From Candidatus Micrarchaeota archaeon (GTDB lineage: Archaea; Micrarchaeota; Micrarchaeia; Burarchaeales; JACRGF01), in NCBI GenBank assembly GCA_016212395.1, contig JACRGF010000007.1, positions 1,910 to 65,909 on the forward strand: a stretch of DNA of 64,000 nt, written 5' to 3'. Positions 1-64,000 of the stretch are shown here, piece after piece (within the stretch, counting starts at the first letter, position 1; each line of letters begins with the position of its first letter). The translations under genes were made by a program, and so were the position numbers. Under the pieces are notes generated by a model, which did no database searches, was not told where the DNA came from, and saw nothing but the letters and a program-made list of their open reading frames with translations.

Positions 1-1066
1 GGAGGGACGAGTGCGCTTTCTCCGGAGGCAAGCCAATAGCAGTGAGAACGTGGGAAGGCTTTAAGTCATGTGAAGAGCACGCAGAGCCTGTTGAAGCAGC
101 AATCCCGCGGTCGCTCAAGTAGAGCACAATGCCTTCGCCTTCAATAAAGTCAAATCCGAAGTTCGCGTTGTTCGGCAAGCGGTTTTCGCGCGAGCCATTC
201 AGCCAACTGCCTTCAACCTTCAAAACTCCGTGAATCAATTTATCACGCAGGCGTTTTTCGCGCTCTGCTTCCTTCTCGAGATTTTCCTGCGCGAGCCTGC
301 TCGCTTCTGCGAAGCCAACGATGCCGGAAATGTTTTCAGTTCCTGAACGCAATCCGCGCTCGTGCCCGCCACCGAAATTAATTGATTCGATGGGCGTGCC
401 CTTGCGCACGAAGAGCAGCCCGACTCCCTTCGGGCCGTACAGTTTGTGCGATGAAGCTGAAAGCAAGTCAACGTTCAAATCGTTCACGTTAGTTGAAAGC
501 TTGCCGAACGTCTGCACGGCATCAGTGTGAAAAAGAATGCTTTTCCTGCGCGCGAGTTCGCCGATTTGCTTTATTGGCTGGATGGAGCCGATTTCGTTGT
601 TCGCGTGCATTATTGAAATCAGGATTGTTTCCGGAGTAATTGCGTTCTCGACGCTTGAAACTGAAACGAAGCCGTCTTTGGAAACAGGCAAGTATGTTAC
701 AGAAAAGCCTTCTTTTCTTTCGAGATGCTGGATCGCATGCAGGACAGCGTGGTGCTCTATTTGAGTAGTAATAATGTGTTTGCCTTTCCCTTCGCGCTTG
801 AACCTGCGCACAGTGCCGAGGATAGCAAGGTTGTCGCTTTCTGTTCCTCCTGAAGTGAAGAAGACTTCTTCTTTAGTGCATGAAAGAGCCTGCGCGAGCT
901 TCTCCCGCGCTTCATCCAGGGCTTTTTCAGCTTCCAATCCGAACGAGTGCATGCTCGCAGAATTGCCGAACGTTTTGGTGAAGAAGGGAAGCATTGCTTT
1001 CAGCACTCGCTTGTCAACCGGAGTGGTCGCAGCGTGGTCAAGATAAATTCTAGTATCAGCATTCAT
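1..1066 (-). CDS. Cysteine desulfurase (NifS/IscS family), 3' end runs off the window
   Basis: Absent from the ORF track because it is open at the window edge. My minus-strand translation from the start codon (CAT at 1064-1066) gives MNADTRIYLDHAATTPVD...FTSGGTESDN...SASSHKLYGPKGVG...GGGHERGLRSGTEN...STGSACSS. This contains the PLP-lysine SxHK motif and the catalytic Cys loop. Confidence 0.85.
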   Translation of the reverse strand, partial: MNADTRIYLDHAATTPVDKRVLKAMLPFFTKTFGNSASMHSFGLEAEKALDEAREKLAQALSCTKEEVFFTSGGTESDNLAILGTVRRFKREGKGKHIITTQIEHHAVLHAIQHLERKEGFSVTYLPVSKDGFVSVSSVENAITPETILISIMHANNEIGSIQPIKQIGELARRKSILFHTDAVQTFGKLSTNVNDLNVDLLSASSHKLYGPKGVGLLFVRKGTPIESINFGGGHERGLRSGTENISGIVGFAEASRLAQENLEKEAEREKRLRDKLIHGVLKVEGSWLNGSRENRLPNNANFGFDFIEGEGIVLYLSDRGIAASTGSACSSHDLKPSHVLTAIGLPPEKAHSSL

Positions 1067-1433
1067 GTTTTCCACCTGTGCAGATGTCACAGTTTTTGCT
1101 CGCGTCGAATTCGCGTGAGTGTACTCCGCACGCGCTTCCGCTCTTGCGAATGCCTGAGCAGACGGAGCACACGCCCAGCACAACGCCGCACTCGGACAAG
1201 CGCCCGCGCTTTATTTCCAACGCGAGGCGCTTGACTTGCTGTTTCGCTTTTTTTGAAAGCGCGAGTTCAACGCCACGCTTTTTCGCCAAGTACTGCGAGA
1301 CAGCGGCAGGCGTCACGCCGAGAATGCCGGCGATTTCGCTTTGCTGAACGTTGAGCGTTTTCAGCTGCGCTGCAAGCTCGGCAGTAATCGCAGGGAGCAA
1401 ATGCCAGCGCGCGATTTGGCACGGAGTCTTCAT
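1056..1433 (-). CDS. HTH transcriptional regulator with a C-terminal Cys-rich (possible metal or Fe-S binding) tail
   Basis: 125-aa ORF with an HTH-like segment QSEIAGILGVTPAAVSQYL. The tail carries 7 Cys (CGVVLGVCSVCSG...ACGVH...CDIC). Its stop overlaps the nifS-like start by 11 nt. Confidence 0.6.
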   Translation of the reverse strand: MKTPCQIARWHLLPAITAELAAQLKTLNVQQSEIAGILGVTPAAVSQYLAKKRGVELALSKKAKQQVKRLALEIKRGRLSECGVVLGVCSVCSGIRKSGSACGVHSREFDASKNCDICTGGKHEC

Positions 1434-1443
1434 GGGTTAACGA

Positions 1444-2391
1444 TTGTTAACAAACATTAAAAAGAGTTGGCTTGAGCCCTTGGAAATCGTTAAAAAACGT
1501 GCATTTCACAACTGGTTTATGGAACTTGAACTTTTGCGTGTTGCTGTTGCAGTGGCTGGTTGCGCCGCTGCAGCGTGTTACGACGTGTTCAACAAGAGGA
1601 ACGTGCCGAACAATTTGACGTACGTGTTTGTCGCGATGGGCGTTTTGCTGAACTTTTGGCAGTTTGATTTAACGGTTTTTGCAGGAACGGCGGCAGTAGC
1701 GCTGGTTGTGGGTGTTTTGAGTTATTTGTTTTACAGGACTGGGCAGATTGGGGGCGCGGACGTGCTGATGTTCGTGGGTCTTGCATTTTTGCTGCCGGAA
1801 ACACGCGCAGGGCTGCTGCAAGGCGGGCAGGCGCAGGCGTTGTTCACTCTCCCATTCATAGTGTCGTTGTTTGTTTCAAGCGGTTTTCTTTTCATGCTTG
1901 GAATAACATTGCAGTTCGTGCCGAAGGCAGTGAGGGCAGTTTTGCAAAAAAAATCAGGGGTAAAACCGGCGAACGCAGCATACGCGGCAATAGTGTTGGT
2001 TGCATACGCGGCGCTTGCTTACGTTGCTAACGGAATGGGTTTTTCTCCGTCGTATTTCGCAATAGTTGGAGTGCTCGTGTTTTGCTCTGCGTTCATCGTA
2101 ACGTTCAGGGAGTTGATAGTCAACTCTATGATTGAAAACGTTGGCTTGAAGGAAATCGAGGAGGAGGACGTGCTTGCAATAGAAAAGATGGACGCAAAAG
2201 TAGTAAAAAAATACAGGTTGCAGAAGCTCATAACGCTTGAACAGTTGAAGAGGTTGAAGGAAACGCGGCTCAAAAAGTTTCCTGTGTTCAAGCACATGCC
2301 TGCGTTTCTTCCGTTCCTGCTAGGAGGATTGATTCTCAGCTTGCTGATTGGCGACGTGCTCGCGTTCCTCACTCAACTCGCGCTCTCGTGA
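1444..2391 (+). CDS. A24-family prepilin/preflagellin peptidase (PibD/FlaK-like) with a C-terminal extension
   Basis: Polytopic membrane ORF with both catalytic Asp motifs: YDVFNKRNVPN and IGGADVLMF (GxGD-type). The true start may be the internal MELELL. Confidence 0.75.
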   Translation: MLTNIKKSWLEPLEIVKKRAFHNWFMELELLRVAVAVAGCAAAACYDVFNKRNVPNNLTYVFVAMGVLLNFWQFDLTVFAGTAAVALVVGVLSYLFYRTGQIGGADVLMFVGLAFLLPETRAGLLQGGQAQALFTLPFIVSLFVSSGFLFMLGITLQFVPKAVRAVLQKKSGVKPANAAYAAIVLVAYAALAYVANGMGFSPSYFAIVGVLVFCSAFIVTFRELIVNSMIENVGLKEIEEEDVLAIEKMDAKVVKKYRLQKLITLEQLKRLKETRLKKFPVFKHMPAFLPFLLGGLILSLLIGDVLAFLTQLALS

Positions 2392-2649
2392 GGAAAAAAA
2401 GTTCAGTGTTTTAGACAGTGACCAGAAGAGGAAGATAGACGCGACGATTACTACTCCTAACGCCAAGTCCCAGAACAGGTTTTCGCTTATTAGGAAAAGC
2501 TGGCCGTTCCACACGTGGTCAACAACGCCGAAAACCGCTCCGCCCGCCAGCATTAGCTCGAGGTTCTTGTCGGAACTCTTGTTCTTGCCTGCAAAGTGAA
2601 CGAACAAAAATGCGGCCAAGGAAACAGCGTAACAAACCATGAGAACCAC
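2320..2649 (-). CDS. Small membrane protein, hypothetical
   Basis: 109-aa ORF with about 3 hydrophobic helices. Its tail overlaps the 3' end of the peptidase gene by 72 nt (convergent). Confidence 0.4.
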   Translation of the reverse strand: MVLMVCYAVSLAAFLFVHFAGKNKSSDKNLELMLAGGAVFGVVDHVWNGQLFLISENLFWDLALGVVIVASIFLFWSLSKTLNFFSSRERELSEEREHVANQQAENQSS

Positions 2650-2775
2650 CCCGAAAATAGAGTGGCAGGAAAAAAATTAATAATGCTCGCTTCGCTTTGA
2701 ATAGCTTGGCTTGAAAAAACAAGGGTTAAATAGAGTGAAAACTCTATAAAAATAGTTGAAGGAATAGCGTGAGAG

Positions 2776-5595
2776 TTGTTTGAAATGTTTTTGTTTCAGT
2801 CAGTTGTAGAGGGAGCTCTTCAAGCAGCAGCAGACGCGCTTGCGAAAGGGAAAAAAAAGCGGAACTGGGTAACGATAGCCGAGACTGCTGAAAAAAAATT
2901 GTTGGCAGCTTTGCTCGCCAAGTTTGAGAAAGACAAGAGGCTGCCGAGGCTGAACGCGCAGGAAGCAAAAGCAGCACGCGAAGCATTGGAAACAGCACTC
3001 AAAAGTAAGAAATTTGGAGAGAAAGAATTGATGGGGATAGCGCGAACACTGCAGGCAAGTGTGCCAGGAATGGGTGGGGAACGCGCAGGAGAAATAATGA
3101 AGATAGTTGAAAAATACGCGGTTGGAACAGAGTACAGGACAGTGCAAATCAGGGAATTGATGATGCAGACACGCGCGATTGCGAAGAGAGCAGCACGCGT
3201 TCCTGAACTGTTCAGGCTTCCTCTGCCTGCACTTGAAGGGCAGGCGTTGAGAAAGGTGCTTGAAGGATACGAGAAGCCGGGAGCAGTGCGCAACGTGGCA
3301 GAAGAAGCGCGCGCGATGGCAATCAGGGCAGGGCGCGTTGGAGCGCAAAGCAGGCCAGTGCAAGTGGTGGCAACAGCAGCAGCACTGGTTGCAATTGCAT
3401 CAATGGGAGTAGAGGAGTGCGCGGAATTCGCATCTAAAGTGTATGCGGCGTTAGCACCGGAAAAACAGCGGGTAGTTCCAAAGTCTGCTTCTGAAGAAGA
3501 GAGAATGACTCACTTGACAGTCAGAGTGTACAATGCGAGATCAGAATTGGAAAAATTGAAAAAAAAAGCCAATGGCTTGGAAGCAGAAGCAAAGCAGGGT
3601 GATTTCAAAAAACTAGCAGGGCAGTTGCCTGAGCTTGAAGGGAAGACTGAAGCGCTCGTGGATGATGCGATGAGGCAGGTAGGCATGGTGACAGCAGATG
3701 AAATTGCGGAGAGAGTTGGAGAGATTGAAAGAGAATTGCACACTCTGGAAAAACAAGTCGAAGCGTTGGAGAAAGACGCGGAATTCCGGCGCCCCATGGC
3801 AGAAGTCGTGAGTTCAGGAGCAGAGATTGCAGCTCAAACTCCTCCGAAGCCAATTACAGTGGAAGCCACTGTTTATGATATGGAGACGGCACGGCAGAGG
3901 TTTGCAAGCCTGCGCGGAGGAACAATCACGCGAGACGCGTACTTGGAAAGGCTTCACCGCTCGAGCGAAGGAAATTATTGCAGTGAATTCGTTTCAAATG
4001 TTTTTGACGTTGTGTACGGACCTGGAGCAAGCGTCGCGCTTGGAATACGCGGGAAAGACGCGTGGCAGATTGATGATGAAGTCAAAGTGCATGGAGGCTA
4101 TGTGCTGCCTGCTGCTACTCCGCTAGAAAAAATTCCTGAAGGCGCGATAGTAAGATTTAGAGTTCAAGGAAGCAGGTACCAGGGAGAAGCTGGAGACGAA
4201 CCGACGCACGCAGGCGTTTATTTAGGCGGAGGAAAATTTGTGCATATGGTTGGGGCGAACGTTAGGATAGAAAGATTGGAAGATTTTTTAGCAGAAGGAG
4301 GGCACATGAAGCTTGCGGACATTGTCGTCCCGCCGAAAGAAGTTATTCCTGAAACTCATAGGGAAACGCGCGTAGTCGTGAGGACTTTAAAGAAAGGGGA
4401 ATCTTTGCTGGCGCTAGTTACTGGAATGGCGAGGGAAGGAATTATTGAAAGGGAACAGGTCGCTTTTTACATGTCGCAAGCATGGAGGCACAACGAAGCA
4501 GTGCTTGCAAGAAAGAGAAATGGGGACGTTCAGTTGTCGTTTGAAGTGCCTGAAGATTTGAAGCAAGCAGTAGCCAAAATAGAGGGTACTCAGCCGTGGG
4601 TTTTAGATTATGAAACGCCTGCTTTCGAAACTCCGAAGCCATATACAGTGACAGTGGACAGGCGCAGTGACCCGAAAGAAAAAAGAACTCCTGAAAACCA
4701 AGTCGAGTTGGAGGTAAGTGAAGAAACTGCACAAGCGATACTCGAGTTGAATGCAGCAACTGACTTTGAAAAACACGTTCTCTTGGCGATAGCGACAAAA
4801 GAAAGAGGAGGAGGAGGCGCACGCGCTATAGCAAAAGAAGCTATGGACACAGTTCAAGATGTTGTTGGAAGCCACGCGCTCGTTCACAGGTACGGAGCGT
4901 TTCAAATAGATTACAGGGTTGCGATGGAGTATTGCCGAGAGGTTGAAAAAAAGAACGTTACTGAGGCTGAAGCTGAAGAGATATTGAGGGATGTTAACGC
5001 GTCTGCAAAAATAGCATTGTGGAATTTGAGGAACGGAGAACGGATTTTGTGGGTGATTGGAAAGCGTACAGGGGAAACTCTTTCTGAAGAACAGTCAGTG
5101 GTTGCGCTTGCAGTGTTCCATAACGGCGGGCTTGGTGGCGTGATTGGAGTAATGCAGCAAGTGGCGTTGCGAGAAATATCTGAAAAAATGGACGAGCGAG
5201 GAGAAAAAGCGTTTGAAGTCCATGCAGATATTGCAGAGGGGGAAGACTTGACTGCGAATGGCTACTTGCCCGTATTGGGAACAGCAGGCAAGAGCAATGG
5301 AGAACTTGCAGCCGGTTTGTTGTGGCTCGCAAGCGGGCGCAAAGGCCCTTCCAAAAGCCCTGGCGCTCCGGCGTTTAGAAAAGCCAGTGATGCACAAGAA
5401 GAGATGCTGATTGTTATAATATCGAAAGAAGATGAAGAAGCAGTTTTCCGGGAAACTGAAGCCGAATTTTCAAAGAGAGGGCGTAGCAGGACAGATTTTT
5501 TCACAACGCGAGCTTACGGAGTAATGGACAGGCTGCACTTGCACTACTGCGGAACAAGAATGAGCATGCCGACAGAAGAGGAACTGATGCAATAA
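2776..5595 (+). CDS. Large multidomain cell-wall-hydrolase-like protein: coiled-coil N-region, NlpC/P60, LysM-like segment, SLT (GH23)-like domain
   Basis: 939-aa ORF. NlpC/P60 signature: NYCSEFVSNVF (Cys about 402) ... EGAIVRF ... THAGVYLGGGKFVHM (His about 478). SLT-like pattern: LLAIATKERGG (Glu about 676) ... RYGAFQIDY ... DVNASAKIALWNLRNG ... AVFHNGGLGGV. The ATG at 2785 is a likely alternative start. Confidence 0.7.
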   Translation: MFEMFLFQSVVEGALQAAADALAKGKKKRNWVTIAETAEKKLLAALLAKFEKDKRLPRLNAQEAKAAREALETALKSKKFGEKELMGIARTLQASVPGMGGERAGEIMKIVEKYAVGTEYRTVQIRELMMQTRAIAKRAARVPELFRLPLPALEGQALRKVLEGYEKPGAVRNVAEEARAMAIRAGRVGAQSRPVQVVATAAALVAIASMGVEECAEFASKVYAALAPEKQRVVPKSASEEERMTHLTVRVYNARSELEKLKKKANGLEAEAKQGDFKKLAGQLPELEGKTEALVDDAMRQVGMVTADEIAERVGEIERELHTLEKQVEALEKDAEFRRPMAEVVSSGAEIAAQTPPKPITVEATVYDMETARQRFASLRGGTITRDAYLERLHRSSEGNYCSEFVSNVFDVVYGPGASVALGIRGKDAWQIDDEVKVHGGYVLPAATPLEKIPEGAIVRFRVQGSRYQGEAGDEPTHAGVYLGGGKFVHMVGANVRIERLEDFLAEGGHMKLADIVVPPKEVIPETHRETRVVVRTLKKGESLLALVTGMAREGIIEREQVAFYMSQAWRHNEAVLARKRNGDVQLSFEVPEDLKQAVAKIEGTQPWVLDYETPAFETPKPYTVTVDRRSDPKEKRTPENQVELEVSEETAQAILELNAATDFEKHVLLAIATKERGGGGARAIAKEAMDTVQDVVGSHALVHRYGAFQIDYRVAMEYCREVEKKNVTEAEAEEILRDVNASAKIALWNLRNGERILWVIGKRTGETLSEEQSVVALAVFHNGGLGGVIGVMQQVALREISEKMDERGEKAFEVHADIAEGEDLTANGYLPVLGTAGKSNGELAAGLLWLASGRKGPSKSPGAPAFRKASDAQEEMLIVIISKEDEEAVFRETEAEFSKRGRSRTDFFTTRAYGVMDRLHLHYCGTRMSMPTEEELMQ

Positions 5596-5762
5596 GGCAT
5601 TGGCGGAATCGCGCATTACGGAAGGGAAGCCATACAAATTTACAGGCAGTTCACCCAACCAGAAGCGTAAAACGCTGAAACTTCGAAGCTTCAAAACTGC
5701 TAAACCTCGAGACTCCGAAACCACCTGACGCTAGCAGAGGCAGGAAATAAAAAAAAAAGGTT

Positions 5763-5934
5763 TGCTCCCACCGGGATTTGAATTCCCGAACCATGATAAC
5801 GAAAAAGCCTTTTTTTCTTTCTTTTTTCGTTAACGTTTTTTCTTTCTTTTTCAGCGGGAAAAAGAAAGAAAAAAGGTTACCCGGGTCGCTGCCTCGAAAG
5901 GGCAGAATCCTTGACCGGGCTAGACGATAGGAGC
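5763..5934 (-). tRNA. tRNA-Glu (anticodon UUC) with a 97-nt intron (5783-5879) between positions 53 and 54
   Basis: Minus-strand read: GCTCCTA TC GTCT AGCCCGGTCAA GGAT T CTGCC CTTTCGA GGCAG CGAC CCGGG [intron] TTCAAAT CCCGG TGGGAGC A. The acceptor stem pairs 7/7 (one G-U) and the T stem is CCGGG/CCCGG. The joined exons total 75 nt. Confidence 0.75.
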
Positions 5935-5951
5935 AAAAATACCCGGCTTTC

Positions 5952-6596
5952 TTATTTTGTGGTAGAATGAATAAAAGCGTATATGTTTTCGTGAATTTGC
6001 CTTTTCTGCTGGAGCGCGTTGAAAACAGCCCAGCGCGCTGAGAATTGCTGGAGCGCGAGCTTCAAATAATTCTGGCGCACTTGCTCGAGGAAGGAAGAGT
6101 CTTTCTCGAAGGAATGAATTTGCTCTTTTGTCTTGGTTTTCTGCGCGTGTTTCCTCTTCAAGCCTTCCTCGGCAGGCAAGTCGAGGAGGATGACGGCGTC
6201 AGGTTGAGCGAGTTGAAGTGCTGTTGTTTCCTGTTTTGCTTGCTCGAGAGTGAATTGTTGTTTTTCAGCGCCTCCTGCGCGCGCAGACTGGTAGCATATG
6301 GTTGAGAAGATGAAACGGTCGCAGATTACGAGGTTGCGTTTCGAAACAAGCGCGTTTATTTCAAGAGTGTCTTTCGCAATGTCTTTCGCGAAAACATCGA
6401 ACTCCTGCGCTGGCGAAAGGTGCTGGTCTTTGCTGAGAATCGCGGACAGTTGTTCTCCGTACTCGCCTGCGAGGTCAGGGTAAGTGAAAAGAATTGCAGG
6501 AGTGCCTTGCTGTTCGAGTTTTTCGAGGAGCAGGCCTATTTGAGTCTGCTTGCCTGAACCGTCTATTCCCTCGAAAACGATTAGAGCGCCGCGCAT
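5952..6596 (-). CDS. tmk: Thymidylate kinase
   Basis: 214-aa ORF with the P-loop IVFEGIDGSGKQTQ and typical dTMP kinase length. Confidence 0.85.
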   Translation of the reverse strand: MRGALIVFEGIDGSGKQTQIGLLLEKLEQQGTPAILFTYPDLAGEYGEQLSAILSKDQHLSPAQEFDVFAKDIAKDTLEINALVSKRNLVICDRFIFSTICYQSARAGGAEKQQFTLEQAKQETTALQLAQPDAVILLDLPAEEGLKRKHAQKTKTKEQIHSFEKDSSFLEQVRQNYLKLALQQFSARWAVFNALQQKRQIHENIYAFIHSTTK

Positions 6597-6633
6597 ATTG
6601 AAAAGTTATATAAAGGTGTTTTAATAAAAATGA

Positions 6634-7557
6634 TTGTGGGTTTGCGTGAAAGTTGGCGACTTTATTTCTGTTAGGGACCTGGAAAAAAATGATATAGATT
6701 TTCTATTAGACAAAGCGGAAGCCACGGAAAAGAAAATGGCTGAAGGCTGCAGCGAACTCGACGGAAAAGTCGTCGCGACCTTGTTCTTCGAGCCTTCAAC
6801 GAGAACGCGCTTGTCATTCCAAACTGCAGCACAGCGCCTTGGCGCGAAAGTAATTGATTTCGGCAGCACGAGCGGGACGAGCATGGTGAAAGGAGAAACG
6901 TTCACGGACACGATAAAAATAGTGGACGGATACGCAGATTTGCTTGTGATAAGGCACTCTGTTGAAGGCGCTGCGAGGTACGCCGCGAAAGTTGCAGAGC
7001 ACCCGGTGATAAACGCCGGCGACGGGGGAAACCAGCACCCGACGCAAATGATGCTCGACTTGTACACCATAAGGAAATTGAAGAAAAAAATCGATGGCTT
7101 GAACGTGTGCCTTGTTGGCGACTTGAAGTACGGGCGCGTGATGCGCTCGCTCATGTACGGGCTCGCAATGTACAAGGCGAACGTCACGCTCATTTCGCCG
7201 AAAGGCTTGGAGATGGATGTTGAAGCTGTGAAGGAAGTGAAGCAAAAATTCAACGCTGAAATAATTGAAACGAACGAAATGAACCTGCGCGACGCAGACG
7301 TTTTGTACGTGTGCAGGATACAAAAAGAAAGGTTCACTGACGTTTACGAAGCAGAGAGAGTGCAGAAAGAATTCAGGGTGACGAAAGAACAAATAGACGG
7401 GTGCAAGAAAGACATGGTAATACTCCACCCGCTCCCGAAAATAGACGAAATCGATTTGGCGATAGACAAGAGCCCGCACGCGAAATACTTCGAGCAGGCG
7501 AAAAACGGCGTGCCAGTGAGAATGGCGATAATATCAGAACTGCTGAAGAAAAAATAG
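6634..7557 (+). CDS. pyrB: Aspartate carbamoyltransferase catalytic subunit
   Basis: Motifs FFEPSTRTRLSF, HPTQ and HPLP in a 307-aa ORF. The start is uncertain (TTG 6634 or GTG 6646). Confidence 0.95.
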   Translation: MWVCVKVGDFISVRDLEKNDIDFLLDKAEATEKKMAEGCSELDGKVVATLFFEPSTRTRLSFQTAAQRLGAKVIDFGSTSGTSMVKGETFTDTIKIVDGYADLLVIRHSVEGAARYAAKVAEHPVINAGDGGNQHPTQMMLDLYTIRKLKKKIDGLNVCLVGDLKYGRVMRSLMYGLAMYKANVTLISPKGLEMDVEAVKEVKQKFNAEIIETNEMNLRDADVLYVCRIQKERFTDVYEAERVQKEFRVTKEQIDGCKKDMVILHPLPKIDEIDLAIDKSPHAKYFEQAKNGVPVRMAIISELLKKK

Positions 7558-7739
7558 CTGCACGCGCAGAAAAAAAATCTAAAAAACACGAAGGCAAAAC
7601 TCGAGCATAAAAAAAACAGCTGCGCAAAAACAGAACGAAATGAAAGCAAGCAAAAAAAAACACGAACGACAAAAACAGGTGCGCATAGATATGAAAATGT
7701 TTTATTGCATGGCTTGAGCAGGTTAGCAGTTGGGGTAAC

Positions 7740-8204
7740 GTGGAGTTGTTGAAAATGCCGTTGAGCGTTGAAAAAATCGAGGACGGAAGCGTCATAGACC
7801 ATATCACTGCAGGCCACGGCTTGCATGTGCTCGCCATACTGAAAATAGACGAAAAATATGCAGGGCGAGTCGCGCTCGTGATGAACGTTCCATCGAAAAC
7901 AATGGGAAAAAAAGACATTGTGAAAATAGAAGGCAAAATCATTGACGAGAAGACTGCGGACAAAATCGCAGTAATAGCTCCGCACGCGACGCTCAACATA
8001 ATAAAAAAAGGCGAAGTAACGTCGAAAAACCAAGTTGAAATGCCTTCCAAGCTCGTGGGCGTGTTCAAGTGCCCGAACCCGAAATGTGTTACGACAACGG
8101 AAAAAATAGAAACGGATTTTGAAGTCGAAAAAAGAAGCGAAAACCCGAACATGCGCTGCGCCTATTGTGAAAGAACTTTCACTCCTGAAGAATTAAGGGA
8201 ATAA
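7740..8204 (+). CDS. pyrI: Aspartate carbamoyltransferase regulatory subunit
   Basis: Motif VEKIEDGSVIDHI plus the C-terminal Zn domain CPNPKC...CAYC. The ATG at 7755 is a plausible true start. Confidence 0.9.
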   Translation: MELLKMPLSVEKIEDGSVIDHITAGHGLHVLAILKIDEKYAGRVALVMNVPSKTMGKKDIVKIEGKIIDEKTADKIAVIAPHATLNIIKKGEVTSKNQVEMPSKLVGVFKCPNPKCVTTTEKIETDFEVEKRSENPNMRCAYCERTFTPEELRE

Positions 8205-8414
8205 AAAAAATAAGAACAAGCAATACGCGGGCAAAACAAACAGCCGAGACAAAAAACAGAAACGCGCAGGATTTGAATTTTTGTTTTTTTGCGTGGTTGC
8301 AGCAGTGTTTTTTGCTGAAGAAAAACAACCACATTTACCAACAAATATAAACCTTAAGGTAGTAAGAAGTATGAAAGAGTATTAGCATATTTGTTTTGTT
8401 GTGGGGTGTGTATA

Positions 8415-9530
8415 ATGGGAGAGAAGACGACTTTCAGCATAATAAAAGCCGACGTTGGCGGCTATCCCGGGCACGTGGGAATGCACCCGAAGCTCGAGGA
8501 GAAGGCACGAGAGTGCCTCGCGCAGGAGAAAGGCAAAACGCTTGTGGATTATTGCGTTTCGCACTGCGGGGACGACTTGGAGTTGATAATGACGCACGGG
8601 AACGGAGTTGACGCGAAGGAAGTGCACAAGCTCGCGTGGGACACGTTCAAAGACTGCACTGAAATAGCGAAAGAACTGCATTTGTACGGCGCTGGCCAGG
8701 ATTTGCTGAGCGACGCGTTCTCTGGGAACATTAAAGGCTTGGGCCCAGGCTGTGCTGAAATGGAGTTCACAGAGAGGAAGAGCGAGCCCATAGTCGCGTT
8801 CTTGATGGACAAGACAGAGCCAGGCGCGTTCAACATGCCCATCTACAAAATGTTTGCAGACCCGTTCAACACCATCGGGTTGGTGATTGACCCGAACGCG
8901 CAGGCAGGATTCAAGTTTGAAGTGTGGGACATTCAGGAACACAAGCGCGTGTACTTCAACATGCCTGAAGAAATGTACAAAATGCTCGTGCTCATTGGAG
9001 CGCAAAGCAGGTACGTCATAAAAAGAATTTACCCAAAGCCAGGCGGGAAACTGCCTGAAAACGAGCCTGTCGCGTGCATAAGCACAGACAAGCTGTTTGA
9101 AATCGCCGGCGAGTACGTAGGGAAAGACGACCCTGTCGCAGTAGTGCGAAGCCAGTCAGGCTTGCCTGCACTCGGAGAAGTGCTCGAGCCGTTCTCATTC
9201 CCGCACACTGTAGCCGGCTGGATGCGAGGCTCTCACCACGGGCCGCTCATGCCAGTAGCAGTTGAAGACGCGACGCCAACGCGTTTCGACGGGCCTCCGC
9301 GCGCAGTAGCGCTCGGATTCCAGTTGGCGAACGGAAAACTCGTCGGGCCAGTGGACTTGTTCAAAGACAAGTCATTCGACAGGGCGCGCTCGCAAGCTCT
9401 CGCAGCAGCAGACTACTACCGCAGGCACGGGCCGTTCGAACCCCACAGGCTCGGCTTGGAAGACATGGAGTACACGACGCTGCCGAAAGTAATGAAAGAA
9501 CTCGTCGGAAGATTCGAAAAACTCGAATAG
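8415..9530 (+). CDS. fbp: Fructose-1,6-bisphosphate aldolase/phosphatase (class V FBPase)
   Basis: The N-terminus MGEKTTFSIIKADVGGYPGH is characteristic, and the length (about 371 aa) fits. The track ORF starts 24 nt upstream. Confidence 0.93.
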   Translation: MGEKTTFSIIKADVGGYPGHVGMHPKLEEKARECLAQEKGKTLVDYCVSHCGDDLELIMTHGNGVDAKEVHKLAWDTFKDCTEIAKELHLYGAGQDLLSDAFSGNIKGLGPGCAEMEFTERKSEPIVAFLMDKTEPGAFNMPIYKMFADPFNTIGLVIDPNAQAGFKFEVWDIQEHKRVYFNMPEEMYKMLVLIGAQSRYVIKRIYPKPGGKLPENEPVACISTDKLFEIAGEYVGKDDPVAVVRSQSGLPALGEVLEPFSFPHTVAGWMRGSHHGPLMPVAVEDATPTRFDGPPRAVALGFQLANGKLVGPVDLFKDKSFDRARSQALAAADYYRRHGPFEPHRLGLEDMEYTTLPKVMKELVGRFEKLE

Positions 9531-9704
9531 AGTTTTTCAACTTTTCTTTATTTTTTTTTCTATTCCTGCTTCTTCCTATTCTGTTTTTTTTCTTCTTTGT
9601 TTTTTTCCTTCTTTTATTTCTCGTATTTTTCTTTCCTGTTTTTTTTTATTTTTTCCTATTGCGTTTCTTCTTTTTCTCTTTTTTTTCTTCCTGTTTTTTT
9701 CTTT

Positions 9705-10544
9705 TTATTTCTTGTACTTTTTCAGCACTGTCGGCAGGTTGTTTGCAACGTCTGTTGCGAGGAGAGAGTAGCCGAGTTTTTTGAATGCTTCACTGCCAGC
9801 AGCGCCGTTGAGGAATGCAGCCATGCACGCAGCTTCGAACAAGGAATGCTTCTGCGATACAAGCGCGCCGAGCACTCCTGCTAGAACGTCGCCAGTGCCG
9901 CCGACAGTCATGCCTGCATTGCCGGTGCTTGAATAAGCAGTCTGTTCGCCGTCTGAAATAACATCTGTAGGGCCTTTCAGCAACACAACGCAACCTAACT
10001 TTTTTGCTGTTTTTTCTGCTTGCGCGCAACGCTCGCGCAATGAAGTTGAAGGAAGAAAGCCCGACAGGCGCTTGAACTCGCCGGCGTGTGGAGTTAAAAC
10101 GCTGTTGGAAGGAAAACGCGTGCTTGCATTCAACGCGTCAGCATCAACAATAAGAGGAACGTCAACAGACTTGAAAAAATAGGAAACGCAGGACAACGCT
10201 TCTTCATTTTTGCCCAAGCCGCTTCCAACAACAAAACAATCAACGCTCGACCGCAAGTTTAAAGCAACGCTTAAGCCTTTCTCGTTGAATTCTTCTCCTT
10301 CAAAATCACGCACTATAAAATCAGGGGAATAGCCTGCAACAGTCCGAGAAATATAATTTGGAACTGTGAGGTAAGCCAAGTCAGCGCCTGAACGCAACGC
10401 GCCAAAACCAACAAGAGCAGGAGCGCCGAAAAACAGCCTGCAACCGCCGACAACACCAACCCTGCCGTTAACGCCTTTGTGACTCGCAGGGTCAACTCGC
10501 TTCAAGTGCTTCAACACAAACTTGCTGGAAACTTCAAAAACCAT
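9705..10544 (-). CDS. ADP-dependent NAD(P)H-hydrate dehydratase (YjeF C-terminal / carbohydrate kinase family)
   Basis: Motifs SHKGVNGRVGVVGG...GAPALVGFGALRSGADL ... LLKGPTDVI ... GGTGDVLAG. Confidence 0.8.
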   Translation of the reverse strand: MVFEVSSKFVLKHLKRVDPASHKGVNGRVGVVGGCRLFFGAPALVGFGALRSGADLAYLTVPNYISRTVAGYSPDFIVRDFEGEEFNEKGLSVALNLRSSVDCFVVGSGLGKNEEALSCVSYFFKSVDVPLIVDADALNASTRFPSNSVLTPHAGEFKRLSGFLPSTSLRERCAQAEKTAKKLGCVVLLKGPTDVISDGEQTAYSSTGNAGMTVGGTGDVLAGVLGALVSQKHSLFEAACMAAFLNGAAGSEAFKKLGYSLLATDVANNLPTVLKKYKK

Positions 10545-10576
10545 GAAGAGAGTTTAAAACGAGAAACATAAAAAAA

Positions 10577-11158
10577 CTAGTCTGCCTGCGGGCAACGGCG
10601 CGCAGACAGGGTATCGCAGAACGGTGCAAGCATTTGCTTTAACGCTTCCACATCATCGCAACGACGTACGGCACGCAAGAGAGTTGGAACGTCAGCGCCG
10701 GCGTTGAACGCGCTGAAAACAACCCGCCTTGCTTCACGCTTGTCTCCGTTGAATTTTTCAAAAGTTTCCCCGTTCAGCCTGCCATTGTCTGTTTTAGAAA
10801 AAGAAAGGCGTTCTTCAGGAGTGAGCGCGCCCCAAGCACGCACTTGCGCAGCACGCAACCCGCCGAATTTTCTTGAAACAACATTCAACGCAGCACGCTC
10901 ACCGCTTGCGAGCGCTTCAACCGTCGGCCACCTGCCGTGCGCTCTCCGGTACGCTGCAAAATACTCTGCCACGCTTTCAAACCTGCGGTATTTGTCACCG
11001 CGCTTGGCGTAAGTTATTGATTCAAGCCCGTGCGCGCGCAGTATCGTATTAATTCCACGAACGTGGTGTGCAACCGTGTTTTTGTCTAGGTGCAATGCTT
11101 GCACTGCTTGCCGTATAGTAGCTTTCGGGTTTTCTTTGAAAAACAAATATACCTCCAT
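10577..11158 (-). CDS. HTH-containing hypothetical protein
   Basis: I placed the start at the internal Met (MEVYLFFKENPKATIRQAVQALHLDKNTV) to remove a 154-nt overlap with the upstream ORF. It shares the motif LRAHGLE with the neighbouring 397-aa protein. The segment YRRAHGRWPTVEAL...VSRKFGGLRAA recalls homing-endonuclease-associated repeats (weak). Confidence 0.45.
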   Translation of the reverse strand: MEVYLFFKENPKATIRQAVQALHLDKNTVAHHVRGINTILRAHGLESITYAKRGDKYRRFESVAEYFAAYRRAHGRWPTVEALASGERAALNVVSRKFGGLRAAQVRAWGALTPEERLSFSKTDNGRLNGETFEKFNGDKREARRVVFSAFNAGADVPTLLRAVRRCDDVEALKQMLAPFCDTLSARRCPQAD

Positions 11159-11193
11159 TTTTTTCTTAGGAATAAAAGACTCTTCGTTTGGAG

Positions 11194-12387
11194 TTAAGAC
11201 AGGCAAGTCAAACAATTTAGCAAACGCCAGAGGGATAGAATATTTGGAGCCCCATAATTTAATCCGGGAAAATGGTTTTGGAAGCTTGTTTTTAGCGCGC
11301 CGGTTTCTACCTTCATCCATTTGCTTGGCAACGTTCCGCCAAAGCATGCGTATTCCGGAAACAGCGTCTGAAACCTCGCTGTGGGATGTAAAGCGAAAAA
11401 CCAGATGATTTGCTCTTGCCTTGGAGTAAAATACGCTGAAAGGCTTTGTTTTTCTGATGGTTTTTCCGCGACTGCCTCTGCAAATTCTTCTGAAAGCGAG
11501 AATCTGAACCCTTTGTTTTTCGAACGGGCGAATGCATCAACACCAAACAACGCGGCGCGTTCGCTTATCTCTAACACTATTTTTCTTGCTCGGGTCCTGG
11601 AGAAACCGCGTTGTTCAATCAACTCCGCATGCGAACTGCCGGGGTGTTCAGCAATAAAACGAATGGTTTTTTGTTTTTTTTCAGAAAAAACAGCCATGCT
11701 TAACGCGCTTGCCAACTCAATGCCAAAAAGCGTTGCAAGCTCTTCACGCACAAAAAATAAATGAGGGTCGCCCAACTCAACACCAAGCGCTTCAGGCAAG
11801 CCACAATCCCTGCACGCTCGGTTTATTCTGCTGCACATAGACTGAAACGCTTTTAGAGACGTTTTGGTTTTTTCAAGGCCGTGCGCTCTCAAAGAATAAT
11901 TGTGTTTTGCCAACCACCTGACGAAACGCGCGTCACGCCTGCTCATAACATCCTCCAAGCGATAATCTTTCCCTGGAACGAGAACACGCCGGGCAACATC
12001 AAACAAGGAGGGATTCAACTCTAAATAATAAAAATTACATTTTACGCTCTTTCCATTCAACGCCAGCGAGAGAACGCCGGGTTCACCAAACGCACGCAAA
12101 AACCGTTTATTCAAATAATGAATTGCTTGAGAACACGCCCGGTCCTTAAACAGGGGGTCTGACGGCAACACGACCCGCGCGAACAACGCGTTCAATACGT
12201 GTTTCTCTAACGGCATTAAACGAAACGGAAGAGATTGTAAAGAAAACAACGACAGCCTTGCTGCAACCGGCCGCGCGCCCGCGGACCCGCTAACCAAAAC
12301 ACCCCGAACCGCCAACCGCTCGGACACAGGCACGCTCGCTTGTCTGCCCAAAGCTGCACGCGAACCAACCCACCCATCTTTAAACAT
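11194..12387 (-). CDS. Hypothetical protein with HTH-like segments, partial paralog of the downstream gene
   Basis: 397-aa ORF with segments LAKHNYSLRAHGLE and KTIRFIAEHPGSSHAELIEQRGFSRTRARKIV. I recognise no catalytic motif. Confidence 0.45.
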   Translation of the reverse strand: MFKDGWVGSRAALGRQASVPVSERLAVRGVLVSGSAGARPVAARLSLFSLQSLPFRLMPLEKHVLNALFARVVLPSDPLFKDRACSQAIHYLNKRFLRAFGEPGVLSLALNGKSVKCNFYYLELNPSLFDVARRVLVPGKDYRLEDVMSRRDARFVRWLAKHNYSLRAHGLEKTKTSLKAFQSMCSRINRACRDCGLPEALGVELGDPHLFFVREELATLFGIELASALSMAVFSEKKQKTIRFIAEHPGSSHAELIEQRGFSRTRARKIVLEISERAALFGVDAFARSKNKGFRFSLSEEFAEAVAEKPSEKQSLSAYFTPRQEQIIWFFALHPTARFQTLFPEYACFGGTLPSKWMKVETGALKTSFQNHFPGLNYGAPNILSLWRLLNCLTCLS

Positions 12388-12480
12388 TTAGAATCAGAAA
12401 TAATGTTTGTATAAACTCCTTTAAAAACACCCGACAAAACAACCAAACAAAAACAAACCAAAACCCCCAAACAAACAACA

Positions 12481-12642
12481 CACAACCACCAAAAACAAAA
12501 ACGTTTCGACTTGTTCTTATTTGTTTCGACTCGTTTCGCAATACGAAGCAAAACCACTCAAAACAACTTCAAAACTTCCAAACCCCAAAACTACAAAACG
12601 CCTAAACCTCTAATTTGAAACTCACAACCCCAAAAACAAAAC
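12481..12642. repeat. 162-nt intergenic repeat, copy A (near-identical to 24089-24250)
   Basis: By-eye alignment: cacaaccaccaaaa(a/c)caaaaacgtttcgacttgttct..gtttcgactcgtttcgcaatacgaagcaaaaccactc(a/g)aaacaacttcaaaacttccaaaccccaaaactacaaaac..cctaaacctctaatttgaaactcacaaccccaaaaacaaaac, with about 6 mismatches. Confidence 0.85.
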
Positions 12643-12894
12643 CACCAAGACGACCCAACCACTCAAAACCATGAAACTACAAAACACATAAACAAAACTC
12701 AAAATCCTAAATCACACACACCCCAAAAACACCAAAACCAAAAACCTCCAACACCCCCCAAACTCAAAACCGGAAACTGAAAACTTCGCCTCCTACCCAC
12801 CCCACTTCCACTAATCAACATAATAATAAAATAAAAATACGGGTAAACTACTCTAAAACTCCTTTAAACAACCAAAAGAAGTATTAATAAATAT

Positions 12895-12916
12895 TAATGT
12901 AACTATGGTTACATTA
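12895..12916. promoter_or_regulatory. Perfect 9-bp inverted repeat (TAATGTAAC-tatg-GTTACATTA) abutting the start codon of the 78-aa ORF; candidate operator
   Basis: Read directly from the sequence: taatgtaac tatg gttacatta, followed by ATG at 12916. Confidence 0.4.
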
Positions 12917-13152
12917 TGTTATTATACACTTACGATTTGAAAATAAAAGGATTAAATAGTTACAATACGTTAAAGAGGCGTTTTTATTATGATTTAGGCA
13001 AATCTGAGTTGTCTGCGAGTCCTTGGAGGACTAAGAGTGTTTTATTGGTTAGTGAGGGGTTGGAGGAGAAGGCTGATGTTTTCTTTCGTCGTTTTGAGGG
13101 TTTTATTGAAGTTTATAAGGTTAGGTTTGATGAGTTGGTTAAAGTAGTTTGA
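12916..13152 (+). CDS. Small hypothetical protein (weak Cas2/VapD-like pattern)
   Basis: 78-aa ORF: LYTYDLKIKG...LKRRFYYDLGKS...TKSVLLVSEG...FIEVYKVR. The assignment is speculative. Confidence 0.4.
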   Translation: MLLYTYDLKIKGLNSYNTLKRRFYYDLGKSELSASPWRTKSVLLVSEGLEEKADVFFRRFEGFIEVYKVRFDELVKVV

Positions 13153-13199
13153 AAAAAGAAAGAAAAAAGTAGAGTATTGGAAGTGTAGGGTCTGTGTGT

Positions 13200-13523
13200 T
13201 TATCTTCTGGTGTTTAGGAAGCTTGGCCCGTCTCTTCCTGCTGGTGATGGCGTGTCTTCCATTGCTTCTGTTATTGCTGCGCTGCTTCCTGCTTTGCTTA
13301 CTACCATCACGTCTTCCACGCTTCGGACGCTTTTGTACATTATGCTTTTTTCGCGGAGCACTCTTTTTGCTTCGTCCCTGCTTACTCCTTGGAGCCCTTC
13401 AAGAGATATTCTTCCTACTTCGCCTCTCTCCAAGTCTACTATCAAGTCTTGGACTCGGCCGAGGAATTTTCCCGTGTCCGTGAACACGTCCATTCCGTAG
13501 AGTTTCGATATTCGCATGCTCAT
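13200..13523 (-). CDS. PRC-barrel domain protein
   Basis: Sequence MSMRISKLYGMDVFTDTGKFLGRVQDLIVDLERGEV is a typical PRC-barrel N-terminus. A GGTGA Shine-Dalgarno-like element lies 6 nt upstream of the ATG at 13523. Confidence 0.6.
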   Translation of the reverse strand: MSMRISKLYGMDVFTDTGKFLGRVQDLIVDLERGEVGRISLEGLQGVSRDEAKRVLREKSIMYKSVRSVEDVMVVSKAGSSAAITEAMEDTPSPAGRDGPSFLNTRR

Positions 13524-13683
13524 TGCTCTCACCTCTGAAAACAAAACTGGCGGAAATAGTATAATTCCTATTGTTTAAAATACTTTTCTCGAGTGGGTTT
13601 TTTTAGAGTTTTAAAGTTTTGAAAAGGGTGGTGTTTCTAAACTCCTAAACTCCAAAACTCAAAACAGTTTAAGGTGTGTTGTT

Positions 13684-14058
13684 GTGAGCATTGGTTTGTT
13701 TTTGCGTGATAAGCCTGTTAAGTTGTTTGTGTTGTTGCGTGATGGCAGCGTGCAGTGGCACGTGTCTGGCTTGGCTAAGGCGTCCGGCATGAGTTTTTTT
13801 CACGCGTCTAATTTGTTGGAGCAGTTGGCGAGCGATGGTTTTGTTGTTTTCGAGTTGAAGGGCAAGTTTAAGTTTGTGAAGTTGACTGAGAAGGGTTTGG
13901 TGCTTGCTAATTTGTTGAGTGAGTTGAACGCGAAGTTTAGGAAGGAGGTTAAGAAGGAAGTTGTTGTCGAGCAAAAACCAGAAGCACCTGTTGTTTTCCA
14001 ACCACCTCTACAAAAATCAGTTGAGTTGAAGCCTGAAGAGAAGCCTCCGTCGTCTTAG
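13684..14058 (+). CDS. Winged-helix DNA-binding protein with a Lys/Glu/Pro-rich tail
   Basis: 124-aa ORF with VSGLAKASGMSFFHASNLLEQLASDGFVVFELKGKFKFVKLTEKG. Confidence 0.55.
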   Translation: MSIGLFLRDKPVKLFVLLRDGSVQWHVSGLAKASGMSFFHASNLLEQLASDGFVVFELKGKFKFVKLTEKGLVLANLLSELNAKFRKEVKKEVVVEQKPEAPVVFQPPLQKSVELKPEEKPPSS

Positions 14059-15164
14059 AGTGTTGTTTGAATCGTTTTTTCCAATTCTTCTATTTTTACA
14101 GTGTTTCCGCCTGTTTCTTTCACGAATAGTTTGAGTTTTGCGAGTGCGTTTCCTTTGTCTATTGCTTCTTCTGCTTTTTGCGCTGCTTCCTTGAGTTCGT
14201 TGGCTTTCCCGCCAACTATCAACCCGAGCGCGGCGTTTGTCACTACCAAGTCTCTTTTTGCTCCGCGTTCTCCTTTGAATATTGCGATGATTGTTCGCGC
14301 GTTTTCTTTAGCGTCTCCGCCGAGCACGTCTTCTATTTTCGCGCGCGCCAGCCCGAAGTCTTCCGGTGTTACTTCCCTTTTTCTTATTCCTTTAGCGTTC
14401 ACTTCACACATGAGTGTTTTTCCTATTGTGCTTACTTCGTCGAGCCCGTCCAGCCCGTGCACTACAAACCCTCGTTCACATCCTAGTTCTTTCAATACTT
14501 TGCCTATTTTTTCCACTAACTCTGCTTCGTATACTCCTATCACTTGTTTTTTCGCTTCGAACGGGTTTGTGAGCGGGCCGAGCATGTTGAACACTGTCCT
14601 GATTTTTATTGCTTTTCTGACTGGCGCGGCGTGTTTCATTGCAGGGTGCCATATTGGCGCGAATAGGAACGTTATTCCTGTTTTTTCGAGCACGCGTGCT
14701 GCTTCTCTTGTTTGCATGTTTATGTTCACTCCGAGTTCTTCCAGCACGTCGGCGCTTCCTGCTTTGCTTGTTACTGCGCGGTTTCCGTGTTTTGCGACGT
14801 TTATTCCCGCGCCTGCGAGCACGAACGCGGTTGCAGTGCTTACGTTGAACGTTTTGATTTTGTCGCCTCCTGTTCCGCACGTGTCCAATAGGTTCGTCGC
14901 GTTCGTTTCTATCTTCAAGGCGTTTTCGCGCATTACTCGCGCGAACGCAGTTATTTCTTCAGCGCTTTCGCCTTTCATTCTTAGCGCTGTGAGGAAGCTT
15001 GCCGTCTGGGGTTCGCTTGCTTCGCCTTTCATTATCTCGTTCATTGCCGTGGTAGCTTCCTCACTAGTCAAGTCTCGGCGTTCAACCAGTTTGCTTATGC
15101 ATTCTACAATCACATTCAACACCCAATAATTTGCAACAAACACAAACAAGCATTTCCATTGCAA
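14055..15164 (-). CDS. trpD: Anthranilate phosphoribosyltransferase family protein
   Basis: Motif GTGGDKIKTFNVSTATAFVLAGAGINVAKHGNRAVTSKAGSADVLE. The true start is probably the GTG at about 15122 (MLNVIVECISKL). Confidence 0.85.
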   Translation of the reverse strand: MQWKCLFVFVANYWVLNVIVECISKLVERRDLTSEEATTAMNEIMKGEASEPQTASFLTALRMKGESAEEITAFARVMRENALKIETNATNLLDTCGTGGDKIKTFNVSTATAFVLAGAGINVAKHGNRAVTSKAGSADVLEELGVNINMQTREAARVLEKTGITFLFAPIWHPAMKHAAPVRKAIKIRTVFNMLGPLTNPFEAKKQVIGVYEAELVEKIGKVLKELGCERGFVVHGLDGLDEVSTIGKTLMCEVNAKGIRKREVTPEDFGLARAKIEDVLGGDAKENARTIIAIFKGERGAKRDLVVTNAALGLIVGGKANELKEAAQKAEEAIDKGNALAKLKLFVKETGGNTVKIEELEKTIQTTL

Positions 15165-15415
15165 GCATTGTCGTGCGTTGTTTTGTTCCTGTATTCGTTA
15201 TCTCCTGCTTGTTTTGCATTGTTTTTGTTCGCGTGTTGTTGTTTTTCACGCATTTTTTTTGTTTTTTTTTGTTTGTGTTTTTCGTTTTTTTCAGTTTTGT
15301 TCGTGCATTCCCTTTTCGTTTACTCTCCCATTGTTACTTTTCTCGTTCGCATACTCTTTATATTTTTTGTTTTTCCTTTATTTACCCATTGGTTTTCTTT
15401 TGAGGGTGGTGTGTT

Positions 15416-16336
15416 ATGCCGGTGAAGGCTGACTTTGTTTGGATGAATGGAAAAATGGTTCCTTTTGCTGATGCTAAAGTGCATGTGTTGACGCACGCGC
15501 TTCATTACGGCACGGGCGTGTTCGAGGGCATTCGTTGTTACGAGACCGTGAAAGGCTCGGCAGTGTTTCGCTTGAAGGAGCACGTGAAGCGCTTGTTTAA
15601 TTCAGCGAAGATTTACTCGATGAAAGTCCCTTACTCTGAAGAGGAAATCTGCAAGGCGATTAAGGAGACGATTAAGGCGAACAAGTTGAACGCGTGCTAC
15701 ATTCGGCCGATTATTTACTATGGCTTTAGCGAGATGGGCCTTAACCCGTTGAAGAACCCGATTGACGTTTCTATCGCCGTGTGGCCTTGGGGCACTTACC
15801 TTGGAGAAGAGGGTTTGAAGAAGGGCGTGCGTTGCAAGATTTCAAGTTGGTGCAGGATTGACTCTAGAATTCTTCCTCCGCAGGCTAAGGCTACTGCGAA
15901 TTACATGAATTCCGTGATCGCGAAGCTCGAGGCGCTGGACTGCAAGTACGACGAGGCGATTGTGACGAATTTGAACGGCTTGATTGCAGAAGGCCCAGGC
16001 GAGAACATTTTCATTGTCAAGGAAGGAAAGGTCATCACGCCTCCTGCTGGCGCTGGAATTCTTTTCGGAATTACGCGCGATTCCGCTATTAGCGTAGCGC
16101 GTGATTTGGGTTTTGAAGTGATAGAGCGTGACATTCCACGAGAGGAATTGTTCACTGCAGACGAAGCGTTCTTCACTGGCACTGCTGCAGAAGTTACGCC
16201 TATTCGGGAAGTGGACGGCAGAATTATCGGCTCTGGTTCGCGTGGCCCGATTACTGAAAAAATCCAGTCTACGTTCTTCGACCTAGTGAAAGGCAAGAAC
16301 AAAAAATATGAAAAATGGCTTGACTACGTGAAGTGA
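15416..16336 (+). CDS. ilvE: Branched-chain amino acid aminotransferase (class IV)
   Basis: Motif HVLTHALHYGTGVFEGIRCY ... EGPGENIF ... GITR, in a 306-aa ORF. Confidence 0.92.
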   Translation: MPVKADFVWMNGKMVPFADAKVHVLTHALHYGTGVFEGIRCYETVKGSAVFRLKEHVKRLFNSAKIYSMKVPYSEEEICKAIKETIKANKLNACYIRPIIYYGFSEMGLNPLKNPIDVSIAVWPWGTYLGEEGLKKGVRCKISSWCRIDSRILPPQAKATANYMNSVIAKLEALDCKYDEAIVTNLNGLIAEGPGENIFIVKEGKVITPPAGAGILFGITRDSAISVARDLGFEVIERDIPREELFTADEAFFTGTAAEVTPIREVDGRIIGSGSRGPITEKIQSTFFDLVKGKNKKYEKWLDYVK

Positions 16337-16437
16337 TTTAAACACTTCACAACAATTCGTATGTGGATGAACCAACGCTTCTGTGAATGAATTAAATCTG
16401 CTGCCAAGCGCCTGAGAAGCTGAGGGGGCCGGTTAAG

Positions 16438-16483
16438 AGTTTTGTAGTTTTGGGGTTTGGAAGTTTTGAAGTTGTTTCGAGTA
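16438..16483. repeat. Inverted 46-nt perfect copy of the core of the 162-nt repeat
   Basis: The sequence gagttttgtagttttggggtttggaagttttgaagttgtttcgagt is the reverse complement of 24164-24209. Confidence 0.85.
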
Positions 16484-16601
16484 GCTTGCGTGGAGTAAAA
16501 CGTTTAGAAGTTTCGAGGTTTTGGAGTTTAGCAGTTTTGAATAGCTTGTTCTAAGTTGTTTTGTTTGCATGCATTTTGACGAGAATGTTTTTGCTTTGAG
16601 T

Positions 16602-17552
16602 TTATTTTATTTCCTTCAACGCTTTAGCTGCTTGTTCTGGCGGGACTTGGTTGATTATTATGCCTGTCGAGTGTTCGAAGCCAGCCCATTTCGCGAGCTG
16701 GAGGCACACGTGCACGTGAAAATGAAAATCTATTTTGCTTGAAAAAGGTGCAGTGTGGAAGTAGTAATTGAACGGCGGGTTTCCGAGCAAGCAGTCGAGC
16801 TTTTGCAAGACAGCCCGCAAAGCAATAGCCAAGTCGCGCAACTCAGCCTCGTTGAAGTCAAGAAGGCTCTTTGCATGCCTCTTGCTTAGAATGGTGCACT
16901 CGAAGTAAAACGTTGAAGCGAACGGGCAAAAACAAATGAACGAAGCGTTCTCGAAAAAAATTCGTTCACGTTCAAGCTTTTTCAACGCGCAGAAACCGCA
17001 CTTTTTCTTTTTCCTCTTGAACTCCTTACAAGCGCCAATCTCCTCGCGAATTACAGGAGGAATCTTGTCAACTGCAATCAATTGAGTGTGCGTGTGCGCG
17101 ATGGACGCGCCAGCAGCCTCCCCCTCGTTCTTGAAAATGGAAACGTACTTTATGCGCTTGTTTTTTTTCAACGCGCTCAAGCGCTCGCAGTAAAGCTGAA
17201 TAAAGTTTTTTACTTGCCCGAGAGGAAGCTGGGAAAGCCTCTTGTTGTGATCCGGAGTTTCAACAATAACCTCATGCTTTCCGTACGCGCGCGAAAAGCC
17301 AGGGGAAGTAGCAGTGAACTTATTGGGAAAACAACGCGCAGACCAGTGAACTGAATTCACGTCGCACACTCGAGAAATTTCAGGAGGAGTCAAATGCTCG
17401 TTGCCAGGGCAGAAAAAACAATTCGAAGAATGCTGCTGAGGCTCGCACGGCGCGCACTTAAAATCATTCGGACGCTTGCCCCTATTCGCTGCAACCAACA
17501 CCCACTTGTCGAGAAGAAAGTCTTTCCGCAACTCGTTTTCAGCATTGCCCAT
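16602..17552 (-). CDS. galT: Galactose-1-phosphate uridylyltransferase family protein (HIT superfamily)
   Basis: Zn motif CFFCPGNE and active site HTHTQL. I placed the start at the internal MGNAENELRKD. Confidence 0.8.
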   Translation of the reverse strand: MGNAENELRKDFLLDKWVLVAANRGKRPNDFKCAPCEPQQHSSNCFFCPGNEHLTPPEISRVCDVNSVHWSARCFPNKFTATSPGFSRAYGKHEVIVETPDHNKRLSQLPLGQVKNFIQLYCERLSALKKNKRIKYVSIFKNEGEAAGASIAHTHTQLIAVDKIPPVIREEIGACKEFKRKKKKCGFCALKKLERERIFFENASFICFCPFASTFYFECTILSKRHAKSLLDFNEAELRDLAIALRAVLQKLDCLLGNPPFNYYFHTAPFSSKIDFHFHVHVCLQLAKWAGFEHSTGIIINQVPPEQAAKALKEIK

Positions 17553-17649
17553 GCTCAAACAATTTGATTGACAATTATAAAAATGTTCTGAAAATATTGC
17601 CGGCACAGAAGTAGTTTTGAATTTGCGCGCTGGCGCAGCCCAAGGCGAG

Positions 17650-17922
17650 TTAAACGTTCAACTTCCATTTTTCAATAATGCTGAAAATCTCGTTTTTCCT
17701 CTCGAAATTCAAGCGGACTTCCAAACCATAAGAAGTAGGTTTTCTTACAAGAAGGCCGTCTTTAATCAAACTCTCTCCAGCCCTGACTATTTTGTCTTTC
17801 AAATGTTTTGGCGCGCCTTTTGAAATATTGTCAAAACTTGTGTGCTTTGCATTCCACCAGCCATGGCGAACGAACTTGTCCAAAATCCAAGGAACGAAAT
17901 CGCTGTCTTTTAAATCAGGCAT
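17650..17922 (-). CDS. Hypothetical small protein
   Basis: The start was trimmed to MPDLKDSDFVP to avoid overlapping the divergent neighbour. I recognise no motif. Confidence 0.35.
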   Translation of the reverse strand: MPDLKDSDFVPWILDKFVRHGWWNAKHTSFDNISKGAPKHLKDKIVRAGESLIKDGLLVRKPTSYGLEVRLNFERKNEIFSIIEKWKLNV

Positions 17923-17986
17923 CGCTGTACACCTTAGGATACATTGAACGTATACGATTATAAACATGCTTTTTCTTAATAGACGC

Positions 17987-18310
17987 ATGGAAACATCGTT
18001 GTTCGTTGAATTTTTTGGAGACACGCCATTCATTCGAGTAGTTGATTTCCTAATTGAGAACAGCATTTTTGACTACACGAAAACAGAGATTGCCGAAAAC
18101 GCGGGAGTTTCCAGGGCATCTTTGTATAAAGTGTGGGCAGTGCTGGAAGGGTATGGGATAGTGAAAGAAAGCAGGCGAATTGGAAATACGACGTTGTATA
18201 AGTTGAATAGCGGGAACGCAGTAGTCAAAAAGTTGATTGAAGTGGATTTGAAAATAAACAAAGAGTTCGCTGAAACATTAGTGAACAAACAAATTGCAGT
18301 GCGGACGTGA
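17987..18310 (+). CDS. Winged-helix transcriptional regulator
   Basis: Sequence METSLFVEFFGDTPFIRVVDFLIEN...YTKTEIAENAGVSRASLYKVW. A TATA-like gattataaaca lies about 29 nt upstream. Confidence 0.5.
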   Translation: METSLFVEFFGDTPFIRVVDFLIENSIFDYTKTEIAENAGVSRASLYKVWAVLEGYGIVKESRRIGNTTLYKLNSGNAVVKKLIEVDLKINKEFAETLVNKQIAVRT

Positions 18311-18314
18311 AAAC

Positions 18315-19829
18315 TTATAAGAACGCTTCCACGTCCTGCTTTTTCTGTTCTTCCACTTGCTCGAATTTTTTCGCGAGTGATTCAAGCGTTTCAGATTTTG
18401 AAGCGTTGCGCGAGCGACGCGAGCGGATTTTCACGAAAATCGGGTAGGAAACAGCCTCGCCGAGAATAATCGCCTCGCCAACGCGCAGAGTGCTAATCGC
18501 GTTCGCCATGTTCTGGTCAATGCTCTCGCAACTCTCAGCAATATGCTTCACGTCGTAAGGGTTCGTAATGCGGAAGATAATATTGGAATTGCACTGGGAA
18601 AGCGCAGTAGTGGAAAGATACTTCGGGCGCTGGGAAATCAAGCATAAGCTCGCGCCGAACTTTCTCCCCTCTCGCGCAATCAAATTAATCACAGGCTTTG
18701 AAAGCGCTTCAAACTTAGACAACCGCTCTGGAGCAAAATTATGCGCTTCCTCAACAAGCAAAACGAACGGCGGGATTTTGCCTTTCTTTCTTGCCTTGAA
18801 CAGCCTGCGCGCAAAATAAGCGACAATCAACTGCTTGCGCTTCGGGTTGTCCAAATCACTCAAGTCCAACACGCACAGCCTGCCTGGAAGCGCGAGTTGC
18901 TTCAACGAAGGATTGTCCGCCTTGCCAAACAAATTAAGAGCCTTCAACTGGTGCAAGTGCGTGAGCAGAATAGGCTTTACGTTCTCCTTAATCTCGCTTT
19001 CAGCAACGCGCTGGATAACTTCAGGCAAGTCGAACGGCTCCTGCTTGTCCTTCATCTCGCGCTTCAAATCATAGAGGATGACTTCCAACTCCCTGCGCGC
19101 AGAACCAGAAAGCTCTGGAACGAATTCAGCAAGCGTCTGGGGGGAAAGCTTGTGCAACGCAATCTTGATTTTCTTGCCTTGAAAAACACTCGCCCTGTCC
19201 CCATACTGGCCTGACGCAAAACCAACGTACTCGCCGTGAATGTCCACGATGACAGACGCAATCCTGCCGTGCTCAGGCTTGCGCTCAAGCAACTCTTCAA
19301 TGAGGCAGGACATGAAATAAGATTTTCCACTTCCCGAAATTCCGAGTACGCTCAAGTGCTTCTGCAATAAATTATTCATTTTCACTTTCACTTCAACGTC
19401 GTGGTTTTGAAGCTTGCCCAAATTCAAGCCGTCATCAACAAAACCCAGGAACCTGCGCAACTGCTCCTCGTCAGCAGAAAAAACTTTCTCTCCCGGAGCA
19501 GCAGGGAAAGTGGAACGCAAAAGAAAATCGTTTTGAAACACGCCTAATGCTTTTACGCACGCGACAGTGTACTCCCAGTCAGTGGTTGGAAAGTTTTCAG
19601 CAATAGGCGCAGAACGCGAGTACTCTGCAACAGACTCGGCGCGCTCGAAATACCTGTTCGCGCGCGTAATGTCAGTAACAGCACCGAACAACAAGCCGTC
19701 GTCAGTGCGCGTCTGCACAAACTGGCCTTTGCGCACCCTGCTCGAATTAACAACAAAATGAAAAGCGCCAGTGCTCGGATCCTCGAAAGTAGAAATAACA
19801 GTGCCCAACTCTATTTGACTGGAAGCCAT
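18315..19829 (-). CDS. herA: HerA-type hexameric DNA helicase/translocase (FtsK-HerA superfamily)
   Basis: 504-aa ORF with Walker A LGISGSGKSYF and Walker B FVLLVEEAHNF, plus a HAS-barrel-like N-terminus. Confidence 0.85.
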   Translation of the reverse strand: MASSQIELGTVISTFEDPSTGAFHFVVNSSRVRKGQFVQTRTDDGLLFGAVTDITRANRYFERAESVAEYSRSAPIAENFPTTDWEYTVACVKALGVFQNDFLLRSTFPAAPGEKVFSADEEQLRRFLGFVDDGLNLGKLQNHDVEVKVKMNNLLQKHLSVLGISGSGKSYFMSCLIEELLERKPEHGRIASVIVDIHGEYVGFASGQYGDRASVFQGKKIKIALHKLSPQTLAEFVPELSGSARRELEVILYDLKREMKDKQEPFDLPEVIQRVAESEIKENVKPILLTHLHQLKALNLFGKADNPSLKQLALPGRLCVLDLSDLDNPKRKQLIVAYFARRLFKARKKGKIPPFVLLVEEAHNFAPERLSKFEALSKPVINLIAREGRKFGASLCLISQRPKYLSTTALSQCNSNIIFRITNPYDVKHIAESCESIDQNMANAISTLRVGEAIILGEAVSYPIFVKIRSRRSRNASKSETLESLAKKFEQVEEQKKQDVEAFL

Positions 19830-19907
19830 GAGAAAAAAATGGTTTTAAGAGTATAAAAATGTTGTGAGGGGAGACAGCCAGTGGGAAAAAAGGAAAAAAA
19901 ACAACTA

Positions 19908-19965
19908 TAGCAAACCACGAAAGTAATGCGACACGAGTATAGTAACTCCTTCTCGTGGTTTGCTA
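19908..19965. other. 13-bp perfect inverted repeat (TAGCAAACCACGA ... TCGTGGTTTGCTA) with a 32-nt loop
   Basis: Read directly from the sequence. On the minus strand it is followed by the T-tract tagttgttttttttcctttttt. This is a candidate terminator or the 3' end of an ncRNA between the kinase gene and herA. Confidence 0.4.
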
Positions 19966-20138
19966 GACGCAGAGTCGAACACGACGAAGTCGGGTAAACA
20001 AAATTACTTTTCGGCTCTGCTGTAAACGAATGCACTCTAAAAAATGAATGCGGCTCATGCCACGTTTTTTAGGTTTTTTTGCGATTCTCTTCGTGCAGTG
20101 AAATGAGTGGGCATGCGAGGAATTCTTGCCTTCAACAA

Positions 20139-21353
20139 CTACAATTTTTCCACAACGCTTTTCTTTTCATGCAAAACAGGCAAAGCAAATTTGAATTGCT
20201 TGCCTTGAAGGAATTGCGTTAGTTCAGAGAGTGTTGGGAAACATTTTTTTTCTGCTTCCAAGCGAAAGCATGTTGAAGCAGTGCTGAACAACAGGCATTC
20301 TTCAACGCTTAACTGGATTGGCGCTTCAACGTCGAGCAGCCTCTTGCGCACTGCCAAAGCCAATGCGAGCGCTCCGCACAATGTATCACCAGCGCCAACT
20401 GTCCGCCTTGCCTTCACTTCAACAGAAGGAATCCTTCGAGAAGAAGTGTGAGAAATGATTTGAGAGAAATTCTTGGTGTGGAGAAGAATGGGGCAACGCA
20501 AACGCTCGAAAACAAACAAAGCAGCCTCTTCAACCTTCCTTTCCTTCCAGCCGAGCAGCTCGGCAAACCTTTTCGCTTCAACCTCGTTCATTGAAAGCAA
20601 GCCAATCAACGAACGCGCGCCAATGCGGGCGCTTTCAAGCAATTCCAGCATTTGCTTTTCAATTTTAGAATCGCTTCCACTCGTGCAATCCACCATCATC
20701 AAACCTGAGAAACTGGCTTGCCCTTGCTTCACTGCCTCAACCAACCCTTTCAACGCAGGAGAACGCAAGGAAAGAAAACCAAGCACGCCCGCAGTTTCGA
20801 GTTTTTTTCCTGCAGTTGAAGCAAGCTCTTCAAAAGAATGCTCTCGAGGCTGAGGTCCGCGGAGAATAGTGTTGTCGCCAGCCTGCTCTACCACTAAATT
20901 GAAAGACTGGTTGTCGCTCTCGTCGAATAAAACAAAGTCTGTTCGCACTCCGTTCGCTTCTTTTGCTTCAACGTCTCTCACCAAATTTCGTTCAATCAAA
21001 TCGCGTTCATCATTCCGAAAAACTCGAGTGGCGAGAAACGTTTTCAAGCAGGATTTGCCAGCAAGAGTCGCGCATGCTTTCGAAGCAATGCCTCCGTGGC
21101 CCCCGAACCTGACGCTCAAGCAAAAGCCATCCAAACGCTTTTTTTCAGCAACAGGACCGAACGCCTTTGAAGCATCAGCATTAGGAGGAATGGCGACAAC
21201 GCCATCGCGCACTACGTTGGAAGCGAACAAAACTTCCAAAAAATTGTTTGTTGAACTGAGGTGCACTAGAGCGTTGGCCATCTTTTCAACTACTTCAACT
21301 GCCTTATCAGCATCGCTCACGCAGAACAAGAACAGAAAGCAGTATTTAAACAA
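20139..21353 (-). CDS. ADP-dependent sugar kinase family (glucokinase/phosphofructokinase-like, ribokinase fold)
   Basis: The motifs SMNEVEA (NExE) and the C-terminal RTVGAGDTL (GxGD) have the spacing expected for ADP-PFK/GK. The start is uncertain. Confidence 0.55.
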   Translation of the reverse strand: MFKYCFLFLFCVSDADKAVEVVEKMANALVHLSSTNNFLEVLFASNVVRDGVVAIPPNADASKAFGPVAEKKRLDGFCLSVRFGGHGGIASKACATLAGKSCLKTFLATRVFRNDERDLIERNLVRDVEAKEANGVRTDFVLFDESDNQSFNLVVEQAGDNTILRGPQPREHSFEELASTAGKKLETAGVLGFLSLRSPALKGLVEAVKQGQASFSGLMMVDCTSGSDSKIEKQMLELLESARIGARSLIGLLSMNEVEAKRFAELLGWKERKVEEAALFVFERLRCPILLHTKNFSQIISHTSSRRIPSVEVKARRTVGAGDTLCGALALALAVRKRLLDVEAPIQLSVEECLLFSTASTCFRLEAEKKCFPTLSELTQFLQGKQFKFALPVLHEKKSVVEKL

Positions 21354-21417
21354 CTGTAATTAGCGAGTATATAAAAGAAAACAAGAACAGGCTTGCCAAA
21401 CAAAAAGATTATCGTAA

Positions 21418-21888
21418 TTACAGCCCGGCTTGTTCTGCTTCAGAAGCAGGCACAACAGCACCATGCGCGTTCAACGCAGCATAAATCGCGTGGCATGCTG
21501 CTTTGTCTGCGTCGCGCATTTTCTCGTTTTTCATTCCGTAAAAAGCAATCACCAAAACATGCACGCCGCGATCACGGCAGTTCGCATCAGCACCGTCGCA
21601 AAGCATGCGTTCAACGCCATCAACATTCATTTTTTTGACTGCGTCAATCAAGCGAGCGTTCAACTTGAGTTTACGCTGAGCATCTTCAGCCACGCCAGCT
21701 CCAGCGGAAAGAAGCAGGCCCACTAGAGGAGCATCAGTGTTTCGTATTGCTTTGGAAAGCGCGCGTTCAGGATCAAACTCTGCCTCTTTTCCAAGCGCAC
21801 GCGCGAACCAAGCAGGAGTTCCGCCAGCTGAAGCTATTGCCTGAAATTGTTTTAACTTTGCAGGAAGTATGCGCTGTTGAATGCTCAT
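21418..21888 (-). CDS. Ankyrin-repeat-like protein
   Basis: 156-aa ORF: AIRNTDAPLVGLLLSAGAGV ... LIDAVKKMNVDGVERMLCDGADANCRD. Confidence 0.5.
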   Translation of the reverse strand: MSIQQRILPAKLKQFQAIASAGGTPAWFARALGKEAEFDPERALSKAIRNTDAPLVGLLLSAGAGVAEDAQRKLKLNARLIDAVKKMNVDGVERMLCDGADANCRDRGVHVLVIAFYGMKNEKMRDADKAACHAIYAALNAHGAVVPASEAEQAGL

Positions 21889-21950
21889 AAACTCACAAGA
21901 TAATTAACGCGTTTCTGCAATATAAATGTATGCGCGTGCAAACCGTCCAT

Positions 21951-22994
21951 TCACCTGAACGGCCTGTTGTTTCTCCTCAACTTGAGCGAGCTTGGGCTCA
22001 AGCCAGTGTGCATGCTCAACTCTCGGTAAGCACGCTCTAACTCCATTGGCTCGAGCGCAGCGCGCAAGTCTGCTTCAATCAACACTGCAGGGTAAGCATA
22101 CTTCTTGTTTATCGCCGAGAGAGACTGGACGACGGAAGCGACTTTTCCGATTTCAGCGTTGGAAAAAAATTCTATGCGCACGGGCTGGTCTTCAACAGCA
22201 GGCTTCAAGTAACAAACGCACAGTTTCTCCCCTATTCCCCCAAAGTCTTTCAACACTTGGTGCTCGCGCGGAGAACGAGAATAACGAAAAGCAAAACTCC
22301 TCTCTCCCTGCTTCAGCAGGAAATTAAGAAAAATAGTGTCATTCGAACGATCGAGCACGCTATTATTGCCGGCAATTCTTGAAACCAGTTCGATGAAGCG
22401 CTTGCCCCTGCTGTCCTTAATCACGCCGACAATCGCGCACTTGCTTTCCTCGCAGGTGGAATAGAGCTGCTTGTGCAAAGAAACAACTTCACAGTAATAG
22501 TCGTAGAGCGGATTGTCTTCGCTCGGCTTGTCTGAAATCTGGGGAACGAGCGAACCGTCAACAAACAAAAAACCAGGCGCCCATTTTTTCACGCACTCAA
22601 TCGAACACTCTACTTCCTTCTTCAACCGGAACAAAGACTTGTGCAAATTAAACTCGTGCGCTTCCAAAGAAAAAAGAGTGTCAGTATCAACCTGCGGGAG
22701 AGCGTTCGGATGGTACTTGTGCGAAGAGAGCTTGCCTTTCTCGTAAGAAAACAAAACACCGACAGCACGCGAAAGCACGAGGTCAAAGCCTTGGTACTCC
22801 TGCGCGAGCAACCCCCCGTCAACAGCGCAAACGCTCCCAGAAAACTGGAGGGGGGAAACAGAGTGAATTAGGTTTTTCTCCAATGCATCCTGAAAACTAG
22901 TCTCGCCAGTGCCGCGCAGGCTCTCTGCAAGCACGCGCCTGTCGCTTTCAAGCTGCTTGATGTTCTCGGCAATCTCGGCAATGCGTTCACGCAT
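21951..22994 (-). CDS. nurA: NurA 5'-3' nuclease
   Basis: Sequence VCAVDGG...FVDGSL... with NurA-like length. The start was set at MRERIAEIAE (the track ORF starts at 23036 and would overlap pth2). Confidence 0.7.
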   Translation of the reverse strand: MRERIAEIAENIKQLESDRRVLAESLRGTGETSFQDALEKNLIHSVSPLQFSGSVCAVDGGLLAQEYQGFDLVLSRAVGVLFSYEKGKLSSHKYHPNALPQVDTDTLFSLEAHEFNLHKSLFRLKKEVECSIECVKKWAPGFLFVDGSLVPQISDKPSEDNPLYDYYCEVVSLHKQLYSTCEESKCAIVGVIKDSRGKRFIELVSRIAGNNSVLDRSNDTIFLNFLLKQGERSFAFRYSRSPREHQVLKDFGGIGEKLCVCYLKPAVEDQPVRIEFFSNAEIGKVASVVQSLSAINKKYAYPAVLIEADLRAALEPMELERAYRELSMHTGLSPSSLKLRRNNRPFR

Positions 22995-23026
22995 GAATTT
23001 AAATGAGTGGGTGAAAAGATAAAAAC

Positions 23027-23389
23027 ATGCATTCAAATGAAGAAGTCAAGCAAGTCATCGTAGTGCGCAAAGACTTGAAAATAGGCAAGGGAAAGCTTGC
23101 AGCGCACGCTGCACACGCGAGCCTCGAAGCATACAAGAAAGCAAAAGCGAAAGACGAGGCGGCAGTTGAAGAATGGGAAGCGGGTGGGTGCAAAAAAATA
23201 GTGGTAAGCGTGGAGAATGAAAAAGAATTAGTAGAATTGTTCGAGAGAGTGAAGAAAGAAATCCCTTCAGCACTCATCAAAGACGCCGGGCACACGCAAA
23301 TAGAGCCGGGAACAATAACAGCGCTGGGAATAGGCCCGTGGAAAGAAGGGAAAATAAACGAGTACACTGGAAAACTGAAGCTGCTGTAG
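23027..23389 (+). CDS. pth2: Peptidyl-tRNA hydrolase, archaeal type
   Basis: Sequence KQVIVVRKDLKIGKGKLAAHAAHAS...IKDAGHTQIEPGTITALGIGP. Confidence 0.9.
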   Translation: MHSNEEVKQVIVVRKDLKIGKGKLAAHAAHASLEAYKKAKAKDEAAVEEWEAGGCKKIVVSVENEKELVELFERVKKEIPSALIKDAGHTQIEPGTITALGIGPWKEGKINEYTGKLKLL

Positions 23390-23439
23390 AAAGAAAAAAC
23401 AATTTTGAATTCGCATTTTCACGCGTGGAATTGCCGAAG

Positions 23440-24087
23440 TTATTTTTTTAGTTCTTCATCTATCGCTTGTTTCAGTTGCTCGTACGAAGCAGGCGTTTGC
23501 TTTCCGTTCACGAAAACAGTTGGCGTAGCGCTTATGCCAATCTTGTTTCCCTCCTCAATGTCCTTCAACACTCGCGCGAACGCTTCCTGGCCGTTCAAGT
23601 CCCGCTGAAATTTCTCGACATCCAAGCCCAACTGCCCGGCGTAAGAAGAAAGCGACGCGTCGTCAAACACGCCTTGGTTTGCGAACAGCAAATCATGGTA
23701 CTCGAAAAACTTTCCCTGCGCGCCAGCAGCCTCTGAAGCAACAGCAGCCCTTCCCGAGGACGGGTGAATCTGGTAAGGCAAGAGAGGATTGTAATTCTTG
23801 TCAAGAGGAAAATGCTTGAAGTAAACTTTCACTTTAGTGCCGTACTCCTTCTCTATTTGTTGAAGAGTAGCCGCAGAACGCGCGCAGTAAGGGCACTGAA
23901 AATCGCTAAACTCAACGAGAGTGACTTTCGCGTTTTCTCCCCCAACAAACGGCTTGCCCTCCAAATCAAAAGAAGAGACAACAAGAGGACTGCCCGTGCT
24001 TCCTCCTAAACCAAGGCAACCGAACAAAAACAAGCCGAGCACTACGCACGAGAAAACAAGAAACGAAAAACGCGAATCAAAAACCAT
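23440..24087 (-). CDS. Membrane-anchored/secreted DsbA-family thiol:disulfide oxidoreductase
   Basis: N-terminal hydrophobic helix and the thioredoxin motif FSDFQCPYCARS. Confidence 0.8.
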   Translation of the reverse strand: MVFDSRFSFLVFSCVVLGLFLFGCLGLGGSTGSPLVVSSFDLEGKPFVGGENAKVTLVEFSDFQCPYCARSAATLQQIEKEYGTKVKVYFKHFPLDKNYNPLLPYQIHPSSGRAAVASEAAGAQGKFFEYHDLLFANQGVFDDASLSSYAGQLGLDVEKFQRDLNGQEAFARVLKDIEEGNKIGISATPTVFVNGKQTPASYEQLKQAIDEELKK

Positions 24088-24088
24088 T

Positions 24089-24250
24089 CACAACCACCAA
24101 AACCAAAAACGTTTCGACTTGTTCTCAGTTGTTTCGACTCGTTTCGCAATACGAAGCAAAACCACTCGAAACAACTTCAAAACTTCCAAACCCCAAAACT
24201 ACAAAACTCCTAAACCTCTAATTTGAAACTCACAACCCCAAAAACAAAAC
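24089..24250. repeat. 162-nt intergenic repeat, copy B
   Basis: Near-identical to 12481-12642 and in the same orientation. It starts 2 nt upstream of the dsbA-like start codon. Confidence 0.85.
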
Positions 24251-24276
24251 TTCAAAACTCCTAAACTGAAAACTTT

Positions 24277-25563
24277 TTACTCTAAACACGCGAGAATCGT
24301 GCATTCCCATCCTTCTTCTTCTCCTTTGCAAATGTCCCTGACGCAGTTTTCGTCGAACGCGCTCACTGTCCCAGCGAATGGTGCAACGTCGTAATCGCAT
24401 TCGTCTATCTGCCTGTATGAAGCTTCAACTCCTGGCGTGGCTACTACTTGCACTGGGTTGCCTTCCGCGTCTGTCCGCGTTTCAGTCACTTCGACAACCT
24501 CTGCTACAAAGCATTTTTCCAGCCACAAGTTCACGTCGTCAGGGTTTAGTTTCCTGTCGTTGTTCAAGTCGTACTCGCACGGGTTTGGCTCGCAAATTCT
24601 TTCCGGCACTCTGCCCGTGCCTCCTCCGTCATCATAACAAACTCCTCCTGATTGGCAGCATTGCACGCTTCCAGACGCGCCCCAGCTGAAGCCCGGAGCA
24701 CAGCAGCCGTTCGTGCAGCCTCCTGACCTCCCGCTGCATCCTCTGCCTGCTGCAACGCATGCTGCGGGTGCAGTTCCCTCAACGCACACGCCGTTCACAG
24801 CGCAACAGCCTTCCCCGCCGTTCGCATCACAATCCCAAGTGCCTTCATCACAATCCTGCTCGCAGCATGCTCTTCCATTAATGCAGACTACTCTCGCGCA
24901 CTCTCCGAAAGAGCGCCCGCTCGCGTCCCTGCACGCAAAATCATTCGCGCCTACCGTGCTTTCCTTCCACGTCAAGCAAGCAGGGCAAGCTTGAACGCAC
25001 TGGCCTCCTGAATCTTTACAGCATTCTCTTCCACTATCCCACGTTAGCCCTTCCCCGCAACAGCCTCCCCATTCTCTGCAAGCTGCTGCGCCAGCATCGC
25101 ACGCGCGTTGTTCAGGGCAGAAGGCTATGCACGCTCCGTTTTCCACGCAGCACTTTTCAGCATCACTCCACGTTCCGCGCGGACAGCACCCGCTCGCAGG
25201 GCAGTACTCTTCTGCTGCAGGGCATTCCCCCGTCCTGCACAATCTCCCTGAATTAACGCATTCCCTCCCGCCGTCGATGTTCCTGCAGCAATCATTTATG
25301 CTGCTGTCCCACTCGTAACCCGAAGGGCAAGAGCACGCGCTTTCAATTCCTCCTTCTCGTTGCGCTTCAGCGCTGCAACACCCGCAACTGCTCGCGCTAA
25401 CGTCGCATTCCACTGTTCCAGCCCCGCATTTTTCAGGCTTTCCAGTAGTCGCGCACATTGTTGCAATCAACGCGAGGAGAATAATGCCTCCTACTATAAT
25501 GCCGAGTTTTTCTCCTGCTTGGCTAATGTCAAAGTCTCCTTTCAGAAAACGTTTTTCTTTCAT
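24277..25563 (-). CDS. Extremely Cys-rich surface protein (N-terminal TM anchor, CC-x-G-x-W-x-CC repeats, dockerin/EF-hand-like loop)
   Basis: 428-aa ORF with the anchor LGIIVGGIILLALIATM. Repeats include GCCPRGTWSDAEKCCVENGAC, GCCGEGLTWDSGRECCKDSGGQC and GCCAPGFSWGASGSVQCCQSGGVC. There is a Ca-loop-like DLNNDRKLNPDD. Confidence 0.6.
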   Translation of the reverse strand: MKEKRFLKGDFDISQAGEKLGIIVGGIILLALIATMCATTGKPEKCGAGTVECDVSASSCGCCSAEAQREGGIESACSCPSGYEWDSSINDCCRNIDGGRECVNSGRLCRTGECPAAEEYCPASGCCPRGTWSDAEKCCVENGACIAFCPEQRACDAGAAACREWGGCCGEGLTWDSGRECCKDSGGQCVQACPACLTWKESTVGANDFACRDASGRSFGECARVVCINGRACCEQDCDEGTWDCDANGGEGCCAVNGVCVEGTAPAACVAAGRGCSGRSGGCTNGCCAPGFSWGASGSVQCCQSGGVCYDDGGGTGRVPERICEPNPCEYDLNNDRKLNPDDVNLWLEKCFVAEVVEVTETRTDAEGNPVQVVATPGVEASYRQIDECDYDVAPFAGTVSAFDENCVRDICKGEEEGWECTILACLE

Positions 25564-25670
25564 TGAGAAAATTCTTCTCGCGCTTTATTTATTAAACATT
25601 CTTCTCTTCCAGCCTGCAATTCACCAAAAAACGTGTTTATTCTTTAATCTCTTGCATCAAAACAATTCTC

Positions 25671-26474
25671 ATGCGCGCGACAATAATTTACTCTTCCCAA
25701 GACATCGCCGGAGTCAATATAGCAAAAAAGCTAGTTTCAGATTATTCTTTCCAGCAGGCTTCTTCAGTGAACGATTTTCCTGCTTTCAAGAATGGAGGCA
25801 CGCTTCTAGTTGAAATTCCTTCGCGAACTGTCCACAGTGAAAACCTGTCGCTTCCAGGAGATTACTATATTTTTGCTTCAAGGCACGCGAGCGAGACTGG
25901 CAGGCCTTGCTTTACCGTGCACCCGATTGGCAACTGGGGCAAGGCAGAGTTAGGCGGGAGGGAAAAAACTATAGTCACTGCTTTTGCTTCGAAAATGAAA
26001 GTTGCTTTGCTGGAGTTGAACCGCTTGGCGGGTTTGAACAATTTTACTGGCCGGCTTGTTTGCTTTGAGGTTACACACCACGGCCCGTTCTTGGAAAAGC
26101 CTACTTTGTTCGTTGAAGTCGGCTCGAGCGAGCGAGAGTGGGTTGAAGAGCGGGCATGTTCAGTTGTTGCAGGCGCGATAATGAAGACAGTTGACTCTAA
26201 TGAAGAGTTCGATGCTTTTTTCGGGGCAGGTGGAGGGCATTACTCTCCTACTTTCACTAAAATAGGTTTGCTGAGCGAGTTTTCTTTCGGGCACATGATT
26301 CCCAAGCACGCTGTTGGCAATCTAGAGCAAGAAGTGTTCGCGCAGGCAATAGAAAAAAACGTCGAGCAAATTTCCACGTTGCTGTTCGACTGGAAAGGCT
26401 TGGTTGTCGAGCAACGTGAAAAACTCATGGGGTTCTGCAAAGAATTCGGGATAGACTGGGAAAAAGGGAAGTGA
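25671..26474 (+). CDS. dtdA: D-aminoacyl-tRNA deacylase, archaeal DTD2 type
   Basis: Sequence FTVHPIGNWG...FEVTHHGP...LFVEVGSSEREW, in a 267-aa ORF. Confidence 0.8.
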   Translation: MRATIIYSSQDIAGVNIAKKLVSDYSFQQASSVNDFPAFKNGGTLLVEIPSRTVHSENLSLPGDYYIFASRHASETGRPCFTVHPIGNWGKAELGGREKTIVTAFASKMKVALLELNRLAGLNNFTGRLVCFEVTHHGPFLEKPTLFVEVGSSEREWVEERACSVVAGAIMKTVDSNEEFDAFFGAGGGHYSPTFTKIGLLSEFSFGHMIPKHAVGNLEQEVFAQAIEKNVEQISTLLFDWKGLVVEQREKLMGFCKEFGIDWEKGK

Positions 26475-26567
26475 ATTAAGGCGCATTTCAATTCGCTCTC
26501 ATTAAACACACTTTTTTAAACGTTTTCTTCGACGTTATTGCGCTATTCGTTTTTGTTGGTGGTTTTT

Positions 26568-29492
26568 ATGAAAAAAGTTTTTTTGCGGAATGCGTGTTTA
26601 CTGCCTGTTTTTTTGTTGGCGTTAGCGTCTGTTGCCTTCGCGCAAGTGGGCCAGTGTTTTGACAACGACGAGGCGAACAGTGTTTATGTTAAAGGCGAGC
26701 TGGCGCTCTCAAGTTCTTTTGCAATAGACTACTACACGGACGCGTGCGTGAATGTTGGTTCAGTGCGCGAGTATTTTTGTTCAGGCTATACTTTTGAAAC
26801 TGTGGACAAGCCGTGCCCGTCTGGCTATTCTTGCTCGAGTGGCGCGTGCGTGAGCAGTGGAACGTCGTCCGGCTCGTCCAGTGCTTCTGCTTCATGCATT
26901 GATTCTGACTCTGGCCAGGACGTGAGCGTTAAAGGAATCACTGTTGGTTCTGGAAGCGCTTCTTCCGACTCGTGCATTGACGCTTCCTCTTTAACTGAAT
27001 ACTTTTGCATGGCTGTTGGTTCTACTTCTGTAAAAACAAGCATTACAAAAACGTGCCCTGCTGGCTCTGCGTGCTCTGACGGCGCGTGCGTTGAAACGTG
27101 CACTGATTCTGACGGGGGTACTGACATTGCAGTGAAAGGCACTACTATAACGGGAAGTGATTCTTCAACTGACTCTTGCGTTTCAGGTAAAGTGCGCGAG
27201 TATTACTGCGACATGCGAGCGTCGAGCGCTGGCGCGAAGCGTTCCGTTGACCGTTCGTGTTCTTCAGGGCAAGAGTGCAAAGACGGTGCGTGCGTTGCAG
27301 TGGAAACTGCCCCGGCTGCGCCAACGTGCAGGGATAGTGACAATGGTGAAGACATTTACACTTTCGGGACTGCGACGCGTTATTCTGCTGACGGGAGCGT
27401 GCTTGCTTCAGTGAGCGACCGTTGTTATTCTTCTGAAAAACTTTTTGAAGAAACGTGCCTTTCTGACGGCGCGTTGAACAGCGTTGACAAAACGTGCCCG
27501 TCCGGCTACGTGTGTGATGGAGGCGCTTGCATTGCGAGGGCGCAGTCAACAACTTGCCTTGAAACTGACGGTGGCGTGCAGGCTTACGTTAAGGGAAGCG
27601 TGACGCTTGGAAGCGAGGTGAAAACTGACTATTGCCCTGATGCTTCTACTATAATCGAGTACTACTGCACTTCAGTTGAAAACGGAAGAATAGAGTCCCG
27701 TCAGTATCCTGTTCCTTCAGGCTACTCGTGTGTTGACGGCGCATTTTCGCAGCAGTCTGGTTCTTCTGGCGGGACTGGCACTGAAACTCCTGCTGCTTCA
27801 ACTTCAACATGCAAAGACTCCGACAATGGAATAAACGTTTATACGCCTGGGCGAGTGGAAGCAAGCCTGTCCGTCGCGCGCGATTCGTGCGTCACTTCAA
27901 CAACTGTGAAAGAATATTATTGCAGGGACGGAAAACTCGATTCAATAGACTCGGAGTGCCCGAGCGGTTATTCGTGTGATGGTGGCGCTTGTGTTTCTTT
28001 AGGCACTTCAACACAGTCATCGTGCGTTGATTCTGAAAACGGAATTGACATCTACTCTTTCGGGACTGCCCGCGACGCTGCAACTACCGCCAGCGATTCG
28101 TGTGATGGGGAATTCACTGTGAGAGATTATTATTGTTATCAAGGGCAGATTGGTTTTGTAGTGCAAGATTGTCCTAGTGGTTATTCGTGCTCAAGTGGCG
28201 CGTGCGTTGCCCCGTCTTCAGGTTCTTCAAGCACTCCAACTGCAGAAACAGTTGCTTGCCGTGACTCTGATTCAGGCACGGACATTTACGTTGCTGGAAA
28301 GGTTTCTTACAAGAACGAAGTTTTTGCTGACGAGTGCGTTGACTCGAGCTTGCTGCGTGAATACTACTGTGATTCGCGGATGGTGAATCGAGGAGGTAGC
28401 GCTGTAATGAGGCGCGTTGATCGAAACTGTCCCGACGATTTCGTTTGCAGGGATGGCGCGTGCGTCAAGTTCGCCGAGCAAAAACCGAAGAGTGATTGCA
28501 GGGAGACTGACGGCGGTGACGACGTTTCAAAGAAAGGCACAAGTTGGTCGAGCAGCGAAAAAGGCGAGGATTATTGCTTGGGCGACGATTCGCTCATTGA
28601 ATACTTCTGCGCCAAGAGCGACTCCGGCGTTGCGGTGAGGAAGGACAAGCGCGGTTGCGAACGCGGTTTTGTTTGCAGGGATGGCGCGTGCGTTTCGCCT
28701 TCTGCTTCAGGAGAGCGTTCCTGCAAGGACAGTGACGGCGGTTACGTTAAAGAATTGAAGGGAGAAACCATCGTATACAATTCCGACCAAACTATTGTGG
28801 AGCGCAAGGAAGACTATTGTTATTCCGAAAGCCAAGTAGTCGAATACTTCTGTGAGAAAGATTCAGTAAAGGCAAAGCACGAGGCGTGCTTAGACGGTTA
28901 TTCGTGTGTTGACGGCGCGTGCGTTTCTTCTTCAACCACTCCACAATCTGCAACTGGTTCAACTGCAACGCCTGCCCCAACTCCATCAACCTCGACAGCA
29001 ACAACTGCAACAGTGCCTCCTATTGCCGCCACTCTTTTCACTGCCCGCTTGGCTGCTGGCTGGAACATGTTCAGCGTTCCGTTCGACAGCGTGAGCGTTG
29101 ACTCTGACTGCGAAAACTTTGCTGCAGAGCGAGCGTGGACTTACGATGCAGTGCAAAAGAATTACGTTCGGCCTTCTTCGTTCGAGCCAGGGCAAGGCTA
29201 CTGGTTCAAGGCAACAAGCGCGTGTTCAGTGAAAATTGCTGGAAGGAAAACTTTTGAAATGAGTGGCAAAAAGCTTCGCGCTGGCTGGAACCAGATTGGC
29301 TCGCAGTCCCGCAACATTAACATCAGGGAGTTGATGGGCGACTGCGTGTTGTTGAAAGGCCCGTGGCAGTGGAATGAAGAGTCCCAAAAATGGCAGAAAG
29401 CTGCCGAGATGCAGCCTGGCGAAGCGTACTTCGTGAAAGTCGAAAGCGAGTGCACGCTCGGAGGGAGCGAGATTCCTCCGCTTCCCGAATAA
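26568..29492 (+). CDS. Secreted surface protein with ten ~70-80-aa six-Cys repeats, a Thr/Pro/Ser linker and a C-terminal beta-rich domain
   Basis: Signal peptide MKKVFLRNACLLPVFLLALASVAFAQ. Repeat consensus: C-x-DSD-x-G-x-D...KG...D-x-C...EY(Y/F)C...CPSGYxCxxGACV, ten copies. The tail contains LAAGWNMFSVPF...GQGYWFKA...LRAGWNQIGS. Confidence 0.75.
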   Translation: MKKVFLRNACLLPVFLLALASVAFAQVGQCFDNDEANSVYVKGELALSSSFAIDYYTDACVNVGSVREYFCSGYTFETVDKPCPSGYSCSSGACVSSGTSSGSSSASASCIDSDSGQDVSVKGITVGSGSASSDSCIDASSLTEYFCMAVGSTSVKTSITKTCPAGSACSDGACVETCTDSDGGTDIAVKGTTITGSDSSTDSCVSGKVREYYCDMRASSAGAKRSVDRSCSSGQECKDGACVAVETAPAAPTCRDSDNGEDIYTFGTATRYSADGSVLASVSDRCYSSEKLFEETCLSDGALNSVDKTCPSGYVCDGGACIARAQSTTCLETDGGVQAYVKGSVTLGSEVKTDYCPDASTIIEYYCTSVENGRIESRQYPVPSGYSCVDGAFSQQSGSSGGTGTETPAASTSTCKDSDNGINVYTPGRVEASLSVARDSCVTSTTVKEYYCRDGKLDSIDSECPSGYSCDGGACVSLGTSTQSSCVDSENGIDIYSFGTARDAATTASDSCDGEFTVRDYYCYQGQIGFVVQDCPSGYSCSSGACVAPSSGSSSTPTAETVACRDSDSGTDIYVAGKVSYKNEVFADECVDSSLLREYYCDSRMVNRGGSAVMRRVDRNCPDDFVCRDGACVKFAEQKPKSDCRETDGGDDVSKKGTSWSSSEKGEDYCLGDDSLIEYFCAKSDSGVAVRKDKRGCERGFVCRDGACVSPSASGERSCKDSDGGYVKELKGETIVYNSDQTIVERKEDYCYSESQVVEYFCEKDSVKAKHEACLDGYSCVDGACVSSSTTPQSATGSTATPAPTPSTSTATTATVPPIAATLFTARLAAGWNMFSVPFDSVSVDSDCENFAAERAWTYDAVQKNYVRPSSFEPGQGYWFKATSACSVKIAGRKTFEMSGKKLRAGWNQIGSQSRNINIRELMGDCVLLKGPWQWNEESQKWQKAAEMQPGEAYFVKVESECTLGGSEIPPLPE

Positions 29493-29550
29493 GCAAAACG
29501 TGATTTGGCGTGAACAAAAATCTTTGCTTGCAGCCAAAAGGTGAATTAAC

Positions 29551-29832
29551 ATGGATAAAAAAATTTGCTTGCTCGTTGCTTTGGCAGTGTTTTCGCTTTT
29601 GTTTTCAGGCTGCGCCAGGCAGTTTGACACTGCACTGAAGAACGCGAACGAAACGCCGTCGCTCGGTCCGCTCGACTTTTTCAAAACAAGCACTTCCCAG
29701 CCTCTGGCTAGCCTTGAATCAGACAGGCCTCCCCCTCCTCCTGAAGACGAAGAAATTGATGAGGCAACGCAAAATAAAGAAGTTCCGCCGCTTCCTGAAG
29801 ACGATGAAATCCCGCCTTTGCCAAGCGAATGA
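29551..29832 (+). CDS. Small lipoprotein-like protein with an acidic Pro-rich tail
   Basis: Sequence MDKKICLLVALAVFSLLFSGC (lipobox-like), then PPPPPEDEEIDE...PPLPEDDEIPPLPSE. Confidence 0.5.
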   Translation: MDKKICLLVALAVFSLLFSGCARQFDTALKNANETPSLGPLDFFKTSTSQPLASLESDRPPPPPEDEEIDEATQNKEVPPLPEDDEIPPLPSE

Positions 29833-29839
29833 TTTTTTT

Positions 29840-30814
29840 TCACTTCGTCAATATTATTGCCCCGCCTTTTTCCACTATCACTGTTTTCTCTGCTTGCGCG
29901 ACTAATCCTTTCTCCACTTCCTTTAGCACTGGGTACGGGTGGAAGCATCCTGCGCTCACGAGTTCTTTCAATGCCGCCTGCACTAATAGTTTCGACTTGA
30001 ATTCTTTGTAGAGCCATCGTTCAGCAAAAGGAAGAGTGTGAAAGTTTTCCGCAACGTACTCTATCAACTGCCTGCTTTGCTTCATTCGCACAGGCACTAC
30101 TCCAAATAGGGAAAATATTTCTACTATGCTTCCCTCTCCTATTCTTCCCCTGCCATTAGTAGCAAACGGCTCGATTGCAAGCACGTCTCCTTCCTGGAGT
30201 TCTGTTCCGCTTGTTGTTGCAATGTTCGGAATTTCCAATCCAGCATGCAACACGTAAGGAGCAAGAGAATGCCCAGTCAGGTTTTCTATTGGCTTGAACC
30301 CTCGTGAAGTTATTTCCTTTTGCACTGCAGCGCCGACTTCATTCGTTTTCACTCCTGCTTTCACTGTTGCAATTGCTGCTTCCAACCCTGCTTCTGCTGC
30401 TTCCACCAGCTTTCCATTCTCGTCGCTAAAATCCAGCGTGAATGCAGTGTCTCCAATGCAACCGTCAACGTGCGCGCCCAAATCTATTTTCACAACGTCC
30501 TTCTCCCCAATAAGCAAAACGTCGTCTCTCTCTGGAGTATAGTGCGCTGCTGCTTCGTTCAAGCTCACGTTCACTGGAAAAGCGTTTTTCGCGCCAGCGT
30601 CCTCAATCATTTTCTCAATAGTTTCAGCGATTTCCAGGACGCTCTCGCCCGGGCGCACGAGCTTGCGCGCTTCTCTCGAAGCTTCAAAAGCAATCTTTCC
30701 CGCTTTCTCGTAATTCTTTAATTGCTCTTCGAAGCTCTGCTCGCCTTCCTCCTGCTCGCCTGCTTCTTCAACTCGTTTTCCTTCCTCGCCTTTTTCCTCA
30801 ATAGCATTAACCAC
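29840..30814 (-). CDS. map: Methionine aminopeptidase, type 2
   Basis: Sequence AAHYTP...DLGAHVDGCIGDTA...HSLAPY...EPF, with an acidic N-terminal extension. Confidence 0.9.
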   Translation of the reverse strand: MVNAIEEKGEEGKRVEEAGEQEEGEQSFEEQLKNYEKAGKIAFEASREARKLVRPGESVLEIAETIEKMIEDAGAKNAFPVNVSLNEAAAHYTPERDDVLLIGEKDVVKIDLGAHVDGCIGDTAFTLDFSDENGKLVEAAEAGLEAAIATVKAGVKTNEVGAAVQKEITSRGFKPIENLTGHSLAPYVLHAGLEIPNIATTSGTELQEGDVLAIEPFATNGRGRIGEGSIVEIFSLFGVVPVRMKQSRQLIEYVAENFHTLPFAERWLYKEFKSKLLVQAALKELVSAGCFHPYPVLKEVEKGLVAQAEKTVIVEKGGAIILTK

Positions 30815-30933
30815 TCAACACCATCTCCACACGAATAAAAACTAGGGGTTGAAAACAATATATTCCTTCTCATTTCCAGTTCAGAGTCTTCTGTCCGGAG
30901 TCTCGGGCTCGTTTGAAAACAGCATGTCCACTT

Positions 30934-31857
30934 TCATTCATGCGGATTCTGTTTCCATTTTTCAAACAGCATGAGCGTGAACGAGTCGCCTGCGCACAAG
31001 TGCGTTTTCTTTTTCACTAGCTTGAACGGCTTGAACAACTCTTCATACTCTTCAGCAGTTCGCAGTATGGAATAGCGCGAGATTGGAAACGCTTCTCCTT
31101 CGAACGTGTGCTCGCAAATGAAAATCCTGTTGCTCAACTCCTGCATTCTCGCGATAGTCGCGCGCAGTTCTTCAGGGTCCAGAATGTGAAGCAGCACTAT
31201 GGACTCGAACACCAAGTCAAAAGATTTTGCAGGCAAGCGCAAGTCAAATATTTTTCCCAAGTAGAGGCGAACATTCGTTGGCATGTACCCTCTACCTCCG
31301 AATGCTACTGCTCTCGCGCGCAGTTTATTTTCAACATCGTTTTTCGCGTTGAGCACGAGCGGGTTGAATTTGCGCAGGTTTTCAGCAGCGCGTGCGAGCA
31401 TTTCACTAGAAAAATCACAGCCAGCAACTTTCCTCGCGCGTTTTGCCAATTCCACAGTCATTCTCCCAATTCCTACCCCAAGTTCGAATACTTTTTTTCC
31501 TTCAATCTGCCCGCGCAAGAAATCAAAAACATCCACCTGCAGTTTTCGAGTCGCTTCCTCATTTTCTTCAGGAGTGTGGCGTGCTGACATTACGCTTTGC
31601 ACTCCCGCGCGTTGGGCGCGGGCATTCCAATGCTCTAAAACTTCGCTTGCCGGAATTCGTTCTTTCTCCTCTCTCTCCGCCGGCTCATATGTTCTCTTTT
31701 CAGCATTGCTAGTTGCAAAAGATTGAACTGCTGGAGTTGCACCTGAACTTTTATTTCGGATTGCAGTTATCCCCCCGTCAAGCAGTTTCCTCTCGAACAC
31801 TCGCGTTCCCCTTTGCGTTGCGCCCTCTACATTTCCCTGCGCTATTCTTGTTTTCAT
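30934..31857 (-). CDS. Class I SAM-dependent methyltransferase
   Basis: Motif I VFELGVGIGRMTVELAKRARKVAGCDFS, with an N-terminal extension of about 100 aa. Confidence 0.7.
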   Translation of the reverse strand: MKTRIAQGNVEGATQRGTRVFERKLLDGGITAIRNKSSGATPAVQSFATSNAEKRTYEPAEREEKERIPASEVLEHWNARAQRAGVQSVMSARHTPEENEEATRKLQVDVFDFLRGQIEGKKVFELGVGIGRMTVELAKRARKVAGCDFSSEMLARAAENLRKFNPLVLNAKNDVENKLRARAVAFGGRGYMPTNVRLYLGKIFDLRLPAKSFDLVFESIVLLHILDPEELRATIARMQELSNRIFICEHTFEGEAFPISRYSILRTAEEYEELFKPFKLVKKKTHLCAGDSFTLMLFEKWKQNPHE

Positions 31858-31953
31858 GTAATACGTTGGCGTGAAAGTTGAATAAAAAGGGTGAACGCTT
31901 GTTTTTGCGTGAAAACAGGAGAATTTAATTAATTATTTCGTTAATATCTCTTT

Positions 31954-32943
31954 ATGGCATTAAATAACCCATTAAAACTTGATTCTATTGACAGGAAAAT
32001 TTTGCTCGAGCTTGAGACGAACGCGCGCCAGAGCAATGCTGCTATTGCCCGGAAGGCGAAGGTTTCTGAAGAGTCTGTGAAGTATCGAATCAGCAGGCTC
32101 GTCAAGAGCGGAGTCATCACGAAATTTTTCGTAACTCCCAACTTCAATCGGCTTGGGCTTACTACTTTCCGGCTTTACCTGCAGTTTCAGCACACGACTC
32201 CTGAAGACGAGCAGGAAGTTATCGATTACATTTGCAATGAAATGCCGTGCCAGTGGCTCGGCGTGTGCGACGGGCGCTGGGACGTCATCGCGCGAATAAA
32301 TGCCAAAGACCACTTCGAGTTCAACAACTTGCTGAAAGAATTTTTCGAGAAGTATGGAGATTTTGTGCGCCAGCAGAATGTTGCCGTTCAACTGATGCAC
32401 ACGTGGTGGCCGTCTATTTATTCACTCGCGAAAGAGTCCAAGAAAAAGCGCAGTATTCACGTTATTCCCAAACAGCCTGAAACTGTAAAATTCGATGATG
32501 TTGACTTGAGGATTTTGAGCATTCTGGTTGAAAACTCCCGCGCGCCGAGCGTTGAAATAGCAAAAAAGATAGGCAAAACTCCTGACATTGTCGCCTACCG
32601 CATTAAAAAACTCGTGAAAGACAGTGTTATTACTGCCTTCAAATCCTACCTCAACCGCGATTTGCTGGGCTACCAGCACAACCACGTGTTCCTGCGCTTT
32701 TATCAGCAGCCTGAAAAAATCACGCAGTTGTTCCAGTTTCTCTCTTCTTTCGAGAGCGTGTTCTTCATTTCAAGCGTTGTCGGCGCGTGGGACGCGGAAA
32801 TAGGGATAGACGCGAAAAACAGCGTCGAATACCACGAGTTGTTCGGTGAAATAAAAAAACAATTCGGCGACGCCATCCGGGACTACGAGTCGCTCATCGT
32901 CTATAAAGAATACGCGCCTAACCCGTTCAAAAAAATGCTTTAA
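31954..32943 (+). CDS. Lrp/AsnC-family regulator, tandem duplicated (two HTH + RAM units)
   Basis: Contains LDSIDRKILLELETNARQSNAAIARKAKVSEESVKYRISRL and DVDLRILSILVENSRAPSVEIAKKIGKTPDIVAYRIKKL. Confidence 0.8.
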   Translation: MALNNPLKLDSIDRKILLELETNARQSNAAIARKAKVSEESVKYRISRLVKSGVITKFFVTPNFNRLGLTTFRLYLQFQHTTPEDEQEVIDYICNEMPCQWLGVCDGRWDVIARINAKDHFEFNNLLKEFFEKYGDFVRQQNVAVQLMHTWWPSIYSLAKESKKKRSIHVIPKQPETVKFDDVDLRILSILVENSRAPSVEIAKKIGKTPDIVAYRIKKLVKDSVITAFKSYLNRDLLGYQHNHVFLRFYQQPEKITQLFQFLSSFESVFFISSVVGAWDAEIGIDAKNSVEYHELFGEIKKQFGDAIRDYESLIVYKEYAPNPFKKML

Positions 32944-32948
32944 ATTTT

Positions 32949-33629
32949 TCACACGAGCTTGCTCAAGACGCGAGTTAGTTCGCTCATTTTCCTTATTTTA
33001 TAATCTGCTTCGGGCCCTGTCGTTTTCGCGAACGCTCCAGCAACAATGCGCACTGTGTGCATGCCTGCTTCCCTCGCAGGCACAATATCCTTGTCTTTTC
33101 TGTCTCCCACCATTACGAGCTCGCTTGGCTTGAGCTTCAGCTTGCGTGCGATGCGCGAGTAAAACTTTTTGCTTTTCATGCACTCCAAGTCTTCGCTCAC
33201 GAACACGTCGTCAAAAAAATGCGCCAGTCCCAAGCGTATCAGCTTGTCCCATTGCTTGAGCGTCCTGCCTTCAGACGCAACGTACAATTCGTATCCCGCG
33301 TCGCGTAGGCGCACTAGAGTTTCAGGCACTTCAGGGAACGGCTGGATGGAGTGCTTTGCGTTGTGGTAAGCAGCAACTCCTGCAGCAATAATTCTTGCTT
33401 TCAGCCTTTTCTCTACTTTCAGCTCGTGCACGAGCACGTTCAAGTGCCCGGGGTAATTCGAGCCGTGCTTTTCAACTATTTTTTGAAGCAACGCGAAAAT
33501 TTTTTTCGTGTCCTGCTTCAAGCCCATGCGCTTCATCGCGTGAACAGCTTGCATTCTCGCCAATTCAGAAAACTCGCTGCTCGCAAACAACGTGTCATCA
33601 ATATCCAGCAACACTGCCTTAATTCCCAT
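32949..33629 (-). CDS. HAD-superfamily hydrolase
   Basis: Sequence MGIKAVLLDIDDTLF (DxDxT) ... MVGDRKDKDI. Confidence 0.8.
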   Translation of the reverse strand: MGIKAVLLDIDDTLFASSEFSELARMQAVHAMKRMGLKQDTKKIFALLQKIVEKHGSNYPGHLNVLVHELKVEKRLKARIIAAGVAAYHNAKHSIQPFPEVPETLVRLRDAGYELYVASEGRTLKQWDKLIRLGLAHFFDDVFVSEDLECMKSKKFYSRIARKLKLKPSELVMVGDRKDKDIVPAREAGMHTVRIVAGAFAKTTGPEADYKIRKMSELTRVLSKLV

Positions 33630-33901
33630 ACGCGCACCTTCAAGCAAAACTTAAACGTTTCGAATCGTTTTGACTTGTTTTGCAGTAGTTTCGACCACTT
33701 GAAGCAATTCAAAACTGCATAAGCAATACAGCTGCAAAACAACTTAAACAACAATTCACACAAGCAATCAAAACTTCTCGAAACAAACCAAAGCAATTCC
33801 TGCAAATCATACACGCAAAACAATCCAGCAATGCTATAGCAAATTCTCTCGAACAAACTATAAAACTGTATCTTTTAAATAGCCTGATGCATACTCCTCG
33901 C

Positions 33902-34489
33902 ATGCAAGCAATGCGTGGGATAGAAGGCAGGCAAAGTCCTGTGCAGGCACAAGCAACAAGTCCACCTCGTTTTAAGCATTCTGCGAGCATAGCTGGCGCT
34001 TGCTTCAAGTCTTTAATGCAGCACGCGCGGCAGCACGCGAGCATGCCTAAGTCTGCAAGAAAAAACAGGGGTGTTGAGGCTGGAACTACTTATGCGCTAA
34101 CAATGCTCCCATCCATGTCTTACTTGCTTGTGCGTAGTTGGCAGCTTGCAGTTAACAGAGTGAATATTTTTACTTTTTTCGACTCAGGCGTGTTTATTGG
34201 TGCAAGCGCATGCTCACTCGCATTAACCGGCGCAGAAGAATTGAGAACCAGAATCAGGCAAGCAGAGTCATTTGCTTCAAGCACTTTTCGCACGCTCGCT
34301 ACTGCAGCAATAGGCGGTGCTGCCAGCATTCTCAGTTTAACTATTCTGAAGAACCCTGCTAACGACTTTGAAATCGACCGTTTTATACTCAGCACAAGCG
34401 TTGGCGCGTTCGTGATTGCCATTATCGCTACTTTCGCTGAAGCGTTCAGAGGCGTAAAAAAGAAGATAACTGGAACCGTTACACAGTAA
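33902..34489 (+). CDS. Hypothetical membrane protein
   Basis: About 3 hydrophobic helices in the C-terminal half. The TATA box ttttaaatag (33873-33882) sits about 24 nt upstream of the ATG at 33902. Confidence 0.4.
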   Translation: MQAMRGIEGRQSPVQAQATSPPRFKHSASIAGACFKSLMQHARQHASMPKSARKNRGVEAGTTYALTMLPSMSYLLVRSWQLAVNRVNIFTFFDSGVFIGASACSLALTGAEELRTRIRQAESFASSTFRTLATAAIGGAASILSLTILKNPANDFEIDRFILSTSVGAFVIAIIATFAEAFRGVKKKITGTVTQ

Positions 34490-34496
34490 ATTTTTT

Positions 34497-34528
34497 CTAC
34501 CATCCGCCGAATGTTGCTTGTTTTCTCC
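34497..34528. repeat. Direct repeat, left copy, flanking the TA cassette (relic copy of the polB 3' end)
   Basis: ctaccatccgccgaATgttgcttgttttcTcc here versus ctaccatccgccgaGCgttgcttgttttcCca at 35109-35140. Its reverse complement encodes EKQATFGGW*, compared with the polB end GKQATLGGW*. Confidence 0.8.
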
Positions 34529-34601
34529 TGGCAGAATTCACGAGGCTAAAGATGCAAACGCTTATTAACTTGTTATTAACAATTATTAACAAGGTGTTAA
34601 T

Positions 34602-34838
34602 ATGGTGTATGCAGTGATTGATATTTCCGAGCATGCGAACAGGCTTTTGAACATCGTGAAAGCCAAGCATGGCTTGTCTAACAAGTCTGAAGCAATAGAC
34701 TTGGTGATGAACGTTTACGAGGAGGAGGTTCTCGAGCCTGAGCTTCGGCCTGAGTACGTGAAAAAACTCGCGCGCGCGGGAAAAGAGAAGAGCGTTAAAG
34801 TAAAGAATTTCGCGAAAGAGTTCAAGCTAGAGGGATAA
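34602..34838 (+). CDS. Antitoxin of a RelE-type TA pair (archaeal small antitoxin)
   Basis: 78-aa ORF immediately upstream of the RelE-like gene (1-nt gap). The direct repeat ttattaaca-a-ttattaaca lies in its promoter region at about 34572-34590. Confidence 0.6.
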   Translation: MVYAVIDISEHANRLLNIVKAKHGLSNKSEAIDLVMNVYEEEVLEPELRPEYVKKLARAGKEKSVKVKNFAKEFKLEG

Positions 34839-34839
34839 C

Positions 34840-35106
34840 GTGTATTCATTAGAGCTCAAGCAAGGCGTTTACGTAACGTTCAAGAAACTCGAAAAGAAGG
34901 GCAAGAAGAAACTTGAGATAATCAATAACAAGATTCAAGAGATTCTCGAAAATCCAAAACGCTTCAAGCCATTGCGCGCGCCAATGCAGAACCTGCGCAG
35001 GGTGCACATCGACAAATCTTTCGTGCTTGTCTATGAAATAAACGAGCAGGCAAAAACAGTAGTTGTTTTAGACTACGACCACCATGACAACGTCTATAAG
35101 CACTAA
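34840..35106 (+). CDS. RelE/ParE-family toxin
   Basis: 88-aa ORF with a GTG start: KPLRAPMQNLRRVHIDKSFVLVYEINEQAKTVVVLDYDHHDNVYK. Confidence 0.75.
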   Translation: MYSLELKQGVYVTFKKLEKKGKKKLEIINNKIQEILENPKRFKPLRAPMQNLRRVHIDKSFVLVYEINEQAKTVVVLDYDHHDNVYKH

Positions 35107-35108
35107 GC

Positions 35109-38100
35109 CTACCATCCGCCGAGCGTTGCTTGTTTTCCCAGTCCTTTCAACTCGTGCTCGTCCACTCCTAATTCGCTTAGTATTTTCATTACTGACGGGA
35201 GAATTTGGTTTTCAATGTAGTAATTCGGGTCGTAGTCTTTCGCTAATTCCACTACTATTGACCTGTCGCTCACTCGTTCTCCTCCGCTTTTTCCAACAAC
35301 GTAGTCTATTACTGCTCCTTCTTCTATTCGAATTCCTTTTTCTTTCGCCCTGATTGCTGCAGTTACTTCAGGGCTTAGAATTTCATACTTTCCAATCTTC
35401 TTTCTCAACTGCGTGTGTATTACCAGCTTCTCGAGAGGCACTTTCCCTTCCTTCAATTCTTTAATCACTTTCTTGACTATCTCGACTGCTTTTTCCTTGC
35501 TTCCTTTTTTCAGGATGCTTTCAAGCACTGCCGACTGCGTTTCTTTCGCTAAGTCGCTCCAGTCCCTGCGCACCAGTTCGAAACCGCGGATTTTTATTTT
35601 CCCGTCCTCGCGCAACAGCGCATATTTCTTTTTAGCGCCTTTCTCCCCGTCCCCGCTCGCTCCAGTCTTTTTCCCCACAAACACTCCGCGCGGGTAGAAT
35701 GCTTCCAGCTCCAGCTCCATTCCCTTCGGCAGTTCAGCGTTCACTTTCCGCATGAACTCTAACGCTTGCTCGCGTGTTTTTTTTCCCAATTGCAAGAATA
35801 CAGAATCAGTATTATGAAGCAGGATTTGCCCGCACGAGTCAACGAAATTGTGCGTGCCTTCGACGTTCAAGTCATAAACAAAACCATCGTACTCTTGTTC
35901 TTCGATTTGTGCATGCAGTTTGGGAGTGTGTTTCGAGCAAGTGGTGATAATATACGTCTGCTTATCTTGCCTAAACCTCATCGAATATTTTTTTCCAAGC
36001 ATTGGCAGCAGCAGCGTGAGCCCGCAAGCGAGTTGAAGCGATTTTGTTTCCAGCGTGAAGTTGTTTTGCTTGTATTCTTCAGTGTAGCGTGGGTCTTTAG
36101 TGATCGAGCCGTCGCCTTTGAGAAAGTTTTCCAAAATTATTTTCCGGTATTTTTCAGGAACATGAAAAGCAAATCCAGGAAGCTTTTTTCCAGAGCTTTT
36201 CTGCCCGCACAACTGCTTGAAGAAAACCGCTGAAAGCGCGTTCATCATCTGCAGTTTTAGCGTCTTGTCCACGTAAGTCACGCTATTCTTTTTTCCCTTC
36301 ATCGTAGTGTAATTAAGTTGCCTTTGTTTTTTCATTGATTGGATTATGCTTGCCTTCACGTTTGAAAAAAGTGAGTGGTAATCCTTCTTGAGCTGTTCCA
36401 GCCACGCTTTGTCACTTGCAGAAATGCTTGCGCCTAGCCTGCTCGTTGTAGTTTCCGGAGTGGAAGCGCTTCCTTCTGCAATGTAAGCGCCGAGAAGCCT
36501 GCAAAGCGCTTCAAATTCCTTGCTCTCAACTTGGATAAACCGCTTTAGCAGCACTGTGGATTTTTTTCGCATCCAGCCGAAAAACACATGTTCTCCATTC
36601 GGAGTGAGCTGGACTCTGCGCGTTTTGCTTCTATTCTTGTAAACAAATGCATTCTCATATCGTTTAAGCAATTCATAGAAATCTATTTTCTGCATTTGTT
36701 TGAGGGGTGGAATTCGTTCGACTCGCACCATCGCGTTTTCAAGCATTTCTCGAGGTTTTGCTTCGACGAGCTGATTATTTTTTTCTATCATAAACGAGTG
36801 GTCTTCAGTTACCCTCGTTTCCCCGTATTTCTGGCTGACTTTGAAAACCCGCTTGTTCGCCTTGTGCCTAATCGCTTCTTTTACGTTTCCCCACGTTGTT
36901 TTGCCAGTCAGCTGGTCAACGCCAAGCGCTTTAAATCCTTTCAAGCTTGCAACTTCTTTTTCTCCGACTTTTTCAGAGCGCTCGGAATTTTCTTCAAACA
37001 ATTCGCTTATCCTCTTGATTTCAACCATTCCTTGCGGGTTGAGCAGCGTCACGAACCTGTCGCCAGTTACGCTATCCCCATACGTTACCTCAAACCCTTC
37101 TTTCCCTGCTTTTTCAATCACGTCATTAATATAATGCCTGCCCCACGCTGTAATCGCTTCCCCGCACTCGCGCGAGTACCACCTGGCGCGCGCGAAGCGG
37201 AACATTCCGTACACGGAGTTTGAAAGAATTTTCAACGCTTGAGAGCGCGCTTCAAGCATCTTCAATTTCCCTTCGTCCTTGCATTCTCTTATTTCTCCCT
37301 TCAGTTTTTTTCTCCTCTCAACCAACTCCTCGAGCGTGTTTGGAATCAATCCTTTCTTTTTCGAGCAGAACGCGTGCCCGTTCGGCGAAACGAACGCTTC
37401 CTTTTTCGAACAGCACGAGCAATTGAGCGTCGCGTTATCCACGTTGTGCGACGTGATGATTGAAGGGTACAGCGATCGGAAGTCGAACACTGCCAAATTC
37501 TCGTAAATTCCAGGCGTAGGCATTTTCACGAACGCTCCTTCAATTACTGCATCCCTTCTCCCTTCAGCCTCGTCGCCTCCGGGCTTGTTCGGCGCAATCA
37601 TTCCCGCATTGTGCGCCTTGTTTAGCAAAAGCATTTCAACAAGCTGTCCGCTCGTCATTCCCGCCACATCAAACAAAGGAAGCTTCACCAACTTGCACAA
37701 CTCGTACTGTAAAGGCATGATTTTCAACGCGATTTCGCGCGTTGCCTGCGCGTCTTTCAGCGAATACTCCGCTAATTTCGGCAGTTGCTTTTCGTCGTCC
37801 CACATGCGCCAAATCTCGCGTTTTTCCACTTCCTCCTTCCACCCTTCCTTTTCTCCTGCAACCAACTCCGAGTACGCTTCCCCGAGCGTGTACCTGAAGC
37901 CCTTCAACGCTCCTATCATTCCCATAAACCGAATGACGGGGTACAAGTCAACGTGAATCCTCCCCGTAATCTTTGCCGTATTCACCATTCCTCTTCTTCT
38001 CAAAAGAATTCCGCTCCCATCTCTTCCAAAGCTCAAGCTTTTTCCAAGCGCTTTCGCTCGCGCCTTCAAGTAAGAAAAGTCAAACGCTGCTGAATTATAG

Positions 38101-38801
38101 CCCACAAGCAACTCAACGTCTTTTTCTTTCAACAGCCTGCAAAACTCTGCAAGCATCGCCTTCTCGTCCGCAAGAATTTTCACGAACTTCCGTGCGATGG
38201 GCTTCCACGAGAGCACTCCGCTCTCCTCGTCGGCAAAACTCACCATCACCACTGGGTCTATATTCTCGCGTGGCATTCCGCTCGGGTTGTACGTTTCAAT
38301 GTCAAAAGACATCAAGCGAAGGCTTGGAACAACTTCCTTCTCCTCTCCAATGCTCACGACGTTCTTTCCTTTTCTCTTTACTTCATACTCGTTGAACGGC
38401 GTGAGCTTTTTGTCAATCAAGTACCTTCTTCCGAACAAAATGTTGTCTTCATACGTTGCGCCGAACTCGCGCGCCTTCTCGCGCAAAAGCACGACGTGCG
38501 AAGGGTGCACGCACACTGCCCGCAGAACTTTCTTTTTCTCTCCAAGCAACTCCTTTTCAACTTCCTCTATCCTCTCAAACTTCACTTCATTTCCCTGGTT
38601 GTCCTTCACGCTTATTTTTTCAAGCTCTTTCCTCGCGTGCTCTAGTTCTCCCTTCTTGTTCACGTCAACAAAAAAATAGGGCTCGAACTTCTCGTCGTAG
38701 AGCCTGAAGAAACGCTTGCGCTTGAACACTAACCTAATCACTGCCCTTCCTGCCTTCGTAATGTAATCTGCATCAATAAGCATTGCCCGCAAGCTCTTCA
38801 T
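35109..38801 (-). CDS. polB: Family B DNA polymerase (intein-containing precursor, 1230 aa; extein about 809 aa)
   Basis: Exo I FDIETYN, Pol A DFRSLYPSII and Pol B KILSNSVYG are present. Pol C is split as YGD | intein | TDSVF. There is a C-terminal PIP-like KQATLGGW. Confidence 0.95.
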   Translation of the reverse strand: MKSLRAMLIDADYITKAGRAVIRLVFKRKRFFRLYDEKFEPYFFVDVNKKGELEHARKELEKISVKDNQGNEVKFERIEEVEKELLGEKKKVLRAVCVHPSHVVLLREKAREFGATYEDNILFGRRYLIDKKLTPFNEYEVKRKGKNVVSIGEEKEVVPSLRLMSFDIETYNPSGMPRENIDPVVMVSFADEESGVLSWKPIARKFVKILADEKAMLAEFCRLLKEKDVELLVGYNSAAFDFSYLKARAKALGKSLSFGRDGSGILLRRRGMVNTAKITGRIHVDLYPVIRFMGMIGALKGFRYTLGEAYSELVAGEKEGWKEEVEKREIWRMWDDEKQLPKLAEYSLKDAQATREIALKIMPLQYELCKLVKLPLFDVAGMTSGQLVEMLLLNKAHNAGMIAPNKPGGDEAEGRRDAVIEGAFVKMPTPGIYENLAVFDFRSLYPSIITSHNVDNATLNCSCCSKKEAFVSPNGHAFCSKKKGLIPNTLEELVERRKKLKGEIRECKDEGKLKMLEARSQALKILSNSVYGMFRFARARWYSRECGEAITAWGRHYINDVIEKAGKEGFEVTYGDSVTGDRFVTLLNPQGMVEIKRISELFEENSERSEKVGEKEVASLKGFKALGVDQLTGKTTWGNVKEAIRHKANKRVFKVSQKYGETRVTEDHSFMIEKNNQLVEAKPREMLENAMVRVERIPPLKQMQKIDFYELLKRYENAFVYKNRSKTRRVQLTPNGEHVFFGWMRKKSTVLLKRFIQVESKEFEALCRLLGAYIAEGSASTPETTTSRLGASISASDKAWLEQLKKDYHSLFSNVKASIIQSMKKQRQLNYTTMKGKKNSVTYVDKTLKLQMMNALSAVFFKQLCGQKSSGKKLPGFAFHVPEKYRKIILENFLKGDGSITKDPRYTEEYKQNNFTLETKSLQLACGLTLLLPMLGKKYSMRFRQDKQTYIITTCSKHTPKLHAQIEEQEYDGFVYDLNVEGTHNFVDSCGQILLHNTDSVFLQLGKKTREQALEFMRKVNAELPKGMELELEAFYPRGVFVGKKTGASGDGEKGAKKKYALLREDGKIKIRGFELVRRDWSDLAKETQSAVLESILKKGSKEKAVEIVKKVIKELKEGKVPLEKLVIHTQLRKKIGKYEILSPEVTAAIRAKEKGIRIEEGAVIDYVVGKSGGERVSDRSIVVELAKDYDPNYYIENQILPSVMKILSELGVDEHELKGLGKQATLGGW
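35811..37073 (-). mobile_element. Intein (421 aa) with a LAGLIDADG homing-endonuclease domain, inserted in polymerase motif C
   Basis: It begins with Ser (SVTGDRFVTLL) directly after YGD and ends LLHN, followed by a +1 Thr (TDSVF). Internal motifs LLGAYIAEGSAS and ENFLKGDGS are present. Confidence 0.85.
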
Positions 38802-38823
38802 GCTAAAAAAAGCGCTCCCAACG

Positions 38824-38832
38824 CTTAAATAC
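38824..38832 (-). promoter_or_regulatory. TATA box for leaderless polB
   Basis: gtatttaag on the minus strand, centred about 27 nt upstream of the polB ATG (38801). Confidence 0.5.
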
Positions 38833-38839
38833 TATTCCA

Positions 38840-38847
38840 TTAAATAC
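38840..38847 (+). promoter_or_regulatory. TATA box for coiled-coil paralog 1
   Basis: Upstream sequence ccaTTAAATACtcGAAAAGCCa with the ATG 23 nt downstream. It shares the module with 40266 and 41112. Confidence 0.55.
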
Positions 38848-38869
38848 TCGAAAAGCCATAATCTATTCA

Positions 38870-40252
38870 ATGGCTCTGGCAAGCAAGAGCGCTAGTGGGA
38901 GAACGCGCGCCGAAAGCAGTAATCAACCTACTGCGCCTAGAACCCGCGCCGTAACTGTTAGAAACAGGCCAGGCGCGCTCGCCCAAACGCCTCCTCGCGC
39001 TTCCGATGCTTCAACTGCTTCTGCTGGAAGAACAGCAACGAAAAAAACAGTGCAGCCTCGCGCAAGCAGAGTAAAAAAACCAGTCAAAACCACTGCTTCT
39101 GTTTCTTCTTCTAATTCGAGGAAACAGCTTGCTGTAGCGCGCAGGGAGTTGAAAGAAAAAACGCGTGCTGCTGAAGAGTTGTCTTCGCGCTTGGACGCTC
39201 TTTCCGCTTCTGTGGCTGTTTTGACGCAAGCTCGCGCTGAAGCAGTAAGGCAAGCGACGTTCGCTGCTGAAGACGCGTTCGCCGCGCAGGCGAAAAACAA
39301 GCGTTTGGAAGAAAAACTCGCTGTATTAGAAAGCACGAGCAGAAAACTGGAGGACACTGAAAAGCGTTTGAATGAAGCGCTTGCAAAACTTTCTTCAGCT
39401 GCTAGACTCACTCGACTAATGGCTGACGCGAACCGCGCTGCATTGAAGGAAAATGATGGTTTGAAAGCGAAAAATGCGCGTGTTGAAAGCGAAGCAGCCC
39501 GAGATAATGCTTCGTTTGAAAATCTTTGCTCTTCACTCCGCGAAGCAGACAGGGACGCGCAACGTTTGCGCAAGAGCGTGGAAGCGCTCTCGAAAGAACG
39601 CATTGAGCTCAAGAAACAGCAGCTCCGAGCGCTCAGGCAGATTGAATCAATGCGCCACGACCGCCAGGAATTATTGCTGGCGCAAACAAAACTTCGAGCT
39701 GTTGAAAAGCAAGTGGATGATTTGGCTGGAGAATTGACTAAAGCGTGCACTGAACTTCAGGCAAAAACGCGTGCAATGGAACTTCTTGAAAAAAACCTTG
39801 CAAATTCAGAGTCTGAACGACAACGCAGCACTGCAAAGAAAGAAGCAGCAGCTTACCTCGTGGCAGAGTTAAAAACGCAACTTGCCAACGCAAAAGATGA
39901 AATCGCGCGCCTCAAGCAGGCTAATCAAGACCTCGCCACTGAAATAGACGCGTTAAGAGACAGCAGCATGCGCGAAAGAGACGCGCGCGGTTTTACAACC
40001 GTAGAAACCAACAGGGCTTTCGAAGGAAGAATACTCGCGCTCGAACAACAATTGGAAGCTTCAAGAACGCAAGTACAAGAGCTTCTAAGACAACTAAGCA
40101 CTGCACAAACAGGCAAAACACGAACCAGGCAACTGGAACTGCAACTCGAAGAAGCACGCCACCAACTCACGCTCGCCTTGGAACAAAACACTGGACGAGC
40201 AAGTCCATTAACTGCCTCTGCAAAAACAGGCGAACCTGAAAAGCTAGACTAG
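38870..40252 (+). CDS. Coiled-coil protein with a basic Arg/Thr/Ala/Ser-rich N-tail (paralog 1, no TM)
   Basis: 460-aa ORF. About 80 aa of low-complexity basic tail (GRTRAESSNQPTAPRTRAVTVRNRPG...RTATKKTVQPRASRVKKP), followed by long heptad-like Ala/Glu/Leu/Lys/Arg sequence. Confidence 0.6.
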   Translation: MALASKSASGRTRAESSNQPTAPRTRAVTVRNRPGALAQTPPRASDASTASAGRTATKKTVQPRASRVKKPVKTTASVSSSNSRKQLAVARRELKEKTRAAEELSSRLDALSASVAVLTQARAEAVRQATFAAEDAFAAQAKNKRLEEKLAVLESTSRKLEDTEKRLNEALAKLSSAARLTRLMADANRAALKENDGLKAKNARVESEAARDNASFENLCSSLREADRDAQRLRKSVEALSKERIELKKQQLRALRQIESMRHDRQELLLAQTKLRAVEKQVDDLAGELTKACTELQAKTRAMELLEKNLANSESERQRSTAKKEAAAYLVAELKTQLANAKDEIARLKQANQDLATEIDALRDSSMRERDARGFTTVETNRAFEGRILALEQQLEASRTQVQELLRQLSTAQTGKTRTRQLELQLEEARHQLTLALEQNTGRASPLTASAKTGEPEKLD

Positions 40253-40265
40253 CAAACTCGCGCCT

Positions 40266-40274
40266 TTAAATACG
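40266..40274 (+). promoter_or_regulatory. TATA box for coiled-coil paralog 2
   Basis: Upstream sequence ccTTTAAATACgaGAAAAGCCa, with the ATG at 40295. Confidence 0.55.
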
Positions 40275-40294
40275 AGAAAAGCCAACACTTTACT

Positions 40295-41101
40295 ATGCCT
40301 AAGCAAGCAAGAACTCCAGCTAGAACTGGCGGAACACTTGAACAAGCAACTGCCATTGGAATACGCAAACAAGCATCTACCTCCAGAAAGCCTGCTGCAA
40401 CTGGAAGGCAACGTGCTCCAGCGTCCACTGCTTCCCGCGCAACTGCTTCTGCAGAAAGAACTGCTGCTAAAAGAACTGCACGGCCTCGCGCAAGCAAAGC
40501 AAGTGCTCCAGCGTCTTCAGCCTCTCTCGAACAATTCCAAAAAGAGCGCGCTGAGCTCGAACGCAGAATTGAAGACTTGAAAGCAGAAGTTGGCGCTTTA
40601 AGGGAATACATTCGAACTAAAGTTGAAGGCGGGAATGCAGGAGTTAGTGAAATGATTGTTAGAATGAAAGAGGATTTAACACGCGTTTCCAGAGAACTCG
40701 AGCTTTCGAACGCTCGCCTCTCGCTGTTGAATGATGCTTCAAGCAAACTAACTTCAAGGCGTGATGCTGCTGTAGAGAAAGAAGAAACTGCTTTAGCTGA
40801 AGCATCACGCCTGCGCGGACAAGTTTCTTTCTTAACTCAACAACTCGAGGAAGCGCGAGTGCAAATAGCTTTAATGCAGCCTGAACTCGAACAACTGCGC
40901 AAAGCCAGAGAAATAGTTGAAAAACAAGCTGAACTCGAGAAATTCGAGCAGAGCAAGAACAAAGCACGCGCTCTCTTTAACACTGCTGTTTTCCTCGCAA
41001 TACTCTCCGGCTTGGTTTTCGCAGGCTCGGTTATCTACGCTCGCCTTGCAACAATGCACGCGACTCAAAACGCTTGCGAGCAAACGACAAATCCACAATA
41101 A
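40295..41101 (+). CDS. Coiled-coil protein with a basic N-tail and C-terminal TM anchor (paralog 2)
   Basis: 268-aa ORF. Tail ARTPARTGG...RKPAATGRQRAP...RTAAKRTARPRASKASAP and C-terminal helix ALFNTAVFLAILSGLVFAGSVIY. Confidence 0.6.
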   Translation: MPKQARTPARTGGTLEQATAIGIRKQASTSRKPAATGRQRAPASTASRATASAERTAAKRTARPRASKASAPASSASLEQFQKERAELERRIEDLKAEVGALREYIRTKVEGGNAGVSEMIVRMKEDLTRVSRELELSNARLSLLNDASSKLTSRRDAAVEKEETALAEASRLRGQVSFLTQQLEEARVQIALMQPELEQLRKAREIVEKQAELEKFEQSKNKARALFNTAVFLAILSGLVFAGSVIYARLATMHATQNACEQTTNPQ

Positions 41102-41111
41102 AACTACTCCC

Positions 41112-41120
41112 TTTAAATAC
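41112..41120 (+). promoter_or_regulatory. TATA box for coiled-coil paralog 3
   Basis: Upstream sequence ccTTTAAATACttGAAAACGCa, with the ATG at 41143. Confidence 0.55.
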
Positions 41121-41142
41121 TTGAAAACGCATAACTCTACTT

Positions 41143-42666
41143 ATGACTGCACAGCGTGGGGGAAGCCGAACACCCAGAAGGGAAGCTATTCTTAACGCTC
41201 CAGCTCGAGCAAGCAGAACTGCTCGCGCCAGTGCGGAAAGCGTTGAAACCGCGCGTGCCGGGCAATCTAAAACAACTGCAGCTGGTTCTCGCGCTGCTAA
41301 AAAAGCTGCCAAGCCCAAGCCTGTTTCAGTGAAAACAACTCGAACGCGCTTGAACAAGCAAATCGATTTACTCAAACAATCATTGCAAGAAAAGCAAAAG
41401 CAATTGGAAGGCATCAACAAGAGAATTGTTGAAGCGAAGAAAGGAAAGAAAATTCCTGCGCAACTCTCTCGCGAAAAGACTGCTGCAGACGCTGAAATTC
41501 AAGTTATTCAAGGACAATTGACTGTTGCGCGCGAGCAATTAAATGCTACTTACAAGCGAAAGCCGGCAAAAAGCAGGGAACAAACACAGGCACAGCTGAA
41601 AGCGCAATCGCCTTTAACTGTTGTTGCGGTTGATGGAGACTTGCTTGGAGCTGCGAAAACAGAGGCGAAACTCGAACTGTCGCGTGCGAATGGCGAGTTT
41701 GAACGCGTGTCCAAGGAATTAGAAGACGCGCTAAAGCGCGTGGAGAAAGTGGTTGCTGAACGCAACTCGCTCGCTGAAGCGAAAACAGCTGCTGAACTGC
41801 TCATAACTAAAACTGCTCAAGACCTCGAGGCAGTAAGGAAAGAATTAGACGAGTTGAAAGCACGCAAGCCACTTCAAATCGAGAAAATCGTGTTCGACCA
41901 TAATGAATTAACTGAAGCTCGAGCAAGAATTCGGGAATTGGAAGGAAGATTAGATTCTACTGGAGACAGTGATTCAACGTCTGCGCCTTCAACTTCTTCT
42001 AGAACGTCGAAGAAAGCGAGGATTGAACAGCTTGAAGCGCAGTTGCAAGAGAGGGAACAGCGGTTGGAGCGGGCTGAAAAAACGCTTCAAGAAATTTCAT
42101 TGAAAATGAGCGATTTTCTGAAGGGCTTCCGCGGGGACTCTGACAGTGAAAAAACTGAAGTTGTAAACGTTAGAAAGCAAATCTCCACGCTGTTTGCAAT
42201 AATCAGGAGGCAACGCGAGATTATAGAAACATTAAGGAAACGCGTTGAAACTGTTAATGCTGAATTTGCAGAGCTTAAAGCAAAAACCACTCCTCCAAGC
42301 ATATCTGAAGTTGTTGGCTTGAGAAAGCACGCGGGCAGGATGGAGTGGCTTGCCATCGGGCTGTTTATCGCGCTTGGGGCGAGCAACGTTGGCTGGATGG
42401 CTTACAACAAGTTCTACAAGCCTGCAGCGCAAGAGCAGACTCTTGGCTATAACGATGCGTACAGTGATTCAGCGCCTAGTGGTTTGCGTGCAGAACCTGA
42501 AACAGCTCGTGGGGCAGCATACGAATTGTTTGATACTACTCCTGAAGAAGTGAGGCAGACGTTGGCTAACGCAGGCAAAAAAACGTTCAGCATTGTAGGC
42601 GGCGTGCTTTTGCTGGCTGGTGCAGTGTGGTCGTGGCTTCGTTTCAGGGGCAAGCCTTCTCACTAA
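41143..42666 (+). CDS. Coiled-coil protein with a basic N-tail and two C-terminal TM helices (paralog 3)
   Basis: 507-aa ORF. Tail GGSRTPRREA...ARASRTARASAE...SRAAKKAAKPKP. TM helices WLAIGLFIALGASNVGWMAY and FSIVGGVLLLAGAVWSWL. Confidence 0.6.
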   Translation: MTAQRGGSRTPRREAILNAPARASRTARASAESVETARAGQSKTTAAGSRAAKKAAKPKPVSVKTTRTRLNKQIDLLKQSLQEKQKQLEGINKRIVEAKKGKKIPAQLSREKTAADAEIQVIQGQLTVAREQLNATYKRKPAKSREQTQAQLKAQSPLTVVAVDGDLLGAAKTEAKLELSRANGEFERVSKELEDALKRVEKVVAERNSLAEAKTAAELLITKTAQDLEAVRKELDELKARKPLQIEKIVFDHNELTEARARIRELEGRLDSTGDSDSTSAPSTSSRTSKKARIEQLEAQLQEREQRLERAEKTLQEISLKMSDFLKGFRGDSDSEKTEVVNVRKQISTLFAIIRRQREIIETLRKRVETVNAEFAELKAKTTPPSISEVVGLRKHAGRMEWLAIGLFIALGASNVGWMAYNKFYKPAAQEQTLGYNDAYSDSAPSGLRAEPETARGAAYELFDTTPEEVRQTLANAGKKTFSIVGGVLLLAGAVWSWLRFRGKPSH

Positions 42667-42718
42667 AGCTTGTAGAACGAGTTTTCAAGAGTTTTTATTA
42701 CGTGGCTGTTTTTTTGTT

Positions 42719-43300
42719 TCAAACGCCTTTCTTTTTTATTACCGCGATTTCTCCGAGGCTGACTTCTCCTTCTATTGGCTTGTCGTTTATTCCCAAGTCT
42801 TCCATCATTTTCACTCGTTTTTCTTCGAGTTCTTTGCGTTTGCGTTCCCTGCGCGTTGCTTCGCGTGCTTCAGCATCCTTCTCGTTCAATTCGTCGCGGT
42901 ATGATTTTGCTTCTGCTTTCAACTGCTGTATTTCCTTCTCCAGCAAGTTCCTTTCGTCCGTCAATTGCCGAACGTCTCCTTCTACTAGGAATAGTTTGCG
43001 TCGTTTCCGTTCTATTTCGCCTGCTTTTTCGAGTTTTGCTTGAATGTCGCGGATTTCCTTCATCATTTTGCGTTCTGCCTGGAGGTTCGTGGACTCTGTC
43101 GCAATCCTGAACTCTATTTCGTTAAGCGTTCTTTTCAAGCGCCTGTACTCGTCAGTGTTTTCCCTCGACAGTATTTCCTTCAAGGCTTTCGCTTCGTAGT
43201 TCTTGTAGTTGAGCCTCGAATCGAGTTCTTTCGCCTTGCTTATCAGTTCAAACTTTCGTTTTTCCAAAGCGTCTATGCGTTGTTGTGCGTCTGTTTCCAA
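42719..43300 (-). CDS. Archaeal coiled-coil protein (COG1340-like)
   Basis: 193-aa highly charged heptad sequence. TTG start with a GAGGGG Shine-Dalgarno-like element upstream. Confidence 0.55.
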   Translation of the reverse strand: METDAQQRIDALEKRKFELISKAKELDSRLNYKNYEAKALKEILSRENTDEYRRLKRTLNEIEFRIATESTNLQAERKMMKEIRDIQAKLEKAGEIERKRRKLFLVEGDVRQLTDERNLLEKEIQQLKAEAKSYRDELNEKDAEAREATRRERKRKELEEKRVKMMEDLGINDKPIEGEVSLGEIAVIKKKGV

Positions 43301-43358
43301 AAAAAGCCCCTCATTCGAAACGTTTTTAACCCTTGTTTTTCATAATAGTTTGCTTTAT

Positions 43359-43490
43359 CGGCAAGCTATTTTGGCTTGCCGAGCATTCGACGTCAGTCGA
43401 ATTTTATGCTCGACTTCTTCGATCTGCCTTCGGGCAGCAAAACTGGTCGCCTTGCCAGCGCTTTCGAGCGCTGGCCTAATTTTCACGACC
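43359..43490. ncRNA. Candidate structured RNA or palindromic-element cluster (four consecutive perfect hairpins); identity and strand unknown
   Basis: Hairpins: cggcaagc/gcttgccg (43359-43381); gagcat[tcgac-gtca-gtcga]..atgctc (43381-43411); ctgcc-TTCG-ggcag (43424-43437); ggtcg..[gccagcgc-tttcga-gcgctggc]..cgacc (43445-43490). They lie in a 366-nt gap with no credible ORF. Confidence 0.3.
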
Positions 43491-43666
43491 CCTAAAATCC
43501 TTCATAACCGTTTTCCCAAATCCACTGGTTTTATTGCTTACTCTCAGTGTTTTAGTTCTTCACTCTCGTTGTTTATCTCAAGCATTTGCAATTCATCAAC
43601 TGAAGTAACTTTTTGAAGGTTTTCATTAGCAGTTCAAGTTTTATAAACAAATCGCTGGATGCAATC

Positions 43667-44038
43667 TCACTCGTGTGCTAGTTCGACTAATGGTTGCGGG
43701 ACTTCAAGAATTCTTATTGCTTCAAGCGCGAGCTGCGCGTGTACGTCTTTATTATGTGCTTTCTGCAATATTCTTTTAAGTTCTGCCAGCTCTCTCTGGC
43801 TGCCTTCACTCGTGAGCGTGTAATCTCTAATGTCCAACGAACCTGTTTGCTTGCCTTTGCGGAGTCGCAGGCTAAAGCACGAGGTAGCGCATGAACCAAA
43901 CATGTTCTCGCAAGAGTTGTCTCTTTCAATCCAAAATCGCAGTACGCGCCCTTTCGTTGTTAAACTGACTGCATTTGTCGTTGTTACGCCGCGTCTGACG
44001 TGTACTCCGGACGCAATGCATTGAGCTTGAGCAGCCAT
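43667..44038 (-). CDS. Hypothetical protein
   Basis: The start was trimmed to MAAQAQC at 44038. This is 28 nt from the shared palindromic TATA box and removes the overlap with rtcA. Confidence 0.35.
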   Translation of the reverse strand: MAAQAQCIASGVHVRRGVTTTNAVSLTTKGRVLRFWIERDNSCENMFGSCATSCFSLRLRKGKQTGSLDIRDYTLTSEGSQRELAELKRILQKAHNKDVHAQLALEAIRILEVPQPLVELAHE

Positions 44039-44061
44039 GCTCTTTTTTACGTCTTTTCCAG

Positions 44062-44069
44062 TATTTAAA
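44062..44069. promoter_or_regulatory. Single TATTTAAA/TTTAAATA box equidistant from two divergent leaderless start codons
   Basis: The box centre is about 28 nt from the ATG at 44038 (minus strand) and about 29 nt from the ATG at 44095 (plus strand). Confidence 0.5.
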
Positions 44070-44094
44070 CGTTCGCGTGTTAATCTCGTGTTGT

Positions 44095-45123
44095 ATGCTT
44101 GAAATTGACGGCAGTACGAGTGAGGGTGGAGGGCAGATTCTTCGCGTTGCTTTAGCGCTTGCAAGCGTTTTGAAAACTCCTTTGAAAATTTCAAGCATTC
44201 GCGCGAACAGGAGGAATCCGGGCTTGCAGGCTCAGCATTTGGCTGGCGTGAGAATACTGCAGAAAATATGCAACGCGAAAGTTGAAGGCGCTGAACTGCA
44301 TTCCACTCAATTGTCTTTCGAACCGAACAACATTGCAGGCGGAGTTTATTCTTTTGATGTCGGCACTGCCGGAGCGGTTTCGCTCGTGTTGCAAGCAGTT
44401 CTCCCAGTGCTCGCGTTCGCCCCCCGGAAAACCAGCATCACTCTAACTGGCGGTACGCACGTGAACTGGTCTCCTACTATTGATTATATTGAGAACGTGT
44501 TCAAGCCTCTTGTTGCGAGAACTGGTTTCGATTTTGACTTAAGCGTTGAAAAATACGGTTTTTACCCTAAGGGTGGCGGGAGGGTTGTCGTTGAAGCAAC
44601 TCCAGCGCGAGAGTTGAATGGAATAACTTTGGTGGGCAAGGGCGAGTTGTTGGGAGTAAATGGAATTTCTGTTGCTGGAAGCCTGCCTGAGCACGTTGCA
44701 AAACGCCAACGCGAGGGCGTTTCAAGCGTTTTTTCTTCTGCTGAAGTTCGGTTGGTTAACGCTGAAACTGCTTGCCCTGGAACTGCTGTTACGTTGTGGG
44801 CTGAGTTTGAGAATGGCTTGCTTGGCGCGAGCGCGTTGGGAGAGAAAGGAAAGCCTGCAGAGCAAGTTGGCAGGGAAGCTGGAGAGTTGCTGAAGAAAGA
44901 GTTAAGCTCGAGTGCGTGTGTTGATGTGCATGCTGCTGACCAGTTGATGGTGTTCGCTGCATTAGCAAAAGGCGACACTGTTTACAGAACGTCTGAAGTT
45001 TCAAGCCATGCTAAGACTAACGCGTGGCTTATAGAGAAAATTTGCGGAAGCAAAATCGTTTTAAACGAAGGCGAAAAAACAATTTCTATTAAAGGACTTG
45101 GAATTGAAGGGTTGGAAAAATGA
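44095..45123 (+). CDS. rtcA: RNA 3'-terminal phosphate cyclase
   Basis: Sequence MLEIDGSTSEGGGQILRVALALAS...IRANRRNPGLQAQHL. Confidence 0.9.
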   Translation: MLEIDGSTSEGGGQILRVALALASVLKTPLKISSIRANRRNPGLQAQHLAGVRILQKICNAKVEGAELHSTQLSFEPNNIAGGVYSFDVGTAGAVSLVLQAVLPVLAFAPRKTSITLTGGTHVNWSPTIDYIENVFKPLVARTGFDFDLSVEKYGFYPKGGGRVVVEATPARELNGITLVGKGELLGVNGISVAGSLPEHVAKRQREGVSSVFSSAEVRLVNAETACPGTAVTLWAEFENGLLGASALGEKGKPAEQVGREAGELLKKELSSSACVDVHAADQLMVFAALAKGDTVYRTSEVSSHAKTNAWLIEKICGSKIVLNEGEKTISIKGLGIEGLEK

Positions 45124-45761
45124 AGTTTCTCTTGCTTGATTTGCCTGGCTTGATTTCAACTGTAGTAATAGGCGGGCTTATTTACTATTTCGGCGGTTTG
45201 TTTGCATTGCAGTTTCTCGCGTTGATGATAGTTTTCCTCTTGGCTGGAGTTTTTGTTACGAAGTATGATTATGAGCGGAAGCGCGAGCTGGCGGTGTTCG
45301 AGCATGAGCGGAGTTGGGAGAATGTTTTGGCGAACGGAATTGTTCCTGCATTGTGCGTTGTGGCGTTTGCTTTCGACGCGAGGTTTTTCGGCGCGTTCAT
45401 CGGAGCTGTTGCGGCAATAATGGCTGACAAGTTCGGCTCTGAGCTTGGAGTGCTTGGAGGCGAGCCGTTTTCTTTGCTGAACTTGAAGAAAGTAAAGCCT
45501 GGAATTTCCGGTGCAGTCAGCTTGCTGGGCTTGTTCGTTTCGTTCGACGGCGCAGCGTTCATTGGCTTTGCTTCCTACTTTTTATTCCCAAGCCACTTTA
45601 CTCTAGTCCACGTCTTGATTATCGCGTTAGTTGGTTTTGCAGGCTCGATTGCAGACAGCTTGGCTGGAGTTCCTGAAAGCAAAGGAATAGGCAGCAAGAG
45701 CACGACGAACATTATCTGCGCGTTGGCTGGAGCTGCAATAGGTTATTTCGTCATTCAATAG
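45120..45761 (+). CDS. DUF92/TMEM19-family integral membrane protein
   Basis: 213-aa polytopic ORF whose start overlaps the rtcA stop (ATGA). Confidence 0.6.
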   Translation: MKFLLLDLPGLISTVVIGGLIYYFGGLFALQFLALMIVFLLAGVFVTKYDYERKRELAVFEHERSWENVLANGIVPALCVVAFAFDARFFGAFIGAVAAIMADKFGSELGVLGGEPFSLLNLKKVKPGISGAVSLLGLFVSFDGAAFIGFASYFLFPSHFTLVHVLIIALVGFAGSIADSLAGVPESKGIGSKSTTNIICALAGAAIGYFVIQ

Positions 45762-45957
45762 ATGGAAAAAACGCTCGTGTTTTCTATTCATTTTTTCTCC
45801 TCATGCTTTTTCCATACTGCTTCCTTGATTTTTGCAGAAAGCTGTTCGATATCCTTGCCAGTAGCTTTGCTTTTTGACGTTAGTTTCTTCAGCAATTTCA
45901 ATGGCACTGGCACGGTTATACATCCTGTTCAGCATACTGTATCCTACGTAAAAACTT

Positions 45958-46677
45958 TTATCTTGTTCTTGCTGCAGTTTTTCTTGCAACGTGCCTGGCG
46001 TATTCTTTCAATCCTGTTTCAGCGTCTGCTGTAAACAAGCCTTCAACTGTTTGCACTATCTCTTTTCGTATCTGCACGTCTCCCACTTTTATTTTGTTTA
46101 ACGCGAGAAGGCACGCTGCTCTTACTGTCCCGCGCGAGTCCCTGCGCATTGTTTTGATAAGTGCTGCGACCGCGTTTTCATTCCCGTATTTCACGAGGCA
46201 CAAGGCAGCGTCAACGCGCAACCCGCTGTTCGTGTGCGCGACAAGCACGTTGCCTGCAAGCTCGCTTATTCTCGCGCGCAGGCTTTTTCTTTTCACTTTC
46301 AAGTAAACGAGTGTTTCAAAAACTCTTTTCAGCACGTTCACGTTCTCGCTTTTTTCAAGCACGCTGGCGAGCACTGGAACAGCTTTTCCGCCGAACGAAA
46401 CAAGGCAGTCTATCGCGTCTATCTGCTCGCGAGGCTTTTCTCCTCTAATTGCTGTTCGCGTGAGCCTCACAAAATGCCTTTTCTGAGCAACGCCTGCTTC
46501 CCTTGCTTCAGCGAATACTCTCGTTGCGTCAATAACCGTTTTTCCATTCAGCAAAAGCCTGGGGGGAATAACGCGCCCATTAGGCCTTCTGCCTCCTGCC
46601 TCCAGTGCAGCAGCACGTTCGCTCAACGAAACAAGTTTCCCCACAACAACTCCCCCACTCTTAAGATACGCCTGCAA
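45958..46677 (-). CDS. HEAT-repeat protein
   Basis: Repeated helical units (NAVAALIKTMRRDSRGTVRAACLLALNKI and others). It overlaps the upstream 574-aa gene by 17 nt. Confidence 0.6.
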   Translation of the reverse strand: MQAYLKSGGVVVGKLVSLSERAAALEAGGRRPNGRVIPPRLLLNGKTVIDATRVFAEAREAGVAQKRHFVRLTRTAIRGEKPREQIDAIDCLVSFGGKAVPVLASVLEKSENVNVLKRVFETLVYLKVKRKSLRARISELAGNVLVAHTNSGLRVDAALCLVKYGNENAVAALIKTMRRDSRGTVRAACLLALNKIKVGDVQIRKEIVQTVEGLFTADAETGLKEYARHVARKTAARTR

Positions 46678-48385
46678 ACCTGTAAATTTTTATTACTTCC
46701 TCGAAACCCAAGCCCGTCAAAGCTTTCCGCGCTATTTCATCAGTAACCACGTTTTCCTTCTTGTGTCCCCTCAACATTTCGCCTGCGTTTCTTCCACTCA
46801 TCTGTGCCAATAGTTTCAGCACTGGTTCAGCGTGTTGCTCGTAAATAACATCCACCAAACTTGCGTTGAACATTAAGGCAGCCATTTCAACGTCTTGCAT
46901 TACATCCACCCACGAGTCGTATTTCGCGTAGTTTGCAGCGATTTCTGCTTCAACCCTGCGCGTTTCTTCCCTCAACTTGGCTTTGTCCGTTCTTTCAAAT
47001 GTTTTCATGCCTGCAAGCGTTTTCTTGTAATACACTATTCTTGGAACTGCGGAAATCCTCTCGTATCCTGCTTCGAACGCTTTTCGCGCCAATCCGTTCG
47101 GAAGCTCGTACATCCTGTCTATTGTCCCGTCTTCAAGCGCGCGCACTATTTCCACGCTCATCTCTCTGCAAACTTTTTCTTTTTCAGGCTCTGGTGAAGT
47201 TGCAATATCTTCGCCAATAATTCCGGCTTTCTTCATTCTTTCGATATTCTCTTTTTGCATGTCTGCCATTTTCCTGAACCCAAGCATTTCCCCAATGTGC
47301 GTGAGCACTTCTACTTGCAGTGTATGCCTATTGACTCTTTTGAACCCTGAGTAATGCCGTCTCTTCAAGTAGCCGTGCACGAGCCTGCGCATAAGCCCGT
47401 TGAGCACGCACAATTCCAAGTCAAGCTCGCGCATTGTTTTCATTTTCAAGCCTTCCGCGTTCGCTTCTGTCGCTATTCCGCGCGAGAGCACTCCCTCCTC
47501 GTGTTCTTCCCCCTTGCATTTCCGCACTTCCACTTTCACTACTCTTGCTGCAGCGTGCAGTTCATGAACTTCTTGAATAAAATGCTGGGCAACTAATCTG
47601 ATTTCAGGCCGAATAGTAAAACTTGCTCTGTCTTCCCCTCTTTCGTTTCCTCCGCTTTCCCCTCCTTCTTTTTTTCCTTCTCCGAGCACGTCCCAGATTG
47701 CGCGCATTACTCCCTGCCTGATTGCAACGTAGAGTTTGTAGCTTTCTTCAAACTTTTGTGAAGAAGCGAGTTGAAGCAATCCGGGCGCTATTCCCGAAAG
47801 CGCGTCGAATACTTTCTTGAATTCTCTCGGAGCAAGCGTTACTCCGCCAAGCCATCCTCGCAGTATGTGTTCACCGCTTACTATAGGGTTGCCTGCGCGT
47901 GCTTGTTGCGCTGTGAGCGTTTCGTGCACGAACAATGCAGTTAGTTCTAGCGGTTTTTCTTCGATTTGGTTTACGTTTCTTTGCGTTACGATTAGTTTGA
48001 CGTTTTCCCTGCGCACTGCTTCAGGCCACAACAGCGTGCTTTGAGGCGCTGCAATTCCACCTAACAACTCGTTCTTGAATGCTGTAGTAGTTGAACCGTC
48101 TGGGCATTGCACGAACAATTCCGCGAGCGCGTGCCTGTACCTTCCGCTTTGCTTTAGCACTGCGTCAACGTCTTCTAGCGTTATTGCCGTGCCTCCGCCT
48201 CGCAGTGCTTGTTTTACGAACAATACGCTGTCGCCTTCCTGCACGTCGCGCGCGAGCTTTCCGAAAAACTCTCCTCCTAATGGAACTATCACGCGCGTGT
48301 TCGGGTGGAAAACAGAAGTTCCTAGCGTAGTAGTTACGAAAATCTTGCGGGCATCTGGCTTTTGCTGCCTCCCCACGTGCGACAT
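46661..48385 (-). CDS. Large hypothetical protein (574 aa)
   Basis: Long uninterrupted ORF with the TATA box tttaaata about 28 nt upstream of the ATG (leaderless). I recognise no motif. Confidence 0.55.
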   Translation of the reverse strand: MSHVGRQQKPDARKIFVTTTLGTSVFHPNTRVIVPLGGEFFGKLARDVQEGDSVLFVKQALRGGGTAITLEDVDAVLKQSGRYRHALAELFVQCPDGSTTTAFKNELLGGIAAPQSTLLWPEAVRRENVKLIVTQRNVNQIEEKPLELTALFVHETLTAQQARAGNPIVSGEHILRGWLGGVTLAPREFKKVFDALSGIAPGLLQLASSQKFEESYKLYVAIRQGVMRAIWDVLGEGKKEGGESGGNERGEDRASFTIRPEIRLVAQHFIQEVHELHAAARVVKVEVRKCKGEEHEEGVLSRGIATEANAEGLKMKTMRELDLELCVLNGLMRRLVHGYLKRRHYSGFKRVNRHTLQVEVLTHIGEMLGFRKMADMQKENIERMKKAGIIGEDIATSPEPEKEKVCREMSVEIVRALEDGTIDRMYELPNGLARKAFEAGYERISAVPRIVYYKKTLAGMKTFERTDKAKLREETRRVEAEIAANYAKYDSWVDVMQDVEMAALMFNASLVDVIYEQHAEPVLKLLAQMSGRNAGEMLRGHKKENVVTDEIARKALTGLGFEEVIKIYRFAGVS

Positions 48386-48409
48386 AACTCAATTTTATGC
48401 ATTAAGGCG

Positions 48410-48417
48410 TATTTAAA
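48410..48417 (-). promoter_or_regulatory. TATA box for the 574-aa gene
   Basis: tggTTTAAATAcgcc on the minus strand, about 28 nt upstream of the ATG at 48385. Confidence 0.5.
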
Positions 48418-48479
48418 CCATGGCGAAATAGCGTTTTTGCTTTGTTTTTTCGCGCGTTCTGTTGAGTTTGGCTTTAAAA

Positions 48480-48974
48480 ATGTTTTCGTCGAATAAGTTG
48501 TTTCAGGTGGCCTGCCTGCAACAATTGCAATCTGTTCGCGAGGTTGATCCCTCGTTCATGCCGTTCGACGAGATAGAGCGGAGGCTGCGCGCTGATTTTG
48601 ACAAATTGTCTAAGCAGAAGAACACTCGGCAAGTGGAGCATGCTGACAAGCTGTTGATGTGCGAGCTTGCGATAGACCATTTGAATGCTTACAAGGAAAG
48701 CGCTGAAGAACTCGAACGCCTAGTTGCGTGTTACAAGCGCGCGAGCGCTTCCTCTAAACAACACAGTGCTACTCTCAAGAGGAGAGTTGCTGCGTACAAG
48801 CGTGCTCTCTCGTTGCTGAACATTGCTTTGAATGTCCACTTCTCGCGCAGGCAAAAATTGCGCGCGCAAAAGAAAAGAATTCGGCTCCAGCTTTCCGCTT
48901 GCTCTGAGTCCATCGCGCAATTCAAGAACGCAGTCAGAGGCATCTCGTTCTCGCTGAAAAAAAGAAAAGACTGA
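48480..48974 (+). CDS. Hypothetical helical/coiled-coil protein
   Basis: About 164-aa ORF starting at the ATG at 48480, basic and helical. No motif recognised. Confidence 0.4.
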   Translation: MFSSNKLFQVACLQQLQSVREVDPSFMPFDEIERRLRADFDKLSKQKNTRQVEHADKLLMCELAIDHLNAYKESAEELERLVACYKRASASSKQHSATLKRRVAAYKRALSLLNIALNVHFSRRQKLRAQKKRIRLQLSACSESIAQFKNAVRGISFSLKKRKD

Positions 48975-49018
48975 CCGAAACTACTCAAGACTGGAAACCC
49001 AAAACTGAAAACTGTTTA

Positions 49019-49167
49019 CGGGCCCGACGGGAGTTTCAGGGTTTAGAAGTTTTGATGTTTTGCAGTTTCGCTTGTTTTGAAAATTCTGCCTGAACTTCTA
49101 AACTCTTTCGAACCCGCGACTTCTTGGTCCGAAGCCAAGCGCTCTATCCAAGCTGAGCTACGGGCCC
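49019..49167 (-). tRNA. tRNA-Arg (anticodon UCG) with a 74-nt intron (49033-49106) between positions 59 and 60
   Basis: Minus-strand read: GGGCCCG TA GCTC AGCTTGGATA GAGC G CTTGG CTTCGGA CCAAG AAGTC GCGGG TTCGAA [intron] T CCCGT CGGGCCC G. The acceptor stem is a perfect 7 bp. The intron ends pair as GTTTAGAAGTT/AACTTCTAAAC (11 bp). Confidence 0.75.
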
Positions 49168-49264
49168 GCAAGATTTGTCTTGAATGGTTTTGTCTGGTTG
49201 GTTTTGACTGGTTCTGTCTTATTTTGCTGTTTTCGTTCTTTTCGAGAAGTATTTTGTGCTGAAC

Positions 49265-49276
49265 TTATATAAATAC
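49265..49276 (+). promoter_or_regulatory. TATA box for the small pilin-like gene
   Basis: ttatataaatac, centred about 25 nt upstream of the ATG at 49296. Confidence 0.5.
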
Positions 49277-49295
49277 TGGGAAGTATAACCTGCTC

Positions 49296-49490
49296 ATGTC
49301 GTTTTGGGAGTTTGCTGGAAAGAACAGCGGGAAAGGATTGATCGTCGGCGGTGTTGCTGTCGGAGTTGCTACTGCAGCGCCTGTGCTTGGAAACCAGATT
49401 GCTTCAGCGTTGCCGCCTGGCGCTGGGTTGGCTGCAGGAGTCGGCATGATCGCGGTAGGCACTGGGCTGGAATTAATAGGCGGCCTTTAA
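49296..49490 (+). CDS. Small Gly/Ala-rich two-helix membrane protein (candidate VirB2/CedA1/TedC-like pilin)
   Basis: 64-aa ORF MSFWEFAGKNSGKG|LIVGGVAVGVATAAPVLG-NQIASALPPG-AGLAAGVGMIAVGTGLELIGGL. It has a strong TATA box and sits first in the VirB4 module. Confidence 0.5.
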   Translation: MSFWEFAGKNSGKGLIVGGVAVGVATAAPVLGNQIASALPPGAGLAAGVGMIAVGTGLELIGGL

Positions 49491-49500
49491 CCTGCCATTA

Positions 49501-49552
49501 ACGCGCAAAAAAATAAAACGCAACATCAACAGCATCTTTTTTTTCTGCGCGT
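49501..49552 (+). terminator. Hairpin plus T8 tract immediately after the pilin-like gene
   Basis: acgcgcaaaaaaa (49501-49513) pairs with ttttttctgcgcgt (49539-49552). A run of 8 T residues lies at 49537-49544. Confidence 0.4.
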
Positions 49553-49773
49553 GTTTTTTCTCGTTCAGTTTTGTGTGTTGTCCTGTTTTTTTCTTTTTTT
49601 CTCTACACTTTTTTTCTGTTTTGTTCTTTTTGTCGTTTTTTTTTCTGCGCGTGTTTTTTCTGTTTTGTTCGTTTTTTTTAGGGTTTTTTCTTTTTTTCTG
49701 TTTGTTTCTCTTTTTTCCTGCGTTCAGCAAGTTTTTTATACGGTTGAACGCTTATTCTTTCGGGAGGTTGTTC

Positions 49774-50652
49774 GTGGCTTACAAGACGCCTAAGGAAATC
49801 GAGCAGTACCGGCAGAAATTCTTGTTTGGAAAGACGCAGTCCGAGGCAGCGATTTTCTTGGGCGCGTTCACCGCAGGCTTTATCACAGCTTACGCTTACT
49901 CTTTTTCTTTTGCTTCAGTCCTTGCAGGCGCAGGCATTGCTTTGTTCGGCTATTTGTGGGTGTTTCATGATTTCGGAAAGCGTTTGCTTGACTTGCATGC
50001 TTACCAGTCGAGCGTGAAGAAAGCGAATTTTACTGACTTGAGTTCAGCGAAATTTCTCGGGGTTAAGGACGTGCGCGACGACGCTATTTTTTTGAACGAC
50101 AATTCGCTTGTTTCGCTCATTCAAGTAATCCCGCTGGATTTTGATGTTCTCGAGCCTGAGAGAAAGCAGGCTATAATCGCGAATTATAAAAAGTTTCTCG
50201 ACGGGTTGGATTATCCGATTGAGATTGTGTGCAGGACTGTGGACTTGAATTTAGAGGAGTATTTCAAGGCGCACAGGCGTTCTACTGAAGCGTTGAACAA
50301 TCCTGCTTTGTTGAAGCGTTTCGAGAAGCTTGAAAAATTCCTGCGCGGGTACATTAAGGAGAACGAGGTGAAGGACCGTGTTTTCATTGTTGCGTTGAGC
50401 GAGCGGATGCGCCCGCTTTCGAGTGCTGCGAAGTTCGACAAGCGCATAGAACAGGAAGTGTTCGCAGAGGCGCGAAAGTCTTTGGACGTGAAGACCGAGA
50501 CTACGTTGAACGCGTTGAAGCAGTGCATGCTTCAGTGCAGGCGCTTGAAGTCAAGCGAGCTTGTCGCGATGCTCTCTTCGATTTTCACTGGAAGCGTGAA
50601 CGTGAGTGAAGATTACTTGTTTCCGATAACTGACTGCAACGGAGAAAAATGA
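49774..50652 (+). CDS. PrgI/VirB3-like two-TM protein fused to a VirB4 N-domain-like region
   Basis: GTG start with GGAGG 7 nt upstream. The sequence AYKTPKEIEQYRQKFLFGKTQSEAAIFLGAFTAGFI... fits the PrgI-family N-terminal pattern. Then LGVKDVRDDAIFLNDNSLVSLIQVIPLDFDVLEPERKQAIIANYKKFLDGLDYPIEIV follows. Confidence 0.6.
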   Translation: MAYKTPKEIEQYRQKFLFGKTQSEAAIFLGAFTAGFITAYAYSFSFASVLAGAGIALFGYLWVFHDFGKRLLDLHAYQSSVKKANFTDLSSAKFLGVKDVRDDAIFLNDNSLVSLIQVIPLDFDVLEPERKQAIIANYKKFLDGLDYPIEIVCRTVDLNLEEYFKAHRRSTEALNNPALLKRFEKLEKFLRGYIKENEVKDRVFIVALSERMRPLSSAAKFDKRIEQEVFAEARKSLDVKTETTLNALKQCMLQCRRLKSSELVAMLSSIFTGSVNVSEDYLFPITDCNGEK

Positions 50653-50795
50653 AGGCAGAGAAAAAACGTAAAACGCGTTGTTCACGCGTGAATTGTTTTG
50701 GAGTTTTGTGGTTTTGTAGTGTCGTGGTTTTTTGTGTGAATTCGAAACTTCGAAACTGCAAAACTCGAAACTTGCAATTGTTTTGGCTGGTGTTC

Positions 50796-53519
50796 ATGGT
50801 GGGAAGCGTTCAGGTCAGCGACACGTTTGTTCAGACGGGCGATTTGCTTAACCGCCAGCTTGGCATAGTTGGCGTCTCGCGCGAGTTGAAGCGCAATGCT
50901 TTCCCTAACTTGTTCGAGTCTGCTTCAAGCATTGACTTCAAGTTGAGCGTGTCTCCTTCAAATGCTGACAGCGAGTTAAGCGAATTGTCGCAGATTGCAA
51001 AGCTTGATGCCGACGATTCGAGGCAGTCTGCTGCTGTGCGCACTCTGCAAAAGCTTCAGGCAGGAGAGCGGGTTTTCGAAGTGTCAGCTTACTTGAACGT
51101 GAAGCGAAGAAAGTCTGGCGACGCGAACTGTGATGTTGAAGAGCTTGACAAGACGTTTGCTGCAGTACACAATACTGTTGCAGAGAACGGCATGGTGTGC
51201 AAGCCTTTGTTTGCCACTGGCTTGAACGGTTTTTTGTGCACGCTTCCATTCTTTTCCAACAAAGTCCAATGCAGCAGGAAATTCACTTCCTCTGCCGCTG
51301 CCTCTGCTTTTCCATTCATAAAATCTCGCAACGGAACATCGCGCGAGGCGTTTGAGGCGCTGCAAGGCATTCAAAAATTGTCTCCTCGGAAAAAAGAGGA
51401 AAAGCCGGACTTGAAAATTTTGCAGGCTCAAGTTGCAGCGCACAGGCAGGCGATAGACGCGCTTGCGAATTCTGGAACGCTTGCAAGCAGCGTTTCGAAA
51501 CTGCTTTCTTTTTTTTCATTCAGCAAGCAAGGTGGCAGGCAGCAGGCGAAGCAAAGCGCGAGCCTGCTTCACACCCTCATCACTCCTTCTTTCATTGACA
51601 ATAAGCCGGGTGAAATTCGGATTGACGAGTACCACGAGAAAATGCTTGTTGCTGCTGATTATCCTGACTCGATGGAGGAAGGATGGCTGACTGACTTGGT
51701 GAAGCTGAACAAGAAATTCGATTTTGCAATGCACGTTTCACCGCACGACGCGGCAGTGATTGAAACAATGCTTACGTTCAAGCTCGCTAAAATGAAGGCA
51801 GAGGAAATTTCAGCGCGCAGGCACCTTGTTTCCCAGCTTGGGCAAATGGGCCAGACGCTTGACACTCCTGACCTTATTCGCTTGAAAGCGCAAATCTCTG
51901 ATTTGGAGGCGACGCTTGCAAACATTCGCAGCGGGAAAAACAAAGTGTACGATTTTGGCTTGTATTTCGTCGTGAAAGACACGCGCGCGAGGGAGCTTCA
52001 GCTCAACAACGAGACTATTCGAAGAAAACTAAATTCCATTAAAATTCGGCCTGCGCAGCTTGCGCACAGGCTCGAGCAGGGAATAAAAACAATGCTTCCA
52101 TTCTGTTCAGACAAGCTGAAGAGCGTGTTCAAGCTTCCGACTGACAATGTTGCAGCGTGCTTTCCGTTCACTTCCTCCTTCCTCGTGCTCGACAGCGACG
52201 ACTCCGTCCTGCTCGGGTTCAACAAGGACACGCGCGCCCCAATCATTCTCGACTTGTTCGGGGAGCGGATGCATAACTTCAACAGTGTTATTGTCGCGAA
52301 AAGCGGGAGCGGAAAATCCACTTTCACGAAGCTCCTCATCTCGCGCCTCGTGCTGCGCGGAGCGCGCGTTTACGTTATCGACCCTACGAGAATGCCTGGC
52401 TTTGATTTTTCGGAGTATGCGCCAGTATGCCTTGCGTCTGGAGGCGAAGTGATTGGCTTGTCTCCTGACAGCGAGTGTTCGCTCAACTTGTTTGACTTGA
52501 TGGGTTTTGACTTGGATTCAAAGCTTCAAAGCCTTGAAATAGTTTTCTCCAAACTGCTCGGGCAAATGACTGACGATCAAATGCGCGTTCTAAGAAAGGC
52601 ATTGCGCCTCGCGTACGCGAACAAGAAAATAACTCACGATGACGCAACCACGCTGGCGCGCGAGCCGCCTAAATTCTCTGACTTGTACGACTCAGCAAAG
52701 CAAATAGCTTTTTCAGCATCAAAGCGAAAGAAGCCGTCGAAGCGATCTGCATTCGTCGATGTCGTGCCGCAGGACAAGGCGCCTGCAGAGTGGCTTCAAA
52801 GCAGCCTTGAAGAATACGTGTTCGGCTCCCGCCGCTACCTAAACAAGCACTCAAACATCAACGTGCAAAGCCCGTTCATCGTCTTCGACGTTTCAGGCCT
52901 GCCTGAAAACCCCGGGCAAAGCGATTCAGGAGTGCGCGCTGCCTACATGTACGCAATTCTTTCATTCGTGAACAAGCTCATGATGGAAGAGGAAAAAATG
53001 GGCTTGAAGAAAACGCGCAAGCTCCTGGTAGTGGATGAGGCTTGGAGAATGCTTGCAAGCGAGGCTGAAAGCAAGTACTTGTTCAACTTTGCGCGCGTGT
53101 GCAGAAAATACCATTTGTCGCTCGTGCTCATCACACAGTCGCTTCTCGACATGCAGGACGCGCGCGTTCGCAACGCAATTGTCCAGAATACCGACTGGAA
53201 GCTGTTCCTGCGCCAGGACACTACTGCGATAGACGCGACTGCCGACATGGTAAAGCTCACGCAAGAAGAAAAAAACATTCTCACCACTTCAGATAAAGGG
53301 GAAGGAATCCTGCTGCTTGGAGGAGAGCACATTCCGTTCAAAAGCGTTTTCTCGCAAGAGGAAAAAGCGCTCGTTACAACAGCTCCGAAAGACCTTATCG
53401 CGTTCGAACAGAGCCTGAAAACCCTGGCGAACAGCAAGTCGCGGAAGAAGCAGTCAAAGAAAGAAGCGTTGGACGAACTCCGCAAGCTACAGAAAAAACT
53501 GGCAGGTGAACGAACGTGA
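50796..53519 (+). CDS. VirB4/TraC/TrbE-like type IV secretion ATPase
   Basis: Walker A VIVAKSGSGKSTF and Walker B KLLVVDEAWRML, plus LVLITQSL. A VirB4 mid-domain pattern IRIDEYHEKMLVAADYPDSMEEGWLTDL is present. An alternative start at 50649 overlaps the upstream stop (ATGA) but reads through a repeat element. Confidence 0.85.
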   Translation: MVGSVQVSDTFVQTGDLLNRQLGIVGVSRELKRNAFPNLFESASSIDFKLSVSPSNADSELSELSQIAKLDADDSRQSAAVRTLQKLQAGERVFEVSAYLNVKRRKSGDANCDVEELDKTFAAVHNTVAENGMVCKPLFATGLNGFLCTLPFFSNKVQCSRKFTSSAAASAFPFIKSRNGTSREAFEALQGIQKLSPRKKEEKPDLKILQAQVAAHRQAIDALANSGTLASSVSKLLSFFSFSKQGGRQQAKQSASLLHTLITPSFIDNKPGEIRIDEYHEKMLVAADYPDSMEEGWLTDLVKLNKKFDFAMHVSPHDAAVIETMLTFKLAKMKAEEISARRHLVSQLGQMGQTLDTPDLIRLKAQISDLEATLANIRSGKNKVYDFGLYFVVKDTRARELQLNNETIRRKLNSIKIRPAQLAHRLEQGIKTMLPFCSDKLKSVFKLPTDNVAACFPFTSSFLVLDSDDSVLLGFNKDTRAPIILDLFGERMHNFNSVIVAKSGSGKSTFTKLLISRLVLRGARVYVIDPTRMPGFDFSEYAPVCLASGGEVIGLSPDSECSLNLFDLMGFDLDSKLQSLEIVFSKLLGQMTDDQMRVLRKALRLAYANKKITHDDATTLAREPPKFSDLYDSAKQIAFSASKRKKPSKRSAFVDVVPQDKAPAEWLQSSLEEYVFGSRRYLNKHSNINVQSPFIVFDVSGLPENPGQSDSGVRAAYMYAILSFVNKLMMEEEKMGLKKTRKLLVVDEAWRMLASEAESKYLFNFARVCRKYHLSLVLITQSLLDMQDARVRNAIVQNTDWKLFLRQDTTAIDATADMVKLTQEEKNILTTSDKGEGILLLGGEHIPFKSVFSQEEKALVTTAPKDLIAFEQSLKTLANSKSRKKQSKKEALDELRKLQKKLAGERT

Positions 53520-55408
53520 ACAACAAAAAAAACAAGCTGCTTGAAAGCATCGAGCTTGAAATGCATAAGGCAAGTGAAGCACAGCGCGCTCAGGAAGAAC
53601 TTCAAGCGAAAAAAGAAGCTGAAGGCAACTCTTCAGAACAATCTCCTCCCTCCACTGGTTTTATTTCTTCCCTGCTCGCTCGCATTCCCTCGTTCGGAAA
53701 CTGGAACGGAGGCGAAGCAATTCAGACAGAAGAAGCGCGCACTTCACATCCCCCAGAACTTTCTTCCCAAGCTAAAAATGATTTTAAAAAAACCCAGAAG
53801 AAAATAGCGCGTCTCGAGAATTCCCTCGCGCGCGAAACCGTCTGCCAAGCCAAGCTCGCTGTTGAGCAGAAGGAAGCTGAACGCCAAGTCCTTGAACTCC
53901 AATCCTCCTTAAAGTCAGCTCGCGATGTAAGCGCGCGTGCGTATGAAGAGCTTCACAGCAAGCAGGCAGAAGCAGACTCATTTATTTCACAGCTTGAATT
54001 TGAGGTGAACAACCCTCAGCTTTCAACTGCGCGCGCGGAGTTCGAAGAAAAAAAACGCGAGCTTTCAGAGCTCGCGAAACAGCTTGTGCAGGCTAAAAGC
54101 AAGGACAAGCAGTCAAAAGCCTTGCTTGCTTCAACTCAAGGCAGAATTTCCGAAAAGAAAAAAAGCATTTCAACTCTAGAACAGTCTATTTCCTCCAGTG
54201 GCGAAAAAGTCGCGTTGCTTGGCAAAACGATTTACGACTTGGAGGAAACGTTGCGCAATGGAAGGGAACAAGTGCAAGCACTCGAGCAAAAACTTTCTGA
54301 AAAACAGCAAGCAATTCAAGCGCTTCAGCATTCCAAGCTTGAACTTGAAAAAAACTTTTCAGAAGCAAGCGTTCTCCTCGCGCAATCTGAAGCTGATGAA
54401 GCTTCTCTTCAAACGCAAGCGCGCCGGCTTCGAAGCAGGCTTGCTTCGAGGAAAAGAAAGCTTTCAGCCTGCCAGCAGTCGCTTCAATCAATAACCGAAC
54501 AGCTTTCTTCCATGGAACAGCGCGTTCCTTCAACTGAACGCGTTTTGAGCGAGTTGTTGCGCCAGCTTCACGAGTTCGAGCAGAAAACTTCTGAAAAACA
54601 GGCTGTGCTCTCCCATCTTGAAGAAAACAAAAAAACGTTAAGCGAGCAAGTGAAAGAAAAGCGCAAAGCTTCGCAATCTGCGGCAAATCGCGTTGAAGAG
54701 CTCGAGAACGAAACTGCCAGCCTCACCCGCTCTATAAAGCGGTTCGATGAAAAAGAAAAGCATTTGAAGGCGAAAGCAGAATCTCTTTTGCAACAGCAAA
54801 AGTCTTTAGGGCAACTCGCTGTTGAAGCAGAGAAAAAATCTGCACACGCTGAACGCTCGCTTGAACCGCTTGCTGTTGAAGCGGAGAAAAAATCACTTCA
54901 ACAAGAACGAGAAGAGTTGGCAGATCTTCCAACGAAACCAAAATCAATTCCTCAAGGCGCGCAGCAGCTCGAGCAGTTGACTCAAAATATTTCTTCAGAT
55001 TCTTTCACGCGAGAGTTCATCAACTCCTGCCAGTTCGGCGAGCGTTTTACTGAAAAACACTCTGCTTCCTTGCACTCTCGCGGATTCAAGAAAACAAGCT
55101 CTTCAAACCCTCTCGTTCGCCTGCTTCTCTCCAAACTCGTAGGGCAACACGAGAATCTTTCATTTTTCATGAAGCCGAGCAGGAAATCTTCTTCGGTTGA
55201 AAAAGAGTTTGCCGTGTGGCTTTCAGTAATGCTTTTGGGGAAAAAACACGGGGCAGTAAAGATTCACGAGCGCGGGCCTCACGACGTTACTTTCAGCGAA
55301 GGAAAGCTTGCAATCAATCTTTCAAAACAAGAAAACACTGTCGTGCTGGCTGATTCCAATTCTGAAAAACTGCTTTCAAGGGAAGAACTTGACCAGTTGT
55401 TCGACTAG
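53516..55408 (+). CDS. Long coiled-coil protein (about 450 aa) with a C-terminal globular domain, translationally coupled to the VirB4-like gene
   Basis: GTG start overlapping the VirB4 stop (GTGA). Contains an internal duplication LAVEAEKKS...LAVEAEKKS. Confidence 0.6.
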   Translation: MNNKKNKLLESIELEMHKASEAQRAQEELQAKKEAEGNSSEQSPPSTGFISSLLARIPSFGNWNGGEAIQTEEARTSHPPELSSQAKNDFKKTQKKIARLENSLARETVCQAKLAVEQKEAERQVLELQSSLKSARDVSARAYEELHSKQAEADSFISQLEFEVNNPQLSTARAEFEEKKRELSELAKQLVQAKSKDKQSKALLASTQGRISEKKKSISTLEQSISSSGEKVALLGKTIYDLEETLRNGREQVQALEQKLSEKQQAIQALQHSKLELEKNFSEASVLLAQSEADEASLQTQARRLRSRLASRKRKLSACQQSLQSITEQLSSMEQRVPSTERVLSELLRQLHEFEQKTSEKQAVLSHLEENKKTLSEQVKEKRKASQSAANRVEELENETASLTRSIKRFDEKEKHLKAKAESLLQQQKSLGQLAVEAEKKSAHAERSLEPLAVEAEKKSLQQEREELADLPTKPKSIPQGAQQLEQLTQNISSDSFTREFINSCQFGERFTEKHSASLHSRGFKKTSSSNPLVRLLLSKLVGQHENLSFFMKPSRKSSSVEKEFAVWLSVMLLGKKHGAVKIHERGPHDVTFSEGKLAINLSKQENTVVLADSNSEKLLSREELDQLFD

Positions 55409-58362
55409 CTGCGTATGAGCGTGTCGTGGAGCACTCTTGCCAGGCTCACTGCCCTCCTGTCTTTGCCTTCTTCTTTGAATGCCCTCCCTAAGTTGAACGC
55501 GCACATTGGGCAGTCAGTCACAACCGTCCTCACATTTCTTTCTGCAATCGCCTTCATTCTTTTTTCCCTAATTCTCCTCATCTGATTTCCATTAAACAAT
55601 CCAGTTGTCCCGCCCATTCCACAGCACTCGCTTGGCAAGCCTTGAAGCGCAAGCTCTGCATTCACTGGGTTCAGCTGGTGGCATGGCTGGTGGTACGCTG
55701 CATTCCGCACTTTCAACCCATTCACTCCCATTGATACTGCGTATGCGCCTAAGCCCATTACTCTCGCGCCTATTTCTTCAATTCCCTGCTTCGGATACAA
55801 GTGCGTTAATGCATGCTCGCAAGATGAACACGCTGTTACTATTGCTTCCACTCTGTCATCGCCGGCATATCTCTTCAGCATTTCAACAGTTCCTCTCGCT
55901 TTCTCTTCAAACTTTCCTCTCGCTCCATTCGCAAGGAACGGAAGCCCGCAGCAATCCACTTGCATTGGAACAACAACTTTTTTTCCAAGCATTTCCAAAA
56001 CTCCCATTGTTTCCCGCACGTCTATGCCTGTAGCTGCAGCAAAACACCCCGGGAAATAAACAACTGTCCCGCTTGCATGCACTTTCCCGCCTCTCTTTCT
56101 CGCTTCTTCAAACAATTTTTGCCCGTCAGAATCTATTCCTAATGCAAAATCTCCAAACACTACGCTGAAAACGCGTGCAATTTGAGAGCTAGCTAAAGCA
56201 TCAAGCCCTGCCAGCATTACTCTTTTTACTGCATTAGGGCCGCCAGCTTTCTCCCGCAATTCCCACACTAAATCTCTCGGCGAAACTCCTGCGTCGCATA
56301 TTGTTTCGCACTTCCCGCACCCCAAGCAATCCCGAATTTTTTCTTTCAACTCGCGCACGCTCAATTCGCCTAATTCCACTGCGCGCGCCCACAACGGAAC
56401 ACTGCTTGGCTCTAGCCCAGCAGGGCACGCTCCATCACATTTTCTGTCCGACGTGCATTTCGCTGCAATTCTCGCAGGCCGTTCGCGCACTCCAGCATAC
56501 CTTCCCGCGTCAACTATTCTATTCGGAAACATGCATCCGTCATTCAGCCAGCTCGCTTGAAACACATAATCCCTAATTGCTCTCATCAACTCGTAGCGCA
56601 ACTTTCCTTCTTCCTTTACCCAAAATTCTCTCCTGTAAGAAGAGCCGATTCCGTGTTCTGCAGTGCACGTTCCTCCCAACTCTACTGCTTTCGCGTAAAC
56701 AATGCCCGCAATTTTCTTCAAATCCAATTCTCTTGCTTGCTCAACGCTCATCGGAACATTCGCGTGCAGATTAACATCCTTTCTTTCAACATGCCCAAAC
56801 GTTATGACTCCCAAGCCAAGTTCTGAAAAATATTTTTTCAAAAACGCGTGAAACTCTACAAGCTTTTCAGTTGGAATTGCAACGTCTTCAATGAACGCTG
56901 CAGAAAAACAGTCTTGTGCTCCGCTTCTTTGCGTCAAGCCGGCCATTGCCCTGCGCGCTTTCCACAACTCCTCGCGCTTTTTCGCGTCAAAACTAAAGCC
57001 TTCCCCAACATCAAAAGCAAGCGCGCGCATTGCTTCAACAATCTTTCTTCCTTCTCCGCCAACTGCGCCAATTTTTTCCCCGCTCAAATCAATTAGCAGC
57101 ATTGCTTTTGCTTTGCTTGGAATGCTGAACTTCCCGGCTTTTCTCACTACGTCAAGCGCTTCAGCATCCATGAACTCCACGCCTGCAGGCAAGCCAACTT
57201 CCCCACCCGCAACCATATTCCGCATCTTCAACACTGCTTCCTGCGCTTTCTCCACAGACTCAAAATACATTCTCGCTGTTGCAACGTGCTTTGACGCAGG
57301 AACAGTCTTCATCCTCACTCGCGTTATTCCTGCGAGCGTTCCCTCGCTTCCAACCATCAGCTTCGTCAAGCTCGGCTTTTCACTCCATGCACTCAACTCG
57401 CTCAAGTCATAACCGCACACGCTCTTCACAACATCACCAAAAGCCAAAATACTCTTGAGCGTTGTCGTTCTCCCAGCTTCAAAATCTTCGCGCACTTGAG
57501 TGCACAGCGCATCAAGCAACTTCCATCTGCCACGGAAAATTCCGTTTTGCTCAAATAATCTTTCAACTCCCCCTCTAAACGTTCCATTCTCACACTCATT
57601 CAAAAAATCTTGAACTCCATCCAGCAAGTGCTTCATTCTTTCATAAACTCCGGTTTCTTTAATCGCTTCAGCGTCATCACTCCACGATTCCTCCCCGCTT
57701 GGCAACACTGTTTTCACTGCATCCACCATGTCGCGCATCGTCCCGCCTTTCATTGCGCTCGCGCCTGAACTCATTGCTGCAGCTCCAACTACGTGGCAAA
57801 ACATTTTCGAGGAAGGCGGATAACCTTCAACATCACGAGGTCCGCTCGCGTCTATTGTTTTCAATGCTTCAAGAAAACGCTCGAACGTTACTCCCAACGG
57901 AACTTCAACCGTCCCACGCCTAACATCATAACTCTCTTCAACATTCCACTCTTCGTAATTCCTCGGCCTGACTACAACGTCTCCCAACGCTGCGCCTACC
58001 CTGTTGCTTCTCCCAGCAGCGAACACTAAAGAAAAAACGTTTCCATCTTCTCCAGCATTCACCTCGCGCATGCACTCCAGCACTTGCTTCACTTGCTCTT
58101 CCCTCTCGACAAAAACAACGACTCTCGGCTTCAACCCGAACAACTGGTTCGCATTATTCGCATGGGCAACAAGCGTAGCTTCATCCACACTCACGTTTTC
58201 TCTTCCAGCAATCCCGCGCAAGCCTGCAAGCAAAGCACTCAACTTTGCGCCAATTGCCCGCTCGCTTAAAACCCGCCTTGCTTGAAAGCCTCCGCTCCCA
58301 TTCTCATTTGCAACTCGCAAAACCGCATTCCCTGCGTTAGGCTTGCCCACAACGTCAGCCAC
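55405..58362 (-). CDS. FAD-linked oxidase (GlcD/D-lactate dehydrogenase-like) fused to an Fe-S/CCG-domain (GlcF-like) module
   Basis: 985-aa ORF with an N-terminal FAD-binding PCMH-type region. The motif CLGCGKCETIC is a 4Fe-4S signature, and the CCG motifs VDCCGLPF and SECCGMGG are present. Confidence 0.85.
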   Translation of the reverse strand: MADVVGKPNAGNAVLRVANENGSGGFQARRVLSERAIGAKLSALLAGLRGIAGRENVSVDEATLVAHANNANQLFGLKPRVVVFVEREEQVKQVLECMREVNAGEDGNVFSLVFAAGRSNRVGAALGDVVVRPRNYEEWNVEESYDVRRGTVEVPLGVTFERFLEALKTIDASGPRDVEGYPPSSKMFCHVVGAAAMSSGASAMKGGTMRDMVDAVKTVLPSGEESWSDDAEAIKETGVYERMKHLLDGVQDFLNECENGTFRGGVERLFEQNGIFRGRWKLLDALCTQVREDFEAGRTTTLKSILAFGDVVKSVCGYDLSELSAWSEKPSLTKLMVGSEGTLAGITRVRMKTVPASKHVATARMYFESVEKAQEAVLKMRNMVAGGEVGLPAGVEFMDAEALDVVRKAGKFSIPSKAKAMLLIDLSGEKIGAVGGEGRKIVEAMRALAFDVGEGFSFDAKKREELWKARRAMAGLTQRSGAQDCFSAAFIEDVAIPTEKLVEFHAFLKKYFSELGLGVITFGHVERKDVNLHANVPMSVEQARELDLKKIAGIVYAKAVELGGTCTAEHGIGSSYRREFWVKEEGKLRYELMRAIRDYVFQASWLNDGCMFPNRIVDAGRYAGVRERPARIAAKCTSDRKCDGACPAGLEPSSVPLWARAVELGELSVRELKEKIRDCLGCGKCETICDAGVSPRDLVWELREKAGGPNAVKRVMLAGLDALASSQIARVFSVVFGDFALGIDSDGQKLFEEARKRGGKVHASGTVVYFPGCFAAATGIDVRETMGVLEMLGKKVVVPMQVDCCGLPFLANGARGKFEEKARGTVEMLKRYAGDDRVEAIVTACSSCEHALTHLYPKQGIEEIGARVMGLGAYAVSMGVNGLKVRNAAYHQPCHQLNPVNAELALQGLPSECCGMGGTTGLFNGNQMRRIREKRMKAIAERNVRTVVTDCPMCAFNLGRAFKEEGKDRRAVSLARVLHDTLIRS

Positions 58363-58468
58363 AAAAACCCCTGAATTTTAACCATTCCGAGCTATTTAAA
58401 CCAGCCAGTCTGCAAAAAGAAAACTTTTCTTCAAAACTCGCCCAACTCATTCAGCTTCAACTCTTGCT

Positions 58469-58507
58469 TTAAAACTCGCTTAATCGCCTCTGCTTCAGCG
58501 CAACGCG
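58469..58507. repeat. Tandem 39-nt duplicate of the nreA 3' terminus (PIP-box codons) just downstream of the stop
   Basis: ttaaaactcgcttaatcgcctctgcttcagcgcaacgcg here versus the genic ttaaaactcgcttaactttctctgcctcagcacaacgct (58508-58546). The duplicate encodes VALKQRRLSEF*, compared with VVLRQRKLSEF*. Confidence 0.8.
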
Positions 58508-59701
58508 TTAAAACTCGCTTAACTTTCTCTGCCTCAGCACAACGCTTTGCTTCGCGTACTCTTTCATTTCCAGCCTTAGTCTTCCGGCAATGTCTTTCAG
58601 CGCTTCCTCGCGAGTTGCAAATTTTCTCGCAGGCTTTTCAAACGCCTGCCTCACATTCTCGCGCACTTGCCACACCCCCAACGGCACTACGTACCCTTCG
58701 TACACTTCCCTGAACACTACCACTCGCGCCTGCTTTTTCATTTTCGCGAGCGCTTCGCATGCTGCAATTCTCGCGGCATAATAACCGCCTCCTTCTTTCT
58801 CCGCGTACTTCGTCCTTCCCCCAAACCCTTCGTATTCCTCCACTAGCTCGAATGCTTTCGCGCCTTCAGTCCACAAAGTTTTCGGAGCCCATGCTTCAAA
58901 ATTCTCGTACTCCCACGCTCCAGGCATGAGCAAAACTTCGAACCTGTTATGCAAGTACTCGTTCGAAAACACCATGAATTCCTTCACTTCCTCAAACTCC
59001 CTAATCTCCTGCATCAATTGCTTTGCCACAATATCATCACTGGCAGTAATGCTCCAGCGCGTTGGCACCATTTTCCTTTGGCCCTCTTTTCCGAGGATTC
59101 CTCCGCTTAATATTTTCGTTAAATAATAAACGTCGAACCCGGAATTCCACAGCAAGCCTGCTGCTTCCACTGCAAGCATTCTCTCTTCAACAACTTCATC
59201 CACTCTTTTCGGAATTACCGGGTTTTCGCACACGCGGAAGCTCTTCAAAGGCCCGCTTGGGCCCATTGGCTGGGTGATTGGGGAAAAGCTCACCTCCATT
59301 TTCGGCTTTCTCGAAAAAGTCACTTCAACATCAACAGGCTTTACGCTCAACACTGCTTCCTGCGCGTCGCACAACAGCTTGCTCGTCGAATTCACGTCCA
59401 GCGTGCTCTCGCTTCTTACTACATTAGAGCGAATAGAAATCAATTCACTGTACGACAAGTTCTTCCACGTTTTCGGGTCGTCGTTGCTGCAACTCGTTGT
59501 TGCAGTTTCCGAAACATCAACCATGGGCCCCCACGAAACTCTCGGGTACCCGTGCCTGCCCACGAACAAGTTCGGAGGGCAAGGCCCGAACACTTCCTCG
59601 CCAACACTCTTGGAAATAGGCGCTTGAATCTTCATCTTCTCGTAAAGCGGGCAGTAGCCTAACCCGCACAAATTCCTCCCGCCCTTGCATGTCAAGCACA
59701 T
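58508..59701 (-). CDS. nreA: NreA-family archaeal DNA repair protein with a C-terminal PIP box
   Basis: The N-terminus MCLTCKGGRNLCGLGYCPLYEK is typical of Nre, and the protein ends in QRKLSEF. The TATA box ttttatttat lies about 26 nt upstream of the ATG at 59701. Confidence 0.7.
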   Translation of the reverse strand: MCLTCKGGRNLCGLGYCPLYEKMKIQAPISKSVGEEVFGPCPPNLFVGRHGYPRVSWGPMVDVSETATTSCSNDDPKTWKNLSYSELISIRSNVVRSESTLDVNSTSKLLCDAQEAVLSVKPVDVEVTFSRKPKMEVSFSPITQPMGPSGPLKSFRVCENPVIPKRVDEVVEERMLAVEAAGLLWNSGFDVYYLTKILSGGILGKEGQRKMVPTRWSITASDDIVAKQLMQEIREFEEVKEFMVFSNEYLHNRFEVLLMPGAWEYENFEAWAPKTLWTEGAKAFELVEEYEGFGGRTKYAEKEGGGYYAARIAACEALAKMKKQARVVVFREVYEGYVVPLGVWQVRENVRQAFEKPARKFATREEALKDIAGRLRLEMKEYAKQSVVLRQRKLSEF

Positions 59702-59931
59702 TCTCGCTTCCGGATGCATAAATAAAAACAACGCTTCCAGCATTTAATTAGTTTTGTTCTAGGGTTTACGTTTCGTCTAGGGGGTTGTGAAGTCTTGTAG
59801 TTTAGGGGTTTTGGAGTTTCGAGCTTTGCAGTTGTTTTTGCCTATACAGTTGTTTCTTGAGTTTGATTCGTTTTGCAGTTGTTTTGTTCTTTGTGTGGGG
59901 TTTTTATTCCAGTTTTTGCATAACTTTTTTC

Positions 59932-61305
59932 ATGAGTCAAGCACAGCAGTCTTCTGCACCCACTCGTGCTCAAGCGCATTCAGCTCCGCGCCTTCCAATG
60001 CCTTTAAAGCATGAAGGCCTCGCTGGTTTCAGAAGATGGCGTGACTTGTTTTTCATTAACGCTGGATTGTTCAAAATAACTGATAAATGTTTCAAGAGTT
60101 TGCTGCCTGAATTTGCGAGGCAGGCTGCAGTTGCTCCCGGAGAGCTTGCGGAAATGGTTTGCGACAGGAGAAAAGAAGACGTTATAACCCTCACACTTCC
60201 CACAGTAGGCTCTACTGCAAAATCTTTAGTGCACGCAAAAGCTCTGGAGAAAATTTCTGATGGCACAATAGGCGAGTGGTACGATGCAGGCTTTATTCAA
60301 CCTGTTGTAAAATGGAAGCGCGTTGACCGCGGTGCAATAACTCGAAAATTCGTCGAATGCCTTGGAAAGCAAGTTACTGCAGTTTCAAGTGACGATCTTC
60401 GATTGAATGGCTTAGGAACAATGCTGCCTTACTGCCCGCACCCTCTTGGTTTGAAGCACTCTCATTTTTTTGCTTTAGTTGAAGCCGGCTTGGCTCACTC
60501 AATTAAAGCAACGCTTGAGCACGCTTCTTCAGGCGAATTCGACGCGAGCAAGCCTTATTTTTTCCAAATGAACGACGTGCCTAAAATTTACCACGTGAAA
60601 GCATGCAGGGTTGCTGCAGTAAAGTGGCTGTTGAACGAACTGAAGAACTCAACTCCTTCAAAAAATGCTACTGAACTTTCCCAGGACGACTTTCATGAAC
60701 GCGGCTGGGCTGGGTTGGTGAAGCACTATGCCTGCAACTTGTTTGAAGCGCTCGTTGAAGCTCAGCGAGGCTGGCCTTTGGACGAAACGCTCGAGCACTC
60801 TGCTGCAGGAAAATTTTCAGATGAAAAGCTTTACTTTTGGCAGATGAAGCGCTCTTCCCGGCTTTACAGCGAGCAAAAGTACAGGATTGCAGTAACTCGC
60901 TGGGTCGTGTCAAAAACCGGGAAGCTTGAAAACGTGATTGTAGACAGTTTTCAAAATTTGGGTGTAGCAGGACTGCTCGTGCATACTCAACACTCGCTTT
61001 ATCTTGCTTTGGTTGAAGCCGGTTTTGCCCATTCTTTAGAGGAAACTCTCGACCACGCTCGCACTGGAAAATTCGACGGCTCGAAAGTTTACCCTTGGCA
61101 AATGGCGCGCGTTCCAACCTCCTTTGATTACTCCAATGGAGAACACCGCGCTGCTGCTTACACGTGGCTGGCATGGAAGGCAAGCAAACCAGTTGACGCC
61201 ATAACAAAACAAGACTTTTTAGATCATGGTCTAGCTGGCTTATATGCTCACAAGGGCTTTGAAACCACGTGCATCGACGATTTCAGGAGTTTGGCTGCAA
61301 CTTGA
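59932..61305 (+). CDS. Hypothetical protein with three ~100-aa internal repeats
   Basis: The repeats share G(L/V)AGL..H......AL(V)EAG.AHS..(E/A)TL(E/D)HA..G(K/E)FD.SK.Y.(F/W)QM. The start was set at MSQAQQSS. Confidence 0.5.
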   Translation: MSQAQQSSAPTRAQAHSAPRLPMPLKHEGLAGFRRWRDLFFINAGLFKITDKCFKSLLPEFARQAAVAPGELAEMVCDRRKEDVITLTLPTVGSTAKSLVHAKALEKISDGTIGEWYDAGFIQPVVKWKRVDRGAITRKFVECLGKQVTAVSSDDLRLNGLGTMLPYCPHPLGLKHSHFFALVEAGLAHSIKATLEHASSGEFDASKPYFFQMNDVPKIYHVKACRVAAVKWLLNELKNSTPSKNATELSQDDFHERGWAGLVKHYACNLFEALVEAQRGWPLDETLEHSAAGKFSDEKLYFWQMKRSSRLYSEQKYRIAVTRWVVSKTGKLENVIVDSFQNLGVAGLLVHTQHSLYLALVEAGFAHSLEETLDHARTGKFDGSKVYPWQMARVPTSFDYSNGEHRAAAYTWLAWKASKPVDAITKQDFLDHGLAGLYAHKGFETTCIDDFRSLAAT

Positions 61306-61440
61306 CTGCTGAAACTGGAAACACTTTTTTTTGCTGTTCTTGCTTTCAAAAACTTTGCTTTTTTTCGCTGTTCGAAGCTGTTTTATTTTTCGTGCTTTCA
61401 CAAGCTTTTTTCTACCCCCCTGTTTTTTTCTTGTTTTTTT

Positions 61441-62151
61441 TCATGCTTTCAGGAACTTTGCTTTCTCCTTGCTTTTGTTTACTTTCAGCACGCTTCCATT
61501 CTTTACTGCGTGCTCAAACAGCCCGTCGACAACAAGCATCGCGTCTTGTTCGCATTCTATCTCTAGTTCGCTCTCGATTTTTTCATCAACAATTTCATAC
61601 TCGAATGTTCTCCTGTAAGGCGCTATTGCAACTATCTCGTAATTTCCGCTTCCTTCCTTCAATTCTTTCCCGCCTGCAGAGTAAGCGTATGCAGTAGAGC
61701 CTGTTGGAGTGGAGAAAATAATTCCGTCTGCCCGGAATTCAAACTCTTTCCCTCCCACTCTCAATTTAAACCTCAGCAGCCTGTGGCCTGTGCTGCGCAC
61801 GCAGTACTCGTTCAGGCACGGTTCTATTTCACGCTTATTAAGCTGTCCATCAAGCATTCCTTTCTCTTCGATTTTTCCTTTCTCCAGTGCGCTTGTTAGT
61901 TTCTCTCTCCAATTGTCTCCGATTGCTTGGCAGATGAAGCTGCGTTTGCTTCCTATTCCGAAGACAGGCACGCCTAGATTGTTATGTGTCTTGTACAATA
62001 CTGTTCCGTCCCCTCCTATTGCCACTATCAATTCCGCTTCCCTGGACAGTTTCACTCCTCTCTCCAGGAAGAAGTTTTCCACTTGCTTTTCCAGCTCTAG
62101 AGCTCGCGGCTTCTTCGGGTTCGCAGCAACAAGCACGCTTGAAAACTTCAT
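61441..62151 (-). CDS. nadK: NAD kinase
   Basis: Sequence LIVAIGGDGTVLY ... STPTGSTAYAYSAGG. The start was set at MKFSSVLVAAN. Confidence 0.85.
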   Translation of the reverse strand: MKFSSVLVAANPKKPRALELEKQVENFFLERGVKLSREAELIVAIGGDGTVLYKTHNNLGVPVFGIGSKRSFICQAIGDNWREKLTSALEKGKIEEKGMLDGQLNKREIEPCLNEYCVRSTGHRLLRFKLRVGGKEFEFRADGIIFSTPTGSTAYAYSAGGKELKEGSGNYEIVAIAPYRRTFEYEIVDEKIESELEIECEQDAMLVVDGLFEHAVKNGSVLKVNKSKEKAKFLKA

Positions 62152-62365
62152 GACGCGAATAAACTCCACCAATATTTTTAACTGCTTGCGCTCAGCGCGG
62201 AAGACAATCTTTCCTCCAACACGAAACACTCCAGGCTATACTAAATTCAGCAACAAAAACTTGCATGTTTAAATACGCGAACTCGCTTTTCCAGCAATCT
62301 TCTGCACAATATTTTTAAACTCGAATCTGCATATTTTTCTTCAATTTAGCGTTGGGGGGTTTTGA

Positions 62366-62806
62366 ATGGGCAATGGAGTAGTAGCTAACGGCAGTTTACG
62401 CCTTTCTCAGCCTAGAGCAAGCGTTCTTTCTACTCAAGCTGTTTTTTTCCGTTTTCTCAGGGCTAGTGGTTCTGCGAATAGCATTGCGCGCCAGCTTGCA
62501 GAGCATTACGCTTCGCTTGCTGAAGAGCACGGCTTGAAGACGCTTCAAAAAGCAGAGTTTCACGCGAAAAGCGCTGTTCGCTTCAAGCAAATAGGAGAGC
62601 ACGAGCCTGCAGCGCATCATTTTTCAGAAGCTGCTTTCCTCTCTCGCCAATGTTCAATGCCGAAAAGAGCAGCAATGCTTTTCCTGCTTGCTGCAAGCGA
62701 GTACGAGTTCGTCGCGTCTGATCATAAAAAGTCCAAATCTTCTGCCCGGGAGGCGCACCTTAAAGCAGCGCAATGCAATCTTTCTGCCGGGCGATTGAAA
62801 AACTAA
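62366..62806 (+). CDS. Hypothetical helical protein
   Basis: 146-aa ORF with a G-rich Shine-Dalgarno-like element (gggggg) 8 nt upstream. No motif recognised. Confidence 0.35.
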   Translation: MGNGVVANGSLRLSQPRASVLSTQAVFFRFLRASGSANSIARQLAEHYASLAEEHGLKTLQKAEFHAKSAVRFKQIGEHEPAAHHFSEAAFLSRQCSMPKRAAMLFLLAASEYEFVASDHKKSKSSAREAHLKAAQCNLSAGRLKN

Positions 62807-62816
62807 AACAATAATT

Positions 62817-63215
62817 TCATTTTCCTGTTACTTGCACTACTACTTTTCTATTCCTCGGCCCGTCCAGCTCGCACAATAAGATTCTCTGCCAAGTCCCAAG
62901 AACTAATTTTCCTTCAGAAATTGGAATCGTTTTTCCCTGCCCTAAGAACGCGCTCAAGAGGTGTGCTTCAGCATTATCATCAATCGCGTTGTGCTCCCAC
63001 TCTGCATTTTTCGGAGCGATTTTCTCGAAAAACTTTAAGTAATCCCTTGTAATGTTCGGCTCGAACTCGTTCACTATCACTCCAGCAGTCGCGTGAGGAA
63101 CAAACACAAGGCAAACTCCTTCCTTCAGTTTACTCTCGCGCACCAGTTCTTCCACTCGCTCGGTAATATTCAACACTTCCCGTTGCTTGCGCGTTTGCAC
63201 TTCAAAAAAATTCAT
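62817..63215 (-). CDS. YjbQ/UPF0047 family (secondary thiamine-phosphate synthase-like)
   Basis: Sequence MNFFEVQTRKQREVLNITERV...VPHATAGVIVNE...NAEAHLLSAF...GTWQRILLCELDGPR. The start overlaps the PHP gene stop (ATGA). Confidence 0.8.
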   Translation of the reverse strand: MNFFEVQTRKQREVLNITERVEELVRESKLKEGVCLVFVPHATAGVIVNEFEPNITRDYLKFFEKIAPKNAEWEHNAIDDNAEAHLLSAFLGQGKTIPISEGKLVLGTWQRILLCELDGPRNRKVVVQVTGK

Positions 63216-63826
63216 TTCAATACCTTGCGTATGTTGCGCGTTAGAATTCTTGCGTACACGCTTGGCCGCGGCGCCCATTTTGCTTTCATTCTCCCCTTGC
63301 GCACGCACTCTAGCACGCTTTCTTCGTTCAGCTCGCACTCTAATTCAGCAAAGCCAGTTCCCACTTCAAAGGAAGAGTGCGCGTCGCTTCCGCCAGTGCC
63401 TGTTTTCAGCGCGAGAGCTGAAACAATGTTGCTCACAAAATCAGAGCCGTTCACTTTCTCTGCGCTTGTCGGCTTTGCTTTCCAAATATTCTGCCACAGC
63501 GAGCTTTTTCTGACTGCGAACGGGTGAGTTGCTATCGTCACAGCGTTCTCGTCGTTCGCTTTCTCCACTAGTTCCACTGCGTCTATTCCTTTCTCGAAAA
63601 CTTTGTTCGTCCCGAGCACTGCAACATGCCCTTGCTTAGTGCTCGTTTCCTGCCCGTAAATAACCAGAAAGTCTTTGAACCTTTCTTTTTTCTTCGCTAT
63701 CGTGTTGTGGTCGCACACGCACAATCCGTTAAGCCCGCGCTTGCGCGCTGCTTCAACGAGTTTTTCCACGCCTTCAACTCCGTCATAGGAATAATTTGAA
63801 TGCGTGTGAAAATCTATTTTAATCAA
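63212..63826 (-). CDS. PHP-domain metal-dependent phosphoesterase
   Basis: Sequence MIKIDFHTHSNYSYDG ... CDHN ... ATHPF ... GGSDAHS. Confidence 0.8.
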   Translation of the reverse strand: MIKIDFHTHSNYSYDGVEGVEKLVEAARKRGLNGLCVCDHNTIAKKKERFKDFLVIYGQETSTKQGHVAVLGTNKVFEKGIDAVELVEKANDENAVTIATHPFAVRKSSLWQNIWKAKPTSAEKVNGSDFVSNIVSALALKTGTGGSDAHSSFEVGTGFAELECELNEESVLECVRKGRMKAKWAPRPSVYARILTRNIRKVLK

Positions 63827-63839
63827 TTCAACTCCCTTT

Positions 63840-64000
63840 CTATTTTTTCTTTTTCGGCAATTCCCCTATTCTTGAGAACTCATCTTGTTTTTTTTCGCCA
63901 GATTGTTCTCCGGAAATCCATTTTTCTGTTTCTTCAACGTCTGTTTTTCTTTTCGCGTACTTGTCGTAGACAAAGTATGCAATGCCTGCTGCGATTGCCA
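63840..64000 (-). CDS. C-terminal fragment of a membrane protein (5' end outside the window)
   Basis: My minus-strand translation gives ...AIAAGIAYFVYDKYAKRKTDVEETEKWISGEQSGEKKQDEFSRIGELPKKKK*, with the stop at 63840-63842. Confidence 0.35.
   Translation of the reverse strand, partial: AIAAGIAYFVYDKYAKRKTDVEETEKWISGEQSGEKKQDEFSRIGELPKKKK

Follow-up and report, generated by a model that had tools for sequence, protein, structure and literature searches.

Ultrasmall prokaryotes that depend on a host fall into two great radiations, the DPANN archaea and the CPR bacteria. In Patescibacteria (CPR), a relaxase-less type IV secretion system (T4SS) comprising VirB4, TrsD, PrgI, VirB6 and pilins is encoded in the chromosome, for example in Southlakia epibionticum (SEML1_0006-0019), and is essential for epibiotic growth (PMC12102498; PMC10633639). 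The order PrgI, TrsD, VirB4 is shared by the TrsC-TrsD-TrsE (TraC-TraD-TraE) cores of pGO1/pSK41-type plasmids of the MPF-FATA class, which consist of a small two-transmembrane (two-TM) PrgI/VirB3-like protein, TrsD and a short VirB4; a Staphylococcus aureus pSK41-like plasmid shows the same order. Chromosomal, domesticated and relaxase-less T4SS derivatives built around a VirB4-like ATPase occur in archaea as the Ced (Sulfolobales) and Ted (Thermoproteales) systems, whose hallmarks are a polytopic channel (CedA/TedA) and a pilin (CedA1/TedC). Ced and Ted pilins lack detectable sequence similarity and Ted components can sit at distant loci (PMC9905601). In Nanohaloarchaeota, another DPANN lineage, chromosomal VirB4/TraG-like ATPases with a proposed function in host interaction are linked to giant surface proteins of the SPEARE type (PMC10266531). 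No equivalent of the Patescibacteria T4SS in Micrarchaeota was found described in the literature searched.

A VirB4 locus in a Micrarchaeota chromosome

The locus analyzed here lies in a 64,000-nucleotide stretch of DNA (the window) from a Candidatus Micrarchaeota archaeon, a member of the DPANN. A 100%-identical protein bears the label Ca. Micrarchaeota. It contains four genes on the + strand next to a tRNA-Arg gene on the - strand (Table 1). The gene boundaries are identical to those in GenBank (MBI5158696-99), where the proteins are listed only as hypothetical, hypothetical, DUF87 and hypothetical. An earlier reading of the sequence alone had placed four co-oriented genes beside a tRNA-Arg in an archaeal chromosome, which agrees with these results and with the archaeal housekeeping genes found in the window: PolB with an intein, Nre, RtcA, class V FBPase, DTD2 and HerA/NurA. 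A prepilin peptidase gene is also present at 1444-2391. The description of the four genes as one tight unit did not hold up. A 284-nt T-rich spacer and a separate promoter-like block in front of ORF2 split off the first gene, which encodes a 64-aa protein and is unlinked in a relative, and ORF2 ends about 146 nt before the likely start of virB4. The tRNA-Arg is a neighbor of the module and not a component, as appears to be the case for the 64-aa gene; the module then comprises ORF2, virB4 and a coiled-coil gene.

Table 1. Positions of genes, domains and signals at the VirB4 locus (window coordinates).
Feature	Position (nt)	Residues (aa)	Strand	Remarks
tRNA-Arg(TCG)	49019-49167		-	non-canonical ~74-nt intron in T-loop region; left boundary, outside module
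TATA box of 64-aa gene	49265-49275		+	TTATATAAATA; ~26 nt before ATG; read from sequence
64-aa gene	49296-49490		+	Gly/Ala-rich two-helix membrane protein
Spacer, 64-aa gene to ORF2	49491-49773		+	54% T; 13 T-tracts of at least 5 nt; imperfect 61-nt direct repeats
ORF2 promoter-like block	49723-49759		+	TATA-like TTTTTTATA at 49732-49740
GGGAGG before ORF2	49762-49767		+	
ORF2	49774-50652		+	292 aa from GTG; PrgI/VirB3-like anchor and TrsD/VirB4-N-like domain
PrgI/VirB3-like two-TM anchor	49774-49998	~1-75	+	
TrsD/VirB4-N-terminal-like domain	50041-50631	~90-286	+	
Spacer, ORF2 to virB4	50653-50798		+	hairpin 50673-50689; 8-nt tandem (T/G)CGAAACT-like run ~50741-50775
virB4	50799-53519		+	906-aa VirB4-family ATPase; ORF open from 50649
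Duplicated first subdomain of VirB4	50808-51326	4-176	+	
VirB4 core		248-880	+	
Walker A	52296-52322		+	
Walker B	53022-53045		+	
Coiled-coil gene	53516-55408		+	630 aa

The PrgI::TrsD-VirB4 core and its relatives

In ORF2, a PrgI/VirB3-like anchor with two TM segments is joined to a TrsD/VirB4-N-like domain; the sequence-only reading had already recognized a PrgI/VirB3 pattern and a VirB4 N-domain-like region. Its N-terminal region (aa 6-59) matches Pfam PrgI with E = 0.011 and it is hit by the NCBIfam models VirB4_plasma (model positions 84-280, 1.9e-7) and TrsD/TraD (1.9e-4). ORF2 aligns end to end (1e-36) with a fusion protein of metagenome contig L095 that passes the Pfam PrgI cutoff (30.7 versus 27 bits) and also matches TraC_F_IV, so that transitive homology supports the PrgI region. 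TraC_F_IV is matched by 8 of 29 ORF2 homologues. In 79 of the fetched loci, an ORF2/TrsD homologue is located directly upstream of virB4 in the order PrgI, TrsD, VirB4. The promoter-proximal block is identical in the window and in the related locus L003 while the remaining spacer has diverged. Further PrgI::TrsD fusions are found in a Micrarchaeota contig (L005), in L095 and on a plasmid of Embleya sp. NBC_00896 (NZ_CP108778), where a 349-aa 'PrgI family protein' (TrsD part 6e-9, Pfam PrgI 1.3e-17) precedes a short VirB4. The split VirB3 and VirB4 N-terminal polypeptide, earlier taken for a different accessory set, corresponds to the TrsC/PrgI-TrsD-TrsE arrangement already known from Patescibacteria and from plasmids of the pGO1/pSK41 type, and with an actinobacterial conjugative plasmid carrying it the fusion is not new either.

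Profile comparison identifies the ATPase as a true VirB4, of the monoderm/archaeal MPF-FATA type, with intact catalytic motifs; its proposed length of about 900 aa and both Walker motifs were confirmed. The best NCBIfam matches are CD1110-family VirB4 (5.1e-72), Mbov_0397 VirB4 (4.5e-67) and TraC-F (3.7e-40), followed by VirB4_CagE (5.3e-26) and CedB (1.5e-8). Non-VirB4 models score far lower (DUF87/HerA 1.4e-7, TraG-D_C 0.011, FtsK 0.15), arguing against a grouping with HerA/FtsK, which would have spoken against the earlier reading. Pfam matches are P-loop_TraG (1.7e-19) and AAA_10 (1.6e-14) and the sole PDB sequence match is to VirB4 4AG5 (2.8e-23). The VirB4_plasma model is split between the two genes, with model positions 84-280 in ORF2 and 282-892 in the ATPase. 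In addition, a CPR VirB4 HMM aligns twice, with its positions 44-226 on aa 4-176 (1.4e-9) and its positions 26-398 on aa 248-636, indicating a duplicated first subdomain. This duplication is lineage-specific. Neither locus L001 nor L003 conserves the part of the open frame that precedes the virB4 start (50649-50798). Scores fall below the NCBIfam curated equivalog cutoffs (243 versus 325 bits), making this VirB4 a divergent member of its family. In a neighbor-joining tree (603 columns, 91 sequences), CPR VirB4 proteins and L002 are monophyletic in 90 of 100 bootstraps with the Micrarchaeota sequences outside and deeper nodes unresolved. The CPR VirB4 HMM likewise gives the window protein about 350 bits, less than the actinobacterial Embleya (475) and the Firmicute Pontibacillus (546) proteins. 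Membership in the Patescibacteria clade was rejected on both grounds.

In organization, the locus comes closest to the TrsC-TrsD-TrsE cores of Gram-positive plasmids and to the Patescibacteria T4SS without relaxase. With pGO1/pSK41 it shares gene order, the TrsD/TraD match of ORF2 and a homologous VirB4 P-loop domain. In contrast to these plasmids, PrgI and TrsD are fused, the first VirB4 subdomain is duplicated (906 versus ~670 aa), a coiled-coil gene follows in an archaeal chromosome, and cell-wall hydrolase, VirB6/VirB8, coupling protein (T4CP) and relaxase are absent from the window. The Patescibacteria system likewise has a chromosomal, relaxase-less PrgI-TrsD-VirB4 core in an ultrasmall, host-dependent organism, and CPR proteins represent the commonest close matches in GTDB genomes (~29% identity). 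However, VirB6-like polytopic proteins and pilin arrays adjoin virB4 in CPR loci and the window has neither. Unlike the locus studied here, the bacterial, plasmid-borne Embleya core is accompanied by a T4CP and a replication-relaxation protein and thus belongs to a genuine conjugative set. In the Nanohaloarchaeota systems, the ATPase domain is either fused to a giant Ig-repeat adhesin carrying a TM segment or encoded next to it; the window has no such protein, and PrgI/TrsD are not described for these systems.

Window ORFs of at least 150 aa yielded no relaxase, T4CP, VirB6-like protein or integrase, in line with the sequence-only reading. Pfam and NCBIfam scans covered the module and 33 other large ORFs, several of which have no Pfam match and might encode a novel relaxase. 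Across the 64 kb, tblastn with the VirB6-like proteins of L002, L041 and L087 and an unassigned 6-TM neighbor from L005 yielded nothing, and a T4CP query yielded only P-loop noise. The module contains no polytopic protein and no pilin was recognized in the window. Within the TrsD-containing MPF-FATA subclass, the locus has TrsD next to virB4 with PrgI before it and has no VirB6-like polytopic channel (PrgH/TrbL-like) in the 64 kb. A conjugative plasmid or ICE was rejected, with no relaxase, VirD4 or integrase recognized in the ORFs scanned and no repeat of the tRNA end seen. To our knowledge, no VirB4 works without VirB6, pilin and coupling protein, and the module may therefore be incomplete or re-purposed.

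The coiled-coil gene, conservation and the gene upstream

The predicted 630-aa coiled-coil protein, whose GTG start overlaps the virB4 stop (GTGA) as noted earlier, consists of an N-terminal region with a conserved SLLARIPSFG motif, an alpha-helical coiled coil of ~400 aa and a C-terminal globular domain of ~135 aa. Only coiled-coil-type matches are found (SMC_prok_B 2.7e-19, a helix-rich protein 8e-9, JetC/LmuB, tape-measure); these are compositional and provide no informative homology. The AF2 model of the C-terminal domain has a pLDDT of 48 and gave no Foldseek match at E < 1. A homologue downstream of virB4 is present only in L003 (61%) and L001 (~30%).

Three genomes carry ORF2, virB4 and the coiled-coil gene in intact form, and the order of these genes, together with the flanking FAD-oxidase and Nre genes, is kept in a 71%-identical relative. 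Module genes show dN/dS values of 0.07-0.17 at dS 0.9-2.8 (ORF2 0.07, virB4 0.08, coiled coil 0.17), similar to the neighboring housekeeping genes Nre (0.07) and FAD oxidase (0.13). The strong purifying selection combined with synteny in the 71% relative points to a fixed chromosomal unit and not a decaying mobile element. The family is rare: a word-index search returned only 4 proteins and JGI metagenomes one further contig.

Both the window and L003 have the 64-aa gene 284 nt ahead of ORF2. The gene's own TATA box, noted by the sequence-only reading, is kept in L003 and in L084/L085 (there TTTATATAAT), and the TATA-ATG spacing suggests a leaderless transcript. Oligo-T runs, which recur in the following spacer, can act as terminators in archaea. 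In the 71% relative (GCA_053535415.1), the 64-aa homologue P0006 maps to contig JAIYJG010000006. Beside it lie counterparts of three window genes (48462-48974, 45958-46677 and 45120-45761), all left-hand neighbors of the 64-aa gene. The VirB4 module of that genome is located on contig JAIYJG010000001 and carries a different 89-aa two-TM gene. The 64-aa gene is a transcription unit of its own, grouped by synteny with its left-hand neighbors, and does not demonstrably belong to the VirB4 module. Its expected conservation in relatives holds in part: it is conserved and selected in a few (dN/dS 0.13 versus L003; 2 true relatives among 1.84e9 representative proteins) but its synteny with virB4 is broken in GCA_053535415.1.

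The 64-aa protein had also been proposed to be a VirB2/CedA1/TedC-type pilin with a possible class III signal peptide site at KG/L. Among the characteristics of VirB2/TrbC/T4SS_pilin proteins, it shares only the two-helix hairpin topology. No match was found in Pfam, NCBIfam, PHROG or PADLOC (TrbC and T4SS_pilin included; E <= 1 for Pfam and NCBIfam), and hhalign gave a probability of 0.2% against a T4SS_pilin-like alignment of 56 sequences (55 locus ORFs and the Pontibacillus seed). A Foldseek search of the PDB returned 0 matches, which is weak evidence given that the AF2 model has a pLDDT of 55. Using phmmer, no relative was detected in 83 VirB4 loci (L001-L083) except in L003. The protein has no signal peptide as read from the sequence, and its Gly/Ala-rich helices are of the glycine-zipper type and not rich in Leu/Ile/Val. 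The KG-L motif reads GKG/LIV in the window and L003 and GVG/LIA in the 58% homologue, and the second hydrophobic helix extends to the C-terminus. A class III signal-peptide pilin was rejected based on these two features, and the broader pilin assignment, also weakened by the lost virB4 linkage, was not supported.

Proposed function and alternative explanations

We consider it probable that the locus is a chromosomally fixed, relaxase-less and reduced three-gene derivative of a monoderm/archaeal MPF-FATA-type T4SS. The PrgI/VirB3-like N-terminal hairpin of ORF2 would reside in the cytoplasmic membrane, and its fused TrsD domain, which represents the first portion of the VirB4 N-terminal domain split off from the rest, would dock the ATPase. 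At the membrane, VirB4 may form a hexameric motor as is usual for the family, with the lineage-specific coiled-coil protein serving as scaffold/adaptor or as substrate. Such a module could power macromolecule translocation or the assembly of a surface structure at the envelope; a membrane channel, if needed, would be encoded elsewhere or have diverged beyond recognition.

By analogy with the essential Patescibacteria T4SS, the module plausibly serves the host-dependent DPANN lifestyle. A PrgI::TrsD-VirB4 core in a Micrarchaeota chromosome provides a concrete candidate for a molecular interface between DPANN cells and their hosts. It adds a further archaeal T4SS domestication to Ced and Ted and shows that Firmicutes, Actinobacteria, CPR and DPANN all have the TrsD-type 'split VirB4' design. 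The value of the locus is moderate given that the families are known, the set is incomplete in the window, the distribution is apparently narrow and the function is predicted. A more specific version, in which the three proteins drive a host-interaction machine peculiar to DPANN and equivalent to the essential Patescibacteria T4SS, with the coiled coil acting as substrate or as a stalk/tether replacing VirB6/VirB8/pilus and Gly-zipper protein(s) forming a pore, appears quite unlikely.

Re-purposing of a VirB4-like ATPase and an SMC-like coiled coil for an intracellular or defence function (DNA handling, partition, anti-MGE) is unlikely. The ATPase matches the defence model mad8 (4.9e-17) and, weakly, DndH, its partner gives coiled-coil matches to SMC, JetC, LmuB and Rad50 models, and Ted loci and Sulfolobus plasmids pair VirB4-type ATPases with Rad50/SMC-like proteins. 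However, mad8 reaches only about a quarter of the score of the VirB4 family models (60 versus 243 bits), the coiled coil lacks an ATPase head or nuclease domain, and a membrane-anchored PrgI/VirB3::TrsD partner, specific to T4SS inner-membrane complexes, has been kept under selection. We regard as improbable the earlier view of a minimal Ced/Ted-like DNA-import or exchange machine whose VirB4 assembles the 64-aa protein as an unprocessed VirB2/CedA1-type pilin. CedA1 is likewise a small unprocessed two-TM protein and the 64-aa protein is a conserved, selected hydrophobic hairpin; since Ced and Ted pilins lack sequence similarity and Ted parts can lie at distant loci, the negative similarity and linkage results for it are not decisive. 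NCBIfam CedB (33.8 bits, cutoff 700) and CedD (21.9 bits, cutoff 600) are far below their cutoffs, no CedA/TedA-like polytopic neighbor is present in the window and the 64-aa protein has no NCBIfam match at E <= 1, and the Ced system was rejected on this basis. With regard to Ted, which lacks sequence similarity to Ced, the module has no 7-TM (TedA-type) protein and the 64-aa protein has no TedC-type signal peptide. We know of no PrgI or TrsD component described for Ced or Ted.

There is similarly little chance that the module is a functionless, decaying remnant of a conjugative element or plasmid integrated near the tRNA. The adjoining tRNA gene, the missing VirB6, T4CP, relaxase and pilin, the rarity of the family and the occurrence of related cores on conjugative plasmids with T4CP and relaxase would fit such an origin. 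Against decay, the three genes have remained intact in three genomes under constraint like that of Nre and FAD oxidase (dS about 1-2.8). The 71% relative shares the chromosomal junction on the right-hand side, and there is no GC anomaly. Moreover, the module is located on the 5' side of the tRNA whereas integrases usually target the 3' side, the tRNA end is not repeated in an att-like manner, and tRNA-Arg is missing from the loci of relatives. The tRNA-Arg(TCG) gene itself is detected by Rfam at 34.3 bits over its 5' part (49109-49167). Its intron helix is formed by an inverted repeat (49038-49051/49093-49106), and ARAGORN misses the intact locus and calls tRNA-Arg(tcg) only once 72-76 nt are excised.

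A VirB4-type ATPase and its fused anchor

The features that the sequence-only reading listed for 49019-55408 are present, and the four proteins are identical to GenBank entries MBI5158696-MBI5158699 of Candidatus Micrarchaeota archaeon, named hypothetical, hypothetical, 'DUF87 domain-containing' and hypothetical. The mechanical frame of ORF2 is open from 49573, the upstream stretch being a T-rich spacer whose translation is rich in F, and the virB4 frame is already open from 50649.

Coordinates of the tRNA gene, the four protein-coding genes and the duplicated VirB4 subdomain
Feature	Position	Strand	Basis or remark
tRNA-Arg(TCG)	49019-49167	-	Rfam, and ARAGORN after intron excision
64-aa ORF	49296-49490		ORF listing; GenBank match
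ORF2, 292 aa	49774-50652		GTG start; ORF listing and GenBank boundaries
virB4 ATPase, 906 aa	50799-53519		GTG start, conserved and annotated
VirB4 first-subdomain copies	50808-51326 and 51540-52100		within virB4
Coiled-coil ORF, 630 aa	53516-55408		GTG start overlapping ATPase stop

The assignment of the ATPase to VirB4 is borne out by its top NCBIfam models, which are VirB4 families (CD1110 family 5.1e-72, Mbov_0397 ICE VirB4 4.5e-67, TraC-F 3.7e-40 and VirB4_CagE 5.3e-26). Pfam matches to P-loop_TraG (1.7e-19) and AAA_10 (1.6e-14) compare with 1.4e-7 for DUF87/HerA and 0.15 for FtsK, and the sole match in a PDB sequence search was the VirB4 C-terminal domain 4AG5 (2.8e-23). The Walker A (AKSGSGKST) and Walker B (LLVVDEAW) motifs are intact, as claimed, and unchanged in all four sequences of an alignment, one of them a 29% relative. 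The scores lie below the NCBIfam equivalog cutoffs, indicating a divergent protein that is still a VirB4. The earlier Ced/Ted-like label is not supported: NCBIfam matches to CedB (1.5e-8, 33.8 bits versus a cutoff of 700) and CedD (5.9e-5) are marginal, and the membership test for Ced was negative.

The length of the ATPase, 906 aa compared with about 610 aa in relatives, results from tandem duplication of the first subdomain. An HMM of 78 VirB4 proteins from Patescibacteria (CPR) aligns with residues 4-176 through its positions 44-226 (1.4e-9) and with residues 248-636 through its positions 26-398. The duplication is common to the window, an 87% relative (L003) and a 71%-identical relative (L001, GCA_053535415.1) and was not seen in a second Micrarchaeota lineage (L005) or in CPR, Firmicute or haloarchaeal VirB4s.

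ORF2 had been read as a PrgI/VirB3 anchor fused to a VirB4 N-domain, and a protein from a metagenome contig (L095) confirms this: residues 1-286 of ORF2 align end to end with the 293-aa L095 protein (1e-36), whose N-terminal part scores above the threshold of Pfam PrgI (30.7 bits versus 27) and whose C-terminal part matches TraC_F_IV. The two-TM N-terminus of ORF2 itself reaches only E=0.011 with Pfam PrgI and is marginal against CPR PrgI in hhalign (P=5e-4, probability 30%), and jackhmmer started from it alone did not reach PrgI proteins. ORF2 matches the NCBIfam TrsD/TraD model (1.9e-4) as well as positions 84-280 of the Mbov_0397 VirB4 model (1.9e-7), positions 282-892 of which are matched by the ATPase. 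In 79 of the fetched loci, phmmer placed an ORF2 homologue immediately before virB4, and 8 of 29 such homologues carry a Pfam TraC_F_IV match.

This PrgI::TrsD fusion is not unique to the window. The same architecture is present in L005 and in a 349-aa 'PrgI family protein' of an Embleya plasmid, where VirB4, a type IV coupling protein (T4CP) and a relaxase-type gene follow. Unfused and in this order, PrgI/TrsC, TrsD and VirB4 make up the standard core in pSK41/pGO1-type plasmids, in a Pontibacillus megaplasmid and in Patescibacteria (fetched loci; PMC12102498). The gene set of L005 is more complete than that of the window: a 6-TM 351-aa protein, the fusion and a 785-aa VirB4 follow one another at 7926-12265, whereas ORF2 has no polytopic neighbour. 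The L005 VirB4 bears a C-terminal extension of about 155 aa, for which a Pfam scan returned nothing informative, and toxin-antitoxin-like genes lie downstream.

Affinity, conservation and proposed mechanism of the module

Nearly all matches in a GTDB species-genome scan with VirB4 were Patescibacteria, at about 29% identity, with one other Micrarchaeota; plasmid VirB4 proteins, haloarchaeal ones included, were more distant (20-29% identity). These matches suggested horizontal transfer from Patescibacteria, a reading rejected on the strength of a neighbor-joining tree (91 sequences, 603 columns, 100 bootstraps) and the ranking of CPR HMM scores. In the tree, CPR plus the VirB4 locus L002 are monophyletic at 90% with the Micrarchaeota sequences outside, deeper nodes being unresolved, and the HMM gives 546 bits to Pontibacillus, 475 to Embleya and about 343-356 to the Micrarchaeota proteins. 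The window VirB4 can be safely described, from its sequence affinities, as a divergent lineage in the TrsD-associated part of MPF-FATA. Metagenome scans yielded one short contig with the VirB4 alignment and no match with the ORF2 alignment, and a viral-contig scan gave no match. In membership tests, the module fell with VirB4 and the TrsD-type core and outside conjugative elements and the CPR clade.

The reported lack of a relaxase, VirD4-type coupling protein, VirB6-like protein and integrase was reproduced: neither these nor a pilin were found in the 64-kb window. CPR loci differ in encoding TrbL/VirB6-like and T4SS_pilin-domain proteins, of which the window yielded none.

Gene order in L003 is 64-aa gene, ORF2, virB4 and coiled-coil gene. 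In L001 it is ORF2, virB4, an 89-aa two-TM gene, the coiled-coil gene, FAD-oxidase/CCG (-) and Nre (-); window and L001 share this right flank. Between window and L003, dN/dS is 0.07 for ORF2, 0.08 for virB4, 0.17 for the coiled-coil gene and 0.13 for the 64-aa gene, whose dS of 0.38 lies below the 0.9-1.0 of its neighbours. Values against L001 are 0.08 for virB4 (dS 2.8), 0.07 for Nre and 0.13 for the FAD oxidase. These ratios and the shared flank show the module genes to be kept by selection at a fixed place in the chromosome, and this speaks against a mobile element in decay. The 89-aa gene (L001 12850-13119, +) occurs in the 71% relative only; its product has a weak PADLOC '4TM effector' match (1.1e-4) and no Pfam pilin match. 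In CPR loci, small two-TM (pilin-like) genes occupy the corresponding place.

The 630-aa coiled-coil gene is confined, among the fetched loci, to the window lineage. Database matches of its product (SMC, Rad50, JetC, LmuB and tape-measure proteins) are all compositional coiled-coil matches; the protein has no TM segment and, judging from its N-terminal sequence, no evident signal peptide. For its C-terminal domain (about 135 aa), a word-index homology search was empty, and a poor single-sequence AF2 model (pLDDT 48) gave no fold match in Foldseek (best E-value 1.1). A conjectured resemblance of this domain to the C-terminal extension of the L005 VirB4, or to a PD-(D/E)xK nuclease, was dropped. 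We speculate that the protein could be a scaffold, tether or substrate. Loose precedents for a coiled-coil partner are the SMC-like protein paired with VirB4/VirD4 homologues in Sulfolobus conjugative plasmids and the pairing with Rad50 in Ted loci (PMC9905601).

The likeliest mechanism, which we favor with some reservation, is an anchor-motor-partner assembly that energises translocation or the assembly of a surface structure. The PrgI hairpin would hold the TrsD domain in the membrane, and TrsD would complete the VirB4 N-terminal domain and bring in the hexameric ATPase. The coiled-coil protein would act as partner of the motor, and the assembly would then energise translocation or the building of a surface structure. 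This proposal builds on established roles of VirB3 and VirB4 and on a precedent in Patescibacteria. In type IV secretion systems (T4SS) generally, VirB4 is anchored by VirB3 and supplies the power for assembly and pilus biogenesis. Patescibacteria possess chromosomal T4SS with the same core and no relaxase that are essential for epibiotic growth (PMC10633639; PMC12102498).

Described systems include the Patescibacteria T4SS, crenarchaeal Ced/Ted, conjugative plasmids of Sulfolobus, Thermococcus and haloarchaea, and VirB4-like domains of nanohaloarchaeal SPEARE proteins; the literature searched, of incomplete coverage, did not describe any PrgI::TrsD-VirB4 module from Micrarchaeota. What is new is the unusual and reduced set in which recognisable T4SS parts occur on a DPANN chromosome: the anchor is fused, one VirB4 subdomain is duplicated, a coiled-coil partner is present, and neither channel nor pilin lies in cis.

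The 64-aa gene and the pilin question

The 64-aa ORF is a real gene, conserved and under selection. Among 1.84 billion representative proteins, phmmer retrieved just two true relatives, one 91% and the other 58% identical; FWEF is invariant in the family and the C-terminus reads GLE(L/I)IGGL. The TATA box proposed for the gene is present about 26 nt before the ATG, and its conservation extends to three genomes. A 284-nt spacer containing 13 oligo-T tracts separates the gene from ORF2, which is preceded by its own perfectly conserved promoter-like block and GGAGG. A bacterial promoter/terminator scan of the region was uninformative for an archaeon. The 58% homologue belongs to the same MAG as L001 and lies on a contig other than that of the VirB4 module, which sits 9 kb inside its own contig. 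Its neighbours are homologues of left-hand genes of the window (170-aa ORF 48462-48974, HEAT protein 45958-46677 and DUF92 protein 45120-45761), placing a synteny breakpoint between the 64-aa gene and ORF2. The four genes do not form the one tight unit described: the GTG of the coiled-coil gene does overlap the ATPase stop (GTGA), but spacer, separate promoter and synteny break set the 64-aa gene apart.

The proposal that this protein is the pilin of the module is unsupported. Pfam, NCBIfam, PHROG and PADLOC scans were empty, the VirB2/pilin membership test was negative, and hhalign against a 56-sequence T4SS_pilin-like alignment returned a probability of 0.2%. AF2 with a 3-sequence alignment predicts a hairpin at low confidence (pLDDT 55), and Foldseek with this model found no hits in the PDB. 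Where a class III cleavage site, KG|L, had been suggested, the 58% homologue reads VG|L. Small size and lack of processing are, however, also features of the CedA1 hairpin; the pilins of the Ced and Ted systems have no sequence similarity to one another, and genes of Ted may be dispersed (PMC9905601). Given this precedent we do not discard the pilin reading, but consider it quite improbable, as the protein matches no pilin profile and its linkage to the module is lost in GCA_053535415.1. By its synteny, the gene is best regarded as a neighbour and not a demonstrated component of the module.

An alternative identity as ATP-synthase c/K-subunit was rejected: no match to ATP-synt_C reaches E<=1, and the conserved Glu lies 5 residues from the C-terminus. 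A 65-aa antisense ORF (49265-49462, -) wholly overlaps the gene and is likely a by-product of its Gly/Ala-rich, GC-rich codons.

Chromosomal surroundings, tRNA-Arg and repeats

The 64-kb surroundings are an ordinary archaeal chromosome. GC is flat (0.42-0.52), and the genes include family-B DNA polymerase with intein, Nre, RtcA, class V FBPase, AMP phosphorylase-like, DTD2, HerA, NurA, MetAP, NAD kinase and prepilin peptidase. The polymerase gene lies at 35109-38801 (-), its intein matching Pfam Intein_splicing at 4.6e-14. The polytopic Peptidase_A24 (prepilin/class III signal peptidase) gene at 1444-2391 (+) suggests that the organism probably builds type IV pilus-like or archaellum-like filaments. 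Large ORFs (460-984 aa) without Pfam hit occur at 2776-5595 (+), 26538-29492 (+), 38870-40252 (+), 41143-42666 (+), 46661-48385 (-) and 59857-61305 (+); the product of the second, with a TM or signal segment at its N-terminus, could be a surface protein.

The tRNA-Arg beside the module is real. ARAGORN finds no tRNA in the intact sequence and calls tRNA-Arg(TCG) once 72-76 nt are cut from the T-loop region; the Rfam match is limited to the 5' part (49109-49167, -). The non-canonical intron measures about 74 nt, its helix being an inverted repeat. No tRNA reaches the Rfam gathering threshold in the relatives' loci L001, L003 and L084. A weak tRNA-like match (18.5 bits, E=0.45) at L001 8746-8812 (-), just upstream of ORF2, contains a CCAGG-TTTGGGA-CCTGG anticodon-like stem-loop (TGG) and may be a second intron-containing or degenerate tRNA adjoining the module.

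The pyrimidine-rich spacer at 49537-49712 (54% T) has imperfect 61-nt direct repeats, within which TTTTTTTTCTGCGCGTGTTTTTTCT occurs twice; it has diverged between window and L003, in contrast to the conserved promoter blocks on either side. The motif GAAACTGCAAAAC occurs in the tRNA intron (49057-49069, -), in the ORF2-virB4 spacer (50752-50764, +) and at 12673-12685 and 59808-59820, 4 matches compared with 0.63 expected (0 of 100 shuffles reached 4). A tandem CGAAACT-like run accompanies it at about 50741-50775.

What the first reader, a model, noticed from the sequence alone, without database searches (positions are those of the whole stretch)
49019..49167. tRNA-Arg(UCG) with a 74-nt intron at 59/60 that is built from the genome's dispersed repeat family
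The exons give a perfect tRNA-Arg with acceptor GGGCCCG/CGGGCCC and T-loop TTCGAA|T. The intron (AGAGTTTAGAAGTTCAGGCAGAATTTTCAAAACAAGCGAAACTGCAAAACATCAAAACTTCTAAACCCTGAAAC) has 11-bp terminal inverted repeats. It is made of the same CAAAAC/GAAAC/TAAAC modules that fill many intergenic regions in this window. This raises the possibility that non-canonical tRNA introns here arise from insertion of a MITE-like repeat element that the splicing endonuclease can remove.
Basis: partly seen in the sequence, partly recalled or inferred. Interest (0 to 1): 0.65.

Follow-up and report, generated by a model that had tools for sequence, protein, structure and literature searches.

The report
Repeat-filled T-loop intron in tRNA-Arg
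An archaeal arginine tRNA gene is interrupted in its T-loop by a spliceable intron whose interior is built from the same 8-base repeat modules that litter this genome's intergenic DNA, showing repeats remodelling, and in a sister genome apparently creating, tRNA introns.

Summary
Window 49167-49019 (minus strand) is a tRNA-Arg(UCG) gene: 61-nt exon, 74-nt intron at 59/60, 14-nt exon. The junctions form a strict bulge-helix-bulge motif. ARAGORN calls the in-silico spliced product tRNA-Arg.

The 3' two-thirds of the intron is an array of period-8 'NAAACYNC' modules. The same modules form at least 10 other arrays or hairpins in the window's intergenic DNA (11 strict arrays against 0.06 expected). 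Shuffle tests support the similarity, but only at module level. No donor copy, target duplication or transposase was found.

The 59/60 intron is not new. The nearest relative has one at the same site with an unrelated interior, and other DPANN tRNA-Arg(UCG) genes have 21-113-nt introns there. So the repeats colonised or replaced the interior of an old intron.

The relative's orthologous gene also carries an extra 78-nt D-loop intron, absent here. It resembles this intron, and one of its arms matches 31/36 the spacer just 3' of the window's tRNA. That supports repeat-driven intron gain in this lineage.

This is a known kind of intron (ARMAN-type T-loop introns) with a new twist. Splicing is untested.

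The parts
49019..49167 (-). tRNA-Arg(UCG) gene with one intron
   Evidence: ARAGORN calls the spliced product tRNA-Arg(tcg).
49107..49167 (-). Exon 1 (61 nt, tRNA positions 1-59; ends TTCGAA)
49033..49106 (-). 74-nt BHB intron at 59/60
   Evidence: H helix UUCG/UGAA, bulges AA|A and AC|U, h' with 12 of 13 pairs, h is the 5-bp T-stem.
49019..49032 (-). Exon 2 (14 nt: U60, T-stem 3' strand, acceptor 3' strand, G73; no encoded CCA)
49093..49105 (-). h' 5' arm (intron nt 2-14, GAGTTTAGAAGTT; two GTTT-type modules)
49039..49051 (-). h' 3' arm (intron nt 56-68, AACTTCTAAACCC)
49033..49081 (-). Octamer-module array inside the intron (TTCAAAAC AAGCGAAAC TGCAAAAC ATCAAAAC TTCTAAAC CCTGAAAC). The last module runs into exon 2 (GAAAC|TCC).
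   Evidence: Depth is about 4.5-5x single copy.
48975..49018 (-). 44-nt 3' spacer/trailer with GTTT-type modules. Positions 48978-49013 match the 3' arm of the relative's D-loop intron 31/36.
   Evidence: The relative's spacer is only 10 nt.
49174..49213 (-). 5' leader with a tandem 14-mer (ACCAGNCAAAACCA) of AAAC type, about 45 nt longer than in the relative
   Evidence: Leader-trailer pairing is predicted.
16433..16541 (-). Intergenic octamer arrays. Positions 16502-16541 are the intron's best match (85% over 41 nt).
24054..24275 (+). About 200-nt dispersed repeat copy (hairpin plus AAAC array)
   Evidence: The core is at about 15x single-copy depth.
12434..12870 (+). Long A+C-rich non-coding tract. 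It holds the second copy of the 200-nt repeat (12449-12642) and further arrays.
13601..13665 (+). Hairpin-type family member (GTTT arm, loop, AAAC arm)
50692..50777 (.). Inverted pair of arrays (hairpin) between the TraC-like and VirB4-like genes. An array sits at the same position in the relative L050.
5662..5721 (+). Array just downstream of the tRNA-Glu gene (GTTT type on the tRNA's strand)
59791..59820 (-). Short array between divergent genes
33650..33800 (+). Looser family member (GTTT arm followed by AAAC modules)

Best explanation
This is a working tRNA-Arg(UCG) gene of an uncultured groundwater archaeon, probably DPANN and Micrarchaeota-like. Its T-loop is interrupted between positions 59 and 60 by a 74-nt bulge-helix-bulge intron.

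Shown:
- The exons join to a canonical cloverleaf.
- The junctions form a strict hBHBh' motif. The T-stem is h. U54-G57 pair with UGAA of the intron to give H. Two 3-nt bulges carry the splice sites. A 12/13-bp stem is h'.

Inferred from the established archaeal pathway:
- The tRNA splicing endonuclease EndA cuts in both bulges.
- An RtcB-type ligase joins the exons and probably circularises the intron.

Shown by comparison:
- The intron's site is inherited. The nearest relative and several other DPANN tRNA-Arg(UCG) genes have introns at 59/60.
- Only the splice-determining ends are shared. The interior is free to vary.

Shown for this lineage:
- The interior (the h' arms plus a 6-module tail) is made of the octamer modules NAAACYNC and their complement.
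- The same modules form multi-copy arrays and hairpins in the organism's intergenic DNA, and they flank this very gene (leader AAAC-type, trailer GTTT-type).

Inferred:
- The repeat family invaded or replaced the interior of a pre-existing intron, by insertion, gene conversion or slippage at DNA level.
- An intron interior is a neutral safe site as long as the BHB is kept.
- The family's AAAC/CUGA modules are complementary to the conserved T-loop (UUCGAA) and D-loop (UCAG).

The sister lineage's extra D-loop intron, built of related modules, shows that the same process can also create new introns.
For: - Gene and BHB.
- The sequence is real in four independent metagenome runs with no variants.
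- Repeat family: 11 strict arrays against 0.06 expected. TRF reports period-8 arrays. Dispersed copies are 92-98% identical. The core sits at about 15x depth in two runs.
- Intron membership. One search gives 0/20,000 and 0/500 shuffles. Depth is about 5x over intron nt 35-74 but about 1.3x over nt 14-34.
- The family is lineage-specific. None of 19 other loci (L002-L014 and L017-L021 cited here) has a strict array, and the relative's 19 kb has one relaxed array.
- An old site: L002 has ...GAAAC|TCCCGTCGGGCCCG with an unrelated interior. L008/L014 have 21-nt introns, L007/L017 113-nt, and the L012 contig starts inside the intron.
- Intron gain by related sequence: the L050 D-loop intron is 78 nt, with H TCAG/CTGA and a 12-bp h'. 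It is similar to the window intron (global z 4.4, local z 5.8; at most 1/2000). Its 3' arm matches window 48978-49013 31/36, the best place in the whole window (0/5000 shuffles).
- Wider context: a 53/54 intron is shared at 86% between tRNA-Glu here and tRNA-Pro in L051. T-loop introns are known in ARMAN-2 (PMC3239211) and intron transposition in Thermoproteales (PMC4090602).
Against: - There is no RNA evidence of splicing.
- EndA and RtcB are not in the window.
- No donor copy exists. Permuted module order scores as well in 109/719 cases, so in-situ slippage from a common module pool cannot be told apart from insertion.
- The other DPANN 59/60 introns were found with a pattern that required GAAAC + exon 2. 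Their shared ends are therefore partly by construction, and how often intron-less orthologues occur is unknown. Independent gains at a hot spot are not excluded.
- The relative's 59/60 intron is known only for its last 59 nt, because the contig ends there.
- The taxonomic placement rests on tRNA-level matches and ARMAN-like intron positions, not on marker genes.
Confidence: 0.62

Rival explanations
1. The 59/60 intron arose de novo in this lineage when a MITE-like repeat element inserted into an intact tRNA-Arg gene. The element's inverted repeats and GAAAC end happened to give a BHB.
For: The intron has module content and hairpin architecture like family members 13601-13665, 50692-50777 and 24105-24250. 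The sister genome's D-loop intron shows that such an insertion can happen. Position 59/60 is a recurrent intron site, so independent gains are conceivable (PMC4090602, PMC3239211).
Against: The nearest relative already has an intron at exactly this site, and so do more distant DPANN tRNA-Arg(UCG) genes. There is no target-site duplication, no second full-length copy and no transposase.
Confidence: 0.13
2. No transfer at all. The intron interior and the intergenic arrays look alike because unconstrained A-rich DNA in this genome evolves under the same slippage and mutation bias, which generates period-8 AAAC arrays in situ. In the intron, the GAAAC end that the BHB requires acts as the seed.
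For: The similarity is only at module level, and module order carries no signal. Tandem duplication is visibly active at this locus, as the 14-mer repeat in the leader shows. The last module coincides with the mandatory GAAAC|UCC junction.
Against: The modules within an array differ from each other rather than being homogeneous copies. Long dispersed copies with 92-98% identity and about 15x depth show real duplication and dispersal. A specific 36-nt segment, including non-module sequence, is shared between the relative's D-loop intron and the window's tRNA flank. The relative with similar base composition lacks the arrays almost entirely.
Confidence: 0.2
3. The modules are there for a function in RNA. 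For example, the AAAC array pairs with the GUUU-type trailer or with GUUU arrays in other transcripts. Alternatively it binds a protein that recognises the modules, so that the intron (linear or circular) or the pre-tRNA is regulated.
For: The leader (AAAC type) and trailer (GTTT type) are predicted to pair. An array is kept at an orthologous intergenic position in the relative. Archaeal tRNA introns can encode functional RNAs; the C/D-box guide in the tRNA-Trp intron is established knowledge.
Against: The relative's orthologous intron lacks the modules. Array orientation shows no consistent relation to flanking genes. The intron has no C box. No expression data exist.
Confidence: 0.08
4. The locus is a decaying or unexpressed tRNA pseudogene whose T-loop was disrupted by repeat DNA.
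For: There is no expression evidence. No obvious TATA box lies close to the 5' end. Standard tRNA finders miss it.
Against: The cloverleaf is perfect and the BHB is strict. The exons and the H helix are conserved in the relative, where UGAA becomes CGAA and still pairs. The intron is fixed without variants in four samples. T-loop introns are the norm in these lineages: every tRNA found in the related loci has one.
Confidence: 0.04

Closest known systems
Non-canonical T-loop BHB introns of Candidatus Micrarchaeum acidiphilum (ARMAN-2): pre-tRNA-Cys 59/60 and pre-tRNA-Pro 53/54 + 59/60 (Fujishima et al. 2011, PMC3239211)
   Same: The intron position is the same (59/60) and so is the motif (strict hBHBh'). 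The superphylum is probably the same. The related locus L051 even repeats the 53/54 + 59/60 double-intron tRNA-Pro architecture.
   Different: The isoacceptor differs (Arg UCG). The intron interior here is built of a dispersed intergenic repeat family, which that paper does not describe. The organism's endonuclease type is unknown.
[quoted passage not shown] 2010, as summarised in PMC4090602)
   Same: Related intron sequences sit at different positions or in different tRNAs. Here these are the window 59/60 intron against the relative's D-loop intron, and the Glu 53/54 intron against the Pro 53/54 intron. A DNA-level gain is inferred and the mechanism is unknown.
   Different: The phylum differs. 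Here the intron sequences also resemble non-intron, intergenic repeats and the tRNA's own flank. That points to a source outside the intron pool.
tRNA-Thr intron gain and gene splitting by a mobile element in Caldiarchaeum subterraneum (Sugahara et al. 2012, PMC3293823)
   Same: tRNA introns differ in presence or absence between close genomes, and this is linked to repeated DNA.
   Different: That element is 1.8 kb and encodes a recombinase. Here the repeats are 8-nt modules in arrays of 30-200 nt, with no associated gene.
MITEs and REP-like small palindromic repeats
   Same: They are short, non-coding, hairpin-forming, multi-copy and intergenic, and they break assemblies.
   Different: There are no defined ends, no target-site duplication and no cognate transposase. 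The copies are heterogeneous arrays of modules rather than copies of one unit.

Membership tests
Archaeal BHB tRNA intron (non-canonical position 59/60) | Removing the insert yields a canonical cloverleaf tRNA | tested here: met
   ARAGORN calls the 75-nt spliced product tRNA-Arg(tcg) and does not call the unspliced gene. Rfam's tRNA model matches the exon-1 part.
Archaeal BHB tRNA intron (non-canonical position 59/60) | Two 3-nt bulges carry the splice sites. They are separated by a 4-bp helix and flanked by helices h and h'. | tested here: met
   H is UUCG/UGAA (4/4, one G-U). The bulges are AA|A and AC|U. h' has 12/13 pairs and h has 5 bp. The MFE fold contains h and h'.
Archaeal BHB tRNA intron (non-canonical position 59/60) | The intron is cut by the splicing endonuclease and the exons are ligated in vivo | not testable with these tools
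   No RNA runs hold the locus.
Archaeal BHB tRNA intron (non-canonical position 59/60) | The host encodes EndA and an RtcB ligase | not tested
   Neither is among the window's ORFs that were scanned. Only RtcA (44077-45123) is present. The rest of the genome was not available.
MITE (miniature inverted-repeat transposable element) | Terminal inverted repeats | tested here: inconclusive
   An 11-bp perfect inverted repeat exists, but it is subterminal (3 nt and 8 nt from the ends) and coincides with the h' helix that splicing needs.
MITE (miniature inverted-repeat transposable element) | Target-site duplication flanking the insert | tested here: not met
   The junctions are TTCGAA|AGAG and TGAAAC|TCCCG. 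The shared GAA(A) is the complement required by the palindromic TTCGAA, not a flanking duplication.
MITE (miniature inverted-repeat transposable element) | Several full-length, near-identical copies in the genome | tested here: not met
   The 5' 18-mer is unique at up to 3 mismatches. In four metagenome runs no other contig covers the whole intron at 85% or more. The similarity is at module level only.
MITE (miniature inverted-repeat transposable element) | A related autonomous element or transposase | tested here: not met
   No transposase or integrase domain appears in the window ORFs. The IS605 of the relative L002 has no counterpart in the window, and its ends are unrelated to the modules. 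Only 64 kb could be examined.
Transposed tRNA-intron family (Thermoproteales type) | Significantly similar introns at non-orthologous positions or in different tRNAs | tested here: met
   The window 59/60 intron against the L050 D-loop intron gives z 4.4 (global) and z 5.8 (local), with at most 1/2000 shuffles as good. Against the orthologous L002 intron there is no similarity. The Glu 53/54 and Pro 53/54 introns are 86% identical over 71 nt.
C/D-box sRNA-encoding tRNA intron | C box (RUGAUGA) and D box (CUGA) in the intron | tested here: not met
   The intron sequence has CUGA near its 3' end but no UGAUGA. Rfam finds no sRNA there.

The most novel reading that the evidence does not exclude
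The octamer-module hairpin repeats are a small duplicative or mobile DNA family that both creates and remodels BHB introns. Its AAAC/CUGA modules are complementary to the invariant T-loop (UUCGAA) and D-loop (UCAG) sequences. A copy landing next to those sequences therefore forms the 4-bp H helix and its own h' stem at once, and is spliceable from the start. That would give a concrete DNA-level mechanism and source for the unexplained gain and 'transposition' of non-canonical archaeal tRNA introns.
Probability: 0.25. Interest if true: 0.8.

Novelty: new variant of a known kind. Interest (0 to 1): 0.55.

Why it matters
[quoted passage not shown] The Thermoproteales 'intron transposition' was inferred from intron-to-intron similarity, with no known source or mechanism (PMC4090602).

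Here one tRNA locus, compared between two related genomes, shows four things:
- an old intron whose interior has been exchanged for the genome's own dispersed repeat modules;
- a second intron, made of related modules, present in one genome and absent in the other;
- the same 36-nt segment as intron arm in one genome and as gene flank in the other;
- repeat modules whose sequence is complementary to the conserved tRNA loops.

That turns the question into something testable by a whole-genome census and by tRNA-seq in a natural population.

There is also a practical point. Standard tRNA finders miss both tRNA genes of this window, which fits the reported incomplete tRNA sets of DPANN genomes (PMC5829648).

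Tried and rejected
- ARAGORN on the window found nothing. Rfam at gathering and E-value thresholds found only the exon-1 fragment, and chance hits to the tRNA-Glu intron hairpin.
- A genome-contig scan with a 43-nt exon-1 pattern gave 0 hits. The source genome is therefore not among the GTDB representatives, and intron-less orthologues could not be sampled.
- A metagenome-contig scan with the 22-mer core of the dispersed repeat gave 5 unrelated low-complexity hits.
- A viral-contig scan with a degenerate 4-module pattern gave only perfect tandem octamers and telomere-like C4A4 repeats. This gave no evidence of a viral origin.
- No RNA-seq runs hold the locus.
- A specific donor array was sought and rejected by the module-permutation control.
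- A consistent orientation of the arrays relative to transcription (the terminator hypothesis) was not found. AAAC lies on the + strand in most intergenic regions between 2 and 34 kb, whatever the gene direction.
- No link to the IS200/IS605 element of the relative was found.
- C/D-box guide RNA in the intron: there is no C box.
- Target-site duplication: none.
- A BHB around the 49-nt insert in the conserved non-coding block at 43.4 kb: none in any register.

Full report
**1. What is there**

On the minus strand, window 49167-49019 reads GGGCCCGTAGCTCAGCTTGGATAGAGCGCTTGGCTTCGGACCAAGAAGTCGCGGGTTCGAA | 74-nt insert | TCCCGTCGGGCCCG.
- ARAGORN finds no tRNA in the window. Rfam's tRNA model matches only 49109-49167 (34.3 bits).
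- After in-silico removal of the insert, ARAGORN calls a 75-nt tRNA-Arg(tcg) with a normal cloverleaf.
- The insert lies between positions 59 and 60 of the T-loop.
- The junctions form a strict hBHBh' motif:
  - the T-stem (5 bp) is h;
  - U54 U55 C56 G57 pair with U-G-A-A (intron nt 69-72), giving H;
  - A58 A59|A1 and A73 C74|U60 are the two 3-nt bulges;
  - intron nt 2-14 pair with nt 56-68 (12 of 13), giving h'.
- The minimum-energy fold of the whole precursor contains h and h' (-52.2 kcal/mol, z -3.7).
- The sequence is present without variants in contigs of four groundwater-metagenome runs.

**2. The repeat family is real**

- Tandem Repeats Finder reports many period-8 arrays in intergenic DNA.
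- Chains of at least 3 AAAC at exact 8-nt spacing occur 11 times in the window, against 0.06 in local shuffles. The module consensus is NAAACYNC.
- Many members combine a GTTT-type arm, a loop and an AAAC-type arm, and so form hairpins (13601-13665, 24105-24250, 50692-50777).
- Copies at 12449-12642 and 24054-24250 are 92% identical over 197 nt. A 50-nt piece at 16433-16482 is 94-98% identical to them.
- In two runs the core of this repeat has about 15 times the single-copy depth, and the Logan contigs break there.
- AAAC/GTTT words are 3-10 times denser in many intergenic regions than in coding DNA. Their strand shows no constant relation to gene direction.
- None of the 19 other loci examined has a strict array. 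These include 12 kb, 6.5 kb and 20 kb from the two nearest relatives.
- One relaxed array lies in L050, at the position orthologous to 50692-50777.
- The window encodes ordinary archaeal chromosomal genes: PolB with an intein, HerA-NurA, FBPase V, PyrBI, DTD2, RtcA, Nre and a VirB4/TraC-like cluster. It has no transposase, integrase or EndA.

**3. The intron belongs to the family, at module level**

- Intron nt 26-74 read TTCAAAAC AAGCGAAAC TGCAAAAC ATCAAAAC TTCTAAAC CCTGAAAC.
- A chain of five AAAC at period 8 never arises in 20,000 dinucleotide shuffles; the maximum is 3.
- With its own locus masked, the intron's best blastn hit is 41.1 bits (16541-16502, 85% over 41 nt). Shuffles give mean 25.4, sd 2.2 and maximum 34. 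Further hits fall on all the main arrays.
- Contigs at least 85% alike pile up to about 4.5-5x depth over 49031-49072, but only about 1.3x over 49073-49093. The 5' 18-mer is unique.
- Control: permuting the order of the six modules gives an equal or better best score in 109 of 719 permutations. So the window holds no specific donor, and the likeness lies in the modules and the architecture.
- The last module, GAAAC|TCC, spans the 3' splice site and fits the consensus exactly. Its GAA is also what must pair with U54 U55 C56.

**4. The site is old and the interior is not**

- The neighbouring 574-aa protein has one close homologue, at 66% identity. Its contig L002 starts inside an intron...CTCTTGGAAAACGAAAC|TCCCGTCGGGCCCG. 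The relative therefore has an intron at the same site. Here CGAA replaces UGAA, which still pairs.
- The known 59 nt of that intron are A-rich and show no significant similarity to the window's intron.
- A scan of GTDB genomes for GAAAC + exon 2 found tRNA-Arg(UCG) genes with 59/60 introns in several lineages:
  - two Anstonellaceae MAGs, with 21-nt introns plus a canonical intron;
  - an Aenigmatarchaeota MAG, with a 113-nt intron and a relaxed BHB;
  - a Micrarchaeota MAG whose contig starts in the intron.
- Because the pattern demanded GAAAC, the shared ends are partly by construction. The frequency of intron-less orthologues is unknown; a 43-nt exon pattern found nothing.
- T-loop introns at 53/54 and 59/60 are documented for ARMAN-2 (PMC3239211). 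Disrupted tRNA genes are common in DPANN (PMC5829648).

**5. A gain in the sister genome**

- The VirB4-like protein has an 87% homologue in the same run as L002. Its contig L050 ends in the 5' part of the orthologous tRNA: GGGCCCGTAGCTCAGCT | 78 nt | TGGATAGAGCGTCTGGCTTCGGACCAG.
- The 78-nt D-loop insert is absent from the window and from the other DPANN orthologues.
- It has H = UCAG/CUGA, bulges CU|A and AC|U, a perfect 12-bp h' (GAAGUUUUCAGU/ACUGAAAACUUC) and a weak h.
- It is a near-palindrome of GTTTTC/GAAAAC modules.
- It is significantly similar to the window's 59/60 intron: global z 4.4 with 0/2000 shuffles as good, local z 5.8 with 1/2000. Both begin AGA and end CUGAA(A)C.
- Its 3' arm matches window 48978-49013 at 31 of 36 positions, ungapped. 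The score is 26, against a shuffle maximum of 21 (0/5000), and the next best place in the window scores 18.
- That segment fills the 44-nt spacer immediately 3' of the window's tRNA. The relative's spacer is 10 nt.
- The window's 5' leader is also about 45 nt longer, through a tandem 14-mer.
- In total the locus shows four independent indels of repeat-type DNA between two genomes whose proteins are 66-87% identical.

**6. Further context**

- The window holds a second cryptic tRNA, tRNA-Glu(UUC), at 5934-5763 on the minus strand. It has a 97-nt strict-BHB intron at 53/54.
- That intron is 86% identical over 71 nt to the 53/54 intron of a tRNA-Pro(UGG) in the NCBI relative L051 (E 3e-14). The tRNA-Pro also has a 59/60 intron.
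- Every tRNA found in the related loci has a T-loop intron.

**7. Interpretation**

- The tRNA and its BHB intron are an ordinary feature of this kind of archaeon.
- What is new is that the intron bodies are drawn from the same lineage-specific repeat modules as the intergenic DNA and the gene's own flanks, and that they turn over quickly.
- For the 59/60 intron the best reading is colonisation or replacement of the interior of an old intron.
- For the relative's D-loop intron the best reading is a recent gain.
- The mechanism (insertion, conversion or slippage) is not resolved.
- The complementarity of the modules to UUCGAA and UCAG is a plausible reason why such inserts are immediately spliceable, but this is inference.
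- Splicing itself is untested, because no RNA runs exist.

**8. Verdict**

- This is a new variant of a known kind.
- Interest is moderate. It rises if a whole-genome census shows that the repeat family is the general source of this lineage's introns.

Noticed in passing
window 5763-5934 (minus strand); intron 5783-5879: A second cryptic tRNA gene, tRNA-Glu(UUC), has a 97-nt strict-BHB intron at 53/54. The intron contains a CTTTTTCTTTCTTTTT/AAAAAGAAAGAAAAAA hairpin. ARAGORN and Rfam both miss the gene. The intron is 86% identical over 71 nt to the 53/54 intron of a tRNA-Pro(UGG) in L051 8566-8812 (minus strand), which also has a 58-nt 59/60 intron.
   Followed up: yes
window 12449-12642, 24054-24250, 16433-16482: A dispersed repeat of about 200 nt (hairpin plus octamer array) is 92-98% identical between copies. 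Its core has about 15x single-copy depth in two metagenome runs, and it breaks the Logan assemblies. Its function and means of spread are unknown.
   Followed up: partly
window 43289-43568 (minus strand); L002 8640-8870: A non-coding block is almost 100% identical over about 190 nt between the two relatives, far more conserved than the neighbouring proteins. It has GC-rich hairpins with GAAA/CGAAG loops and ends in a T7 run, so it is probably an unrecognised structured RNA. Rfam has no hit. The window carries a 49-nt insert flanked by ATAAA that has no BHB. In L002 an IS605 (TnpA+TnpB) sits next to the block.
   Followed up: partly
L007 3155-3343 and L017 (whole, 1045 nt): Two MAGs share an identical 113-nt 59/60 intron, exon 2 and 3' flank, but these are joined to different 5' parts. 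One is tRNA-Arg(TCG). The other has an apparent CTT (Lys) anticodon and a canonical intron. This could be a shared 3' half, a recent duplication or an assembly chimera.
   Followed up: no
L012 709-944: A tRNA-Gly(GCC) carries a T-loop intron, and a second copy of its 3' exon (ATCCCGGCGAGCGCA) lies about 120 nt downstream.
   Followed up: no
window 49298-55408 versus L051 8952-15427: The cluster of 64-aa, TraC-like, VirB4/TraG-like ATPase and coiled-coil genes, followed by FAD-oxidase/CCG and Nre, is syntenic in the relatives. It abuts tRNA-Arg in the window and in L050, but tRNA-Pro in L051. A rearrangement breakpoint therefore lies at the tRNA gene.
   Followed up: partly
window 12388-12915: A 528-nt non-coding tract has almost only A and C on the + strand (36 AAAC), followed by an AT-rich stretch with inverted repeats. 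Cumulative GC skew peaks near 8-10 kb. A replication-related region is possible but was not examined.
   Followed up: no
window 48950-49262 (minus strand): The AAAC-type 5' leader and the GTTT-type 3' trailer of the tRNA-Arg gene are predicted to pair with each other (MFE -84.2 kcal/mol, z -2.7). This looks like a processing stem around the tRNA.
   Followed up: partly
window 9542-9723, 15253-15304, 49586-49720: A second low-complexity family (T-rich, CTTTTTC/TTTTCTGTT type) resembles the polypurine/polypyrimidine hairpin of the 53/54 introns and the A-rich interior of the relative's 59/60 intron. The last of the three tracts lies inside the called start of the TraC-like ORF.
   Followed up: no
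window 35109-38801 and 44077-45123: The family-B DNA polymerase gene carries an intein. An RNA 3'-phosphate cyclase gene (RtcA, which makes the end chemistry used in tRNA ligation) lies 4 kb from the intron-containing tRNA.
   Followed up: no
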